Part shown: one piece after another, positions 1 to 64,000 of the stretch
How positions within the stretch are numbered: the stretch's first letter is position 1
Layout: each line of letters starts with the position of its first letter
Origin: Octopus bimaculoides
Lineage: Eukaryota
Reading direction: 5' to 3'
NCBI RefSeq assembly: GCF_001194135.2
Contig: NC_069004.1
Location: 20,980,611-21,044,610 of the forward strand
DNA length: 64,000 nt
The notes under the pieces: model-generated
The model's input: only the letters and a program-made list of their open reading frames with translations
Told to the model about the DNA's origin: nothing
Databases searched by the model: none
Made by a program: the position numbers and the translations under genes

Positions 1-109
1 CTGAGGACTGGTGAACCAGATGGCTGCACCAGGTCAATTTGTTCGACAAAAGGTGGTGCTCCAGCATTGCTGTAGTCAAATGACTGAAACAAATACAACA
101 GTAAAAGAG

Positions 110-148
<39 letters not shown>

Positions 149-261
149 GAAAGTAAAAGCAGGAAAAATTACATCATAAAAGTCACAGTAGTATTGTATT
201 AAATAAAATATATAACGTATAATTATGATTATTTAAAAAGGTTTGAGATATCTGACGATAG

Positions 262-342
262 TTTTCTGAATGTATTACCTTTCGAAATGAAATCCAAAGT
301 TGATAACCATTATTAGGAAGTCTATCCACTCATCAGAGAAAA
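262..342 (-). ncRNA. Degenerate minimal type-I hammerhead-like motif
   Basis: Minus strand TTTTCT-CTGATGA-G...C-GAAA-GGTAATACAT-TC-AGAAAA: 6-bp helix I, intact core, UUC site. Helices II and III are poorly paired. Confidence 0.4.
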
Positions 343-492
343 GGATGAATTTCAGTGTAGTAAATCAAATGATAGAGATGTTATTTAAAATCGTATGATA
401 AAGGTGTTGTTTAAAAAGTTATTGGTATAGATGTGTATTGGTATAAATTTGGTCTAAAATTTGGAAAAAATAATATAAATACACCGATCTTT

Positions 493-2377
493 AGTGAACC
501 CCTATTTGTACCCTGAATTCTTCACTGTACTCGTTGTCCCCTCCCCCCTCATCACCTTACTGGTAGCATCCCTGTACAAGGCTTGTATGGCACTCACCAA
601 TCACTCGTCTATCCCTAGTTTGTGCATTGACCACCAGATAACAGATTGGGGGACCCTGTTAAATGCTTTCTCCAAGTCAACAAATGCCAGAGGTTTATCT
701 TTGGCTAGGTATTTCTCCTGCAGCTGCCTTACCAGAAATATAGCATCAGTAGTGCTTCTACCTGGCACAAAAACCAAATTGCATCTCATCTCGACAAACT
801 CTCTCCCTAATTAGTTCGGTTATGACTCTCTCTGTAACTTTCACTGTCTGATCCAACAATATATCTCTATAATTATTTCTATCTAAGGCATCATTATTAC
901 CTTTGTAGCAGTTGACTATAGTCCTGTTACACCAGTCATTGGGCATGACTCCTTCATGAACCATCTGATTAATGATATGGGTGATTAGACCATAACCCAC
1001 ACCACCAGATATTTTAAGCATCTTAGCATTGATTCCTGATGGTCCAGGTTCTTTCTCTATTTTTATATCGCTTTATCTACCACTGTACTGTCGATTCAGA
1101 TAGCTGGTCCCTCAATTGGGTCGACTTTTGGCAGACTCTTCTCCTCCCATTCATTCTCCATGTTCAACAGTCTTTCACAATGGCATCTCCAAGCCTGTTT
1201 CTTTGCAGAATAATTAAAAGCAAGTACACCATCATCCATGTGGACACATTTCTCTCCTATGACATCACAATTTTCACTCACACACTGTCTTGTAATCCAA
1301 AATACTTCAGTATTTTGGTCCTCACGATGCTGAACATAGGCAAACTTCTTTTCTGCTTCTCCCTTGGCTAGATATACCTGTCTCTTCGTTTCCCTTCTGG
1401 CTATCTGATATAGTTCCCTTCTTCCCCCACACTTCCAAACATTTCCAGCCCCATTTCCTTGCCCTAATGGCCCTGTCTACAGTATTGTTCTACCACCACA
1501 TTACCCTAGGTCAGGAAGGGACTTTGCACAGACGAAGTCTGTGGCACTCAGCAAGCTGTCTAACAGGAATTCTCAGTTGTCCTTTATGTCACTAGTTTGT
1601 AGCTCCTCCTCCCTCTCATCAAATTTCTGAATTAGGATGTCCCTAAATCTCTGACCATGTGAAGGGTTCTTAAGCTTCCAAATCTTTCTTTTTCAGATTG
1701 GTCTGCTTCTTGGCATCCTTCTGGCCTGAAGTCTAAAGTCACTAGTGGCTAGTTTATGCTGTGGGGTACATTCTTCACCAGGGTGGGTCTTTGCATTTAA
1801 GAGCAATCTTGCATCCTGTTGGCTTGTGAGAATGAAATCAATCTGGCTAGCAGAGTCACCTGATTCATAGGTTATCAGGTGGCTGTCTGGCTCCCTGAAG
1901 TTGGTGTTGCAGATCAATAGGTTATTTGCATGACAGAACTCCAGTAGCCTTGCTCCCTCTTCGTTTCAGGAACCAATTCCATAGTCCCCATGTACACTAT
2001 ATAAGATAAAAAGCTGCTGTCCGACATGTCCATTGAAATCCCCAGCCACAAAGAGGAGATCATTGTCACTCATCTTTGAGGTAACCTGCAGAAGAATATC
2101 ATAAAAATGGTCCTTCTGTTCATTTGGTAGGCCCGCTTGTGGGGTGTAGGCAGATATAATTGTAGTTATACTATTCTGAGTTTAAGCACTCCGTCGCACA
2201 TTCTAATTCCATCACCTTATCCACCTCTTTCTCTGCAAAAAGAATGCCCACACCTCCTACTCCATCACTGTTAACTTCCCATAAGATTTTATATCTGTGT
2301 GTCTTGCCTATGAGGAACCTGGCTGAAGCTCCTCTCCACCTTACCTCTTGGATGCAACATATATTAACAAACATATT
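493..2377 (-). mobile_element. RTE-clade LINE, decayed (APE endonuclease + RT fragments), 3' part missing
   Basis: ORF fragments ICCIQEVRWRG..GVGGVGIL and SQIDFIL (APE), NCYKGNNDALDRNNYR, and FVDLEKAFNRVP (RT). Same family as 45445-47205 and 61254-64000. Confidence 0.92.
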
Positions 2378-2772
2378 CTCTTTTACTTGTTTCAGTCATT
2401 TGACTGTGGCCATGCTGGAGCACCACTTTTAGTCGAGCAAATCGACCCCAGGACTTACTCTTTTGTAAGCCTAGTACTTATTCTATCGGTCTCTTTTGCC
2501 GAACCGCTAAGTTACGGGGACGTAAACACACCAGCATCGGTTGTCAAGCGATGTTGGGGGGACAAACACAGACACACAAACATACACACACACACATATA
2601 TATATATATATACATATATACGACGGGCTTCTTTCAGTTTCCGTCTACCAAATCCACTCACAAGGCTTTGGTCGGCCCGAGGCTATAGTAGAAGACACTT
2701 GCCCAAGGTGCCACACAGTGGGACTGAACCCGGAACCATGTGGTTGGTAAGCAAGCTACTTACCACACAGCC
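2378..2772 (-). mobile_element. Full-length tRNA-derived SINE, family A (CORE-like ACCTTGGGCAAG after the head, internal TA/CA microsatellite)
   Basis: Reverse complement begins GGCTGTGTGGTAAG...GGTTCAGTCCC (A/B-box-like). Many homologues in the window. Confidence 0.9.
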
Positions 2773-3257
2773 ATAAAAAATTTTTAGATTCAAAATTGAA
2801 TGTGGCAATTAAGTTTAGGCACCAGAATATAGTATGGTATTATCCAAACAATTCCAAAAACACGGTGATCAAAAATCAAAAAAAGCAACACGGATTTTCA
2901 AGGTTATTGCAGTATGCACGTTTCATGCCACTCCATTTATTTAAGTAATGCGAGCATTACATTAAATGTAAAATGCAGAACATTCTTCAGCTGCACAAGG
3001 ATACAGAAAATTTACTGAAAATTTCATTTCAGCAGAATGGACATATTACTGTTGTGACAACATTTAAACAATCTAAGTGGGAAAGAAGAATACAAAAAAA
3101 CCATCTTGACATAGCCAAGGCTAGCAGGCTAGTAATTAATTCTTGATAGAATTCTAACTATCCCTGATTTTATTTGTTTTTTTATCTAGTGATTTAAAGC
3201 TTAAGGGGGCAACCAGCCTTTCTCTTATATATATATGAAATACAAAAACGAAATATG

Positions 3258-3391
3258 ACATATACATACACATACATATACACATACATATATATATATA
3301 TACACATACATATATATATATATACACACATACATATATATATACACATACATATATATATATATACACACATACATATATATATATATAT

Positions 3392-3423
<32 letters not shown>

Positions 3424-3618
3424 ACANNNNNNNNNNNNNNNNNNNNNNNNNNNNNNNNNNNNNNNNNNNNNNNNNNNNNNNNNNNNNNNNNNNNNNNNNN
3501 NNNNNNNNNNNNNNNNNNNNNNNNNNNNNNNNNNNNNNNNNNNNNNNNNNNNNNNNNNNNNNNNNNNNNNNNNNATATACACATACATATATATATATAC
3601 ACATACATATATATATAT

Positions 3619-3673
<55 letters not shown>

Positions 3674-3712
3674 CATAAACATACATGCATACATACATAC
3701 ATATGTATTTAG
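3258..3712. repeat. (TA)n/(TACA)n compound microsatellite with N gap
   Basis: Direct reading. It produces the YIYIY pseudo-ORFs. Confidence 0.98.
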
Positions 3713-4262
3713 GGAAAATAGGGATGTTCATCATAAATGTAGTAATACTAATCCATAACAAGGAGACCTAAGAGGTAGTGTTTTTCTATTAATTGTAAGG
3801 ATAGTCTCAATTAATTAATTAATTAATTAAAGTTTTTCATGGAATAATATAACATACTTTGTTGTGTCTGGTGGGGAGTCATTCTGTCTCAATGCCTTAT
3901 TAATTAACAAGCTCACAGGTTCAATTTCCACTCATTTATTATTTATGAAATACAAAAACGAAATATGACATATGCAATTTCAGAATTCAACTTGGAAATT
4001 AGCTGAGCTAAGCACTGTACACCATAGCACTAGGAATATTCTTAAAGCAAAAACCATTTTTTGTCTGTTTTTGAAAAGCTAGTCTATGTCTTCCAGGATG
4101 TAATTGTTTTAGTTTCAACATGCAGATTAAATCATTCGCCTCCCAAGTATATCTCCAAAATATCTAATATTTAAATAAATAAATGAAAAAAAAACATGAA
4201 GTACAAAGTCAAAATAAGGAAAATGAAAGGAATGAAGCGTAGTATTTTGCTTTGAACTTTAC

Positions 4263-4334
4263 CTTATTTGTAACATCGTACACAATAACAATAGCAGAGG
4301 CACCGTGCATTTGGCTGGAATAATTGGTAAGGAG
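4263..4334 (-). CDS. Rab-family small GTPase, switch II/beta4 exon, 72 nt
   Basis: Acceptor TTTCATTCCACCACAG|, LLTNYSSQMHGASAIVIVYDVTNK (GAxAxxxVYDVT), donor AAG|GTAAAG. After splicing, the E-to-GA spacing is 11 aa, as in canonical Rabs. Confidence 0.9.
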
Positions 4335-4527
4335 CTGTGGTGGAATGAAATATACAGAAGAGGTAATAAACAATGAATAATAGGAGAATAAAACATAAAT
4401 GGATATATATCAAAGGAAGAGTGAAAGAGAGAAGAGGAGGAAAGAGAAAGAAAATAAGAGAAAAATAAAGAGAGAAGGAAGAAAGAAAACAAAGAGTAAA
4501 TCAAGGAAATGAAAGGAATAAAAAATG

Positions 4528-4713
4528 CATGACTGTGTAGTAAGAAGCTTGTTTCCCAACCACATGTTTCTGGGTTCAGTCCCACTGTGTAGCACCTTGG
4601 GCAAGTATCTTCCACATAAACCTTGGATTGACCAAAGTCTTGAGTCGATTTGGAAGAGAGAAACTGAAGAAACCTGTATTGTATATACACATATATATAT
4701 ATATATATATATA
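4528..4713 (+). mobile_element. SINE family A 5' half, running into TA repeat and gap
   Basis: GACTGTGTAGTAAGAAGCTTG...GGGTTCAGTCCCACTG...CACCTTGGGCAAG. Confidence 0.85.
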
Positions 4714-5189
4714 TNNNNNNNNNNNNNNNNNNNNNNNNNNNNNNNNNNNNNNNNNNNNNNNNNNNNNNNNNNNNNNNNNNNNNNNNNNNNNNNNNNNNNN
4801 NNNNNNNNNNNNNNNNNNNNNNNNNNNNNNNNNNNNNNNNNNNNNNNNNNNNNNNNNNNNNNNNNNNNNNNNNNNNNNNNNNNNNNNNNNNNNNNCTTCC
4901 ATTTATTTTGAATGTATGATCTGGCGTTGTTTCGAAACTGTTCGGTATGAGCATGTGAGTGTGTGCAAGCTCGTATGTGTGCACGCTCATATGTGTGCTC
5001 GCACTTATGTGTTCGTGCTTATATGTAAGTATGTGCGTCCATATGTGTGTTTGTAACAATTTCATTTATATCCGATCAGATAGAGACTTTTTTTTTTATT
5101 TTTATATATTTTTTTTTTTAAATTTAAATTTATTTATTTACGTTCATATTCCGCATCATATGTGTGAACAACACATGCAACCATGGGCA

Positions 5190-5580
5190 ATTGTAAGGCC
5201 CTCATCTACGTGTATTTGGTGTTCAAAATTGGTTGCGTTTCAGTTATGAGGACCGACTCCTGTATTTGTTGCAACAATGCGTCACCTGGGGGGTCTAGAC
5301 AGGATTTCTATGCTAATTCTGTCCAGTACACCACCATGTTGTTCTTTGGCATGCTGGTAGAGCACCGAGGTTTGTTTTTGATTATTATAGTCCCTCCAAT
5401 GTTCGTTTACACGCTCAGCCAAACTTCTTGCCGTTTCACCTATGTATGTCGTGTTTCTGTTTTTACACTCACCATCCATACAGCTTATTTTGTAGACCAC
5501 ATTTCTGGCTTTGCAGTTGGCACCAGGACTATATTTGCACACAATGCAACTCTCCTCAACACACCTTGTTCTTCTGAAGG
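5190..5580 (-). mobile_element. Penelope-like element GIY-YIG endonuclease fragment
   Basis: CKARNVVYKISC..TYIGETARSLAERVNEH, continuing after a frameshift as DALLQQIQESVLITETQPILN. Same family as the endonuclease at ~33890-34170. Confidence 0.88.
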
Positions 5581-6421
5581 GATATGTTTTACATATTATA
5601 TATTATTTTATGTATATTAATAATAAAACATGTATTAGCAAGACAAAAACGAAATGATGGGGTAACTTACGAGCTGAGATGTTACATGGTCAGTGACTGT
5701 TAGAAGGTTTGTTTACATAGAGTTATGACGGGGTCACCGATATTATTCCATGGGCTGTAGGCATAAGAACGCTAGTTTACATAGAAATATAAAGGGAGGG
5801 TGTTATTGATGTGATGCTAAAGGTTGTGGTCAAGGAGTTATTCGGGTGGGTGAGGGGAGATAATTAAAGTGAATGTTTACATATGTGTCTGCTAGCATGC
5901 AGACACCTATGTACAAACACGTGCGTGTACGCACATACACACATACATATGCGCACCCCCATGTGTACATACCCACACACATACACATACACACCCATAC
6001 AGAAACCTCCACATGCACATATGTACATACACGCTCACCTATACATACGTGCCTGTATCTATACCTACATTCCTGTATATGTACAAACATACAAGTATCC
6101 ACACCCGCACATACCTACATATGCACGCATGCATATACACACATTTGTATATATTTGTACACACTTGTATGTATGCACAAGTATACACCCATAAACATAC
6201 TCACACATACACACACACATGTACCCACTCACACACCCACACACGCCCACCCTCACATGCACTCACAAACATACGTATGCATATATGTACCCCAAAACAC
6301 ACGTGTTTTTTGTTTAAGGCTATAAAAAATAATACTATTAATAACACACTGATTTAAAGCGAAGAGCATAAACATGATAAAGAAATATCATTACCCTGTT
6401 ATATATTAATATCCTTATGTT

Positions 6422-7146
6422 TGCGTTAATCAGTGTAAAACCGAAGTATAGGGTGTTAGCTGAGAAATAATAATAATAATAACAAAACACATGCTCATAA
6501 GGAGAAGGTCAGATCTATGGCTAAGCAGTTGGTGATGCAAGGTAGCCTTAGCTGTAATTACTGGGAAGGAAAAAATTAATCAACTATAGAAGGGGAAAAG
6601 GCAAGTTGTGGTGGAAGAAGAAGTGGAAATTATTCATAGGATATTGGTTAAAAAAAAAAAAATATATAATAACTATAATAAAAATACTGCTTGGAGCCTA
6701 ACCTAGTGGGAATGATGGAGCTAGCTGTAATAAAGGAAGGTATGTTTCTTGAAGTGCTGACAGCGNNNNNNNNNNNNNNNNNNNNNNNNNNNNNNNNNNN
6801 NNTGCGTTAATCAGTGTAAAACCGAAGTATAGGGTGTTAGCTGAGAAATAATAATAATAATAACAAAACACATGCTCATAAGGAGAAGGTCAGATCTATG
6901 GCTAAGCAGTTGGTGATGCAAGGTAGCCTTAGCTGTAATTACTGGGAAGGAAAAAATTAATCAACTATAGAAGGGGAAAAGGCAAGTTGTGGTGGAAGAA
7001 GAAGTGGAAATTATTCATAGGATATTGGTTAAAAAAAAAAAAATATATAATAACTATAATAAAAATACTGCTTGGAGCCTAACCTAGTGGGAATGATGGA
7101 GCTAGCTGTAATAAAGGAAGGTATGTTTCTTGAAGTGCTGACAGCG
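6422..7146. other. 344-bp apparently identical duplication flanking a 37-N gap (probable assembly overlap)
   Basis: 6422-6765 matches 6803-7146 by eye, and both copies abut the gap. Confidence 0.85.
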
Positions 7147-7461
7147 GTACGCTCTCTGAGTGATTTGGTTAACTAGGCGATTCCTGGAGAACAGGATATA
7201 AAAAAGTTCTAAGTTACAAAGAGGGCAGAATTCCCTCCCCTTATCATAGGGCACTGAGGTGGCCAGTATAGACCATTCCAAAGAGAATTGCTTATTGCAA
7301 TCCTTCAGTTCCCAAATAAATTTACTTAGGCCAGTGGTGCTAGCTTTATTTCTATCTCTAAACGACGAATAATGATTCGAGATTCTCTTGGATATCTGTG
7401 TCGATGAGCTACCTACATAATATGTGACATCAGTGTTGGAAGTTACCTTGCATTGATACAC
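7102..7461 (-). mobile_element. GIY-YIG endonuclease ORF (119 aa) of a second Penelope-like family
   Basis: MYQCKV..YYVGSS..KRISNHYSSFR..STTGLSKFIWELK..WSIL..CPLCNLE..CQH; open reading frame ending in a stop. Confidence 0.85.
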
Positions 7462-7574
7462 TACATTTTTGGTCCTTCAATTCTCACCCATCATTTCGTT
7501 TTTGTCTTGCTAATACATGTTTTATTATGATCTCCCTGATGAGAAACAAGTGATGATTCCAGCNNNNNNNNNNA

Positions 7575-8357
7575 GGGTCAGTTGGGCACCATCTGTGAGA
7601 AAAACAGCCCCATGATGCAATTCACTCTGCTAGAAATTTGAAATCAACATGCTGTACTGCTTGGCATTTGCGCCAGAAGCTCCAATATGAACAGATGGTG
7701 AACACACAGAACAGTTGGCTCACTGTTTCCCCAAAACATGTACCAAGAGTGATAAAAATCAAACATCCAGTCAACATCATGATATTTGGAGTGATCACTA
7801 GTGATGTGACATTATGCCTCCATTCATCTTCCTACATGGTCTCAGACTCAACACAGAGGCCTACATCAAGTGCCTGGAGGAGTTAGTGCTGCCCTGGCTC
7901 AAGAGGCTGGCTGGTGGAAGATCCTCTGTCTGGCAACAGGACTCTGTACCATGCCACACAAGCAGGAGAACCCAGTCATGGCTGTCAGACTATTTCTGCG
8001 ATCACATTAGACCTGACATCTGGCCACCTAACTCCCCAGACTGCAACCCCCCTTGATAATTATGTGGGGCGCAGTTGAGCAACAAAACTCCTTGTGACAC
8101 CAAAGACGAATTGAAGGCAAGGATTATGACAGCATTCACCAATTTAAACAAGGAGACCATCCAGAAGAGCTGCAGGAGATTCCAAAGTCATCTGGAGGCT
8201 GTGATTGAAGCCAATGGGGATTTTATTGAATAAATTTACTTGTTAGTATTTCAAGATATTTTTATGTAATTTAGGTAAATATATCTGTTAAAATGAGATG
8301 CCAGCATTATTTTCATTTTTGCGTAATTTAGACAACAATATATTCACTGCACCGTGT
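7575..8357 (+). mobile_element. maT (DD37D) Tc1/mariner-superfamily transposase, 3' part, decayed
   Basis: WQQDSVPCHTS...WPPNSPDCNP(L)D, with 37 residues between the second and third acidic residues. The 5' end is lost in a gap. Confidence 0.85.
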
Positions 8358-8599
8358 GTATGTGTCCCTTCCTCCACTACTTGACAACCGGTGTTGGTGT
8401 GTTTGTATCCCCGTAACTTAGCAGTGCAGTAAAATAAGTCGACAGGATAAGTACCAGGCTTAAAAAAAGGAAAGTATTGGGGCTGATTCATTTGACTAAA
8501 AATTCTTTAAGGCAGTGCCCCAGCATGGTCGCAGTCTAATGACTCAAACAAATAAAAGATAAAAAGAGGAGAAAGAGAGGGTGTATTTATGAACTTCTT

Positions 8600-9430
8600 T
8601 TTACTGTTAACCTAAGAGTCCTAGTAGCTAAAATATTCAGAAAATTACACAGCATTTTGAATGCACGGTATAGGTTTTTAACCTGTCAGTAAATGTGAAA
8701 AAGACTGAAGTGTTGTTCTAACTTAAACTGGGAGTGCAAATCAGTCCCTATAGTGAAAAAGATCATATACTGAGGCAGCACAATTTCTGATGGCAACAGC
8801 CTGGATGTAGATAGAATTGGTTGGTTACAATTACAGTTACTTTTGAGAAGTTCAATAACTGATTGTGGAAATAATATGGCATAAAACTTATCAAGAAAAT
8901 GCACTGAGCAGTAGTACTATCTTGTTTGTTATGTTCTGCTTAAACTTACAAACTGTATTGTCACCATATGAAAAAAGCTGATGAGCTGTCACCTATGCTT
9001 GTTACAATCTATAATGAACATTTCTAATCAAAATGTCCAGTAAAGGGTAAATATGTCTAGTGCAGAGTCTATACTGATGCAATCACAATTATGCTTGGTG
9101 GGGGTACATAATATGTACAGACATTAGGATATGATTCACATGGAAGCTGCAGAAGATGGGCCCAGAAACTTCATTATGATGAAGTCATCAAATGAAGTAG
9201 ATGGCCTGAGTGAAACTGCATGAGAGAAAACAGCAACTGATCACAAACACGAGGAGAGGGCAAGGATGGAAGGAATAAACGTTACAAAGTCTAATAGGGT
9301 GAAACAACAGGAAGAAAGAAAGAGAAACTACAGCAAGGTCAATTATGTTGGGATTACCAACAATATTCTGCAATAATTGTGGTCAAGGTTGTGCTTAACC
9401 TAAAGGGTTACAATCCAACAAAAGAGCAAA
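8600..9430 (+). mobile_element. Old, highly decayed RTE-like LINE 3' fragment (different family)
   Basis: Interrupted frames GSTISDGNSLD, AVVLSCLLCSA*TYKLYCHHMKK, ESILMQSQLCLVG and a terminal FCNNCGQGC resemble the RTE C-terminus. Confidence 0.6.
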
Positions 9431-9479
9431 ACATTGTTGATGAAATTTCTTTGCCATATTCAAAATGGCTTTGCATTCT

Positions 9480-9877
9480 GGATCCAAATTCCACCGAAAT
9501 TGAATTTGCTTTTCATCCTTTTGGGGTTGATAAATTAAGTACCTGTTGAACTCTGGGATTGATGTAATCAGTTATCCTCTCCCACAAAATTTCAGGCTCT
9601 GTGCCAAAAGTTAGAAAGAATAGTTTTTATTATTGTTATTATATGATTGTTGTTGTTGTTATTCTTATTACCATAAAAGCAGCAAGCTGGCAGAATCATT
9701 AGCATGCCAGGCAAAATGCTTAGCGGTCTTTACATTCTGAGTTCAAATTCTGGCATGGTCGACTTTGCCTTTCATCCTTCTGAGGTCAATAAAATAAGTA
9801 CCACTTGAGCAATGGGGCCAATGTATTCAATTTACCTGTTCCCCTGAACTTGCTGGCATTGCACCAAAAGTTGAAAC

Positions 9878-9942
<65 letters not shown>
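9480..9942 (+). mobile_element. Two SINE family B copies (one partial) followed by (ATT)n
   Basis: AGCTGGCAGAATCATTAGCATGCC...GAGTTCAAATTC...GACTTTGCCTTTCATCC, homologous to 49837-50067. Confidence 0.8.
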
Positions 9943-9943
<1 letters not shown>

Positions 9944-11057
9944 GTAGTAGTAGTTCTTGATGCAGAAGCCACATTAGAAATAGTAAATAAGGAGCTGTTT
10001 AATGCCAAACTGCCCACTCTGTCAGTTGAGAGATATTTATAGAGAGGGTGCTGGAGTCTTAAGCACTTTGAAATTTATTATTGTATGTTGATTCATCAAG
10101 AGGGGAGGAGACAGAGGAGATAAGGAAGGAAGAAAACGACTGAAAGAGAGGGAAAAGAAGTAGAAGCTAAAGAAACATAAAAGATAAGTTCTGAATTTAA
10201 GAGTGCCATAAAACTCACACTATTTTACTAACAGATAATCTGAAACACTAAGCATATTTATAGCAATACACAAACGTGTGTGGATGTGTGTTTATGTGTA
10301 TGCTCATCATCATCATAGTAACGTTTACTTTTCCCATGCTTGCATTGATCAGGTAGATGACAACAAGGCAAACTTTTCTATGGCTGGATCCTCTTCCTGA
10401 TCTCAACCCTCACCTGTTATCAAGCGAAGTAATAACCTCCCCCTCCGGAGTATCAAACAATGATCAGCTTCAACATATTTTCATAGAGAACTGGAAACAA
10501 GCAATACCATTTACGTAAATTGTGAAGCTTTTGGTTACAGAGTGTGACATGCGAAGAAATCTCAAGAAGCTTGAAGATTCTTTTGCAGCAGACTGCAAGT
10601 AAACAACAGCAGACTGTAAGTAAACAACAGCAGACATACTGAAAACAAAGACAAATATAAACCCACTCACACACATACATAACAATCCTCTTCGGTTTCC
10701 ATTTACCAATTTTACTCACAAGGTATTGATCAACAGAATTTGAAGAAATGGTTACGGTAGAGAATACCAACCAACTAACCATAGTGGGACTGAACCTCTA
10801 ACCATATAGTTCATAAGTGAACTTTTTAACTACATAGCTGTGCCTGCACATTTATTTATTTATATATGTAGACAGATGCAGCAATCATGAGGTCTTGATT
10901 TTAATTCCACTGCATAACATCTTGATCAAATATCACAATACCTTGTGGGTAGGTGATAATTGTCTGAATGGAAGCACTTCAGATGAATTGTGTCTGTAAC
11001 ATAAAGGTCCACTCTTGTCATAATTTTATACTGATTCTGCCTTAGAATTACATTAAG

Positions 11058-11109
<52 letters not shown>

Positions 11110-11112
<3 letters not shown>

Positions 11113-12445
11113 TATGTGATCAAAAGTATCCAGACACCCACCTGATAATGAAGTACAAATTTGGGCCACTCTCCACTGGGAACAGTGGCAGTCAATATGG
11201 TGTTGGCCCACCCTTAGCCTTGATGATAGCTTCCACACATTGTAGGTCATGTTTAGTGGCAGGGGTCTATTGTGATTTTGTTTTCATGATATGAGAAGTG
11301 CTTGAGATTTTAAAGACGAACAAAATGTTTAAGTTAAAACCTTCCATGTGGTTGAAACAATTAGGTGGCAGGTCTCCTGGGAAATGGCAGCCCATTCTTT
11401 GCAGAGCATCGAAATGAGCAAGGGTATTGATGTGGGTCAATGTGGTCTAGCATGAAGTTGGCATTCCAAAACATCCCAGAGATATTCGATGGAATTTAAA
11501 TCAGGATTCTGCATAGACCAGTCTATTAGTGGGATGTTGTTGTCATCAAACCAACCCCTACAACCCCTGCAGTATGGACAGGTGCTCGGTCATGTTGAAA
11601 GACACAACGGTCATCCTCTAACTGGCTTTCAACGGGAAGTAATATGAAAGTGGTTAAAATGTCAGTGTAAGCTTGTGCTGTGATAGTGCCACATAAGGCA
11701 ACAAGGGGGCCTAGCCCCCTCCAGGAGAAATATGACTACACATGACTCCATCACCGCTGAATTTCACAGTCAGCACTATCCAGACTGGTGCATATCATTC
11801 ACTAGGTATTCGTCACACCCACGCACTACCATCAGATCACAACATTGTGTACTGTGATTCATCACTCCACACAATTGTTTTCCACTATTCTATAGTCCAG
11901 TTTTGACACTCTTCACACCATGCAAGCAGGCATTGGGCAGCTGTTCTTCTAGGGAAACCAAGCTTCCACACCTTGTGCCAAACAGCTATTATAGTCGTTG
12001 GAGTAGATCCTGTCGCAGTTTGGAATTTGTGTGATGGTAGTGAGGGGTGAGAGAAAATTATGCTATATGACCCTCTCCAACTCTTGACAGTCTGTAAGGG
12101 TTAACAAGGGAGGTTGGCCCAAGGGAGGTTATACACATCCTCTCATGTTTCCACATCACAATTACTTTAGAATCAGTGGACCTAGGGACGTTCAGGAGGG
12201 TGGAAATGTTGCATACAGGCTTAGTAGACAAGTGGCACCCAACCACCTGACTATGTTGAAAGTCCATTAGTTCCACAGAGCATCCCGCTCTGCTGCTTAG
12301 CACTGTCTGCTAGCTACTGAGATTGCTGACCATGTGTTGCACATGGAAAATGGTAGTGCTGTGGTGCCCTCTGTGATCTACTGTGTTGCCCTTTATGATA
12401 AACACACATTTCACAGGGCATCCAGACACTTTTGATCACATAATG
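11110..12445 (-). mobile_element. Tc1-like DNA transposon, both TIRs, decayed transposase, with a 103-bp foreign insert
   Basis: ~30-bp TIRs CACTATGTGATCAAAAGTATCCAGACACCC and GGGCATCCAGACACTTTTGATCACATAATG, TA at the right end. HTH fragment DFQHSQVVGCHL..ISTLLNVPRST. Confidence 0.88.
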
Positions 12446-12684
12446 TATATATATGGAATACACAGCCACTTTCACACGAATTCGATGAGCCAGGTTTAGT
12501 TGATCAATCAACACTCAGGGTCAGAAATCCTGAGATACTATGGTGTGTAGTATCTCCTGATGACCCCCATACACTTGCTGGCTTCCAGTATGTGGAGCTT
12601 TCGACTGGTAGCACTTACATGTGCAAGTTGTTTGCAAAACGTGTGTGTTTGTGTTTGTGCGTGTGTGTGTGTGTGTGTATCTTA

Positions 12685-12884
12685 TCTTTTATCTTTTACT
12701 TGTTTCAGTCATTAGACTGCAGCCATGCTGGGGCACTGCCTTGAAGAATTTATAGTCAAATATTTCGACCCCAGTACTTTTTGTTTTAAGCCTGGTACTT
12801 ATTCTGAATTGCTAAGTTATAGGGATATAAACACACCAACACTGGTTGTTGAGTAGTGGAGATGGGGGGAGGGGACAAACACAG

Positions 12885-12942
<58 letters not shown>

Positions 12943-13095
12943 GACAGGCTTCTTTCAGTTTCTGTCTACCAAATCCACTCACAAGGCTTTGGTCAGCCTA
13001 AGGTTATAGTAGAAGACACTTACCCAAGGTGCCACACAGTGGGGCTGAACCCGGAACCATATGGTTGGGAAGCAAGCTTCTTACCACACAGCCAC
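12685..13095 (-). mobile_element. Full-length SINE family A
   Basis: Collinear homology to 2378-2772. Confidence 0.88.
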
Positions 13096-13779
13096 ACCTG
13101 AATCTGTACACACACACATACACACACCTATATACCCAGGTTCTCATCATCCACTGCAATCCCCACTCCTTACTTGTACCTTCTAGGCAATACCTGGCCA
13201 TATATTTTATGACCTCCATACCTTGAGGGCATGTCCTAGCAATTGCCACCATCTATCTCTCTCTTCCTAACTTTACCATCATATCTATGCTCTGATCCTT
13301 ATCACTTGTGAGTATACCCTGGCACTTCACCACCATCTCTCTCCTGCTCTGTCTTGCACTTTTGCTGTCTCTCTCACTCCCTCTCTCTCTTTCCCTTGCT
13401 CTTTCCTCTGGATGGGTAGCCATGTTTTTCCTCTACAGCAGCACACCTGTTTCTTCCTTCATTCTTGATAACACTCTCTTCTCTTGCTCTTCACTGTGGC
13501 TAGATAACCAAGTAACTCCTTTACATCAGCACATCTGTTTTTGTCCTCTTTTCTCTTCTTTCTCTCTCTCTCTCTCTGGTCAGTTAACCATGTATCTCCT
13601 CTATAGCAGACACCTGTTTCTGACTTTCTGTTTCTCTGTCATACTCTAACCTTTCATTGTCTGACACAAGATCACCTTCTCCAATGCCCCTCCCCACCGC
13701 CATGCAAGATACCTGTTTCTACCTCTGTCTCACTTTTACACTCCTCCAATGTCCCCTCCCCTCTCAAAATTTCTTGTCT

Positions 13780-14110
13780 TGCTAGTTACTTGGTGATCCT
13801 GCCAGTGCTGGTGCCACATAAAAAAACATCCAGCCCACACTGAACTAGTTGGCATTTGGAAGTGGATCCACCTGTAAAAACCATGCTAAAACTGACCTCA
13901 TCTGTGCTTGGTGCCACATAAAAAGCACTCAGTCCATTCTGCAGGGTGGCTAGTGTTAGGAAGGGCATCCAGCCATAAAACTCATGCCAAAACAGACACA
14001 GTAACCTAGGATAGTCTTCTACCTGGCTGGCTCCTGTCAAAGTGTCCAACTATGCCAGTATGGAAGGCAGATGTTAAACAATGATGATGATGATGATGAT
14101 GTTGATCATC
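13780..14110 (+). mobile_element. RTE 3'-UTR/tail-derived repeat ending in (GAT)n
   Basis: TTAGGAAGGGCATCCAGCC...CCATGCCAGTATGGAAGGCAGATGTTAAACAATGATGATGAT. The same tail ends the RTE copies at 45445 and 61254. Confidence 0.8.
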
Positions 14111-14412
14111 GTCATCATCATGGGCAACAACTCCTACTTGTTATCTCTCTTTCATTAGACATGGCCATGTCCAAATTTTAAAATATACATATAAATACAT
14201 ACATATATGCACATCCATACAGAATATGTGCACACACACACACACACACACCTGCATTACCCATTTTGTTGTGTTTGAGTATGAGCATATGACTGAGGAG
14301 TTCCACATACTTTCACATATTTTGGGGCCAAACTTAGTCCATGGGATTGTGTATTCATAAGTTTGTGTATATATTTTTCTGTGAATCATGCAATATCATA
14401 CACACATGCAGT

Positions 14413-14451
<39 letters not shown>

Positions 14452-14454
14452 ATA

Positions 14455-14830
14455 GCACCAGCACCATCCCAGATATAGGAGTAGTACTTGTAGAGTGTCT
14501 GTAAGTGTTGGCTGTTAAAATATTTTCTGACCCAGAAGAGAAAGGCCAATCTCTGAGATGCAGTCCTAGCTATATTAAATATATGCTTTCACCAGGAAAG
14601 GTCTTCTAGGATAGTGAGGCCCAGTATTTGGAGTGACTGAGAGAGCTAGCTGTGTATTGGTCATGTTTAGTGGCAGGGGTCTGTTGTGATTTTGTTTTCA
14701 TGATATGAGAAGTGCTTGAGATTTTAAAGGCTATCAAAATGTTTAAGTTAAAACCTTCCATCATAATTTTATTTAAGAAGCTTTTGTTTTCAATCAGAAA
14801 TAGCTGAATCACTGTCAGAACTAGAGAAGT
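14455..14830 (-). mobile_element. CR1/L2-like LINE RT C-terminal fragment, decayed
   Basis: LQILGLTILEDLSW ... FLFWVRKYFNSQHLQTLYK..YSYIWDG resembles the RT thumb region of CR1-group elements. Confidence 0.6.
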
Positions 14831-16019
14831 TTCAGTTATGGAAGCAAGGTCTAGAATCAAAGGGCCTTAGAGTTAACCAAACAAAAACCAAGGTCTTAGT
14901 AAGTAGGAAGACAGACAAATCACAAATCCCCTCAGGTAGATGGCCCTGCTTGATATATTGAAAAGGTGTAGGTAGAAACTCCATAAGATGCACCTAGTGC
15001 AAGCTATGGACACGTAAGAGGTGCAGCAGTATCAGAGGAAGGTTAAGAAGGAAACTAGCTTTTGTGTGTGGAAGATGCACAGGTACAATAAACACTGAAA
15101 AAATACAGAAAATAGACTCCCTCAACTGCCATGGAGGTAAGCTAAGGGTAGTAGATAGCTTCTGTTATCTAGGTGACCAAGTTAGTAGCAGAGGTGGATG
15201 CTCTAAGAGCATAGCTGTGAGAATAAGAATAGGCTGGACAAAGTCCAGAGTGAAAGGTAGATTGTATGATGCCTGTGTGCAAACAGCTAAGCTACACAGC
15301 AGTGAAACATGAGCTGTGACTGCTGAGGCCATGCATAGACTTGAAAGGAATGAAGCCAATATGCTTCACTGAATGTGCAATGTCAGTGTGCATGTATAAC
15401 AGAGTGTAAGCATCTTGTGGGAAAAGTTGGGCATAAGAGGCATCAGATGTGGTATGCAAGAGATACAACTGCACTGATATGGTCATGTGGTGCACATGGA
15501 CAAAGACAGCTGTGTAAAGAAGTGCTGATCTCTACCTGTGTAGGAAACCTATGGTAGAGGTAGACCCAGAAAGACATGGGGTGAGGTGTTGAAACATGAT
15601 ATTTGAACTTTGGGCCTCACACAGGCAATGACTAGTGTCCTAGACCTTTGGCAATATTCTGTGCTTGAGTAGACCTGTCAAGCAAAGCAGCCAATACTGG
15701 TGACATGAGGAACGCTCCTTTCAAGGGTTGGGCCTCACGGAGGCAATGACGAATGATCAAGACCTTGGCATTATGTCATGCTTGACCCATCAAACCAAGT
15801 AAAATCACAGTCATAGCAGATACTGGTGTCATATAAATGGCACCTGTGCCAGTGCCATGTAAAGCCATCCATTACATTCTCAGAGTGGTTGGCATTAGGA
15901 AAGTCATCTGGCCATAGAAAACCAAGCCAAATCAGACTGGAGTCTGGTGTAGCCTTTCAGCTTGCCAGCCCTGGTCAAACTGTCCAACCCATGCCAGCAT
16001 GAACAACAGACGTTAAATC

Positions 16020-16063
<44 letters not shown>
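14831..16063 (+). mobile_element. 5'-truncated RTE LINE 3' end with 3' UTR and (GAT)n tail
   Basis: WKQGLESKGLRVN..TKV, CGRC, VVDSFCYLGD, KGRLYDACV..HSSET, GRGRPRKTW; tail at ~16018-16063. Confidence 0.9.
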
Positions 16064-16519
16064 AGCATAATGATGAAAAATAAAGCTATTTTTCAAAACT
16101 CTGCAAAGTTCTCAAATATTTATGATATTAATAGAATGATATAAACAGTGTATATAATTGGAATTATGGTCATGAAAGAGTAGAAAGAAAAAACGAAACA
16201 AAACAAAACAAAACAAAAGTAAAATAAGGCAAAACAATCTGTGGTAGTTATTGGTGGTCATACAGTGAAGTTTGTGAGGTTGGCTATGCTTATGAGCTAA
16301 AGAAACTGCTTTCCCTAAAAGCCTTCTGTCTCTATAAGACACTAACACATTCCAACTCAGAAACATTTCTTTAAAATATTCAGCTTCATAAGATGCTAAA
16401 CATAAATGATTTTAAAACAGTTATACATGAAATTGTTAACAAATGCTGAATCATATAACAAAGTATTTGCAAAATAAAATAGAAGAATCAAAATAGAAAA
16501 AATAATAAAAAAAACTAAC

Positions 16520-16601
16520 TCCTTCTTGTCCTGGAGTGTCCCATATCTGGAACTTGTATGTAGTACCATCTAACTGGATTGATTTTGATAAGAAACTAGA
16601 A
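16520..16601 (-). CDS. Rab-family small GTPase, G3 exon, 82 nt
   Basis: Acceptor TTTTTTATTATTTCAG|. The first nt completes the Gly codon, then SSFLSKSIQLDGTTYKFQIWDTPGQEG (WDxxGQ G3 box). Donor GGA|GTTAGT (phase 0). Confidence 0.93.
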
Positions 16602-17299
16602 CTGAAATAATAAAAAAGAGAAAACACAATATAAATTAAGCATTTTAATTTTTTTTTTTAACTAGATATAAAAAGGAAAAAACTTAATTTCAAAATCATT
16701 ATTTTTGAGAAGGGAAAGTATTACACTTTCAATTATTTTACCTTATAAAATCATACAGTTGTTGGTTTGAAGGCAATGGCTACGTGAAACAAATTGATCA
16801 TAAAAAGTTTCTACCATATGACTTTCATATCTCCAGCCATAAAGATGTAAAGGACAAAAAGTGTGTCAGAAGTGAACTGGCTGGAGATAACCCTTAATGG
16901 TGAACATTAATGGGGTTCAATAAAGTACTAGTCAAGTAGAAGAGTATCAACATAATCAACAGTTCCACCACCACCACCACCACTACTTGTCCCCATTTAT
17001 CAAACTATATCAGTAGCACTAGCCATGCATTGATTGAGACTTTGGTTCCTTGATAGGTCAAACAATTAACTATTTATGCATACTAGTGCTGAGTAAGGAA
17101 GCTTTTGCATTGGAACCTAGAGAAGAAAAATAACTGAAGGAACCAGGGCATGACATAGAATCAAGTGAAAAAACGCATTGTACATAATGCTTTGGAAGAT
17201 TCTGTGGAGAATTTATATTCCACCAGGAATCCAAAGATTCCAAACACATCTTCATTGTGATGATGATGAAGGCTTCAATAACTGTTATTTAATGTCTAG

Positions 17300-17855
17300 C
17301 TTTTATCTTTTACTTGCTTAAGTCACTGGACAGAACTATGCTGGGACAATGCCTTGAAGGATTTTAGTCAAACAAATAGTCCCTAGAACTTTTTTTTAAA
17401 GTCTGGTACTTATTCTATCGGTCTATTTTGCCAAACTACTAAGTTACAGGGACATAAACCAACACCAATTCCAAGCAGTGGGGGAGGGGATGACAAACAC
17501 AAAAGCACACACACGAGAAGCTTCCACACAGTTTCCATCTACCAAATCTACTCTCAAGGCATTGGTTGGCCTGGGGCTACAGAAGAAGATGCTTGCCCAA
17601 GGTGACGCATAGTGGGGCTGAAACCAAAACCAAACATTCCAACTTTCTTTTTTTACTATATGATCTTGCATATTCTTATTGTTATTTCTGAAATCATCCA
17701 GCCAACATGGGCCTAAACATTGGTTGTGTGGTTAAGAAGTTTGCTTCATATATATCTTGTTCTGGGTTCAGTTCCACTAAGCAGCACTTCAAGCAAGTAT
17801 CCTCTACCAAAGCCTTGGTTCAGCAATATTTTGTAAGTGAAATATAACACAGAAA

Positions 17856-17905
<50 letters not shown>

Positions 17906-19155
17906 GCGTGCGTGCATTCACATGTGTGTGCAAATATATATTTCACCAATGTTAATCAGTAAAGGTTGTAAAGATTGGCAAGAAAACTGAAAAGTTGGTG
18001 TTTTGGGACAGCGTCCTCATTGATATTTGTTCTGCATGGGGTTACAAACACTCTCTATCACTTTCAGCACTATAAATGCAATAAATCATTGATTGGTCCA
18101 TTAGAAATGTGAAACCAATGACACTATATCCAGAAGGAGGATTCAATAACACCCAACCAAGCATGGCTATTCATTTGGACCACTCCATATTCCCAGAAAG
18201 TAGATTCCACATAATGTCACAATCCACTTGGTCTCTCTCATTAGGCTACATCCAAATTTATTCAAGCAGTCACATGGAGTGAATGCTTAGAGAAATAAAT
18301 CAAGACTAGTAAACAAAATAGACACAGATGTGGCTGTGTGGTAAGAAGTTTGCTTCCCAACCACATGGTTCAAGGTTCAGTGTGGCACTTTGGGCAAGTG
18401 CCTTCTACTATAGTCTCAGGCTGACCAAAGCCTTGTGAGTAGATTAGGTAGACAGAAACTGAAAGAAACTCGTCATATATATATGTGTATGTGTGTCTTT
18501 ATGTCTGTCCCCCACTACTGCTTGGTGTTGATATGTTTATGATCTTTCTAACTTAGCAGTTCAGCACAAGAGAACAATAGACTAAATACCAGTTTAACAA
18601 AATGTAAGTACTGGAGTTGATTCATTCAACTGAAAATTCTTCAAGGCAGTGCCCTAGCATGGCAGCAGTTTAATGACTGAGACAAGTAAAAAAAAAAAAA
18701 GAAAAGAAAAATCAACTCCACCACTTGCTGGATATACAGCATATAATGTGGTAACTCAGAGTTTCTGATCCAGTTTCAATCCTCGGCTAAAACAAATTTG
18801 TTTGTCTCATCGTTTATCTTTCATCTGTTTCAGTCATTCAACTATGGTCTTGAAGGGTTTTCATTGAACAAATCAATCCCAATACTTAATTTTATTAATA
18901 ATATTTACCAAACTGCTAAGTTACGAGGATGTAAAAAAACCAAGACCAGTTATTAAGTGGTGGAATGAATAATTACAAATCCAAAGATACACACACACAC
19001 ATGATGGGCTTCTCTCAGTTTCCATCTACCAAATTCACTCACAAGGCATTGGTTAACCCAGAGCTATAGTAGAAGGCACTTTCCCAAGGTGCCATGCAAT
19101 GAGACTGATCTCAAAACCACGTGGGTGCAAAGAAAGCTTCTTAACCACACAGCCA
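17300..19155. mobile_element. Cluster of SINE family A copies in alternating orientation (~17300-17620 -, ~17720-17860 +, ~18328-18690 +, ~18810-19155 -)
   Basis: Homology to 2378-2772; boundaries approximate. Confidence 0.82.
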
Positions 19156-19923
19156 TGTCTATAATGGACCTTAAGTAAAGAAAACATTTCACTATAACCA
19201 ACAGTCTTGGGTCTTGTGTCAATATACAGTCTACTAGAAATAACAGTCAAACTCCTTTAAATTACACTCTCATGAAAAATTTTTTAAAAAGGGGAAAAGA
19301 AGGATGTGCAGAATAATGTAGTCCTACTAAAAGATTGGATGCGAGTGGAATTTTTTTGAGCATATATCTGTTTGATCATAAACAACCTGCAGCTAAACAA
19401 CAACTACAAGATTGGTTTTTGAAAATAAATATGTATTTGAAATGTATTAAAAAAGGCAACAATCAAAATTACAACCTAAATTTTAAAAAAATAAATATAT
19501 ACAAAATATAGAATGTATAGAATAAAATAAAAACATAGTTTTAGCACCAATTTTGACAGAGAAAAGAGCAACAAGTACTACCAACATCAAAGAGCTTGTT
19601 GCTTGACTGTGTCTCAAGTTGGTGCTTATAATGGACTGTATTTCATGGCATAAAAGATGCATGGCCAAATTAGAAAAACTTCAATTTCATCAGCTCATAT
19701 TCAGGAAAACAGTTTTTAGTGCATTAAAGCTTATTGCATGCCCAACTTCACATAGGGGTGGTTCTTTTAAGATTTTTTTGGGACACACGCACACACACAC
19801 ACACACACACATGCAAAAGAGTATGTCTTATATGCCATCAAATATAGTATGTTTTCCATTAAAACCACAGCAAATAATTCATGAAGTGAAAGATGTTTTA
19901 AAATGGTTAAAATATTTATTTAC

Positions 19924-20003
19924 CCTAAATTTGTGTCTATGGAACCAGTAAAATGTTCAAGTGTCATACGGAAGAGCATGCTACTTTTGCCAACTCCTCT
20001 ATC
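19924..20003 (-). CDS. Rab-family small GTPase (Rab22/Rab31-like), P-loop/switch I exon, 80 nt
   Basis: Minus strand: acceptor TTTTTTGTTCTTTTGAAG|, exon translating to DRGVGKSSMLFRMTLEHFTGSIDTNLG (G1 GxGKS), donor GG|GTAAAT (phase 2). Joins in frame to the 16520-16601 exon. Confidence 0.92.
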
Positions 20004-20081
20004 CTTCAAAAGAACAAAAAAAAACAAACAAACATATATTCTTAAGAATTATTGTCTGCAATAATTAACATCATCTTTACA

Positions 20082-20122
<41 letters not shown>

Positions 20123-20364
20123 CATGCAAACATGCATGCACACATACACACACACACATATGCATGCACACATACATAGACACATTATTTCAAACAGCTG
20201 AATAAAACATAGCAGTTAATTGCAACTCATTTTCTTGTATTTCTTTCCAGTGTTTATACACAACTCATTGAAACCAAGAACTTGTAATTATATCAGAATC
20301 TGAGACACACCAATCAACCAACTAAAAGTTCATAATACATTAATGTTTATATTTATCATGTTTT

Positions 20365-20752
20365 TTCTTTTACTTGTTTCAGTCATTAGACTGCGGCCAT
20401 GCGGGAGCACCACCTTCAAAAAGTTTTAGTCAAATGAATTAACTCCAGAACTTGCATTTTTTAAAACCTGGTACTTATTCTATCAGTCTCTTTTGCCAAA
20501 CCACTAACTTATGGGAATGTAAACACACCAACACCAGTTGTCAAGCAATGATAGAGGATAAACACAGACACATACACACAAACACACACATATATACAAT
20601 GAGCTTCTTTCAAATTCCATCTACCAAATCTACTCACAAAGCTTTGCTTGACCTAAGACTATGGTAAAAGACACTTTCCCAAGGTGTCATGCAGTGTAAC
20701 TAAACCTGGACCCGTGTGGTTGGTAAGTGAGCTTCTTACCACACAGCCATGC
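20365..20752 (-). mobile_element. Full-length SINE family A
   Basis: Collinear with 2378-2772. Confidence 0.86.
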
Positions 20753-21816
20753 CTGTGTTATTAATACAAAAAAAAAAAAAAAATCAAGCAAACATATAAG
20801 TTATTGTGGCACAATGACAGTGAAATCAAAGTGTTGGATTACTAATGATTAGGCTAGAAGCTCAAATCATATTACTATCATAGTGGTTTTACTTCTGAAA
20901 AAGGTAATTAACTGACTGCATCTTTATACATGAGTTGTTAGTGGTAGAAATAAGCGATTGTACATAAATTGTGCAAATTGCTCTAATGACCCAATAAGTG
21001 TGTCTCTCATATGCTATTTGCTCTGCAAGAAATGGCAACTAAATCTCCCTCAAAAATTGCATTCTATCACAGGAGAGGCCATATTGGATATAGTTATGAA
21101 AAGTTCAAGTCAAAATAGATACTAGTGGAATGTCTTTCAACATAGGTCTGCTGGATTAGAGTTAACATGGGATTAAACAACAATAACTACTCCAACAGAT
21201 AAGCCATTCCATTCATGTACAAAGAAAACAGGCGATAAATCTTCATCTTTGCAGTTTAGTCAATTAGCACATCTGTTTGTTAACTAAGACTGGTAGTTCA
21301 AGCCCATCCAGAAATGATAGCTTTAAACTTCTAGGCACAGACATAGCTGTGTGTTTAAGAAGATCACTTTGCAACCACATGGTTTTGGAGTTCAATCTAA
21401 ACTTGCTCTTGGGCAAATCATCATTATTATCATTTAGCATCTGTTTTCCATGCTGGTATGGGTAAGATGGTGTGACTGGAACTGATAAGCCAGAGAGCTG
21501 CGCTAGACTTCAGCCTGTTTTGGCTTGATTTCTACAACTGGATGGCCTTCCTGATGCCAATCACTCAAAAGAGTGTACTGGGTAGATTTAACATGTCACC
21601 AGCATGGATGCTTTTACATGTCACTGGCATGGGTGTCTTTTACATATCACCAATATGGATGCTTTTAGATGTCATCGGCACAGGTGTCATTTGCATGTCA
21701 CTGGCACAGGTGCCTTTTATGTGTCACTGGCATGTACTTTACATGTCTTCTACTATAGCCCCAGAGCAACCTATGCTTTGTAACTAAATTTGAGACAGAA
21801 ACTGAGTGGAAGCCTG

Positions 21817-21865
<49 letters not shown>

Positions 21866-22070
21866 TGTGTGTGTGTGTGTGTGCTAAACAATTAGTGCTT
21901 GTTTCTTTACATCTCCATAACTTAGTGGTTCAGTAAAAAACATGAATAAAATAAGTGCCAGATATTAAAAAAAACAACCTAAGTATTGGTATCTATTCAT
22001 GTGTCTAAAACTCTTCAATGACAAACAATATATATATATATATATATATATTTTTATATATATCTGTGGA

Positions 22071-25000
22071 ATAAAGTTACAACATGGTCTGGTTTTCATG
22101 TTTTTTATTATAGTATTTTAAAAACATTTTTTACAATGTTGAAGTGTGTTTAAACATTAAAAAAATATTTTGTAATGTTTATGAAGTTCAATTAGTGCTT
22201 TGATACATTTGTTGTAATCATCAGATTTTAAAATGTATTTAACTGACAGCTGAGTTCTTCATAACTGTAGTAAAATGACTGACTTCTTCTTTTTTGTACC
22301 TTTTACAAGGCTCCAACAGGCTGAATTTTTGGAATACAGTTTTGACTAATCAGTACGTCATGGTTTGCTGGGCACACCGATATTATTGGCATAGATCCTG
22401 CCCTTATTTTAACCAATTTGCTTGCACTTTACTTGTAATGGTTTTATGAGTGAGCAAACAGTTGGTTTCAATCGTTTTTATTTCAGTCTGTGGGAATCTT
22501 CTGTAATTTGTTTATATTCATATGTTAAAGATATTGTTTAATCCACATCATTAACTGGTTGTTATATTATTGTTGTTATTTTCATTCAGAAGAGTTTTGA
22601 ACATTTTAATAAAACGTTTTTCTTTTATCTTTCTTCCAACCTCATTTGTGTCGTGTAGTTTGTGGAAAGGAAAAATTAGAAACATTTTCGGATCCATATG
22701 TTTCTCTATGTTTGCTCAATGGAATTTAGCGAACATTAGTGTTCCCAATTTGCTGTCTGTGGATTTGTGAGCATTCTGATAATGCATTCCCTGTCTCGTC
22801 AATATATATTTCCTCACAATTAGGGCATTTAATGCAGTAGATCAAATTTCTGCTTTTGTAGTTCATATCTACATTTGTGAAAATCTGTCCCTGTTTTGTT
22901 CTAATGGATCTATCAGTATGCAAGTATTGACATGTTCCAAACCTGTTATCATTACACTTGTATACTGTGAATGTTCTATCCTGTTTGATCATATTGAATT
23001 TTGCCTTTGTTAATAGTTTCTTTAAGTATGTAGTTGCCTTTTGCTTAAGATATGTGTTTGATTAGTTATAAAGTTTTTTACTTTTTCACTTTGTTTCATG
23101 ATTGGCAAATTTGTTTTAATGATGTTAAAAATGTTTTGGTGATGTGGATTGTGTGTTACTAGAAATGGTATTGTGTTCCGTTGATGGGTCCGTCTTTCTC
23201 ATGTTGCCCTAAGTTCTTCAATAGGTATCTATTTTGCTCATTGTATGCTATTTTCTGTAAGTAGGAGAGGGTATTTTTGCTTGAGCAGAAATCCTTTGAG
23301 TTCTATAAGTCGTGTGTTCCTGGTATTTGCATCATCCACTATAGTTCAAAATTTCCTGGCTAGACAGTACAGGATGCTGCATTTTGCGAGTGCTGAGTGG
23401 CATGATTTGAAATTTAGGGACTGGTGTGTATCTGTGCTTCTGTAATAAATATCAGTTGTGGTTGTGGTGTTGTTTTTAATTACCATTATGTCAAGAAATG
23501 GCAAATGTGTGTTGCTCATTTCTCTCGTAAATTTGAGACTGGGGTGTAACTTGTTGGGGAGGGTGTTGAATTCTTCCAGATTTTCTAGGGATTTGGTCCA
23601 AATTAGGAAACAATCTTCGAGGTATCTTTTCCGTGTGTTTGCTACATGTTTTCTAAAATTCATGCCATAGTTTTCTTCAATTTTTTTAATATAGATTTTG
23701 TTCCAAGTATCCCAATACTGAGCTCGCAAAAGCTGGAGCATATTGTGTCCCCATAGCTGTGCCTCAAATTTGGAGGTAATTTTTTCCATTGAAAACGAAT
23801 GTATTGTTTTCGAGGATGAGGCTGAATGTTCGTATATAAATTTGTTAAATCAAAACTAACAATGAAGTGGATTCAGTTGTTTTCAGCAGATGTGACAGGA
23901 AATCAATGTCATCCTGAATGAAACTGGGTATGTCACTTCATAGTGGTTTTAGGATAATGTTTTAGGTTGCTCAGACGATGTGTCGGACGGGCTCGACTAG
24001 CTATAATGGGTCTTAGGTTAAGGTCTTTTGGTTGTAGTAGTTTTATATATTCACTACCTTGTTCCTTTATAACATTTTGTATTTCTTTTGAATTATGTAT
24101 TTTAGGTACACCATAGAAGTTGCTGGATTTCGACTTAAAATTGGTAATATAGTCCCTTTCATTAGGAGTGAGAGAGTTATAATGTTTTAAGACTAAATAA
24201 TCAAGTTTTCTCATGATGCGGTGGTCAATATTTGAGGGTATTTCACGGTAGAATGTTGTAGTTTTCAAAAGATCTTCAGCTAGAACCCGGTAATATTCCG
24301 TATCCATTACAACAATGGCATCCCCTTTATCCGCTTGTTTGATGACAATTGTGTTGTCATTTTTAAGACAAAAGGGCAGACTTTTCTAGTTTTTAAATGT
24401 TTGTTCTGACATTGATGTTATGCCTCAGTGGAAATCTGGAAAGGATATCAATGAATTGATCTAGATGTATATTTTGTCCTTTTGGCAGGTTAAATTTTGA
24501 TTTATTTTTCGCCAAGGATTCGTCATTTTCATTAGTTTTATCAATAAAAACTCCACAAGTCATAGTTTCCGACAAAAGTTCTGGATATCTTCCTCTAATT
24601 CCTGATGGTTGACTATAGGTGTAGGTGTGAATTTTAGTCCTTTCATCAATAATTAAAGTTTGTCGCTGTCTATATTTCTTTTTGACAGAGTAATAATTTT
24701 AGGGTCTATTCTATCAATTGTTTCTTCTTGGACTTTTTCTTCCTCTGGTGTTTGCTGTTCTGACCCTAAAAAATAGATTCCTTTTTGTCTATTATTTCTT
24801 CTGTTATTAACATCTTTTCTCTGGTGAGCTTTGTATTTTGGTTGTGGTCAGAAAATGTTTCTAATTTTTATTCCACAAAGTATATGACACAAGTGGGGTT
24901 GGAAGAAAAATAAAAGCAAAACGTTTTATTAAAATGCTCACACTTGTTATAAATGGAAATAACAACAATAATATAACAACCAGTTAAGGATTAGTGGATT

Positions 25001-25475
25001 AAAAAATATCTTCAACATATGAATATAAACAAATTACAGAAGACTCCTACCAATTGAAATAAAAACAATCGAAACCAACTAAGTTTGCTCATTCATAAAA
25101 CCATGACATGTAAACCACAAGCTAATTGGTTAAAATAAGGGCAGGATCTATGCCAATAATATCAGTGCGCCAAGCAAACCATGACATTTAAGCTGCATGC
25201 TGATTAGTCAAAATCGTATTCCAAAAATTCAGCTTGTTGGAGTCTTGTAAAAGGTATAAAATGGAAAAAGTCAGTCATTTTACTACAGTTGTCAAGAACT
25301 CAGCTGTCAGTTAAATACATTTTGAAATCTGATTACAACAAACGTATCAAAGCATTAATTGAACTTTATGAGCATTACAAAATATTTTTTTAACACACTT
25401 CAATATTCTAAAAAATGTTTTTAAAACACAATAATAAAATACATGAAATCCAGACCATGTTGTAACTTTATTCAT
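22071..25475 (-). mobile_element. Near-complete Penelope-like element (RT + GIY-YIG, pseudogenised) with ~600-bp inverted terminal pLTRs
   Basis: LLMKGLKFTPTP, IVIKQADKGDAIVVMD, FYGVPKIH, LPFLDIMV, YYRSTDTHQSL, SRNLIYCIKCPNCEEIYIDETG. 22071-22668 is the diverged reverse complement of ~24871-25475. Confidence 0.92.
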
Positions 25476-25523
25476 TCAATTTATACATTACTCTATACAC
25501 ATTTACACAAATTTGGAAAATAA

Positions 25524-25584
<61 letters not shown>

Positions 25585-26027
25585 GGAGACAATGAGCACA
25601 AAAGAAGGCAGCATGAGAGAGACAAGTTTTAATAAATGTTGTATCAGTTTAATTTATATATGAGTGTGTGTATGTGTGCATATGTATGTATATACAGTAG
25701 TACAAGTTGTTATGTGCGAGTGTGGGTGTTCTGGTGAGAAATTGCAAATAAGTAGGTGTGTCAACAAAAACGTCTTTTGTGGTATTTATTCCACCCAAGA
25801 TCCATAGGCACACCCTCTTCACAATGATATTCTATTCTGGTTCATAAATACATAATATGTAAAATATAAAAATAAAATTCCAGCAGAGTTAAGAATTGAG
25901 AATGAACATGAGTGTCACCAAAAAAGAAACAAGGAAGACATGGGAGGAAGTTGCTGAGGTTGGATCTGAGTGTCAATGTTAGGACCTTAGACAAACTGAA
26001 ATATAGTATTGAGGATTCATAGAATAA

Positions 26028-26320
26028 TCATAATGTTGATGGTGGTGGTGTAATGATGATTAGGATGATGATGATAATGGTGTTGATGGTGATGATAATG
26101 GTTTTGATGATGATAGTGGTGATGATGGTAATGGTGGTGATGATGATGACAGTAGTGGTGATGGTAGTGCTGGTGATGATGAGTAGGAGGAGGAGAGGAA
26201 GAAGATCATGAGCACGATGATGACAAGAATCACTGCAACCATGACGATGATAATAATAATGGTGGTGGAAATGGTGGTGGATATGGTGGTAGTGGTGATG
26301 ATAACAACAGAAGTGTTTTA
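26028..26320. repeat. Compound (GAT/GGT)n trinucleotide low-complexity tract
   Basis: Direct reading. Confidence 0.95.
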
Positions 26321-27134
26321 ACATGGAAACATTCTAAACTGAAGGCAACTAGCTCTACCAAAGTGTGCTTCAAGGTGTAGCCCTCATGGCCAAATTCTAA
26401 ACAAGAAGCTTTAATATTCCAGCTAAAACTGTTCTGTTCTGCCACATCAGCAAGAACTGCCAACCTAAATTTCAACTGGAGAACTAACTCCACCACCACC
26501 ACCATCGCCACCACCACCACCACAACAACAACAACGATGTTGAGGATGATGTATTAACTCTACGGCTAACTAAATAACTAGATAAAGTATAGGACTGCAG
26601 TAAATGTTATCTTATTTTCATTTATGCATTCATTTTATTGCTTTATGTATTTTTTCCCTTAATTCAGAGAAGAAACAAAAGGTTAGAGTGAAAATGAGAG
26701 AAAGAGAGATGATTGTTCTCTTCACATTCTGTGCATATGCCTTTAAAAACGAAGTGCCAGCTGCAATTACATTGCATGTATGCATACAAAAGCATATAAG
26801 GATGATGTATATACACATGCGTGAGTGCATGAGTGTTTGTACGTATATATGTGTATCTATCTATATATATATATATATATATACTTCATCTTTGTATCTG
26901 GTTTGCAAGATTCTTTATGTGAATTCATGTGTTGAAGCAAATTTTGTTTTGTTTGGGGAGAGTGTATTATCTAACACACTCACCGGTTTGATTTCCACTT
27001 ATTTATTATTCATATTTTTCTTCCAAAATTTTCATTGTTTTTGCAACCTTGACAATGGATGTTGGCTCTGTCCATTATTGGAGCTGCATTCTTTTTTATC
27101 TGTTTGTGTGCATGTGTGTTTATGCATGCACATA

Positions 27135-28007
27135 CTAGGTCTGATCAATAAGTATCCAGGCTGTTGCTATAGTAATGAAGCTAAAGCATGCAGAGTAAAG
27201 CACACAGATTGACCTTAAACTTTGCTATGCTTGCACACTATGTTTTAACATTCTAGCTCACTTCTGCTATTTACAGCAGTGCTTGGAAGGAAGGTGTGCC
27301 ATGTGTGATCGTTGCATTGACCATGACAAAGAAAGTTGTCATGCTCAGAAGCCAACACAAAGTTGCAGAAAATGTATGGAGAGGAGTGTATGAGCCACAC
27401 AAGTGTAGGAGTGGTTCAGATGTTTCCAAGATGGCCGAAAAATGTCAATATTGATTAATGTTCTGGGGGGCCCACAACCAGCAGAACTGAGAAAAACATT
27501 GCAATGTTTGTGCAGCTGTGAGGGGAAATCATTGAATCACCATTCATGAGTTATCAGAGGATGTGCAAATTAGTTACACTTCAGTTCAGTCCTTTATTAC
27601 TGAAGATTTCGATATGAGACATGTATCCGCCAAGTTTGTGCCAAAACTGCTTCAGCTGACCATAAAAACGCTTGGGTTTCAGTTGCACAAGATCTCCTTG
27701 AATGTGTTGAGAATGATGAAAACTTTTTGAAAACTTTACATAGGTCTCTGAGCAGGTATCGCCAAGCTTCTGGCAAAATTTGATGCAGATTCACTGCGCA
27801 GCTTTCTCTGTATTAGTCACTGCAGTGATCACACACTACACACATTCCTTCCAAGAATTGCTGTAAACAGCAGAAGTGAGCTAGAATGTTAAAACTTAGA
27901 GCGCATGCACAGCAGAGTTCAAGGTCAATTTTTGCCAAGCAGCTTTACTCTGCATGCTTTAGCTTCATTACTATGGCAACAGTTCGGATACTTATTGATC
28001 AGAACAT
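27135..28007 (+). mobile_element. Non-autonomous mariner derivative with long (~165-170 bp) TIRs and only the N-terminal HTH region
   Basis: 27135-27300 is the reverse complement of ~27838-28007. Internal decayed SGGPTTSRTEKN..VSAKFVPKLL-type sequence; no DDD domain. Confidence 0.85.
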
Positions 28008-28068
28008 GCATGTGTATGTATGTATGTATGTATATATGTATATATGTATGTATGTATGTATGAATGCA

Positions 28069-28103
<35 letters not shown>

Positions 28104-28519
28104 CATTATTCAGTTTATTTCAAGATTTTTTGCCAATAGAGAAAGAACTGGTTTCTAACCTAGTTCCAAGGCTCCTTTATTGGAATTTCAACATCAACAA
28201 CAGGGTATTTTTGTTTGTATGTATGNNNNNNNNNNNNNNNNNNNNNNNNNNNNNNNNNNNNNNNNNNNNNNNNNNNNNNNNNNNNNNNNNNNNNNNNNNN
28301 NNNNNNNNNNNNNNNNNNNNNNNNNNNNNNNNNNNNNNNNNNNNNNNNNNNNNNNNNNNNNNNNNNNNNNNNNNNNNNNNNNNNNNNNNNNNNNNNNNNN
28401 NNNNNNNNNNNNNNNNNNNNNNNNNNNNNNNNNNNNNNNNNNNNNNNNNNNNNNNNNNNNNNNNNNNNNNNNNNNNNNNNNNNNNNNNNNNNNNNNNNNN
28501 TTTATTGAGGTCTTCACCG

Positions 28520-29066
28520 GAACATTTCACCAGTATTTCTTTTTATTATGAGTGGCTATGGCTTCTACCATATTATGGGTTCTTATTTCTTTGTTCCCAG
28601 GGTTATCCTTCCAATGGATTTCATTAGGGAGTGTCCTAGCTACAATACCATGTCTCATCGGTAGATGATACTGTGATGACATTTTTGGACAACTGCTTAT
28701 GATGTGGGTGATATCTTCAGTGTGAACTCCACAAAGTCTGCATCAGTTGTCACATTTTACTGCTTTTCCTGCATCTCTATCCCTTTTGTGCATCAGAAAC
28801 TTGGTTGATATTTCCTGTTCTTCGATTGCAAATGCATACCCTTCAAAGTGGGAGGTTGCAATCCAACTATTGATCCATGATAAACTGCTTTGATGATTGA
28901 TGTTACTATCTAGCTTTCTACTAATATAGCCATGCATAATCTTCTGCTCATATAGGCTCATCCTTTCATCTGATGACATGTTACGGCAGAGTCGTGCAGC
29001 TACTTTGGACATGTATTCTAGGTTATCAGGCAAAGAGTGTTGCTCAAGGAGAAACACTCCTGGATT
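28520..29066 (-). mobile_element. R4/Dong-like (RLE-type) LINE fragment with CCHC knuckle and RH motif
   Basis: FEGYAFAIEEQEISTK...CRLCGVHTEDITHIISSCPKMSSQYHLPMRHGIV. Confidence 0.75.
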
Positions 29067-29620
29067 TCCTGCAAAGTGATACCTTTTAGCACCTCTGTCT
29101 TTTTTTTGCTTCACCTCTTCCACATCTGCAAAACATTTTCCTTTAAGGACTTTTTCCATTTGCAGGAACAGAAAAAGTCACAGGGAGCAAGATCAGGTGA
29201 ATAGGGAGGATGGGCATTTGTGAGATGCAGTGACATGAAAACATCCCAAACTGTGGCAAAGTGGAAAGTGGTGGTTTCATCACAACAATGTGTCTGTGCA
29301 CATCGCCTTGAATGTGAAACAGTTTTTGCCAAAAGTGGCATGACCTCGCTTACCCATCCTCCCTATTCACCTGATCTTGCTCCCTGTGACTTTTTCTGTT
29401 CCTGCAAATGGAAAAAGTCCTTAAAGGAAAACGTTTTGCAGATGTGGAAGAGGTGAAGAAAAAAAAAACGACAGAGGTGTTAAAAGGCATCACTTTGCAG
29501 GACTTCAAGAACTGCTTCGAACTGTGGAAAACATGTTTGGATTGATGCATTGCTTCAAATGGAGAATAATTTGAAGGCAATGAAAATATAAACATGTAAA
29601 ATTAAGTGAATGAAATCACA
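29067..29620 (+). mobile_element. Mariner transposase 3' fragment with an inverted duplication
   Basis: HPPYSPDLAPCDFF, KKVLKGKRFADVEEVK. 29067-29214 is the near-perfect reverse complement of 29353-29502. Confidence 0.88.
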
Positions 29621-29769
29621 TTGCAAAATTCTGCTTTCTTTTGTGCATATGTGTGTGTGTGTATTAGTGTTTATCCTCTACCATTGCCTGACAACTGGTG
29701 CTACATCTCACAGTTCCACTACCTTTTTCAGTTGAGAGGTCTTTGCCTGGCAAGCTACTTGACAACCCT

Positions 29770-30480
29770 GCAGGTGCTTCTGTCATGTATAAAGTACCCA
29801 TACTTGCATCATGTAAAAAGCACCCATGCTGGTGCTACTTGGAAAGCGCCATTGTTGAAAGAACCCCAGGACACTCTGTAAAAGTGGTTGGCATTAGGAA
29901 GGGCATCCAGCCTTAGAAACCATGCCAAAACAGACAATTGGAGCCTGGTACAGCTCTCTGATTTGCCAGCTCCAGTCAAACCATCCAGCCAATACCAGCA
30001 TGGAAAAGAGATGCAAAATGATGATGACAATGTCTTGATCTTGCAAACTAAATACAAAAGTGAAATATATATTTTACATATATATCATATAGATATACAT
30101 ATTAGAGATGATAGACACAGACAGACAAATGGATTCATCATCATCATCATCATTTAACACCCGCTTTCCATGCTAGCATGGGTTGGACGATTTTACTGGG
30201 GACTGGTGAACCAGATGGCTACACCAGACGCCAATCTGATCTGGCAGAGTTTCTACAGCTGGATGCTCTTCCTAACGCCAACCACTACGAGAGTATAGTG
30301 GGTGCTCTTTACGTGCCACCGGCACAAGGGCCAGTCCGGCGGTACTGGCAACGGCCATGCTCAAATGGTGTTTTTTACATGCCATCTGCACAGGCGTCAG
30401 TCCAATGTTTTGTTCACATGCCACCAGCACAAGTGCCAGTAAGGCGAAGCTGGAAACGATCGCACTCAAATGGTGCTTAT
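29770..30480. mobile_element. Two RTE-tail repeats in opposite orientation (~29770-30030 +, ~30143-30480 -)
   Basis: GGTTGGCATTAGGAAGGGCATCCAGCC core and (CAT)n/(GAT)n tails. Confidence 0.8.
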
Positions 30481-31699
30481 TAATTATTGGGTCGTGGAAC
30501 AGACCTTCGTTAAATAAATCACAAACTAATGTAAGTACTCAGGTCCTTACAATTGGCAACAACTCTTGAAGGCGGTACCTAATGACTGAAACCAGTAAAA
30601 TAATTAAAAAGATGGTGCCATTTGTTCAGTTGTTATCAATAGCTTAAAATGCTGCCAAAGAAATTCTACTGAGGGATGGTTCAAGAGACAACACATGAAA
30701 AATATGTACTTTTCTTTTAAATCTAGTCAATGGTGGAATGAATAAAAAAAGCAGCAAAGAAAAAAACAAGAGGAAAGAGAACAACTTAGAAAACAAAATA
30801 ATTAGAATGTTTTTCAAAGAGCAGTATGAGGCATAACTTGTCTATAAGTTAGCAGCAGCAGCAGCAGCAGCAAGAAGAACAATAACAACAGTAGCTGCAA
30901 CAACAAAAGCAACAAAACAAAAATTTCTTGAACAGGATTGTAACTTTAGATACAGAGAAAAACAGTGAATTTTTGAATTTGTCCCAAGGCCACAAAGATT
31001 GAGACAGCGTGGCAATCATGCTTTTCTCAAGAGTATAAGCCAAGTAAGTGAGAAAAGGAATGGCTGTATGGCTAACAAATTTTCAATGCAAATGGAAGGA
31101 TCTAAATTCAATCCTAGAGAGTGACAACTTGGGTGAATAATTCTACCATTGCATTATAGAAACTGAGCAGATGATTGTCATCTATATATCATCCTCATCA
31201 TTATCATTTAGCATCTGTTTTGCATGCAGGTATGGGTTGGACGATTGCATCAGAAAAGAGTACAGTGAACTTGCCATAAGGAGTGGAAAATCCAACATTT
31301 CAGACAATGTCCTTTCTCAGGGAAAAGTTGAGAGGAGAGAAATAAATGAAAGACAGAACCCTTCAGCATTCATATTTCTTTGTCAAATGCTTATTTATTC
31401 ACATTGTTTTGAATTGTTCATGCATTATCTCACTGCTTTGAGATTCTGATGATGTAATAGTATATTTTTTGAATGGCTTTGAATGTAGGTGTGAGAGACT
31501 AGATCTGGCCAGTTAAAATGTTAATAGATTAAAGTCAAAAGCTTAAAGGATGTAAAACTGTCTTTTTTATTTTCTCAATTTTATATGCAGATGAAATGCA
31601 TGCCTTAGAGTTATCACCAAAATTCATTACATATAAGAAGGTCATAAAAGTTGATTGTCTGTCTGTGATGGAAAAACTACTCTTTAAAAAAATGGAGAT

Positions 31700-31970
31700 T
31701 AAGACAATACAACAGCAACACAAACATATGAAACCAAAACAACAACAACAATGATAATGACAACAACAACAGTGACAATAACAACAATGATAACCACAAC
31801 ACCCACACTGCCACCACCACCACCACCTTCAACACCCACAACAACAACTGTAACAACATCAACAATGAACACAACAACACCAGCAACAACAATGCTGGCA
31901 ACAATAACAACAACAACCACAACAAAGTAACACCAATAGCACCCTCTTCTACAGCACCAACAACAAATCA
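31700..31970. repeat. Compound (ACA/CCA)n tract
   Basis: Direct reading. Confidence 0.95.
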
Positions 31971-32099
31971 AACAATATGATGAGGTATTAGCCCACAGAT
32001 TTACCCTTCAACAAAAGGGTATGTATCCCACTACAGACTGACAGTGAGACAGAGGATAAGATTTCTTTAGCTAGAAATAGACTCTGACACATCTTGGAC

Positions 32100-34180
32100 C
32101 AATATAACAAAACCACTAGAAAACATAATGAGTGGGAGACCCACCAACTCAGTTCAACAGTTATCAAAGGCCTATGAAAACTGAAACAGTGGATTAGGAA
32201 CAAGGAATTAGTGTACCTCCCTACGGACAAGTCTGGTAGAATGTCAGTAGACAGCCCACAGAATTATGTCCAGACCATGTAACAACACATCAGTAGCATG
32301 AGAGGTTGAACCACAAGAATCTGAAAGAGTAGAAAAACTTCTCAATGCACACATAGGAATGTGGTGCAACATACTCCAGCCCAGAAAACGAACCAAAAGA
32401 AGTTTCCAAGCATTCAACAACGATGTTCCTACACTATATTATTCAGTGAGATGATACTCACTGAAATGTCACTGGATGTCTGCGTGAGCATGGAAGGCTT
32501 CCTCAATAGAATCAGTAGGTGCAACCACTCCAATGACCTCACAGGTTATGTAGTAGGTAGTATGGATGTGGTTTCACTTTACCCATCTATAGACATCGAT
32601 TTTGCTGTGGAAAAATGCATTGAGATTATCTGTGAGAGTAAAGTACAGTTCCGTGAAGTTAACAATAGGGAACTAGGCCTCCTCCTAAAACTAACCTATG
32701 ATTGCAACTACTAAGACAACCATGACCTAAGTAGATTCTGCTTCACCACGTTAGAGAAGGGAAGACCACCCACCGACACCTCAGCAGTGAAGAAAAGCAC
32801 CACAGAGAGCTGGAGTGGCTAGACCGCACCCACCCAGGACCCTGAGAATGATAATCAGGTGAAAACAATTATTGTGCATGCTAGAGGAGCTAGCGTGAGA
32901 ACCACCTTGAAGAACGACATAGTGTAGTTTGACAGGAAACTGTACATGCAGTTTCAAGGTGACTAGCCTCTTCATGACATGATGGGACAATCCCTAGCTG
33001 AACAATCCACAAAAGTATTGCTTTACTGTAGGTATGTAGATGACATCAATGTTCTAGTTAGGACAAACCCAAGTAACTGTATTGTAGAAACCAAGAGAAG
33101 CATAATGGAGAGCATCCAGCACATAGTTAACTCTATCCACCAAAGTATCAAGGTAACTATAGATTACCCCCCCCCCCCCACGTCAATAGACAGGCAACCT
33201 GTCTATTGATAGGTGCCTGTCTATTGAGAAGCATCCTAACAATAGACTCTCTGTCTTTGATACTGAACTTTGGTTAGAGATTTTAAACAACAGAGTGTAG
33301 CTCCTCTACTCCTATTACATGAAACCCATGGTTTCTAAATACGTTATTCAGAAGAACTCAGCCTTGTCACACGATATGAAAATTAGCACACTGATAGCAG
33401 ACCTAGTTAAGATAATGAATAACATGTCCCCACTATGCGAACCATATGAAACCAGGAAACATACAGAACTTCATGCACCACATGCAATTTTCTGAATATG
33501 ACCAGAAAGATAGGCTTCATGTATACAGGGGAGCTAGAAAGAACTTAGATAACATATGTAATGGAGCCAGTGATACCCATACTAGATAGAGAGGTAAAGA
33601 CTGGTATAGTATACAGAGGGTTTTTAACAAAGCAAACAGAGTGAACACATGGTACAGGGCAGACAAATATCAAAGAGTGATGTTTGTAGAGACCACATCT
33701 TATGGAAAATTAGCCCATAGATTTAGGAAGGCTCTGAAAGAGACCAAAAACATTAAGATCATTGAGAAGCCAGGGAGCTCCAACAGATCGCAGCTATGTA
33801 GGATGTACTCCTTTGAAAATACCACATGCACTAATGAGAACTGTGTAATATGTAAGAATAACGCTGGCATTAACTGTTAAGCTAGAAATGTAGTCTACAA
33901 CATAAGGTGCATAGAAGATACTTGTAAGGACAAAAACATGGCATACATTGGAGAGACCTCTAGAAGTATAGAAAAGAGAATAAACAGACACTTGAGGCAA
34001 TATGATGACAAAAACACAGTCCTCCATATTCTATCAACATGCCAAAGACCAACATAGCAGCACACTGGGCTGACTTGACATCCACATTTTATTCAAGCAC
34101 CCAAAGGATACATCACTCAAACAAATTCAAGAGTACATCCTCATAAATGAAACATCCTCCATTCTAAATAGGAAATAGAT
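32100..34180 (+). mobile_element. Penelope-like element (RT + GIY-YIG), heavily decayed
   Basis: VVGSMDVVSLYPSID, YCRYVDDINVL, YYMKPMVSK, CTNENCVIC, RNVVYNIRC..AYIGETSRS. Confidence 0.88.
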
Positions 34181-35599
34181 GTAGAAGATAGAGATATACC
34201 AATACCTACATAGAATATACATACACAAGTACATTTGCTAATAGGCAGTTAAGTAGGTAAATAAATGGGTAGGTAAATAGATATGTATGTAAAGAGATAG
34301 ATACATTGATAGGTAGGTAATATTACATAGGTAATACAGACAGATAAGAACACACACACACACACACACAAAAGGAGACGGAAACACATGACCTCATATA
34401 CACACACTCCATACACATGCATAAACACAAAGACACACATGGAGACACACATCCATAACAAATGCACATACAAAATCACACAAACTCATCCACATATACA
34501 CACTCAAGGAAGCAGAGCTACACACAAATGCATACACACACACACACACACATGAATATGCAGAATATATACATACAAGCATACATACACACACACACTC
34601 ACACACGCATGCTGGCATGTACACACATGCACGCAATAGAATCTCAAACAGGTAAAAGGAATGCAGTTCCGGTAATGGACAGAGTCAATATCCATGGACA
34701 AAGTTGCAAAAGCAACAAACATTTTTGGAAGACATGAAAAGAAATGGGTAGAAATTGAACTGGTGCATGTGTTACATATTAAGGCAGTTTGACTCTCCCC
34801 AGACACAATAAAAATTTGTTTCAACATACAAATTCATAGAAAGAATCTTTTAAACCAGATACAAAAATGAAATATTTTCTGGTGTCTAATTGTTGAATAT
34901 TGTTAACCAGATTCTTTTAATACTGAGTGTTTTATTGATAACTGCCAGGATATTTTAAAACCTTTTCCTTATAAAAATATATCTTTTATATTTTACTTGT
35001 TTCAGTCATTAGACTGCAGCAATGCTGCGACACTGCCTTGAAAAATTTTAGTCAAATGAATTGATCCCCATACTTATATTTGTAAGCCTTGTTCCTATTC
35101 TGTTGGTCTCTTGCCAAACCATTAAGTTATGAGGACATAAACACATCAACACCAGTTGTCAAGCTGTGGTGGGGGACAAACATAGACACAAAGACACTCA
35201 TATATATGTGTATGCATACACACACACACTCACACACACATATATATACATATATGTGTCGATAAGCCAGCTGGAGGAGATGTCCTCCTGGGGCTAAAAG
35301 CAACAGTAACATCCACCCCTAGGGGTCAGCCACACTTAAGTGGCAATATACTACACTTTATCGTGCAGTTACTGTTAATACTTCATTTAGAGAATTAACA
35401 TTGCTTGTTTTCACCTTTNNNNNNNNNNNNNNNNNNNNNNNNNNNNNNNNNNNNNNNNNNNNNNNNNNNNNNNNNNNNNNNNNNNNNNNNNNNNNNNNNN
35501 NNNNNNNNNNNNNNNNNNNNNNNNNNNNNNNNNNNNNNNNNNNNNNNNNNNNNNNNNNNNNNNNNNNNNNNNNNNNNNNNNNNNNNNNNNNNNNNNNNN

Positions 35600-35636
<37 letters not shown>

Positions 35637-35659
35637 TACACATACGTATGTATATTCAG

Positions 35660-36190
35660 TCATGACTGCTTTTGATCTTCTGTGTGTAAACAAGGCACAA
35701 GTTTTGCTGCAACTCTTTTTATTCACAATTCCTCGCTCAAAACTTCTGGGCAGAAGCTCCATGACACACCAGTCATATCAACAAATTCCTCAATTGTTCG
35801 GTAATGGTCAATGAATTTTCATGTTTTCATTTGCGTGGGAGGTCTACAGTCATCCTGAACGAGGTTGGTCTTCAAGCTACATTTGATCATTCCTAAAGCA
35901 CGGAAACACTCATAAACTTGTGTTTTGCTCATGGCAGCATCATTGTAAGCTGTTTAAAGTATGACACCTGTTCCAGCTGCCATTTTCCCCAGCAGAAAAC
36001 AGAATTTCATGGAAGCACACTGTTCCGTCGTATCACCTGTTGCAAAAACTGACAAACAAGAGAGAAGCACTGCGAAACAAAGATGCATCATATGACAGTG
36101 TGACTATAACCAACAACACTGGTTGGCAGACTGATGCTCGAGAGTTGTATCAAGTGGCTTCTAGCAGCAGAAGCTCGAACTATACAGAAC
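35660..36190 (-). mobile_element. Mariner transposase N-terminal fragment, decayed
   Basis: Interrupted frames resembling EDQPRSG, GVSWSFC and KRVAAKLVPCL. Confidence 0.65.
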
Positions 36191-36217
36191 ATTTCTGGTT
36201 ACTTTTGGGTACCCTCT

Positions 36218-36254
<37 letters not shown>

Positions 36255-36399
36255 GGCTTCTTTTAGTTTCTATCTACCAAATCCACTCACAAGATATTGG
36301 TCAGTCTGAGGTTATAGCTGAAAACACTGGCCCAAGATGCCATGCTCAGAACTATGTGGTTAGGAAGCAAACTTCTTGCCATACACCCACTGTGGAAAG

Positions 36400-37600
36400 A
36401 GTCAAATAACACCCTGCTCCATAAGAAGGGTGATAAAGAAGATATTAAAAAAAAAACTATTGTCACGTATGCTTCCTGTCTCACTTCTATAAGCTGTTTA
36501 CAAAGGTCATAGTCATCAGACTATCAAAAGATCTACAGCCAAGAGAGTAAATGGGTTTCCATAAGAACTATATTTCTATAGATCACTCTAACACAGCTCA
36601 TAGAACAAACAAATGAATACAAGCTTCCTCAGTATTGCTTTTGTTGATTATGAAGAGGCCATTGAAAGCATGAAGATGAACACAGTGGTGAAATCTCGAG
36701 GCAAAATACATCAAACTGTTCAGAGATGCAAACTGAATGTACAACAGATATAGCTCTGCTATCACCACCAGTAAGGGTCCTATTTGAGAATGGGTGTCAA
36801 GCAAGAAGGCATCATCTTTCCGAAGCACTTTGCTACATATCTACAAATGGTCATCAATGACATTGACTGGTCAGCTGGCGTGAATATCAATGATGAGCAG
36901 CAAACACACCTCTGACTCACGGATGACATTGTACTTATCACTGAAACCACATAGCACCTGCAGACCATGGTGGCAGAGCTGAACACTCAGTCTTAAAATG
37001 AACTGCATGAAAACAAAATGTATGTAGTTGGAAGATGTAGTACAAGGCCAAATAGATGTGAAAAGTGAGGATATTGAAGAGGCAATGGAGCATATCTACT
37101 AAGAGCACACAGCGAATATGCACCAACATATGGAAGCTGAAATCTCAAAGAAAATAAGGGTAGAATGGAAGGCATTTAATTCAATAAAGGATGTGCTCCA
37201 AACAAAGCTAGACAGTGCCATATGTACTAGACTATCTTATCTGTGTTCTTCTATGCAAGTGAGAAGTGGGCTATAATGTAAAGGGCCATGGAAAGATCCA
37301 TGCAAGGAATTTCACAAGGAAAGCACATTCAAAATAAGATCATTCAAGAACAGAGCATAGTGAATGATGTGATTGCAGAGTATCAAAAGTACAAGTTTTG
37401 CTAGGCCGTACATGTCACAAGGTTCACAGACAAGTGGACCAGTGCAGTTGCTAAGTGGTATCCAAAAAAAAAAAAAACAGGAAAAGGTCACTTGCAAAGC
37501 CTCTACAATGATGGGAAGATGATTTGGTCAAGCAGTTTGGAACAATCAAGACAAAATTGGAAGCACATTTTGACCAGCAGTGTAACAGCATCTGATGGCC
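36400..37600 (+). mobile_element. Decayed RTE-like LINE RT fragment (another family)
   Basis: Degenerate GVKQEG..FPKHF, HL*LTDDIVLI, EISKKIRVEWKAFNSIKDVL and HVTRFTDKWT motifs. Confidence 0.7.
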
Positions 37601-37631
37601 TGGTTGATACTATGATATATATGTGTGTTAT

Positions 37632-38025
37632 GTGGTTGTTGTTGTTGGCACTCCGTCGCTTACAACGTCGAGGGTTCCAGTTGATCCGATCAATGGAACA
37701 GCCTGCTCGTGAAATTTACGTGCAAGTGGCTGAGCACTCCACAGACACATATACCCTTAACATAGTTCTCGGGGATATTCAGTGTGACACAATGTGACAA
37801 GGCTGACCCTTTGAATTACAGGCACAACAGAAACAGGAAGTAAGAGTGAGAGAAAGTTGTGGTGAAAGAGTACAGCAGGGTTCGCCACCATCCCCTGCTG
37901 GAGCCTTGTGGAGCTTTAGGTGCTTTCGCTCAATAAACACTCACAATGCCCAGTCTGGGAATCGAAACCGCGATCCTATGACCGTGAGTCCGCTGCCCTA
38001 ACCATTGGGCCATTGCGCCTCCACT
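37632..38025 (-). mobile_element. tRNA-derived SINE family C with (CAA)n tail
   Basis: Reverse complement begins GTGGAGGCGCAATGGCCCAATGGTTAGGGCAGCGG...GGTTTCGATTCCC (A/B boxes). Confidence 0.85.
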
Positions 38026-38206
38026 GTGTTATGTGGTAAGGTTTCAACAAATAAAATAACACTTGATCAGCTTTGTGAGTAAAGATAATGTTATTGTGAA
38101 ATACAGCTACCCAACCCTAACCCTTACCATTTTTCAAGCTGAGAACAAGACCATTTGTCAGTTGCTTTATAAGCAGATGATGCTAACAAGGTACACTAAT
38201 AAGGAA

Positions 38207-40239
38207 TGTTATAACTTTACACCTCCAATATCGTAGTATGGTTGATATTGTTGATGATAGATAAAGAATACAGTGTAACAGTATTATAACAATACAAAAT
38301 AGAAACAGCGGCAGTAACAAACATGTAACAAAATAACGTTCTTTTACAAACCAACAATCAATATTTCCAACACACTAACTTGAACTGTAAACTGTTACCT
38401 GGACTTCAGAGACCAAACTACAAACTGCTGACTACGCCAGACCTCTACTATTTATATGTAGTAAACCTATCTATTCTCGTCACAGGGTGTTGTTCTCTCA
38501 CCACAACATCTCCCCTTTTGAGATTTCGAGTTGCAAAGGAATAAAGAAATTTTATTTATTTATTTATTATTATTTTCTAGTATCTTTTTCACTTGGGCCT
38601 TATGTCAAGGTGTCCGGTCTGCTTCCGTTTTCTCATACTGGTTCTACGGGACTTCATTACTTTTAGTGTTGGGACATCAAATGCATCAAAAGATACTTCC
38701 ATAGGAATTTCTCTTCGTTCTTTGGTATGTCTCTTCTTTAGCTGATTTATGTGTCTCTTATGTTCCCAGTGTGGTCCTTTAATTAGATACATCATACTTC
38801 CTAGTTTTTTTGGTTACAAGTCCATCCTCCCAGCCTTCTTTACCATTTCTATAGGTTTTAAAATGCACTTTATCTCCTACTTCAAAATATTTCATTGCAT
38901 CTTTCATATTTTTGTTACATCTTTTTTACAGGCAATAACTTATCAAAAATCGATTTTATTCTTCTTGTAAACATCAACTCTGTGGGTGACTTTCCTGAAT
39001 TTGTACTTGGATTGGAGGTTACTTTATATACCTTTAATAATTTTGTTAGTGCTTTGTCGTTACTTAATTCATTCCTAGCCTATCTTAATACTCTTTAGAA
39101 TGTGTCCATGAATCTTTTTACCTACCCATTTGACCTCAAGTGGTAGGGTGGAATGAAAATATGCTTTATCATATGCATTTTACAGAAGTTCTTGAATTCA
39201 TACCTCTAGAATTGCGTTCCATTATCAGAAACTAACATGTCTGGAACACTGTAGCATGTAAACAATTCATATAAGAACTTTATAGTTGTCTTAGCACTTG
39301 GTCTATTGCTCCTGCATACCTCTGGCCACTTTGTACAGCTGTATACTGTGATTAGATAATAAGCGCTGTCCACCAGTACAGCAGAGTTGATATGTAACCT
39401 AGACCATGGGTTCTCAGTCTCTGGCTATGATGGATATTTTATTGGTGGCACTTTGGGCCGCAAACGCACAGCCTCAACTAGTTCTCACCACATTTTCGAT
39501 ATCCCAGTTCATCATCAGCCAATAGACATAGCTCATCAGAACTTTTATCTTTGACATTCCCGGATGTCTGTTGTGGAATTGCTGCAATACATGTCTTTAT
39601 AATGTAGTCAGTACTACAACTCTTTGTACATACATCAGAATATTGTCGCATATTGAGAGACTACTCAAATTTATATTTTTATTCTGCTTTCAGGTTTACA
39701 TTTTTTAACATTCTTCTGCAATGGTCTGAAGGGTTAAGTCTTGGTTCACTTGCTCCATTTTTGAGAGAATCCTTGCCCAAATTTCTCTATCTTTGGTTGC
39801 CGTAAGGCCTTGTACGAAGATAAGAGATTTAAACATATCCTGAGTGAGTTTCTGAAGTTTCTCTTGAAGGTGTATTACTGCAGGTTCTCCATAATTTTAC
39901 AATTTGTATGATGCACAAATTGTCAAATAACCTACATGAGATTCGAAAAATCCTCATCACCAGATGTTATATCCTTATGCCTCCAATATCGTAGTATAGT
40001 TGATATCATCAACAATAGATATAGAATATACTGTAACAGTGTTATAACAATACAAAATAGAAACAGTGGCAATAACAAACATGTAACGAACCAACAATCA
40101 ATATTTCCAACACACTAACTCAAACTGTAAACTGTACCTGGACTTCAAAGACCAAACTACAAACTGCCCATCAGACCACTACTGTTTAAATGTAGTGGTT
40201 CCATCTATTCTTATCAGAGGGTGTCGTACTCTCACCACA
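38207..40239 (-). mobile_element. Ty3/Gypsy LTR retrotransposon, internally deleted, retaining decayed integrase
   Basis: LTRs 38207-38508 and 39965-40239 (TG...CA). PPT: TCTCCCCTTTT on + at 38509-38519. PBS-like TGGTGATGAGGAT on - at 39950-39962. 5-bp TSD AGGAA. Integrase motifs RHVLQQFHNRHPGMS and ENPWSRLHI..KWPEV. Confidence 0.92.
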
Positions 40240-40869
40240 AGGAAGAAGACAGAAATGAAAACACAGGAGAGATAACCAACTTTACAATAAACAAAAGTCA
40301 AAAGGATGCAAGCAAAATATTAATGGTTTACAATGAGTCCAGAGGCCTATTTTTAAATTCCACCTTAATGTATTTCTTAAAATGCAGACATAAAGAAAAA
40401 GTCCTGTTCTTGGAATTTACTTAGTCATTGGAGGCCCTCAAGTTCTTTAAGAGATATAGTTTTTCAAAAGAACATACTGAACATCTTTTTGACCCACCCA
40501 CTCTGCTGGATGGTTGGTGTTAGGAAGGGCATCCAGCTGTAAAAATCTTGCTAAAACAGTCACGGAAGTCTAGTGGAAGCTTCTGCCTGGTCAGCTTCTG
40601 TCAAACTGTCCCACGGATGCCAGCATGGAAGGCGGATGATAAATGATGATAATATAGGGTTTGGTTCTGAAAAGATGTCACAGTTGGTCCCTTTGTCTTT
40701 AAGCTTCCAGATTAAAGTTGTGTGAAGTTATGATTACCAGGAAGTGGTGGATGGAATCAACTTCTCTCTTCCTACTTTTGCTTTCCTTCATCTTCAAAAA
40801 TTACCTGTCTCTTAATTAATTCTGTATACGACACCCACTCATAATCTTTAATTTTAATCTTAATGCATT

Positions 40870-41586
40870 GGACAAAATGTTTAGTGGATTTTCTTATGAC
40901 ACTTTATGTTCTTTGCTCAAATATCACTGAGTTCAACTTTGCCTTTCATCCTTTTGCAGTCAATAGAATAAGTACCATTTGATGTAATCAACTTTCCCTG
41001 CTCCTAAAAATTGCCGGTCTTCTGCCAAAATTAGAAAGAAGGTTTGACAAGGATCTGATGGATCCTTCCCCCAGGGCTAGTTTTGGCGTGGTTTCTACAG
41101 TTAGATGCCCTTCCTAATATCAACTACTTTACAGTGTGCACTAGGTGCCTTTTTTCATGCCCTGCTGAGGTCAACTTTGTCTTTTAAGCTTTGTAGGAGG
41201 GATCAATAAAGTACCTGTCAAGTACTGGGGTAGATGTAGTTGACTATACTCCGACTCCTCAAAGTTGCCAGCCTTGTGCTAAAATTAGAAAGAATTATTA
41301 TTATTATCAATATTACTATTACTGTGGGGACGCATGGCCTAGCAGTTAGAGTGTTGCACTCATGATCACAAGATCATGGTTTCAATTCCTAATCAGGGTG
41401 GTGTATTGTGTGCTTGAAAAATACATTTCAAGTCACTGACACCTGACGCATGGTACACCTTGCATCTGTTTAGGCAATGTTGATTTGAGGGAGTGAGCTA
41501 ATGTACAGCACATACATTTGATCGCTAGAAACAAACCATTTGTGCAGGTCTTTCGGCAAAAGCTGAACACTCATTTGTCTTCTTCA

Positions 41587-41625
<39 letters not shown>

Positions 41626-41830
41626 GGGTGACAAGCTGGCAGTAACATTAGCATGCCTGACAAACTGCTTAGTGGCATTTCATCCATCCTCACATTCTGA
41701 GTTCAAATTCTGCAGAGGTCAACTTTGCCTTTTATCCTTTTGGGGGTCAATAAATTATATACCAGTGAAACACTGGGGCCAGTGTAATCAACTAGGCCCC
41801 CTCCCTTATGCCTATAGTAGAAAGGATAAT
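40870..41830 (+). mobile_element. SINE cluster (family B fragments plus a family D copy at ~41325-41600) separated by (ATT)n
   Basis: Family B core GTCAACTTTGCCTTT(C)ATCC. Family D tRNA-like head GGACGCATGGCCTAGCAGTTAGAG..GGTTTCAATTCC. Confidence 0.75.
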
Positions 41831-41834
41831 AATA

Positions 41835-41891
<57 letters not shown>

Positions 41892-42097
41892 TTCTTTGAT
41901 AGTTCATGTGACTCTGTATTGCACCACCTGGTGACCTCCATGTTCCTGACATGTGTGAAGCATTGTATGTCATTTTTGTTGAAGGTACTGTATCAGTTTG
42001 TTATGTTATGGGGTTTAACCTGCTGTTTCTTGTTTGTTCAATTATGTGTAGTATGTGAATTGTGTCATTTTATTGGGTATTAATCTTACAGAGTATA

Positions 42098-43616
42098 CAG
42101 TACTGTGCAAAAGTCTTCGGTCACTTCAAACTGTTGTAAATTTCTATTAATTGCCAACTTATAAGCAGATGTTTTGTATTGAGTTTTTACAGACGAAACA
42201 TTGTCCCTGTAGGAGCCATTTCCATACCTAATTGTTATATTTTGTAGTAGGGGTTCTGAATGAGAGACGACCACCAAAAGTGGTTATGCAAAAGTTTTCA
42301 GCCACCTCACATAAACTAATCAAGATACATTGTTTTAAAACAGAAAAATGTCTATAATGCAAATTTATTACATATTCATTTCAAGAAGTTACTGTACATT
42401 GTTCATATTTCGTGTGGATTCCCATAGCTTGAATAATTGCTTCAATGAGCAGGGAAGAGATGTGTATAAATCCTTCACCATCTTCACAGGTATGAGATAC
42501 CATTCTCTGTGGCAGAGCTCCCACAACTCTTCAAAATTGCATGGATTCTTCTCTTTAGTTCTGTCCACATTTACTCAATGATATTTAAGTCAGGGCTCTG
42601 TGCTGGTCAATCTTTCAATACGGTAACACCTTCATTAGTCAGACTGTTGTGTTGCATGCAATCTGTGGCATGGAGCTCCATTATACTGAAAAATCTCACC
42701 TTCACCCAAGTCTGGTGTCAAATTGTCCTTCAGCTGCATGTATTTGGTACTATTCAAGTTACCGCCAATTTTAACCAACTTTCTTGAACCATCACTTTTT
42801 ACATATCCCCAAAGCATCAGACTCCTACCCGCCAAATTTCACCATTTTCATCGTGTAACATGAGTCGTTTAGCTTTCTAATAAGCAAGAATTTGTCAAAA
42901 GGCCTCCAGGAAAGTGAAAACAGTGAAACTTGTGATGGTTCAAGAAAGTTAACTAGAATTGACAGTAACTTGAATAGCACCAAACACATCCGATTGCTGA
43001 AGGACAATTTGATACCAGACTTGGATGAAGATGAAATTTTTTCAGCATGACAAAGCTCCATGCCACAGATAGAGTACAACACAACAGAGTCTGGATGATG
43101 AAGGTGTTACCATTTTGAAAGACTGGCCAGTTCAGAGCCTTGACATAAATATCATTGAGCAAATGTGGACAGAACTAAAGAGAAGAGTTTGTCAGAAGAA
43201 TCTATGCAATCTTGAAGAGTTGTGGGAGTTCAGCCACAGAGAATGGTATCCCATACCTATGAAGATGGTGAAGGATTTGTACACATCTCTTCCCAGGTGC
43301 ACTGGAGCAATTTTCAAGCTATGGGAAGCCACACAAAATATTAAAAATGTACAGTAACTTCTTGAAATATTAATAATGTACAGTAACTTTAAGTAATAAA
43401 TTTTCATTATAGACATTGTTGCAAAGCCATTTTTGGTGGTCGTCTCGCATCTTCCTCTTTCATCCAGAACCCCTACTACAAAATATAATGATTAGGTACA
43501 GAAATGACTCCAACAGAGCCAATGTTTCATCTGTAAAAAACACAACATGACACATTATGGCAATTAGTAGAAATTTAAAATGGTTTAAAGTGACCAAAGA
43601 CTTTTGCACGGTACTG
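42098..43616. mobile_element. Fold-back Tc1-like element made of two 3' halves joined head-to-head
   Basis: TA|CAGTACTGTGCAAAAGTC ... GACTTTTGCACGGTACTG|TA. Transposase C-terminal fragments on - (42635-42835) and + (43115-43357, WPVQSLDINIIEQMW). Confidence 0.88.
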
Positions 43617-44439
43617 TATGTTGCATAAGTTGTGCTGTTTATTTAGTAAATGCTTCTTGTAGAGAGTGTGTGCTCTGTGTGAAGATTGTTCTAAGGAAGA
43701 TGTGGGCTGCTCCAAGTAGTACTATTTTTGGACAGTATGTAATACTGTGAGCCCTGGTATGGATTCTATGTTTTTGTTGTATCAGTTTAGCTTAATGGTA
43801 AAGCACTCTGCTGGTATCTTGGGGGACGTGGGTGAGCTGGCAGAATCATTTGCATGCAGGGTAAAAGGTTTAGCAATGTGTCATCCATCTTCACTTTTCA
43901 AGTTCAAATTCCATCAAGGTCAACTTTGTCTACCATCCTTCTCGGGTCGATATAATCAGTACTAGTTGAACACAAGGGTTGATGTAATTGACTAATCTCC
44001 TCCCCAAATTTGCTGCCCTTGTGGCAAAATTTGAAATCATTAACATTATTATTATTATTATTAGGCTCTCATAGTGTGAAGATTTCACTTTTGTTTCTCA
44101 CTTTGGAATAATCTTTTCAAGTATTACCAAGTGAAATTTTCTTTGGAGTACTTGTACAAAGAACTATAATGACCTAAAAAAGAAGGCTTATCCTTAATAC
44201 TCAGGTTGTGGGGTGGTAAGCATATAAATATGGTTTGTTTCACACACTTTACAAATTTTATTTCTATACCTTACATTTTCACATCCAAATTGGCTACCAC
44301 ATAAAATTATGCTAAACACTACAATAGAAAAAGAAGGAAAATAAATCAGAAAATCAAAACACAACTGAATGTACAAGAGGATGATGAAAATGAACACATA
44401 GAAATAAATAATGAACAGAAGAAAATACTCATTTCCTTG

Positions 44440-44900
44440 CAACTGAAACTAATCCTGAACAAGATAAAAAGAAAAATGTATACCCCTGCTTACAAATGGA
44501 TGAAAGTGATTTAAATGTTCCTTCATTCCAAATAACAGTACAACAGGCTCTTCAGGATATATCAGGAGAAATTCTCTCAATTGAAAAAAGGCAAAAGCTA
44601 TGGCATTATCCTCTGTACCTTCAAAACCATAAATGCAGCCAAACCACAAACTGAAATTGTAAGGCATATATCTAACTATACATTTGCGCTCCAGCACATG
44701 AGTCAAAGAAATACAAGAGCAACAATTAGAGACATCAGAAATGACACCAATCCATAGCTAGTCATCAATTTTGTATCGGAGAATGGACGAGTGGTCAAGG
44801 CAGGGTTAACAAAAGTTGACTTGTGGTTAGGGAACATCCAAATGGATTTTACTAGTTTTAATGACATGTGAAGGCCACAGAGGCATGCTAAGTGTACCTA
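44440..44900 (+). mobile_element. Possible decayed ORF1 (gag-like) fragment of an I/Jockey-type LINE
   Basis: LNVPSFQITVQQALQDISGEILSIEK loosely resembles ORF1 N-terminal motifs. By eye only. Confidence 0.25.
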
Positions 44901-45258
44901 AAAGATGATGCTGAGACAAAAAGTACAAAATTAATGGTACAAGGCAGAAAGCACAATTGCTACAATTGTTAAAGTAAAACACACTTTAGAGCCAAATCTG
45001 CAGAAGAGCTGGGAAAATTAAGCAAAAACAAAAATAATGGAGATCAACAGCAACAACAGCAAATCCATTTCCAGAGCACCACCAACCAAAATTCTAAGGG
45101 TGGCAAGTGAAGTACTTTTCAGCCTAGTGTCAGAAATAGATGAGCAAACACCTCATCTCATAGCAGTACCAACCTGTAGTACCACACTTTCGTCATGCAA
45201 TGTGGAAGACGAATTACAAATGAAAATTACCAAAATTGTAAATAAAAAATACAGGCAC

Positions 45259-45430
45259 AGGCGTGGCTGTGTGGTGAGAAGCATGCTTCCCAACCACATG
45301 GTTCCAGGTTCAGTCCCACCATGAAGCACCTTGGGCAAGTGTCTTCTACTATAGCCTTGGTCTGACCAAAGCCTTGTGAGTGGATTTAGTAGACGGAAAC
45401 TAAAAGAAGCCTGTCGTATATATATATGTA
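45259..45430 (+). mobile_element. SINE family A 5' half
   Basis: GGCGTGGCTGTGTGGTGAG...GGTTCAGTCCC...ACCTTGGGCAAG. Confidence 0.85.
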
Positions 45431-45444
45431 TATATATCTATATA

Positions 45445-47205
45445 TCATCATCATCATCGTTTAATGTCCGCTTTCCATGCTAGCATGGGTTGGACGATTT
45501 GACTGAGGACTGGCGTACCAGATAGCTACACCAGGCTCCAATCTGATTTGGCAGAGTTTCTACAGCTGGATGCCCTTCCTAATGTCAACCACTCCGAGAG
45601 TGTAGTGGGTGCTTTTACATGCCACCGACACGACGGCCAGTCAGGCGGTACTGGTAATGGCCACGCTCAAAATGGTGTATTTTACGTGCCACCTGCACAG
45701 GAGCCAGTCCAGCTGCACTGATAATGACCTCGCTTGAATGTCTTTTCACGTGCCAGTACAGCGACGCTGGTAACAATCACGCCCAAAAGGTGCTATTTAC
45801 GTGCCACTGGCACGGAAGCCAGACAGCTGCTCTGGCAACGATCACGCTCAGATGGTACTCTAAGCACTCCACAGGTACAGGTGCCATTACAATTTCGCTT
45901 TCACTTGCCCCAACAGGTCTTTGCAAGCCAAGTTTAGTGTCCAATGAAGAAGAGGTTGGCATGGGTGCCAGTCGTCGAATTTGGTTCGATTTCGATTCCA
46001 CTTGTCTCAACAGGTCTTTGCAAGCAGAGTTTAGTGTCCAATGAAGGAAAGGAACACATAAGTGGGCTGGTTACTCCCCTGGCAGAGGCCTCGGATTATG
46101 GTCTCACTTGGCTTGCCAGGTCTTCTCAGGCACAGCATGTTTCCAAAGGGCTCGGTCAGAAGTCATTGCCTCGGTGCGGCCTAATGTTTGAAGGTTGTGC
46201 TTTATCACCTCATCGCAGGTCTTCCTGGGTCTACCTCTTCCACGGGTTCCCTCAACCACTAGGGTGTGGCACTTTTGCACACAGCTATCCTCATCCATTC
46301 TTGCCACATGACCATACCAGCGCAATCGTCTCTCTTGCACACCGCAACTGATGCTTCTTAAGTTCAACTTTTCTCTCAAGGTAGTTACACTCTGTTGAGT
46401 ATGCACACTGACATTGCACATGCATCGGAGCATACTAGCTTCATTCCTTGCGAGCTTACACATGTCCTCAGCAGTCATGGCCCATGTTTCACTGCCATGT
46501 AGCATGGCTGTTCATACACATGCATCATACAGTCTGCCTTTTACTCTGAGTGAGAGGCCCTTTGTCACCAGCAGNNNNNNNNNNNNNNNNNNNNNNNNNN
46601 NNNNNNNNNNNNNNNNNNNNNNNNNNNNNNNNNNNNNNNNNNNNNNNNNNNNNNNNNNNNNNNNNNNNNNNNNNNNNNNNNNNNNNNNNNNNNNNNNNNN
46701 NNNNNNNNNNNNNNNNNNNNNNNNNNNNNNNNNNNNNNNNNNNNNNNNNNNNNNNNNNNNNNNNNNNNNNNNNNNNNNNNNNNNNNNNNNNNNNNNNNNN
46801 NNNNNNNNNNNNNNNNNNNNNNNNNNNNNNNNNNNNNNNNNNNNNNNNNNNNNNNNNNNNNNNNNNNNNNNNNNNNNNNNNNNNNGGTCATCAGCATAGA
46901 GGAGCTCCCAGGGGCATCCTGTCTTGAATTCCTCTGTTATTGCCTGGAGGACTATGATAAATAGGAGGGGGCTGAAGACTGAACCTTGGTGGACCCCTAC
47001 CTCTACCCGGAATTCTTCACTGTACTCATTGCCAACCCTCACCTTACTGACAGCGTCTCTGTACATGGTTCTCACAGCTCTCACTAACCATTCTTCTATC
47101 CCTAGTTTCCTCATTGACTACCAGATAAGGGATCGGCGGACCATGTCAAAGGCTTTCTCCATGTCAACGAAAGCCAGGTACAGATGTTTATCTTTGGCTA
47201 GGTGA
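45445..47205 (-). mobile_element. 5'-truncated RTE LINE with long 3' UTR and (GAT)n tail, interrupted by a gap
   Basis: GVHQGSVFSPLLFIIVL..LLYADD, MLHGSETW, RRLRWYGHVARM, GRGRPRKT. Confidence 0.95.
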
Positions 47206-47911
47206 ATATGATGGGTTTAGTTCACTTGTGATCTAAATGGATAGGTATGCTGGGTGAGTGCTATAGTTGGTCAACCGTTAGGTTCCAAGATCACAACTAA
47301 GGCTGGATCTAGGGATCCGTGTTAGGGTTCCGTTATAGAAGGTATCTATACTATAATGAAGAAAGCTGCTTATTAATTAAGTATGTAACAATTACCAAAA
47401 GTATTAAAAGAAAGCAATTATCAAAGGGTTGACCATCTGGAAATATTTTTATAAATTCATGTTCTAAGAAATTTCCTATAATTTTGATTTCTTAGGTTTA
47501 TTGAATTTTTTTAACTCCAATTTGTTGCAAATTTAATTATTCATTGCATCCAATTCATCACAAATTTAAATATTCATTGCATTCACTGCAGAGTATTCCA
47601 TTTTCATTTGTAAAGTCTCTCATTTTCTCTTTTAAGTTTGAATTCGTTATTAATGTATATGTAATGTAAAAACATTATTTATTGGATGAAAATCCTTTTA
47701 AAATACCTGTAAGAAGAGAGCCTAGAAAGTTGGGTAACTATTGTCAGAAGACGAGGAGAAAAAAAGCAAAAAGTCACCAACAAGTACTTGAAACATGCAC
47801 CTTATTCAGTTTCCAAACACAATTTCAACAGTGACACACACACACACACACACACAATACACACTCATGCACACACATAGATACACATATACACAAATGA
47901 AAGGCAATGAA

Positions 47912-47944
<33 letters not shown>

Positions 47945-49453
47945 ACTGACAAAACTACGTGCTGCATCACTTTTGTGAAGTTTTGTCAGCGAACAGGTCG
48001 CTGTTTCAAAGCGACAAAAATATTTTGACACAAATGAAATTTTAATGTTGAAGTGAAACTAACAGTATTTGTGTATTCTTGAATGGTTTACAAACATCTT
48101 CCATGCTGCAATTGTTTTTGTTTCAGCACATGATCTCAGATCAAGTCACTTGCTATGCAAGTACATCTCAGTAATTTTTTTAAATCACTGTGAATAAACG
48201 CCAGCAATGGCCTTCTCAGGCTCTCCAATATTTATAATTTCTAAACAGAAACAATTGCGAGCTGGGAGTAGGGTTGTAAAAAATTCATAATTTCTCAAAT
48301 TTCCTTTTATATAGCATATAAATATATTTATGGGGAAAAAATATTGACAAACATCAATACAAGCGAGAGTGATAAAGGAATGAGGAGGGTTGTCATTGGA
48401 TATGCTAGAAACAATAGCCAAATCGCCCTTAAATCATTTTTCCCTCTGAAAATATTAACAATTAAAAAAAAAAAAATTACTGGAAATGCATGGTTTTGAA
48501 GTGCAAAAAAACATTGGCCAAAATAGGTCCGGAGTGTGATGATGAGGAAGGTGGGGTGTAAAAAAAGAGTTTTCAAAACGTTTTTCATATAAAGAAGCCC
48601 CTGCCACAAGCCCATCATTTTGTAGGCTGTGGTTTAAAAAAATGGGGAAAATCCAGGGAAAAAATTTCCCCAGAAATTTCTTTATAATCATAATCTATGC
48701 TGTTTGAAAGGGATTTGTATAAATTTTCATTGAAAGATACCCATTTTCCTGAAAGTTATGAGGAGAAAAAGTCAGATTGTGTGAATTTTCTGAAACTCCT
48801 CTCTCCACCCCATCGCAAAAATTATTCCCCATAAATCCCTATATACTCTGAAGCCACAAAATCTAAGCAGTATTTGTAGAAAATTTTGTTAAAAAGTATC
48901 CATTTTTCTGGATGTTATGAGGCAACATTGTTGGGGGCATATACATCTGTAGTAATGCCTTTTATTTGTACGATTTTTTTAATTTCATGTTTATTTCATT
49001 CATTGTTTGCAATGTTCTCTCTCACACACACTGCAAAGCTTACAGATGGATTGCTGAATTTTAATCTCTATGTGGACGTTAAACGATGATGATGATGATG
49101 ATGATGATGTTGTTTTGAGGTACAACTTGACAAATTGCTTCTCTCTCTGTTGTTGGACTACTATGGTGTTTGTTTCAAAAAGAGAGATTATGACTGTCAT
49201 AAAATAATGAAAGCAATACTTACTAAGCAAGTGAGCAGTGAGCACTATTATACATAGAAATGATTAGATGTGAAATATAAAAATTATTAGAACTGGGAAT
49301 CAAATGTGAATATATTATCAAGGGTCTAGCATAAAACCGCCCAGAGGGCAGTCTTTCTGCTAGTATATTATATTAGAGGAAAAATCAAAACCAAGACAGA
49401 ATGAGTATCTCAAGTCATTTAGAATAATTTAATTAGGGTAAGGTGAATTTGAA

Positions 49454-49529
49454 GTCTTACAGCCGTTTCTGGAATAACCCAAGTGGTAAGTTAGCATGTC
49501 CATTCACTGGGTGTTCCGTCATCAGAGAC
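49454..49529 (-). ncRNA. Minimal type-I hammerhead ribozyme motif
   Basis: GUCU-CUGAUGA-CGGAA CACCCAGUG...CACUUGGGU UA UUCCA-GAAA-C GGCU G-UA-AGAC. Helix I 4 bp, long helix II with a C.A mismatch at the core-proximal pair, 2-bp helix III with a quasi-palindromic loop, GUA site. Confidence 0.72.
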
Positions 49530-49836
49530 GAGGTATGAATATTTTAGACAGGGAAAAATTTTCAGTTTACAAAAAATAAAGAGTAAAAGTAGCTAAAAGA
49601 ATATAGCAGAAGAATTTTCACAACTCATCTTTTTGCAAAGGATATGGAAGTTGGTTGGCACATCCAGTCAGTATTTTGAATGATGTATTCATAATGTAAA
49701 TGTGTATATAGAGCAAGAAAGTATGAGGGATATAAATGGGTTTTGTGAGTGGGTGTATAAGAGAGAGAGAGAGAAGAGAAAGAGAGACAGGAGAAAGGAA
49801 TAAAAAATACATATATGCACATAAACATACATAAAA

Positions 49837-50067
49837 GGCGGCGAGCTGGCAGAAACGTTAGCACGCCAGGCGAAAGCCTTAGCGGTATTTCGTCTGCCGC
49901 TACGTTCTGAGTTCAAATTCTGCCGAGGTGGACTTTGCCTTTCATCCTTTCGGGGTCGATTAAATAAGTACCAGTTACGCACTGGGGTCGATATAATTGA
50001 CTTAATCTGTTTGTCTGTCTTTGTTTGTCCCCTCTGTGTGTAGCTCCTTGTGGGTAGTAAAGAAATA
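49837..50067 (+). mobile_element. Young SINE family B with target-site duplication
   Basis: GGCGGCGAGCTGGCAGAAACGTTAGC...GAGTTCAAATTC...GTAAAGAAATA. GCACATAAACATACATA occurs at 49817-49833 and 50068-50084. CpGs retained. Confidence 0.92.
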
Positions 50068-51099
50068 GCACATAAACATACATATAAAGCACACACATAT
50101 ACATACATTTGTATGTATGTGTGTGCTTTATATGAAACCTCATGTGTGTATATGTAAGTATGTATATATGTGTATGTATATGTATGCATATATGTGTGTG
50201 TGTACACTCTCTTCTTTTTTTCCCTACCTCTCTCTCTCAACATAAATATCTTAGAAACTTGCTGATTTCAACTAAATAACTTTTGTTTTTGTAGTTTTTT
50301 AGATTTTAGTGTTCTTAGTTTGTAATTTTAAATTTAGGCTTTAATTTCTGATTTTGAGATTTAATTTTAATTCTTAATCCTTTATCTCATATCATCTAAT
50401 TGCTATTAAGCTTGAAATACAATTTTAAATATCTACACTAAACTATTGTCCTTATAATCTTACCTAGATTGGCTTACTGAAACTTTAGCGTTTGACCTCT
50501 AACCCCAATACAATACTGACATATCTTCATTACCTTTACTTTTATTTATTATTCTTATTCTTATTTTTTTTACCCTGTTACCTGTAATTTTATTTTTATT
50601 CCCTTTCTCTTCTGTTTCTCCTCTCTCCCATACTCACTCACTCACAAAACCCATTTATTATATATCTATCATTACCTTTACTTTTATTTTAATCATTTTT
50701 ATTATTATCATTTATATTTTTATTTCATTCTTATTTTTTACCCTTTTACCACTATCTTATTTTTATTCCTTTCTCCTTCCTCTTTCTCCCCTCTCTCTCT
50801 CAAAAAATCCATTTATGTCCATCATACTTTCTCACTCTATATACACATTTACAATATGAATACATCATTCAAAATACTGCCTGAATTTACCTGGGATTTT
50901 AAGTAAAGACCTGTACCTTCATGGAAGTACTGACCAACATCCATATCCTCTGGAAAAAGATGAGTTGTGAACATTCTTCTCCTGCCTATATTCTTCTAAA
51001 TTACTTTTACTCCTTATTCTTTTATTTTATTTCTTATAAACTGTTAATTTTATTCCTTGTAAACTGTAAACTTTTCCCTGTCTAAAATATTCATACCTT

Positions 51100-51175
51100 G
51101 TCTCAGATGACGGAATACCCAGTGCACGGGCATGCTAACCTACCACTTGTGTTACCCCAGAAATGGCTGTAAGAC
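51100..51175 (+). ncRNA. Hammerhead motif copy with mutated core (CAGAUGA), probably inactive
   Basis: GTCT-CAGATGA-CGGAATACCCAGTG...CCCA-GAAA-TGGCTG-TA-AGAC, homologous to 49454-49529. Confidence 0.6.
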
Positions 51176-51261
51176 TTCAAATTCACCTTACCCTAATTAA
51201 AATTATTCTAAATGACATGAGATACTTGTTCTGCCTTGGTTTTGATTTTTCCTCTAATATA

Positions 51262-51269
<8 letters not shown>

Positions 51270-51322
<53 letters not shown>

Positions 51323-51750
51323 TGTGTGTCTATGTTTGTCCCTCCACTATTGCTTGACAACAAATGTTGGCATGTTTACATCTTCATAACTTAGTGGTTC
51401 AGCAAAAGAGACTGATAGAATAAGTACTAGGCTTACAAGGAATAAGTCCTGGGGTTGATTTGTTTGACTAAAGGTGGTGCTCCAACATGGCTGCAGTTAA
51501 ATGACTAAAAAAAAAATATGTGAGTGTGTTTGTATGTCTTTGTGTCTGTTTGTCCCCCACCTTTTCACTGCTTGATAATCGGTGTTGGTGTGTTTATGTC
51601 CCTGTAACATAGCAGTTTGGCAAAACGGACCGATAGAATAAGTACTAGGCTTAAAAAAAAAGAAGTCAAGGGGTCGATTTGTTTGACTAAAATCCTTCAA
51701 AGCATTGCTCCAGCATGGCCATAGTCAATTGACTGAAACAAATAAAAGAA
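51270..51750 (+). mobile_element. Two tandem SINE family A 3' halves
   Basis: Repeated GATAGAATAAGTACTAGGCTT..GGGGT(C/T)GATTTGTTTGACTAAA..CATGGC..GACT motif. Confidence 0.8.
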
Positions 51751-52449
51751 TAAAAGAAGAGAAAAATCACACAAAAAAAAAGAAAACTTAGCATAAAACA
51801 ATGAAAACAGACAAGAAGGAAGCATTTCTTCTAAATGACAATGAAATCTCACTTCTGGAAAATAAAGGAGAAAATGAAAAGATTAAAGATGTATTAAGAT
51901 TCACCATTCTTCAAAAATCAAGCTAAACTGATTACTTTAACAAAAAAAGGACACATTAAAAAAATGTAGACTGAAGTGGACGTTTGAAACAAAATAAAAA
52001 GACAAGATGCTTTTCATCTTTGGTCTGCCAGAACATAGATGACCTGGGCTAAATAAAAATAACATAAATATCTGCATTAGGTTTGAACCCCCAACAACTA
52101 TGTTATCCTCACAGCCATTCCACCACATGCTAAGTATGCTATCTACTGGGAGTATTTGTGAATCTATTTATACTTAGCTTTGTAGGTGTTAAACCTCCTA
52201 TCATGCTTGCCAAAATGGCTTGTCATTTAATTACACCTGGTGGGATACATCTCTATTTACAGCATAAACTGGGTTTAATATATCAAAGAAAGCTTTATTC
52301 AATAACAGATGCTCACATATACATACATATGCACATGCATATACACACATATATTTATATCATTTTACACACACATTCACATGCACACATAACATTATTA
52401 TCATTTTTATGCCTGTTATTTCCATGTAGGACATTGGTTTAAAAGTACT

Positions 52450-54760
52450 TTTTGAGACAGTTTTTTATAGCCAGATATGCTGATGACCTAGTTTACATGG
52501 CAGAATTTATAGTGGAATTAGAGAGGAATCAAGAGATCACAAGGCAAACTTAGCAAAAATTATGGTTTTGGTAAGTAGGAAAGAAATCAGGATCCTGGTG
52601 TCTTCAGGGAAACAGCCTTGCTCAACAGACAGAAAAGGTGTAGGTATAAATTTTATATGCTGAACTCAGTGTAAGCTACGGACACACAAGTGATATTGTG
52701 GAATTACATAAAGACAAGCAGAGGAAATAAGCTTCCTATGTGACAAACACACTTGAATAATACATATGAGAATACCAGACATAGATTCTTTCAAATGCCA
52801 AAGTGGCTTACTAGAAGTAGTCAAAAATGTTTGTTTGCTAGGAGTAAGGTAGGCAGTAAGGCAGGGGTTGGACAAAATAATGGAAACACCTTAAAATTTC
52901 AAACAAATTTAATTTAATATGGGCTAGGACCACCTTTGGTAGTAATTATAGCTTGAATTCTACGAGGTGTGGACTCATACAAAGTTTGAATTGTTTCCAA
53001 AGGAATTTTTGTCCATTCTTCAGCTAAAACAGTCTCCAGTTCTTGTAGTGATGATGGTGGAGGATATAAACTCCTTACTTGTTTTTCCAAAATGCACCAT
53101 TTCAATAATATTGAGATCTGGGGACTGTGGTGGCCAGATAAAATGTTCAACTTCACTAGAATGTTCCTTGTGCCATTCAATAACTTTAGCTGGTGCATTA
53201 TCATCCTGAAAGATAGCATTTCCCTCTGGAAACAGTTCCGCAAACATAGGATGAATTTGATCAGATAAAATGCTTAAATAGTCTTGACAATTAATTTTGC
53301 CATGAACAGAAACCATTGGGCTGGCGGATTTCCAAGATACAGCCCATCAGATCATTACAGATCCTCTTCCATGTTTAACAGTTGGAAGAAGGCAGTCTGG
53401 GTCAAATGCTTCTTTTGGCTGTCTTCACATGTACATTCAGCCAGTGGTCAGAAATAAGGTAAAGGATGACTCATCCGAGAAAATAACATTCTTCCACTGC
53501 TCTAGGGACCAATTCTGTAGGTCTTTACTCCATTCTAAATGCTTTGCAACATTTGTTTTTGAAAGTAGTGGTTTTCTGATTGCAGCCCTCCCGTGAAATC
53601 CGGCTTTGTGCAGCTCCCGGTGAACAGTTTTTGTGGAAACTGAGTTCTCGAGGTGGTCATTAAGCTCTGCAATAATTTTGGGAGCTGTACTTTTGTGATA
53701 CTTTCTAACAATTTGCATAAGAGTACAACGGTCCCTATCTGAAAGTTTTGGCTTTCTTCCAGAGTTTTGTTTTGACGAGGAGGTTTTTCACTCTTTCTCA
53801 AAGGCTGTCATAACTTTTGAGACCGTACTTCTTGATACACAAAACATTTCGGTTGTTTTCATTATGCTAGCGCCTACCATATGAGAACCAGGAATTTGAC
53901 CTCTTTGAAAGTCTGATAGATCTGTCATTTTAATGAATTTTAATTTTTCTGATGATATATGAAAAAAAACAGCAATTCTAGCAAAACATATTAAGCAACA
54001 CTAATAATAAATCAAAAAACATAAAAATAGACAAGCTTTTGATGGTTTTATAGATATTTCAAAATTATGATGCTATGGTGTTTCCATTATTTTGTCCAAC
54101 TCCTGTAGTAGTTAAAGTAAGGAAAGGTTGGAAGAAGTTCAGAAAGTTACTGCTGCTGCTGGCAACAAAGGTCTTTTCCTTTAGTGTGAAGGGTAGATTG
54201 TATGACACTTATGTTAGTACTGTGATGCAGTATGGGAGTGAGATATGAGCCCTGAAACCTGAAGATTATAAAGAATAGAAAGAAATGAAGCTGATATTTC
54301 CAAAGGATGTTNNNNNNNNNNNNNNNNNNNNNNNNNNNNNNNNNNNNNNNNNNNNNNNNNNNNNNNNNNNNNNNNNNNNNNNNNNNNNNNNNNNNNNNNN
54401 NNNNNNNNNNNNNNNNNNNNNNNNNNNNNNNNNNNNNNNNNNNNNNNNNNNNNNNNNNNNNNNNNNNNNNNNNNNNNNNNNNNNNNNNNNNNNNNNNNNN
54501 NNNNNNNNNNNNCAGAAAAAAACTGAGTCTAAAAGGAATCAGGTGTAGTGTGCATCTGGTATGGGCAGGTGATGTGTATGGCAGATAACAGCTGCATACA
54601 AAGGAAATGAGTACTTCAAGAGAACAGAACCGGAAGACAGGGGAGACTAAGGAAAAGTTGGGATGATGTGGTGAAGGCTAACCAGTAGATGCTATATTTT
54701 ATGGAGGAGACACAAAGGACCAGATTGACTGGCAATATGCACCCTGCAGAAGACCCATCC
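52450..54760 (+). mobile_element. Old RTE fragment split by a Tc1 insertion and a gap
   Basis: RYADDLV before 52860; FRKLL..VKGRLYDT..YGSE after 54108. Confidence 0.7.
52862..54105 (-). mobile_element. Full-length Tc1-like (DD34E-type) transposon, transposase pseudogene
   Basis: 29-bp TIRs CAGGGGTTGGACAAAATAATGGAAACACC and GGTGTTTCCATTATTTTGTCCAACTCCTG|TA. Motifs MTDLSDFQRGQI, IFSDES, FQDDNAP and WPPQSPDLNIIE in shifting frames. Confidence 0.95.
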
Positions 54761-54799
54761 ACTCATGGAAAAATAATCCCAAATTTGGTGTTGTGATTA

Positions 54800-55470
54800 C
54801 GCTGTAACACAGTGTCTGCCAAACTGTGTGTTGCGGCACAATGATGTGCTGCAAAAACATATTTTCAGGATTTTCAGGAAACAACGATCCAAGAATAGTC
54901 ATAATGTTTGAGTGCAAATATAAATTAATTATATAAATTGTAATGTGGTATGAAAGAAGGAAAGTTGTACATCTAGTCGAGTTAACGGCTCCTCATGAAG
55001 ATAACATGGACACCGCACGAGCTCGAAAGATTGACGGTTATCTAAACCTCCTCGAGAAATGTGAAGACGCAGGCTGGAAAGTGGAGCATTTTCCAATCGA
55101 AGTTGGATGTAGAGGGTTTGTTGGACACAGTGTGAGACGACTGCTGTTATCGTTAGGCCTAACTCATCGTGATGTAAATACCACCATGAGTGATATCCAA
55201 ACTACAGTGGAGAAGGCTAAGCCACTGGATTTAGTTAAAAAGAGACAATGAGCGATGGCTCGAGAAATATTGAGCTTTGTTTTTAATAATCAGTTGATCT
55301 AGCAAGCGGGGCCTCATATCAGTGAAGGAGGTCGGTGTGCATTGATGCCGTCGAGAGGTAGGCTCTGAAACAGCGCACATTCTCTCCTGATGACCCCATG
55401 CGCTTGCTGGCTTCCGGTATGCGGAGTTCTCGACTGGCAGCACTTGCATGTGTGAGTTGTTTGCAAGATA
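54800..55470 (+). mobile_element. RLE-type LINE 3' end (HERO/NeSL-like): endonuclease domain plus 3' UTR
   Basis: LRHNDVL, then VELTAPHEDNMDTARARKIDGY..GWKVEHFPIEVGCRGF. The 3' UTR is homologous to ~12553-12640. Confidence 0.8.
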
Positions 55471-55688
55471 TCTAAAATATGGTGAATATAAATTAATTAC
55501 GCTACACGACAAACAGCAGTTTTGCTACAATATATTACATTTCTGCACTTAAACCAGGATTGTCTGTAAGTAAATTGTTTAGTAGTCCTAGTAGTTTTTA
55601 ATTTTTGATTTATTTATAATTTACATAAATTATTTTATGTTAATTTAAATCAATTTTTAGTTTTAGATTTAAACATGGAGAAATTTGT

Positions 55689-57392
55689 TTGAGACCTCAG
55701 AAAAATGAGAAAGAGAATCGTAGCAAACAAGATGAACACCAGAATAAAAAGTCTGCCTCATCAAAACGAAAACATAATGAAGATTACATCCCATATTGTT
55801 TTATATTATCAGTAAAAGACAACTTGGTTCCTTCTTGTATGATTTGTTTAACAACACTCTCAAATGAAGCGATGGTTCCAAGGAAACCTCAATGGCATTT
55901 AATAACAAATCATCTGCAACATAAGGACAAACCAAAAGAATACTTTGAAATGCTAAAAAATAATTTTAAAACTCGGTTAAAAAGGCTGAAGAAATTTCAC
56001 TCAATTCCTGAGAAAGCTCAAATCGCTAGTTACAAGATTGCCCAGCTTTTGGCAAAGAAGAAAAAACCACATTCTGATGCCAAAAACATTATTTTACCAG
56101 CCTTGGAGATCACCGTTGGCACAATGATTAGTGATGAAGCTATCAAACAAATTAAGACCATTCCTTTGTCTGTCCTCACAATTTCTCAAAAAAAATTCAA
56201 GACATTTCATGAGACATTGATGATCAGCTCTTGTGGGCCTTACAAATCGATGAAAATACAGACATCAGCAACAAGGCTCAACTAATTTCATTTCTGCAAA
56301 TCATCAGAGGTGGTAAAATCATAAGTCAGTTTTTCTTTTGTTGTGATTTCAAGGAAAGAATGACAGGAGGAGATGTCTTTAACCTGGTAAACCAAAATGT
56401 CGTATTGAGAGGGATGCAGTGGCAAACTTGTATTAACATTTGCCCTGATCGCTCTCCATCCATGCAGGGTCAAAAAATGGCTTCATGGCTCATGCATTAC
56501 AAAAAAATTCAGAAGTTAAAATTGTACATGGCATGATTCACTGCAAAGTTTTGGCATCAAAATCTCTACCTGATGGTCTCCTGAAGATGATGGACAATGT
56601 TGGTAAAGTGGTGAATTATATAAAATCACATTCCCTATGGTGCAGACTTTTTGCATCCTTATGTGAAACTATGGATTCTGATTTTAAGTATTTACTGCTA
56701 AATACAGAAGTGCGATGACTCTTGAAAGGAAAAAGTGCTCTCTCGATCTATCTCTTTGCAAACTGAAATGACATGTTTCTTCAATGTTGAAAATGCTGGA
56801 TTTGAATTTCTTAACAATGATAAGTTGAACATTTCAAATTTGAGACTGCAAGGAGCGAATGAAAATATTATTACAATTACCGACAAGCTAGAACTGTGGA
56901 TGAGGAAAGTTAAAGACTTGCAGCTTGATTGCTTCCCAGGCATAGAGGCTTTTCCAAATAAATTTAAAATTTTGTCAGAATTGCAGAAGACAGTAGAAAA
57001 CCTCTCTGTATCATTTTCTAAGTACTTTCCATCATTTGATTATCAAACGTATGAGTGGGTCATCAATCCTTTGGCAAGAGACATACCTGCCATTAAAATT
57101 AACAGAAGAAACTTTACGACTTGAAAAACGATCCTGTGCACAAGGCCTCATTTTCTGTGCCAGAATTGTCAGAATTTTAGATTTCGCTTTGGAGCCAATA
57201 TCCTTGATTAGTTACTACAGCCATTAAAACTCTGTTGCCTTTTGGATCATCATATCTTTGTGAATTGGGTATCTCTGCACTTAAGGAAATGAAGTCAAAA
57301 AAATGGGAACGGTTACAGATGGTAGATGAGGAGTTACGTATTTGTTTATCTAATTTAGAACCACGTTTTGACAAAAGTCTTTCTCAAAATAA
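55689..57392 (+). pseudogene. hAT (Buster/Charlie-like) transposase, frameshifted
   Basis: BED-finger-like CMICLTTLSNEAM..HL..H, ALQIDENTDISNKAQL, HGMIHCKVLASK, NTEVR, LLPFGSSYLCELGISAL. Confidence 0.9.
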
Positions 57393-59467
57393 NNNNNNNN
57401 NNNNNNNNNNNNNNNNNNNNNNNNNNNNNNNNNNNNNNNNNNNNNNNNNNNNNNNNNNNNNNNNNNNNNNNNNNNNNNNNNNNNNNNNNNNNTATAATTA
57501 TGTATGTACGTATGTATGTATACTGCTCTCCACAAAGCTCATCTTATCAGCCATTATTATCTTCCCTTCTCTCTCCCTTTCTCAGGGCCTCCTTTGTTTA
57601 TAATGCTCATGTAGTATTTATATTCTGCTTTTCCTCTTCTTCCTACTACATCTACTTCTCATTCCCTCTCCCCCTGTCTCCTTTTTTCTCACTGCCCTTT
57701 CTCTAAAAAGCTTCTTTGCCTCCTCAACACCCCTTCTCAACTTTTTCCCTCTGATCTACCCCAATGACCCCTCCCACCACATCTCTCTTTCCATAAATGA
57801 CTCTCTCAGAATTCCTCTCCACCCAAGTCTACAGTTCCCTTTGTGCACCCTTTCTTTCATACTTTCTTGCTACTTATAATATCAAATAACCTTATATCAT
57901 TCCCCAGTTACACAACCCACCCATCACCTTTCTAGCTCTATCCCTTCTTTTTCTCAGTTCTGTCACTAATCCCTTCCCCCTTTTTCTTTGCCATACTCCA
58001 CCATCCTCCCCTTTTGCCATTCTCTCTTCCTTCCATCCAAGATCATTATTTACTCTCACTTCTATTCTCCTTAAGTTATAATGACCACTTTAGTGCTTTA
58101 GCCTTCTAAATTATGAGGTAATCATCGCTAGTATTGGTACCACAAAAGAATGCATCCACTACACTCTGTAAAGTGGTTAGAGTTAGGAAGGGCATCCATC
58201 TGTAGAAACCATTCTGAAGAAGACATGAAGATATTGGGGTGTGACACAGTCCTCAAACTTTAGTCTTTATATAGTGAGTCAAAAAGTGGTCAGTCTTATA
58301 GAATTCATTTCTAACCAAAGTTATTGAGAATGACTAGAAGTCATTAAGACACAATTAATGCCATGTAGCTAAAATGTTTGCTTAGCATAATTGTGCAGTT
58401 AAGAAGTTTGCTTGTTATGACCATGCGGTTAAGAAGGTCACTTGGCATGGATATGTGGTTAAGGAATTTGTTTCACCATCAACTGGGTGCAATCAAAGAT
58501 TTCATAATCAAATTGGTGTAATTTCAATCCCATTGCATGGCACCTTGGAGAGGTATCTTCTATCCTGGCCTTAGGTCAACACAAGCCTTGATAGTAAAAT
58601 TGGATGAATGGAAATATTTTACTGAATGGTGTGATTAATCTGTCACCCAGTTTAACACCACTATCTGGTCCTTGGGTGCTTTTAGTAGAGTGCACACTAC
58701 TACAAGCCTTCAGAACAGGTCTCCCAACTGAGAATATTAAAACATTTTTTTCTTTTCCTCCATCAGGCTAGAAGGCTCTGAAAAGGGCCACAAGTGATGC
58801 CCTTCCTCTCCTGATGAAGCCATAAAAAATGTTTAACCCTCTAGTATTCAGATTACTCTGTCAAATGTAATGCTTATTTATTCCCATTGTTTTGAATTAA
58901 TCATGCATTATCTCATAGCTTTGAAATTTGGTGATGTGATTGTTTATTTTTAGACTGACATTGTAGGGTAAGTGTAAGAAGTGGGATCTGGCTAGTTTAA
59001 GCATAAAACAGGTAGAATATTTAAGCCATATATGACTGGTTTAACTACTAATGGTTAAATTGCTAGAAGTGAATTGAAGTATCTCAAATGAGAACTAAAC
59101 TTGTATCACTAGAGCTTACAACACTCACAATGATGGAAAAAGCACCAATGATATACCAGAGTTAATGATTCAGTTAACTACACCCTTCTTCTATCAAAAA
59201 ACTGGCTATGTGCTCAAGTCAAAAATGAAATCAGTGTTTTTTTAAGTGATTATGTTCCACAAGATATTTGCAAACATTATGAAAATATTTTTGCTTAAAT
59301 AGAATTTGATAAAACATTCTGACATTAACAAGAATGTTCATTTAGATGAAAAAAGGTTTTATAATTTTTTTGTTTTCCTGACAAAAAGAGATAAGAAATG
59401 TTTGATAGAAATGAAGATTTAGAAGTCAAAGTAGAAAACTGGCCAAGAAAAACATGGGAAAATTATG

Positions 59468-59547
59468 TTACCACCACCNNNNNNNNNNNNNNNNNNNNNN
59501 NNNNNNNNNNNNNNNNNNNNNNNNNNNNNNNNNNNNNNNNNNNNNNN

Positions 59548-59578
<31 letters not shown>

Positions 59579-59637
59579 CGACGACGACGACGGCGGCGAC
59601 GACGACGGCGGCGACGACGACGACGACAATAATAATT
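59468..59637. repeat. (CAC)/(ACA)/(GAC/GGC) trinucleotide tract with gap
   Basis: Direct reading. Confidence 0.95.
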
Positions 59638-60154
59638 GTGGGAGAGCCATTCTAGCCATTTCAAAACACACGCAATTATTAAATTAATTGTAAATATATT
59701 TAAGGAAACATCAACAATTTCAGAGTATAGCTTTGACTGGCTAGCAATTCCATTGCAACTGTTTAAAAGTTGTTAATAATTTTTATACAGCTTAAGTTTT
59801 CCTTTCTTTACCTTTTTGCTTAGTTTTTTTCTTTTGCATTGAGCTTACAAATAAATGAACTTGCATTCATGTAAATTAAATTTGAGATCATGATGTCACT
59901 CATTTCGTCCTTTTCAGTTTCCATTTTCTTTTACTTTTTTTAAAACACTGAATTATTGTCATTATTTCACTTTATTTCATTCTTTATTTATTTCCACAAT
60001 GTATGTATATATAGAGAGCCTGAAAGATTGCTTGGAGATACACGGAAAATTTTATAAATATGCCTAGTTAAAGTGTCATAAAAACATGAAACTGTTACTA
60101 GCTCTTTTGGTTGTGTATTAAATTGAGATATATATATACATATATATAATTTTA

Positions 60155-60726
60155 TTCTTTTACTTGTTTCAGTCATTTGACTGAGGCCATACAGAAGCAT
60201 CACATTTAGTCAAACAAATCGCCCCCAGGGCTTATTCTTTGTAAGCCTAGTATTTATTCTATCGGTCTCTTTTGCCAAACCACTATGTTATGAAGATGTA
60301 AACACACCAACATCGGTTGTCAAGCAATGGTGGACAAACACAGATACACAAATACATACATATATATATATATATACGACAGGCTTCTTTCAGTTCCTGT
60401 CTACCAAATCCACTCACAAAGCTTTGGTTGGCCGAAGGCTATAGTAGAAGACACTTGCCCAAGGTGTCATGCAGTGAACCCAGAACCATGTGGTTGGGAA
60501 GCAAGCTTCTTACCACTCAGCCACTCCTGTACCAATTATCTTTTACTCGTTTCAGTCACAAGACAGCAGCCATGTTGGAGTACCACCTTGAAGAATTTTA
60601 ATAAACAAACCAACCCCACACTTATATCTTTTTTTAAGCCTGGTACTTATTTTATTGGTCTCTTTTGTTGAACCATGAAGTTATAGGGACATGAACACCT
60701 GTTGTTAAGCAGTGTGTGTTTGTGTA

Positions 60727-60730
<4 letters not shown>
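60155..60730 (-). mobile_element. SINE family A full copy plus adjacent partial copy
   Basis: Collinear with 2378-2772. Confidence 0.85.
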
Positions 60731-60760
<30 letters not shown>

Positions 60761-61093
60761 GAGAACACAAATGGAATTTAAACATTCACAATAGCCACTT
60801 CAGTAGCAATTTTTTCTTATTGATGAATAATCTAATTACTCTCATTGGGTGATTTTAAACATAGAAGAAAATTCAAATCAACTCTCTTTACCAAGCATTA
60901 GCAAAGTGATGTAATTGTAGTAATTGAACTATTCATCATCAAAAAAAAAAAAAAAAGTGCTGCTGAAACAGCTGCTCTAAATTGTTTAACTCTACATCTC
61001 TTCTTTTATGCAAACACCATATTTGGAACCATCCTTATATTGGATCTATAATTTGCATTGCATTAGATCAAGAAACTGTGACAGTGTGTGTGC

Positions 61094-61125
<32 letters not shown>

Positions 61126-61253
61126 ATTTATATACATGCACATATATAAATGTATGTATATGTATGATATGTCTCCATATGTGTGGGACTCGATTCTTTC
61201 CCAGCGTCCTGAATGTTAAGACACCTACATTCTAATGGGTCGTACAACTGATT

Positions 61254-64000
61254 ATCATCATCATCATCATCATCGTTGTTTAATGTCCACTTTCAATGCT
61301 GGCATGGTTTGGACGGTTTGACTGAGGACTGGTGAGCCTGAAGGCTGCGTCAGGCTCAATCTGATCTGGAAAAGTTTCTACAGCTGGATGCCCTCCCTAA
61401 TGCCAACCACTCTGAGAGTGTAGTGGGTGCTCTTACATGCTCGAATGGTGCTTTTTACGTGTCACTGGCATGGGAGCCAATCTGTGGCCCAGGCAACGAT
61501 CATGCTTGGATGTGCTTTTAACGTTCCACTGGCACAAGTGCCAATCAGGTGGTACTGTCATCGGCCACATCAGCGATTTTGATCTTGATTTCCTTTATCT
61601 CAGTAGGTCTTCACAAGCAAAGTTTACTGTCCAATGAACGAGGGGTATTCATAAGTGGGCTGGTAACACCCACTGGCATAGGCCATGGGCTATGGTCTCA
61701 CTTGGCTTGTCGGGTCTTCTCAAGCACAGCATAGCTCCAAAGGTCTCGGTTACTAGTCATTGCCTCAGTAAGGCCCAATAGTCGAAGGTTGTGCTTTACC
61801 ACCTCATCCTAGGTCTACTTCTTCCACAGGTTCCCTCAACTGCTAGCGTGTGACACTTTTTCACACAGCTGTCCTCATAACCATAACCATACCACATAAC
61901 ACATAACCATACCAGGGCAGTCATCTCTCTTGCTCACCACATCTGATGCTTCTTACATCCAACTTTTCTCTCAGGGCGCTTACACTCTGTTGAGTATGCA
62001 CACTGACATTACACATCCAGCGGAGCATACTCACTTCATTTCTTGCAAGCTTACACATGCCCTCAGCAGTCATGGCCCATGTTTCACTGCCATGTAGCAT
62101 GGCTGTTTGTACACATGCATCATACAGTCTACCTTTCAACCTGAGCGAGAGGCCCTTTGTCACCAGCAGTGGTAGAAGCTCTCTGAACTTTGCCCACACT
62201 ATTCTTATTCTAGCAGCTACACTTTCAGAGCATCCATCCCAGCAACTGACTTGGTCCCCTAGGTAATGGAAGCTATCAACTACTCCTAGTTTTTCTCCCT
62301 GGAATGTGGCAGAAGTTGTTTTCTGCACATTTCCAGTGTTTATTGATCCTGAACATCTGCCACATACAAAAACTATCTTCCCAGTGAGCCTTCCTTTGAT
62401 ATTGCTGCACTTCTTATGTGTCCTTAGCTTACACAGGGTACATCTTATGGAATTTCTACCTTGCCTTTTCTACAGCTCAAGCAGGGCCATCTACCTGAAG
62501 GGATTTGTGGTTTGTCTGCCTTCCTACTTATTAAGAGTTTGGTTTTAGCTAGGCTGACTCAAAGGCCCTTCAATCCTAATCCTTGCATCCACACCTGAAA
62601 CTTCTCAAGTTCTGATAGTGACTCAGCAATTAGAGCAAGGTCATCAGCACAGAGGAGCTCCCAGGGGCGTCCTGTCTTGAATTAGAGTGGGCTGAGGACT
62701 GATCCTTGGTGGACCCCTACTCCTACCTGGAATTCTTCACTGTACTCATTGCCAACCCTCACCTTACTAACAGCGTCTCTGTACATGGCTCGCACAGTTC
62801 TCACTAACCATTCATCTATCCCTAGTTTCTTCATTGACCACCAGATAAGGGATCGGTGGACCCTGTCAAAGGCTTTCTCCATGTCAACGAAAGCCAGGTA
62901 CAGAGGTTTATCTTTGGCTAGGTATTTCTCTTGCAGCTGTCTTACCAGAAATATAGCATCAGTGGTGCTTTCCCTGGCATAAACCCAAACTGCATCTCAT
63001 CTAGACTGACTCTCTCCCTAATTAGTTGGGCTATGACCCTCTCGGTAACCTTCATTACCTGGTCCAACAACTTGATACCTCTGTTATTATTTCTATCTAA
63101 AGTGTCACCTTTACCTTTGTAGCAGTTGACTATGGTGTTGCTACACCAGTCATTGGGTATGACTCCTTCGTGTATCACCTGGTTAACTATACGGGTGACT
63201 AGGCTATAGCTGACATCACCAGATATTTTGAGCATCTCTACGGTGATTCCTGATGGGCCTGGGGCTTTCCTGGTATTCATACCCTTAATTGCTTTATTTA
63301 CAAATGTACTGTAAATTCGGATAGTTGGCCCCTCTGTTGGGTCAGCATTCAGCAGACTCTCTTTCTCCCATTCATTCTCTTTATTTAGCAACCTTTCATA
63401 GTGGTGTCTCCAAACCTCTCTCTTTGCAGCCTTGTTTAATGCAAGTGAACCATAATCCATGCAGACACATTTCTCTCCTACAACATCATGATTCTCTCTC
63501 ACACACTGTCTTGCAACACGAAATACCTTGAGTCTTTGGTCCTCACAGTGCAGAACATAGGTAAATTTTTTATCTGCTTCCCCTCTGGCTAAATAAACCT
63601 GTCTCCTAGCTTCCCTTCTGGCAGTCTGATACAATTCCCTTCTACCACCATTCTTCCAGTCCTTCCAAGCTTGTTTCTTTTCCCTAATAGCCCTGTCAAC
63701 AACATTGTTCCACCACCATGTTACCTTGGGTCGAGAAGGGACTTTGCATCATCTACAGATATGGTCAGTGGCCCTCAGCAGGTTGTCCCGTAGAAACCTC
63801 CAGTTGTCTTCCACATCATGTGATGTTATATCTCCCTCTATTTCATCAAAAGCTTCAAGTAATACGTCTCTAAATCTCTATCTATTCGCAGGATTTTCAA
63901 GCTTCCAGACCCTTCTCCATGCTGGTCGTCTTCTGGGCATCCATTTAGCCCTGATCCTGAAGTCACTAACTACTAGTCTATGTTGTGGGGTACATTCTTC
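61254..64000 (-). mobile_element. RTE LINE (RT, C-terminus, 3' UTR, (GAT)n tail), running off the window edge, frameshifted
   Basis: KAPGPSGI, NCYKGKGD, MEKAFDRV, GVHQGSVLSPL, LL(C)ADD, VVDSFHYLGD, MLHGSETW. Confidence 0.96.

What the first reader, a model, noticed from the sequence alone, without database searches (positions are those of the whole stretch)
4263..20003. Hidden, divergent Rab22/Rab31-like GTPase with rewritten switch I and switch II
Seen: three GT-AG exons splice in frame (234 nt, 78 aa) to DRGVGKSSMLFRMTLEHFTGSIDTNLG-SSFLSKSIQLDGTTYKFQIWDTPGQEG-LLTNYSSQMHGASAIVIVYDVTNK. None appears in the ORF track in the right frame. Established: Rab22/Rab5-type proteins read P-T-I-G in switch I (the Thr binds Mg2+/gamma-phosphate), DTAGQE in G3, and R-F/Y-x-x-L-A-P-M-Y-Y-R-G in switch II. 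Here the peptide aligns without gaps, but PTIG becomes TNLG (Thr position = Asn), DTAG becomes DTPG, and switch II becomes GLLTNYSSQMHG. The P-loop, WD/GQ and VYDVT are retained. Inference: intact frame and splice sites with changes concentrated in the effector/GEF/GAP surface suggest a lineage-specific atypical Rab paralog with altered nucleotide cycling or partners. A young pseudogene is the alternative.
Basis: partly seen in the sequence, partly recalled or inferred. Interest (0 to 1): 0.75.

Follow-up and report, generated by a model that had tools for sequence, protein, structure and literature searches.

The report
Atypical Rab22-derived GTPase gene of octopuses
The three exons are real: they are coding exons 2-4 of an already annotated, conserved octopus gene for a Rab22-derived small GTPase that has lost its switch-I threonine, its Rab-type switch II and its usual lipid-anchor motif, while the normal-looking Rab22A of octopuses is an intron-less copy.

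Summary
Three minus-strand exons (20003-19924, 16601-16520, 4334-4263) have AG/GT sites and splice in frame to the 78-aa peptide. The N gaps lie inside the 12-kb intron and touch no coding sequence.

The gene is not hidden. The peptide is 100% identical to residues 13-90 of Octopus bimaculoides XP_052832223.1 ("Rab-5A-like isoform X1", 202 aa), whose gene spans about 129 kb, so the other four coding exons lie outside the window. Orthologs exist in O. vulgaris/sinensis, in Argonauta hians, and in RNA-type contigs of an unidentified species.

It is not a pseudogene: Octopus versus Argonauta gives pN 0.066 against pS 0.70.

All six intron positions and phases equal those of Lottia and Pecten Rab22 and differ from a bivalve Rab1. 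The canonical Rab22A of Octopus and Argonauta has none of these introns, so it looks like a retrocopy.

Asn at the G2 threonine and Pro in DTAG occur in 0 of 283 other Rabs sampled. A new switch-II motif (NYS..HGAS) is conserved, and the C-terminus is a CaaX box (CNLS) instead of CC.

An altered nucleotide cycle, REP/GDI independence and farnesylation are inferences. This is a new variant of a known kind, of moderate interest.

The parts
19924..20003 (-). Coding exon 2 (80 nt, residues 13-39: DRGVGKSSMLFRMTLEHFTGSIDTNLG). It carries most of the P-loop and switch I, with Asn37 in place of the G2 threonine. It starts in phase 0 and ends in phase 2.
   Evidence: identical to P0151 residues 13-39; same length and phases as exon 2 of Lottia and Pecten Rab22 and of the Argonauta ortholog.
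16602..19923 (-). Intron 2 (3322 nt), GT...AG.
16520..16601 (-). Coding exon 3 (82 nt, completes Gly39 and encodes residues 40-66: SSFLSKSIQLDGTTYKFQIWDTPGQEG). It holds the interswitch strands and the G3 motif DTPGQE.
   Evidence: 82 nt, as in Lottia and Pecten Rab22 and Argonauta.
4335..16519 (-). Intron 3 (about 12.2 kb). It contains the three N gaps named in the finding (4715-4895, 6766-6802, 7564-7573) and a LINE-like fragment at 14799-15687.
   Evidence: no exon lies between exons 3 and 4 in the gap-free Argonauta locus.
4263..4334 (-). Coding exon 4 (72 nt, residues 67-90: LLTNYSSQMHGASAIVIVYDVTNK). It holds the rewritten switch II (RabF3/RabF4 lost, NYS..HGAS conserved) and beta-4 (RabF5 kept).
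   Evidence: 72 nt as in Lottia and Pecten Rab22, 75 nt in Argonauta.
20004..64000 (-). Part of intron 1. Coding exon 1 (MLVRNVKLVFLG, 36 nt) is not in the window. This stretch contains LINE-like reverse-transcriptase fragments and several N gaps.
   Evidence: no match to exon 1; the gene spans about 129 kb in GCA_001194135.2.
1..4262 (-). Part of intron 4. Coding exons 5-7 (NKCD, ETSAL, CaaX tail) are not in the window. It contains an N gap at 3427-3574 flanked by microsatellite, and a LINE-like fragment at 483-1776.
   Evidence: no match to residues 91-202.

Best explanation
The three exons are coding exons 2-4 of 7 of a functional octopus gene. The gene is about 129 kb long and encodes a 202-aa small GTPase, annotated as XP_052832223.1 'Rab-5A-like'. 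It descends from the intron-bearing molluscan Rab22 gene and has so far been seen only in cephalopods.

Shown here: the gene is intact, conserved and under purifying selection. It keeps the Rab22 exon-intron structure. It keeps the nucleotide-binding elements: P-loop GDRGVGKS, NKCD, ETSAL and the catalytic-position Gln64. It has lost the G2 threonine (Asn37 in all lineages). Its G3 motif is changed (DTPG in octopods, DTAR in the third lineage). The Rab-specific switch II motifs RabF3 and RabF4 are replaced by a new conserved motif (N70-Y71-S72...H76-G77-A78-S79). The C-terminal CC is replaced by a CaaX box, C-[N/H]-[L/I]-S, preceded by lysines.

Inferred: the protein still binds guanine nucleotide. 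It no longer runs the standard Rab cycle of gamma-phosphate sensing by Thr and Gly, Vps9-type GEF and TBC GAP action, and REP/GDI recognition through switch II. It is probably anchored to membranes by CaaX farnesylation rather than REP/RabGGTase-dependent double geranylgeranylation, and it presents a new effector surface.

The canonical Rab22A of Octopus and Argonauta lacks all six coding introns, which suggests a retrocopy. The atypical gene is therefore probably the diverged parental copy, or a DNA-level duplicate of it.
For: Identity and intactness: the peptide is 100% identical to P0151 residues 13-90. Full-length orthologs are P0386, P0152 and P0003.

Transcription: P0003 is encoded as an uninterrupted 597-nt ORF on 19 Logan contigs of 2.3-2.7 kb from several runs.

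Selection: Octopus versus Argonauta gives pN 0.066 and pS 0.695. Octopus versus P0003 gives pN 0.148 and pS 0.713. The canonical copy has dN 0.005 in the same codons.

Origin: exon lengths 36/80/82/72(75)/124(127)/93 and all six intron phases equal those of Lottia and Pecten Rab22. A bivalve Rab1 has 14/73/48/48/96/132. The best non-cephalopod hits are bivalve Rab22A-like proteins and the best PDB hit of the full protein is Rab31. Profile scores are Rab22 190-193, Rab5 172-194 and Rab1 139-159 bits. Three near-exclusive residue states are shared with cephalopod canonical Rab22A, against 0-1 with other groups.

Canonical copy: it co-exists and is intron-less over residues 1-199/206.

Rarity of the changes: at the G2 position the other Rabs have T in 281 and S in 2 of 283, with no N. 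They have A in 283 of 283 where octopods have P, and G in 283 of 283 where P0003 has R.

Fold: AlphaFold2 gives pLDDT 83.7 with low confidence only in switch I, switch II and the tail. TM-score is 0.93 to Rab5, Rab22 and Rab31.
Against: No biochemical or localisation data exist, so altered cycling, farnesylation and REP/GDI independence are inferences from motifs.

Pro in the G3 motif (DxPG) is normal in translation-factor GTPases (my own knowledge). An Asn side chain could conceivably still contact Mg2+. Gln64 is kept. A working, if unusual, switch therefore cannot be excluded for the octopod protein.

Sequence alone does not separate Rab22 from Rab5 ancestry, and a neighbour-joining tree groups the clade with Rab1 at 90% bootstrap. 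I attribute that to long-branch attraction because gene structure and profile scores contradict it. A Rab5 gene structure was not available for comparison.

No Octopus transcript contig encoding exactly P0151 is on record. Synteny could not be tested, so 'parental copy' is not proven.
Confidence: 0.8

Rival explanations
1. Young or unprocessed pseudogene: the exons are relics of a Rab gene drifting without function.
For: The divergence is concentrated in normally invariant motifs. No exact Octopus transcript contig is on record.
Against: Full-length intact ORFs with conserved splice sites exist in at least four species. pN/pS is about 0.1 with synonymous sites near saturation. The changed positions are themselves conserved: N37, N70, Y71, S72, H76 and the CaaX box. 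The ortholog is present in many RNA-type contigs.
Confidence: 0.02
2. It is a conventional GTPase switch. The substitutions are tolerated variants, and the protein cycles and is regulated broadly like other Rabs, only with different partners.
For: The P-loop, NKCD, ETSAL and Gln64 are intact. DxPG is a normal G3 motif in translation-factor GTPases (my own knowledge). The predicted fold is a standard Rab fold.
Against: The G2 threonine is T or S in 283 of 283 other Rabs sampled and is Asn here. The sister lineage has Arg in place of the DxxG glycine. RabF3 and RabF4, the switch II surface used by GDI/REP and many regulators (my own knowledge, after Pereira-Leal and Seabra 2000), are replaced. 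CC is replaced by CaaX. Octopods carry Arg at the Ras-G12-equivalent P-loop position, where none of the other sampled Rabs has Arg.
Confidence: 0.25
3. It derives from Rab5 or Rab1 rather than Rab22. RefSeq names it 'Rab-5A-like', and a neighbour-joining tree groups it with Rab1.
For: The neighbour-joining tree gives 90% bootstrap with Rab1. The 78-aa fragment scores best against Rab1A. The Rab5 profile scores as high as the Rab22 profile for P0003. Identity to all three families is 40-45%.
Against: Six of six intron positions and phases equal molluscan Rab22, and only one of six coincides with a bivalve Rab1 intron. The Rab1 profile scores 35-50 bits lower. The 12-residue N-terminus M-x-V-R-x-V-K-L-x-x-L-G has the Rab22 length and pattern. 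The top database hits are Rab22A-like. A Rab5 gene structure was not tested. From memory, vertebrate Rab5 genes lack the P-loop and GQE introns.
Confidence: 0.1
4. The atypical gene is a DNA-level duplicate at a new locus, and the canonical Rab22A lost its introns in place (cDNA-mediated conversion), so the atypical gene is not the 'parental' copy.
For: Nothing distinguishes the two scenarios here. The canonical copy has an acceptor site directly before its ATG and a conserved far-downstream 3' exon, which fits either a retrocopy that recruited exons or in-place intron loss.
Against: Simultaneous loss of all six coding introns is the usual signature of retroposition (my own knowledge). No positive evidence for in-place loss was found.
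Confidence: 0.3

Closest known systems
Rab22A/Rab31 (Rab22 subfamily, endosomal Rabs of the Rab5 supergroup)
   Same: All six coding introns are at identical positions and phases to Lottia and Pecten Rab22. The 12-residue N-terminus has the same pattern. GNKCD and ETSAL are as in protostome Rab22. The best PDB sequence hit is Rab31 and the best database hits are bivalve Rab22A-like proteins. The fold is a Rab fold.
   Different: Identity is only 40-45%. The G2 Thr is Asn, DTAG is DTPG or DTAR, and RabF3/RabF4 are replaced. The C-terminal CC is replaced by CaaX. Nonsynonymous change is about 14 times faster than in the co-existing canonical Rab22A.
Rab28 (atypical, farnesylated Rab with divergent switch I)
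   Same: It is a Rab-fold protein with a divergent switch I and a CaaX-type farnesylation signal instead of CC. PMC5902210 describes Rab28 as peripheral and atypical with divergent switch 1, and cites RAB28 as a farnesylated small GTPase.
   Different: There is no orthology. Rab28 is ancient and widespread, whereas this clade has been seen only in cephalopods and derives from Rab22. Farnesylation here is only predicted from the CNLS/CHLS/CHIS motifs.
PseudoRab / pseudoGTPases (for example Entamoeba EhRabX10 and EhRabX3)
   Same: The G1 P-loop is conserved but the G2 threonine is absent and G3 is non-canonical. PMC8514894 reports this for EhRabX10.
   Different: EhRabX10 also has non-conserved G4 and G5 motifs, whereas here NKCD, ETSA and the Gln are intact.
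Retrogene replacement (for example amphioxus SYCP1, PMC5803294)
   Same: An intron-less copy carries the canonical sequence, while the multi-exon gene is the odd one out.
   Different: In classical retrogene replacement the parental gene is lost. Here the multi-exon copy survives under purifying selection with a rebuilt switch surface. Retroposition and parental status are inferred, not proven.

Membership tests
Ras-superfamily small GTPase (Pfam PF00071) | Profile match above the curated threshold, and the GTPase fold | tested here: met
   The 78-aa peptide scores 64.8 bits (cut-off 21.6), E = 8.8e-18. The AlphaFold2 model has pLDDT 83.7 and a TM-score of 0.93 to Rab5, Rab22 and Rab31.
Ras-superfamily small GTPase | G1 P-loop GxxxxGK[ST] | tested here: met
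   The motif is G12-D-R-G-V-G-K-S19. D13-S19 are in the window exon 20003-19924, and G12 is in exon 1 outside the window. Arg14 at the Ras-G12-equivalent position is unusual: the other sampled Rabs have S, T or A there and none has R.
Ras-superfamily small GTPase | G2 switch-I threonine (Mg2+ and gamma-phosphate contact) | tested here: not met
   Asn37 occurs in Octopus, Argonauta and P0003. The position is T in 281 and S in 2 of 283 other Rab sequences.
Ras-superfamily small GTPase | G3 DxxG(Q) | tested here: inconclusive
   Octopods have D-T-P-G-Q-E: DxxG and Gln are kept, with Pro where 283 of 283 others have Ala. The P0003 lineage has D-T-A-R-Q-E, so the glycine is lost.
Ras-superfamily small GTPase | G4 NKxD and G5 (E)TSA(K/L) | tested here: met
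   N119-K-C-D122 and E147-T-S-A-L151 are present in the full-length protein P0151. These exons lie outside the window.
Rab family (RabF motifs of Pereira-Leal and Seabra 2000, recalled from memory) | RabF1 (IGxxF), RabF2 (KLQIWDTAGQE), RabF5 (LVYDIT) | tested here: met
   The sequences are LGSSF, KFQIWDTPGQE and IVYDVT. These are conservative variants.
Rab family | RabF3 (RFrsit) and RabF4 (YYRGA) in switch II | tested here: not met
   The sequence is GLLTNY and QMHGA. Y74 and Y75 are Y in 281 and 271 of 283 others, and R76 is R or K in 278.
Rab family | C-terminal double-cysteine prenylation motif (CC, CXC and similar) | tested here: not met
   There is a single Cys in a CaaX box: CNLS, CHLS or CHIS. 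A minority of accepted Rabs also end in CaaX (my own knowledge; Rab28).
Rab22 subfamily | Shared exon-intron structure with Rab22 genes | tested here: met
   Six of six intron positions and phases equal Lottia and Pecten Rab22, and a bivalve Rab1 differs. No Rab5 gene was available.
Rab22 subfamily | Phylogenetic or profile placement within Rab22 | tested here: inconclusive
   The top database hits are Rab22A-like and the top PDB hit is Rab31. Profile scores are similar for Rab22 and Rab5 and much lower for Rab1. The neighbour-joining tree places the clade with Rab1, probably through long-branch attraction.
Pseudogene | Disabling mutations or neutral evolution (dN/dS near 1) | tested here: not met
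   There are no stops or frameshifts, and splice sites are intact. pN/pS is about 0.1.

The most novel reading that the evidence does not exclude
In the cephalopod lineage an intron-less retrocopy took over canonical Rab22 function. The ancestral multi-exon Rab22 locus, the gene in this window, was released from constraint. It was then rebuilt under selection into a farnesylated, Rab-cycle-independent, pseudoGTPase-like membrane protein with a new conserved switch-II surface (NYS..HGAS). This would be retrogene replacement with neofunctionalisation, rather than loss, of the parental gene.
Probability: 0.35. Interest if true: 0.65.

Novelty: new variant of a known kind. Interest (0 to 1): 0.45.

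Why it matters
The switch-I threonine and the DTAGQE / YYRG switch II are among the most invariant features of Rab GTPases. A clade that has replaced them, stays under purifying selection, and has exchanged its CC prenylation signal for a Ras-like CaaX box is a natural experiment. It shows how a Rab can leave the GEF/GAP/GDI/REP cycle and acquire a new role.

The gene-structure contrast matters too. The divergent copy keeps all six ancestral Rab22 introns, while the canonical copy has none. This suggests a rare outcome of retroduplication in which the retrocopy keeps the old job and the parental gene innovates.

There is also a practical point. The inconsistent automatic names for this gene ('Rab-5A-like', 'Rab-22A isoform X1', 'Rab-5A') would mislead ortholog-based inference in cephalopod genomics.

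The interest is moderate. Lineage-specific divergent Rabs are common, the gene model is already public, and function is untested.

Tried and rejected
- **Word-indexed homolog search.** The search with the 78-aa peptide returned nothing, a sensitivity limit of the index. The exhaustive HMMER search found P0003, which led to the annotated orthologs.
- **Missing exons in the window.** I looked for them by tblastn with human Rabs and with P0151, P0152 and P0003, by 5-mer search and by a pattern search for exon 1. None was found, which is explained by the 129-kb gene span. The in-frame 'VLLK' just upstream of exon 2 is the polypyrimidine tract, not coding.
- **Neighbour-joining phylogeny.** It grouped the clade with Rab1. 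I rejected this as long-branch attraction because gene structure and profile scores contradict it. A first attempt with Biopython bootstrapping timed out.
- **Region-wise identity.** It did not discriminate Rab22, Rab5 and Rab1.
- **Synteny.** Lottia and Pecten share a downstream PH/IRS-domain neighbour. The 10-kb flanks of the Argonauta locus hold no called gene. tblastx of the Lottia and Pecten flanks against the window and the cephalopod loci gave no meaningful match (one weak 46-aa hit, E = 1.7e-5, to the 3' intron of the canonical Octopus locus L009).
- **Species of the Logan runs encoding P0003.** It could not be identified from the literature library.
- **Literature.** Searches found no paper on a cephalopod atypical Rab22 or Rab22 retrogene.
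- **RNA genes.** Rfam and tRNA scans of the window were empty.
- **Pseudogene hypothesis.** Rejected.

Full report
**1. Observation**

Reading the minus strand confirms the three exons at 20003-19924 (80 nt), 16601-16520 (82 nt) and 4334-4263 (72 nt). Each follows a polypyrimidine tract plus AG and is followed by GT.

Joined, they give 234 nt without a stop. The translation is DRGVGKSSMLFRMTLEHFTGSIDTNLGSSFLSKSIQLDGTTYKFQIWDTPGQEGLLTNYSSQMHGASAIVIVYDVTNK. The peptide matches Pfam Ras at E = 8.8e-18.

The N runs flagged by the scan program (4715-4895, 6766-6802, 7564-7573) all lie within the 12.2-kb intron between the second and third exon. The nearest is 381 nt from an exon edge. In the gap-free Argonauta ortholog the same three exons are consecutive. 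The gaps therefore hide no coding sequence and do not affect the frame.

**2. What it is**

A word-indexed search with the peptide found nothing. An exhaustive HMMER search of 1.84 billion representatives found one close relative, P0003 (198 aa, 76% identity), among thousands of ordinary Rabs.

Searching with P0003 and aligning the hits gave the following.

- The window peptide is 100% identical to residues 13-90 of P0151. This is XP_052832223.1, 'ras-related protein Rab-5A-like isoform X1' of Octopus bimaculoides, 202 aa.
- It is 90% identical to the corresponding region of P0152 (Argonauta hians, GAB1609136.1).

The same 90% cluster holds the O. vulgaris/O. sinensis protein, named 'Rab-22A isoform X1' in one species and 'Rab-5A' in the other. 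It also holds a shorter predicted isoform that lacks the P-loop.

The O. bimaculoides gene spans about 129 kb. This explains why exon 1 (MLVRNVKLVFLG) and exons 5-7 are not in the 64-kb window. The gene is thus not hidden. It is annotated, but under inconsistent automatic names.

**3. Not a pseudogene**

Full-length ORFs with intact G1, G4 and G5 motifs exist in all lineages. I reconstructed the Argonauta gene exactly: seven coding exons, all GT-AG.

| Comparison | pN | pS |
|---|---|---|
| Octopus vs Argonauta, the 78 codons in the window | 0.066 | 0.695 |
| Octopus vs P0003, same codons | 0.148 | 0.713 |

Synonymous sites are near saturation while amino-acid change is held down.

P0003 is encoded as an uninterrupted ORF on 19 Logan contigs of 2.3-2.7 kb from several sequencing runs. 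This is what spliced mRNA would look like. I could not verify the run type or the species.

**4. Origin**

Sequence similarity alone is ambiguous.

- The clade is 40-45% identical to Rab22, Rab5 and Rab1 alike.
- The 78-aa fragment scores best against Rab1A in the PDB.
- The full protein scores best against Rab31, then Rab5A and Rab22A.
- Profiles of equal depth give Rab22 190-193, Rab5 172-194 and Rab1 139-159 bits.
- A neighbour-joining tree attaches the long atypical branch to Rab1 at 90% bootstrap.

Gene structure resolves this.

| Gene | Coding exon lengths (nt) |
|---|---|
| Argonauta atypical gene | 36/80/82/75/127/93/119 |
| Octopus window exons (2-4) | 80/82/72 |
| Lottia Rab22 | 36/80/82/72/124/93/116 |
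| Pecten Rab22 | 36/80/82/72/124/93/143 |
| Potamilus (bivalve) Rab1 | 14/73/48/48/96/132/201 |

All six introns of the atypical gene are at the same positions and phases as in Lottia and Pecten Rab22. They fall after LLG (phase 0), within the switch-I Gly codon (phase 2), after GQE+1 (phase 0), after TxK/E (phase 0), and two in phase 1. The Rab1 gene shares only one of these positions.

The 12-residue N-terminus also fits Rab22: M-x-V-R-x-V-K-L-x-x-L-G. The best non-cephalopod hits are bivalve Rab22A-like proteins. I therefore treat the Rab1 grouping as long-branch attraction and the gene as Rab22-derived. A Rab5 gene structure could not be obtained, so Rab5 ancestry keeps a small probability.

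**5. A canonical Rab22A co-exists and is intron-less**

Searching with a bivalve Rab22 found 'Rab-22A' of O. bimaculoides (P0340, XP_014778318.1) and of Argonauta (P0350). These are about 58-66% identical to the bivalve query, with canonical STIG, DTAGQE and YFRGA motifs.

In both genomes residues 1-199/206 are encoded in one uninterrupted exon. Only a short, conserved 12-aa tail is spliced from far downstream, and an acceptor site lies directly before the ATG. The canonical copy thus lacks all six ancestral coding introns, which is the usual signature of a retrocopy. The divergent copy retains them.

The atypical clade shares three near-exclusive residue states (A96, L116, Q165) with the cephalopod canonical copy, against 0-1 with other groups. 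This is weakly consistent with a duplication inside the cephalopod lineage.

Between Octopus and Argonauta, over the same codons, the atypical copy has dN 0.069 and the canonical copy 0.005. Which copy sits at the ancestral locus could not be tested. Lottia and Pecten share a PH/IRS-domain neighbour, but the available cephalopod flanks are too short.

**6. What changed in the protein**

I compared each position against 283 other Rab1/5/22-type sequences.

| Position | Other Rabs (of 283) | Atypical clade |
|---|---|---|
| G2 threonine | T 281, S 2 | Asn in all three lineages |
| Ala of DTAG | A 283 | Pro in octopods |
| Gly of DTAG | G 283 | Arg in P0003 |
| P-loop, Ras-G12-equivalent | S, T or A; none with R | Arg in octopods |
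| Switch II Y-Y-R | Y 281, Y 271, R/K 278 | Q-M-H, Q-L-H or F-I-H |

Within the rewritten switch II, N70, Y71, S72, H76, G77, A78 and S79 are conserved across the three lineages. This is a new constrained surface, not decay.

The following are retained: GxxxxGKS, the Gln of DTxGQ, NKCD, ETSAL, and the RabF1, RabF2 and RabF5-like segments.

The C-terminus is KKSG-CNLS, KKSG-CHLS or KKSN-CHIS. This is a single-cysteine CaaX box with X = Ser after a short basic stretch, where Rab22 has ...CC.

An AlphaFold2 model has pLDDT 83.7. It is confident everywhere except switch I (block mean 56), switch II (60) and the tail. It superposes on Rab5, Rab22 and Rab31 at TM-score 0.93.

**7. Mechanism**

Shown: the protein is a conserved Rab-fold protein with intact base- and phosphate-binding motifs, but without the gamma-phosphate-sensing threonine. 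In one lineage it also lacks the sensing glycine. It lacks Rab-type switch II and the CC motif.

Inferred from general GTPase knowledge:

- It probably still binds guanine nucleotide.
- It probably does not perform the canonical loaded-spring switch.
- A CaaX box ending in Ser predicts farnesylation, which would give REP-independent membrane anchoring.

I put about 0.5 on this non-canonical-cycle model. I put 0.25 on a still conventional switch, because DxPG is normal in translation-factor GTPases and Gln64 is kept.

**8. Comparison with known systems**

It works like atypical or pseudo-Rabs. Rab28 is farnesylated with a divergent switch I (PMC5902210). Entamoeba 'pseudoRab' EhRabX10 has G1 conserved, the G2 Thr absent and G3 non-canonical (PMC8514894).

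By descent it belongs to the Rab22 subfamily on the gene-structure test. It fails the Rab-family tests for RabF3, RabF4 and the CC motif, and the superfamily G2 test.

The evolutionary pattern resembles retrogene replacement (PMC5803294), except that the multi-exon copy survived and innovated. Literature searches found nothing on this gene or on Rab22 retrogenes in cephalopods.

**9. Verdict**

The gene model is already public, so the exons themselves are not a discovery.

The atypical G2, G3, switch II and CaaX combination, its conservation, and the contrast between an intron-bearing divergent copy and an intron-less canonical copy appear undescribed. They make this a new variant of a known kind, of moderate interest (0.45).

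Noticed in passing
L009:501-1118 (Octopus bimaculoides) and L008:501-1097 (Argonauta hians): The canonical Rab22A of octopods is encoded without any of the six coding introns found in Lottia and Pecten Rab22. Its CC motif is not C-terminal: it is followed by FSSSGSSTAKN plus a conserved spliced tail KST(I/V)EAILKDVY, or by VGTNQ* if unspliced. A Logan variant, P0390, ends VGTNNQ. This is unusual for a prenylated Rab.
   Followed up: partly
window 483-1776, 14799-15687, 45985-47203, 61500-64000: There are four fragments, 73-84% identical to one another, of one LINE-like retrotransposon family within the introns of the gene. There is a weak RVT_1 hit at 46890-47114. The last copy runs off the window end.
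   Followed up: partly
window 3427-3574, 4715-4895, 28226-28500, 35419-35599 and other N runs: The N gaps I looked at, such as 3427-3574 and 35419-35599, are flanked by TA/CA-type microsatellite, read as YIYIYI or HTHTHT in ORF translations. This suggests assembly breaks at simple repeats rather than missing unique sequence.
   Followed up: no
P0387 (XP_052832224.1) relative to window exon 20003-19924: Predicted isoform X2 (182 aa) starts at Met21 (MLFRM...) inside coding exon 2 and so would lack the P-loop. An older model (P0388, 154 aa) has the same start and a different C-terminus. Whether such transcripts exist was not checked.
   Followed up: no
L007:26801-26875 versus window 4334-4263: Argonauta exon 4 is 3 nt longer than the Octopus exon, giving GQERLSTTNYSS against GQEGLLTNYSS. 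The start of switch II is therefore still changing by indel between octopod genera.
   Followed up: yes
Database names of P0151, P0386 and P0374: Automatic names are inconsistent. The same ortholog is called 'Rab-5A-like' (O. bimaculoides), 'Rab-22A isoform X1' (O. vulgaris) and 'Rab-5A' (O. sinensis). A Mya arenaria 'RAB5A-like protein' (P0374) is nearly identical to that species' Rab22A-like protein.
   Followed up: partly
L013 (Potamilus streckersoni, P0227): The bivalve Rab1-type protein used as the gene-structure control is itself slightly odd. It has IMDTAGQE instead of IWDTAGQE and ends in ...GMCFI rather than CC.
   Followed up: no
L010:22198-26412 and L012:23844-27045: Lottia and Pecten share a tail-to-tail downstream neighbour of Rab22: a PH/IRS-domain gene, with tblastx E = 1e-31 between the two flanks. 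It is a usable synteny marker for deciding which octopus copy is ancestral.
   Followed up: partly
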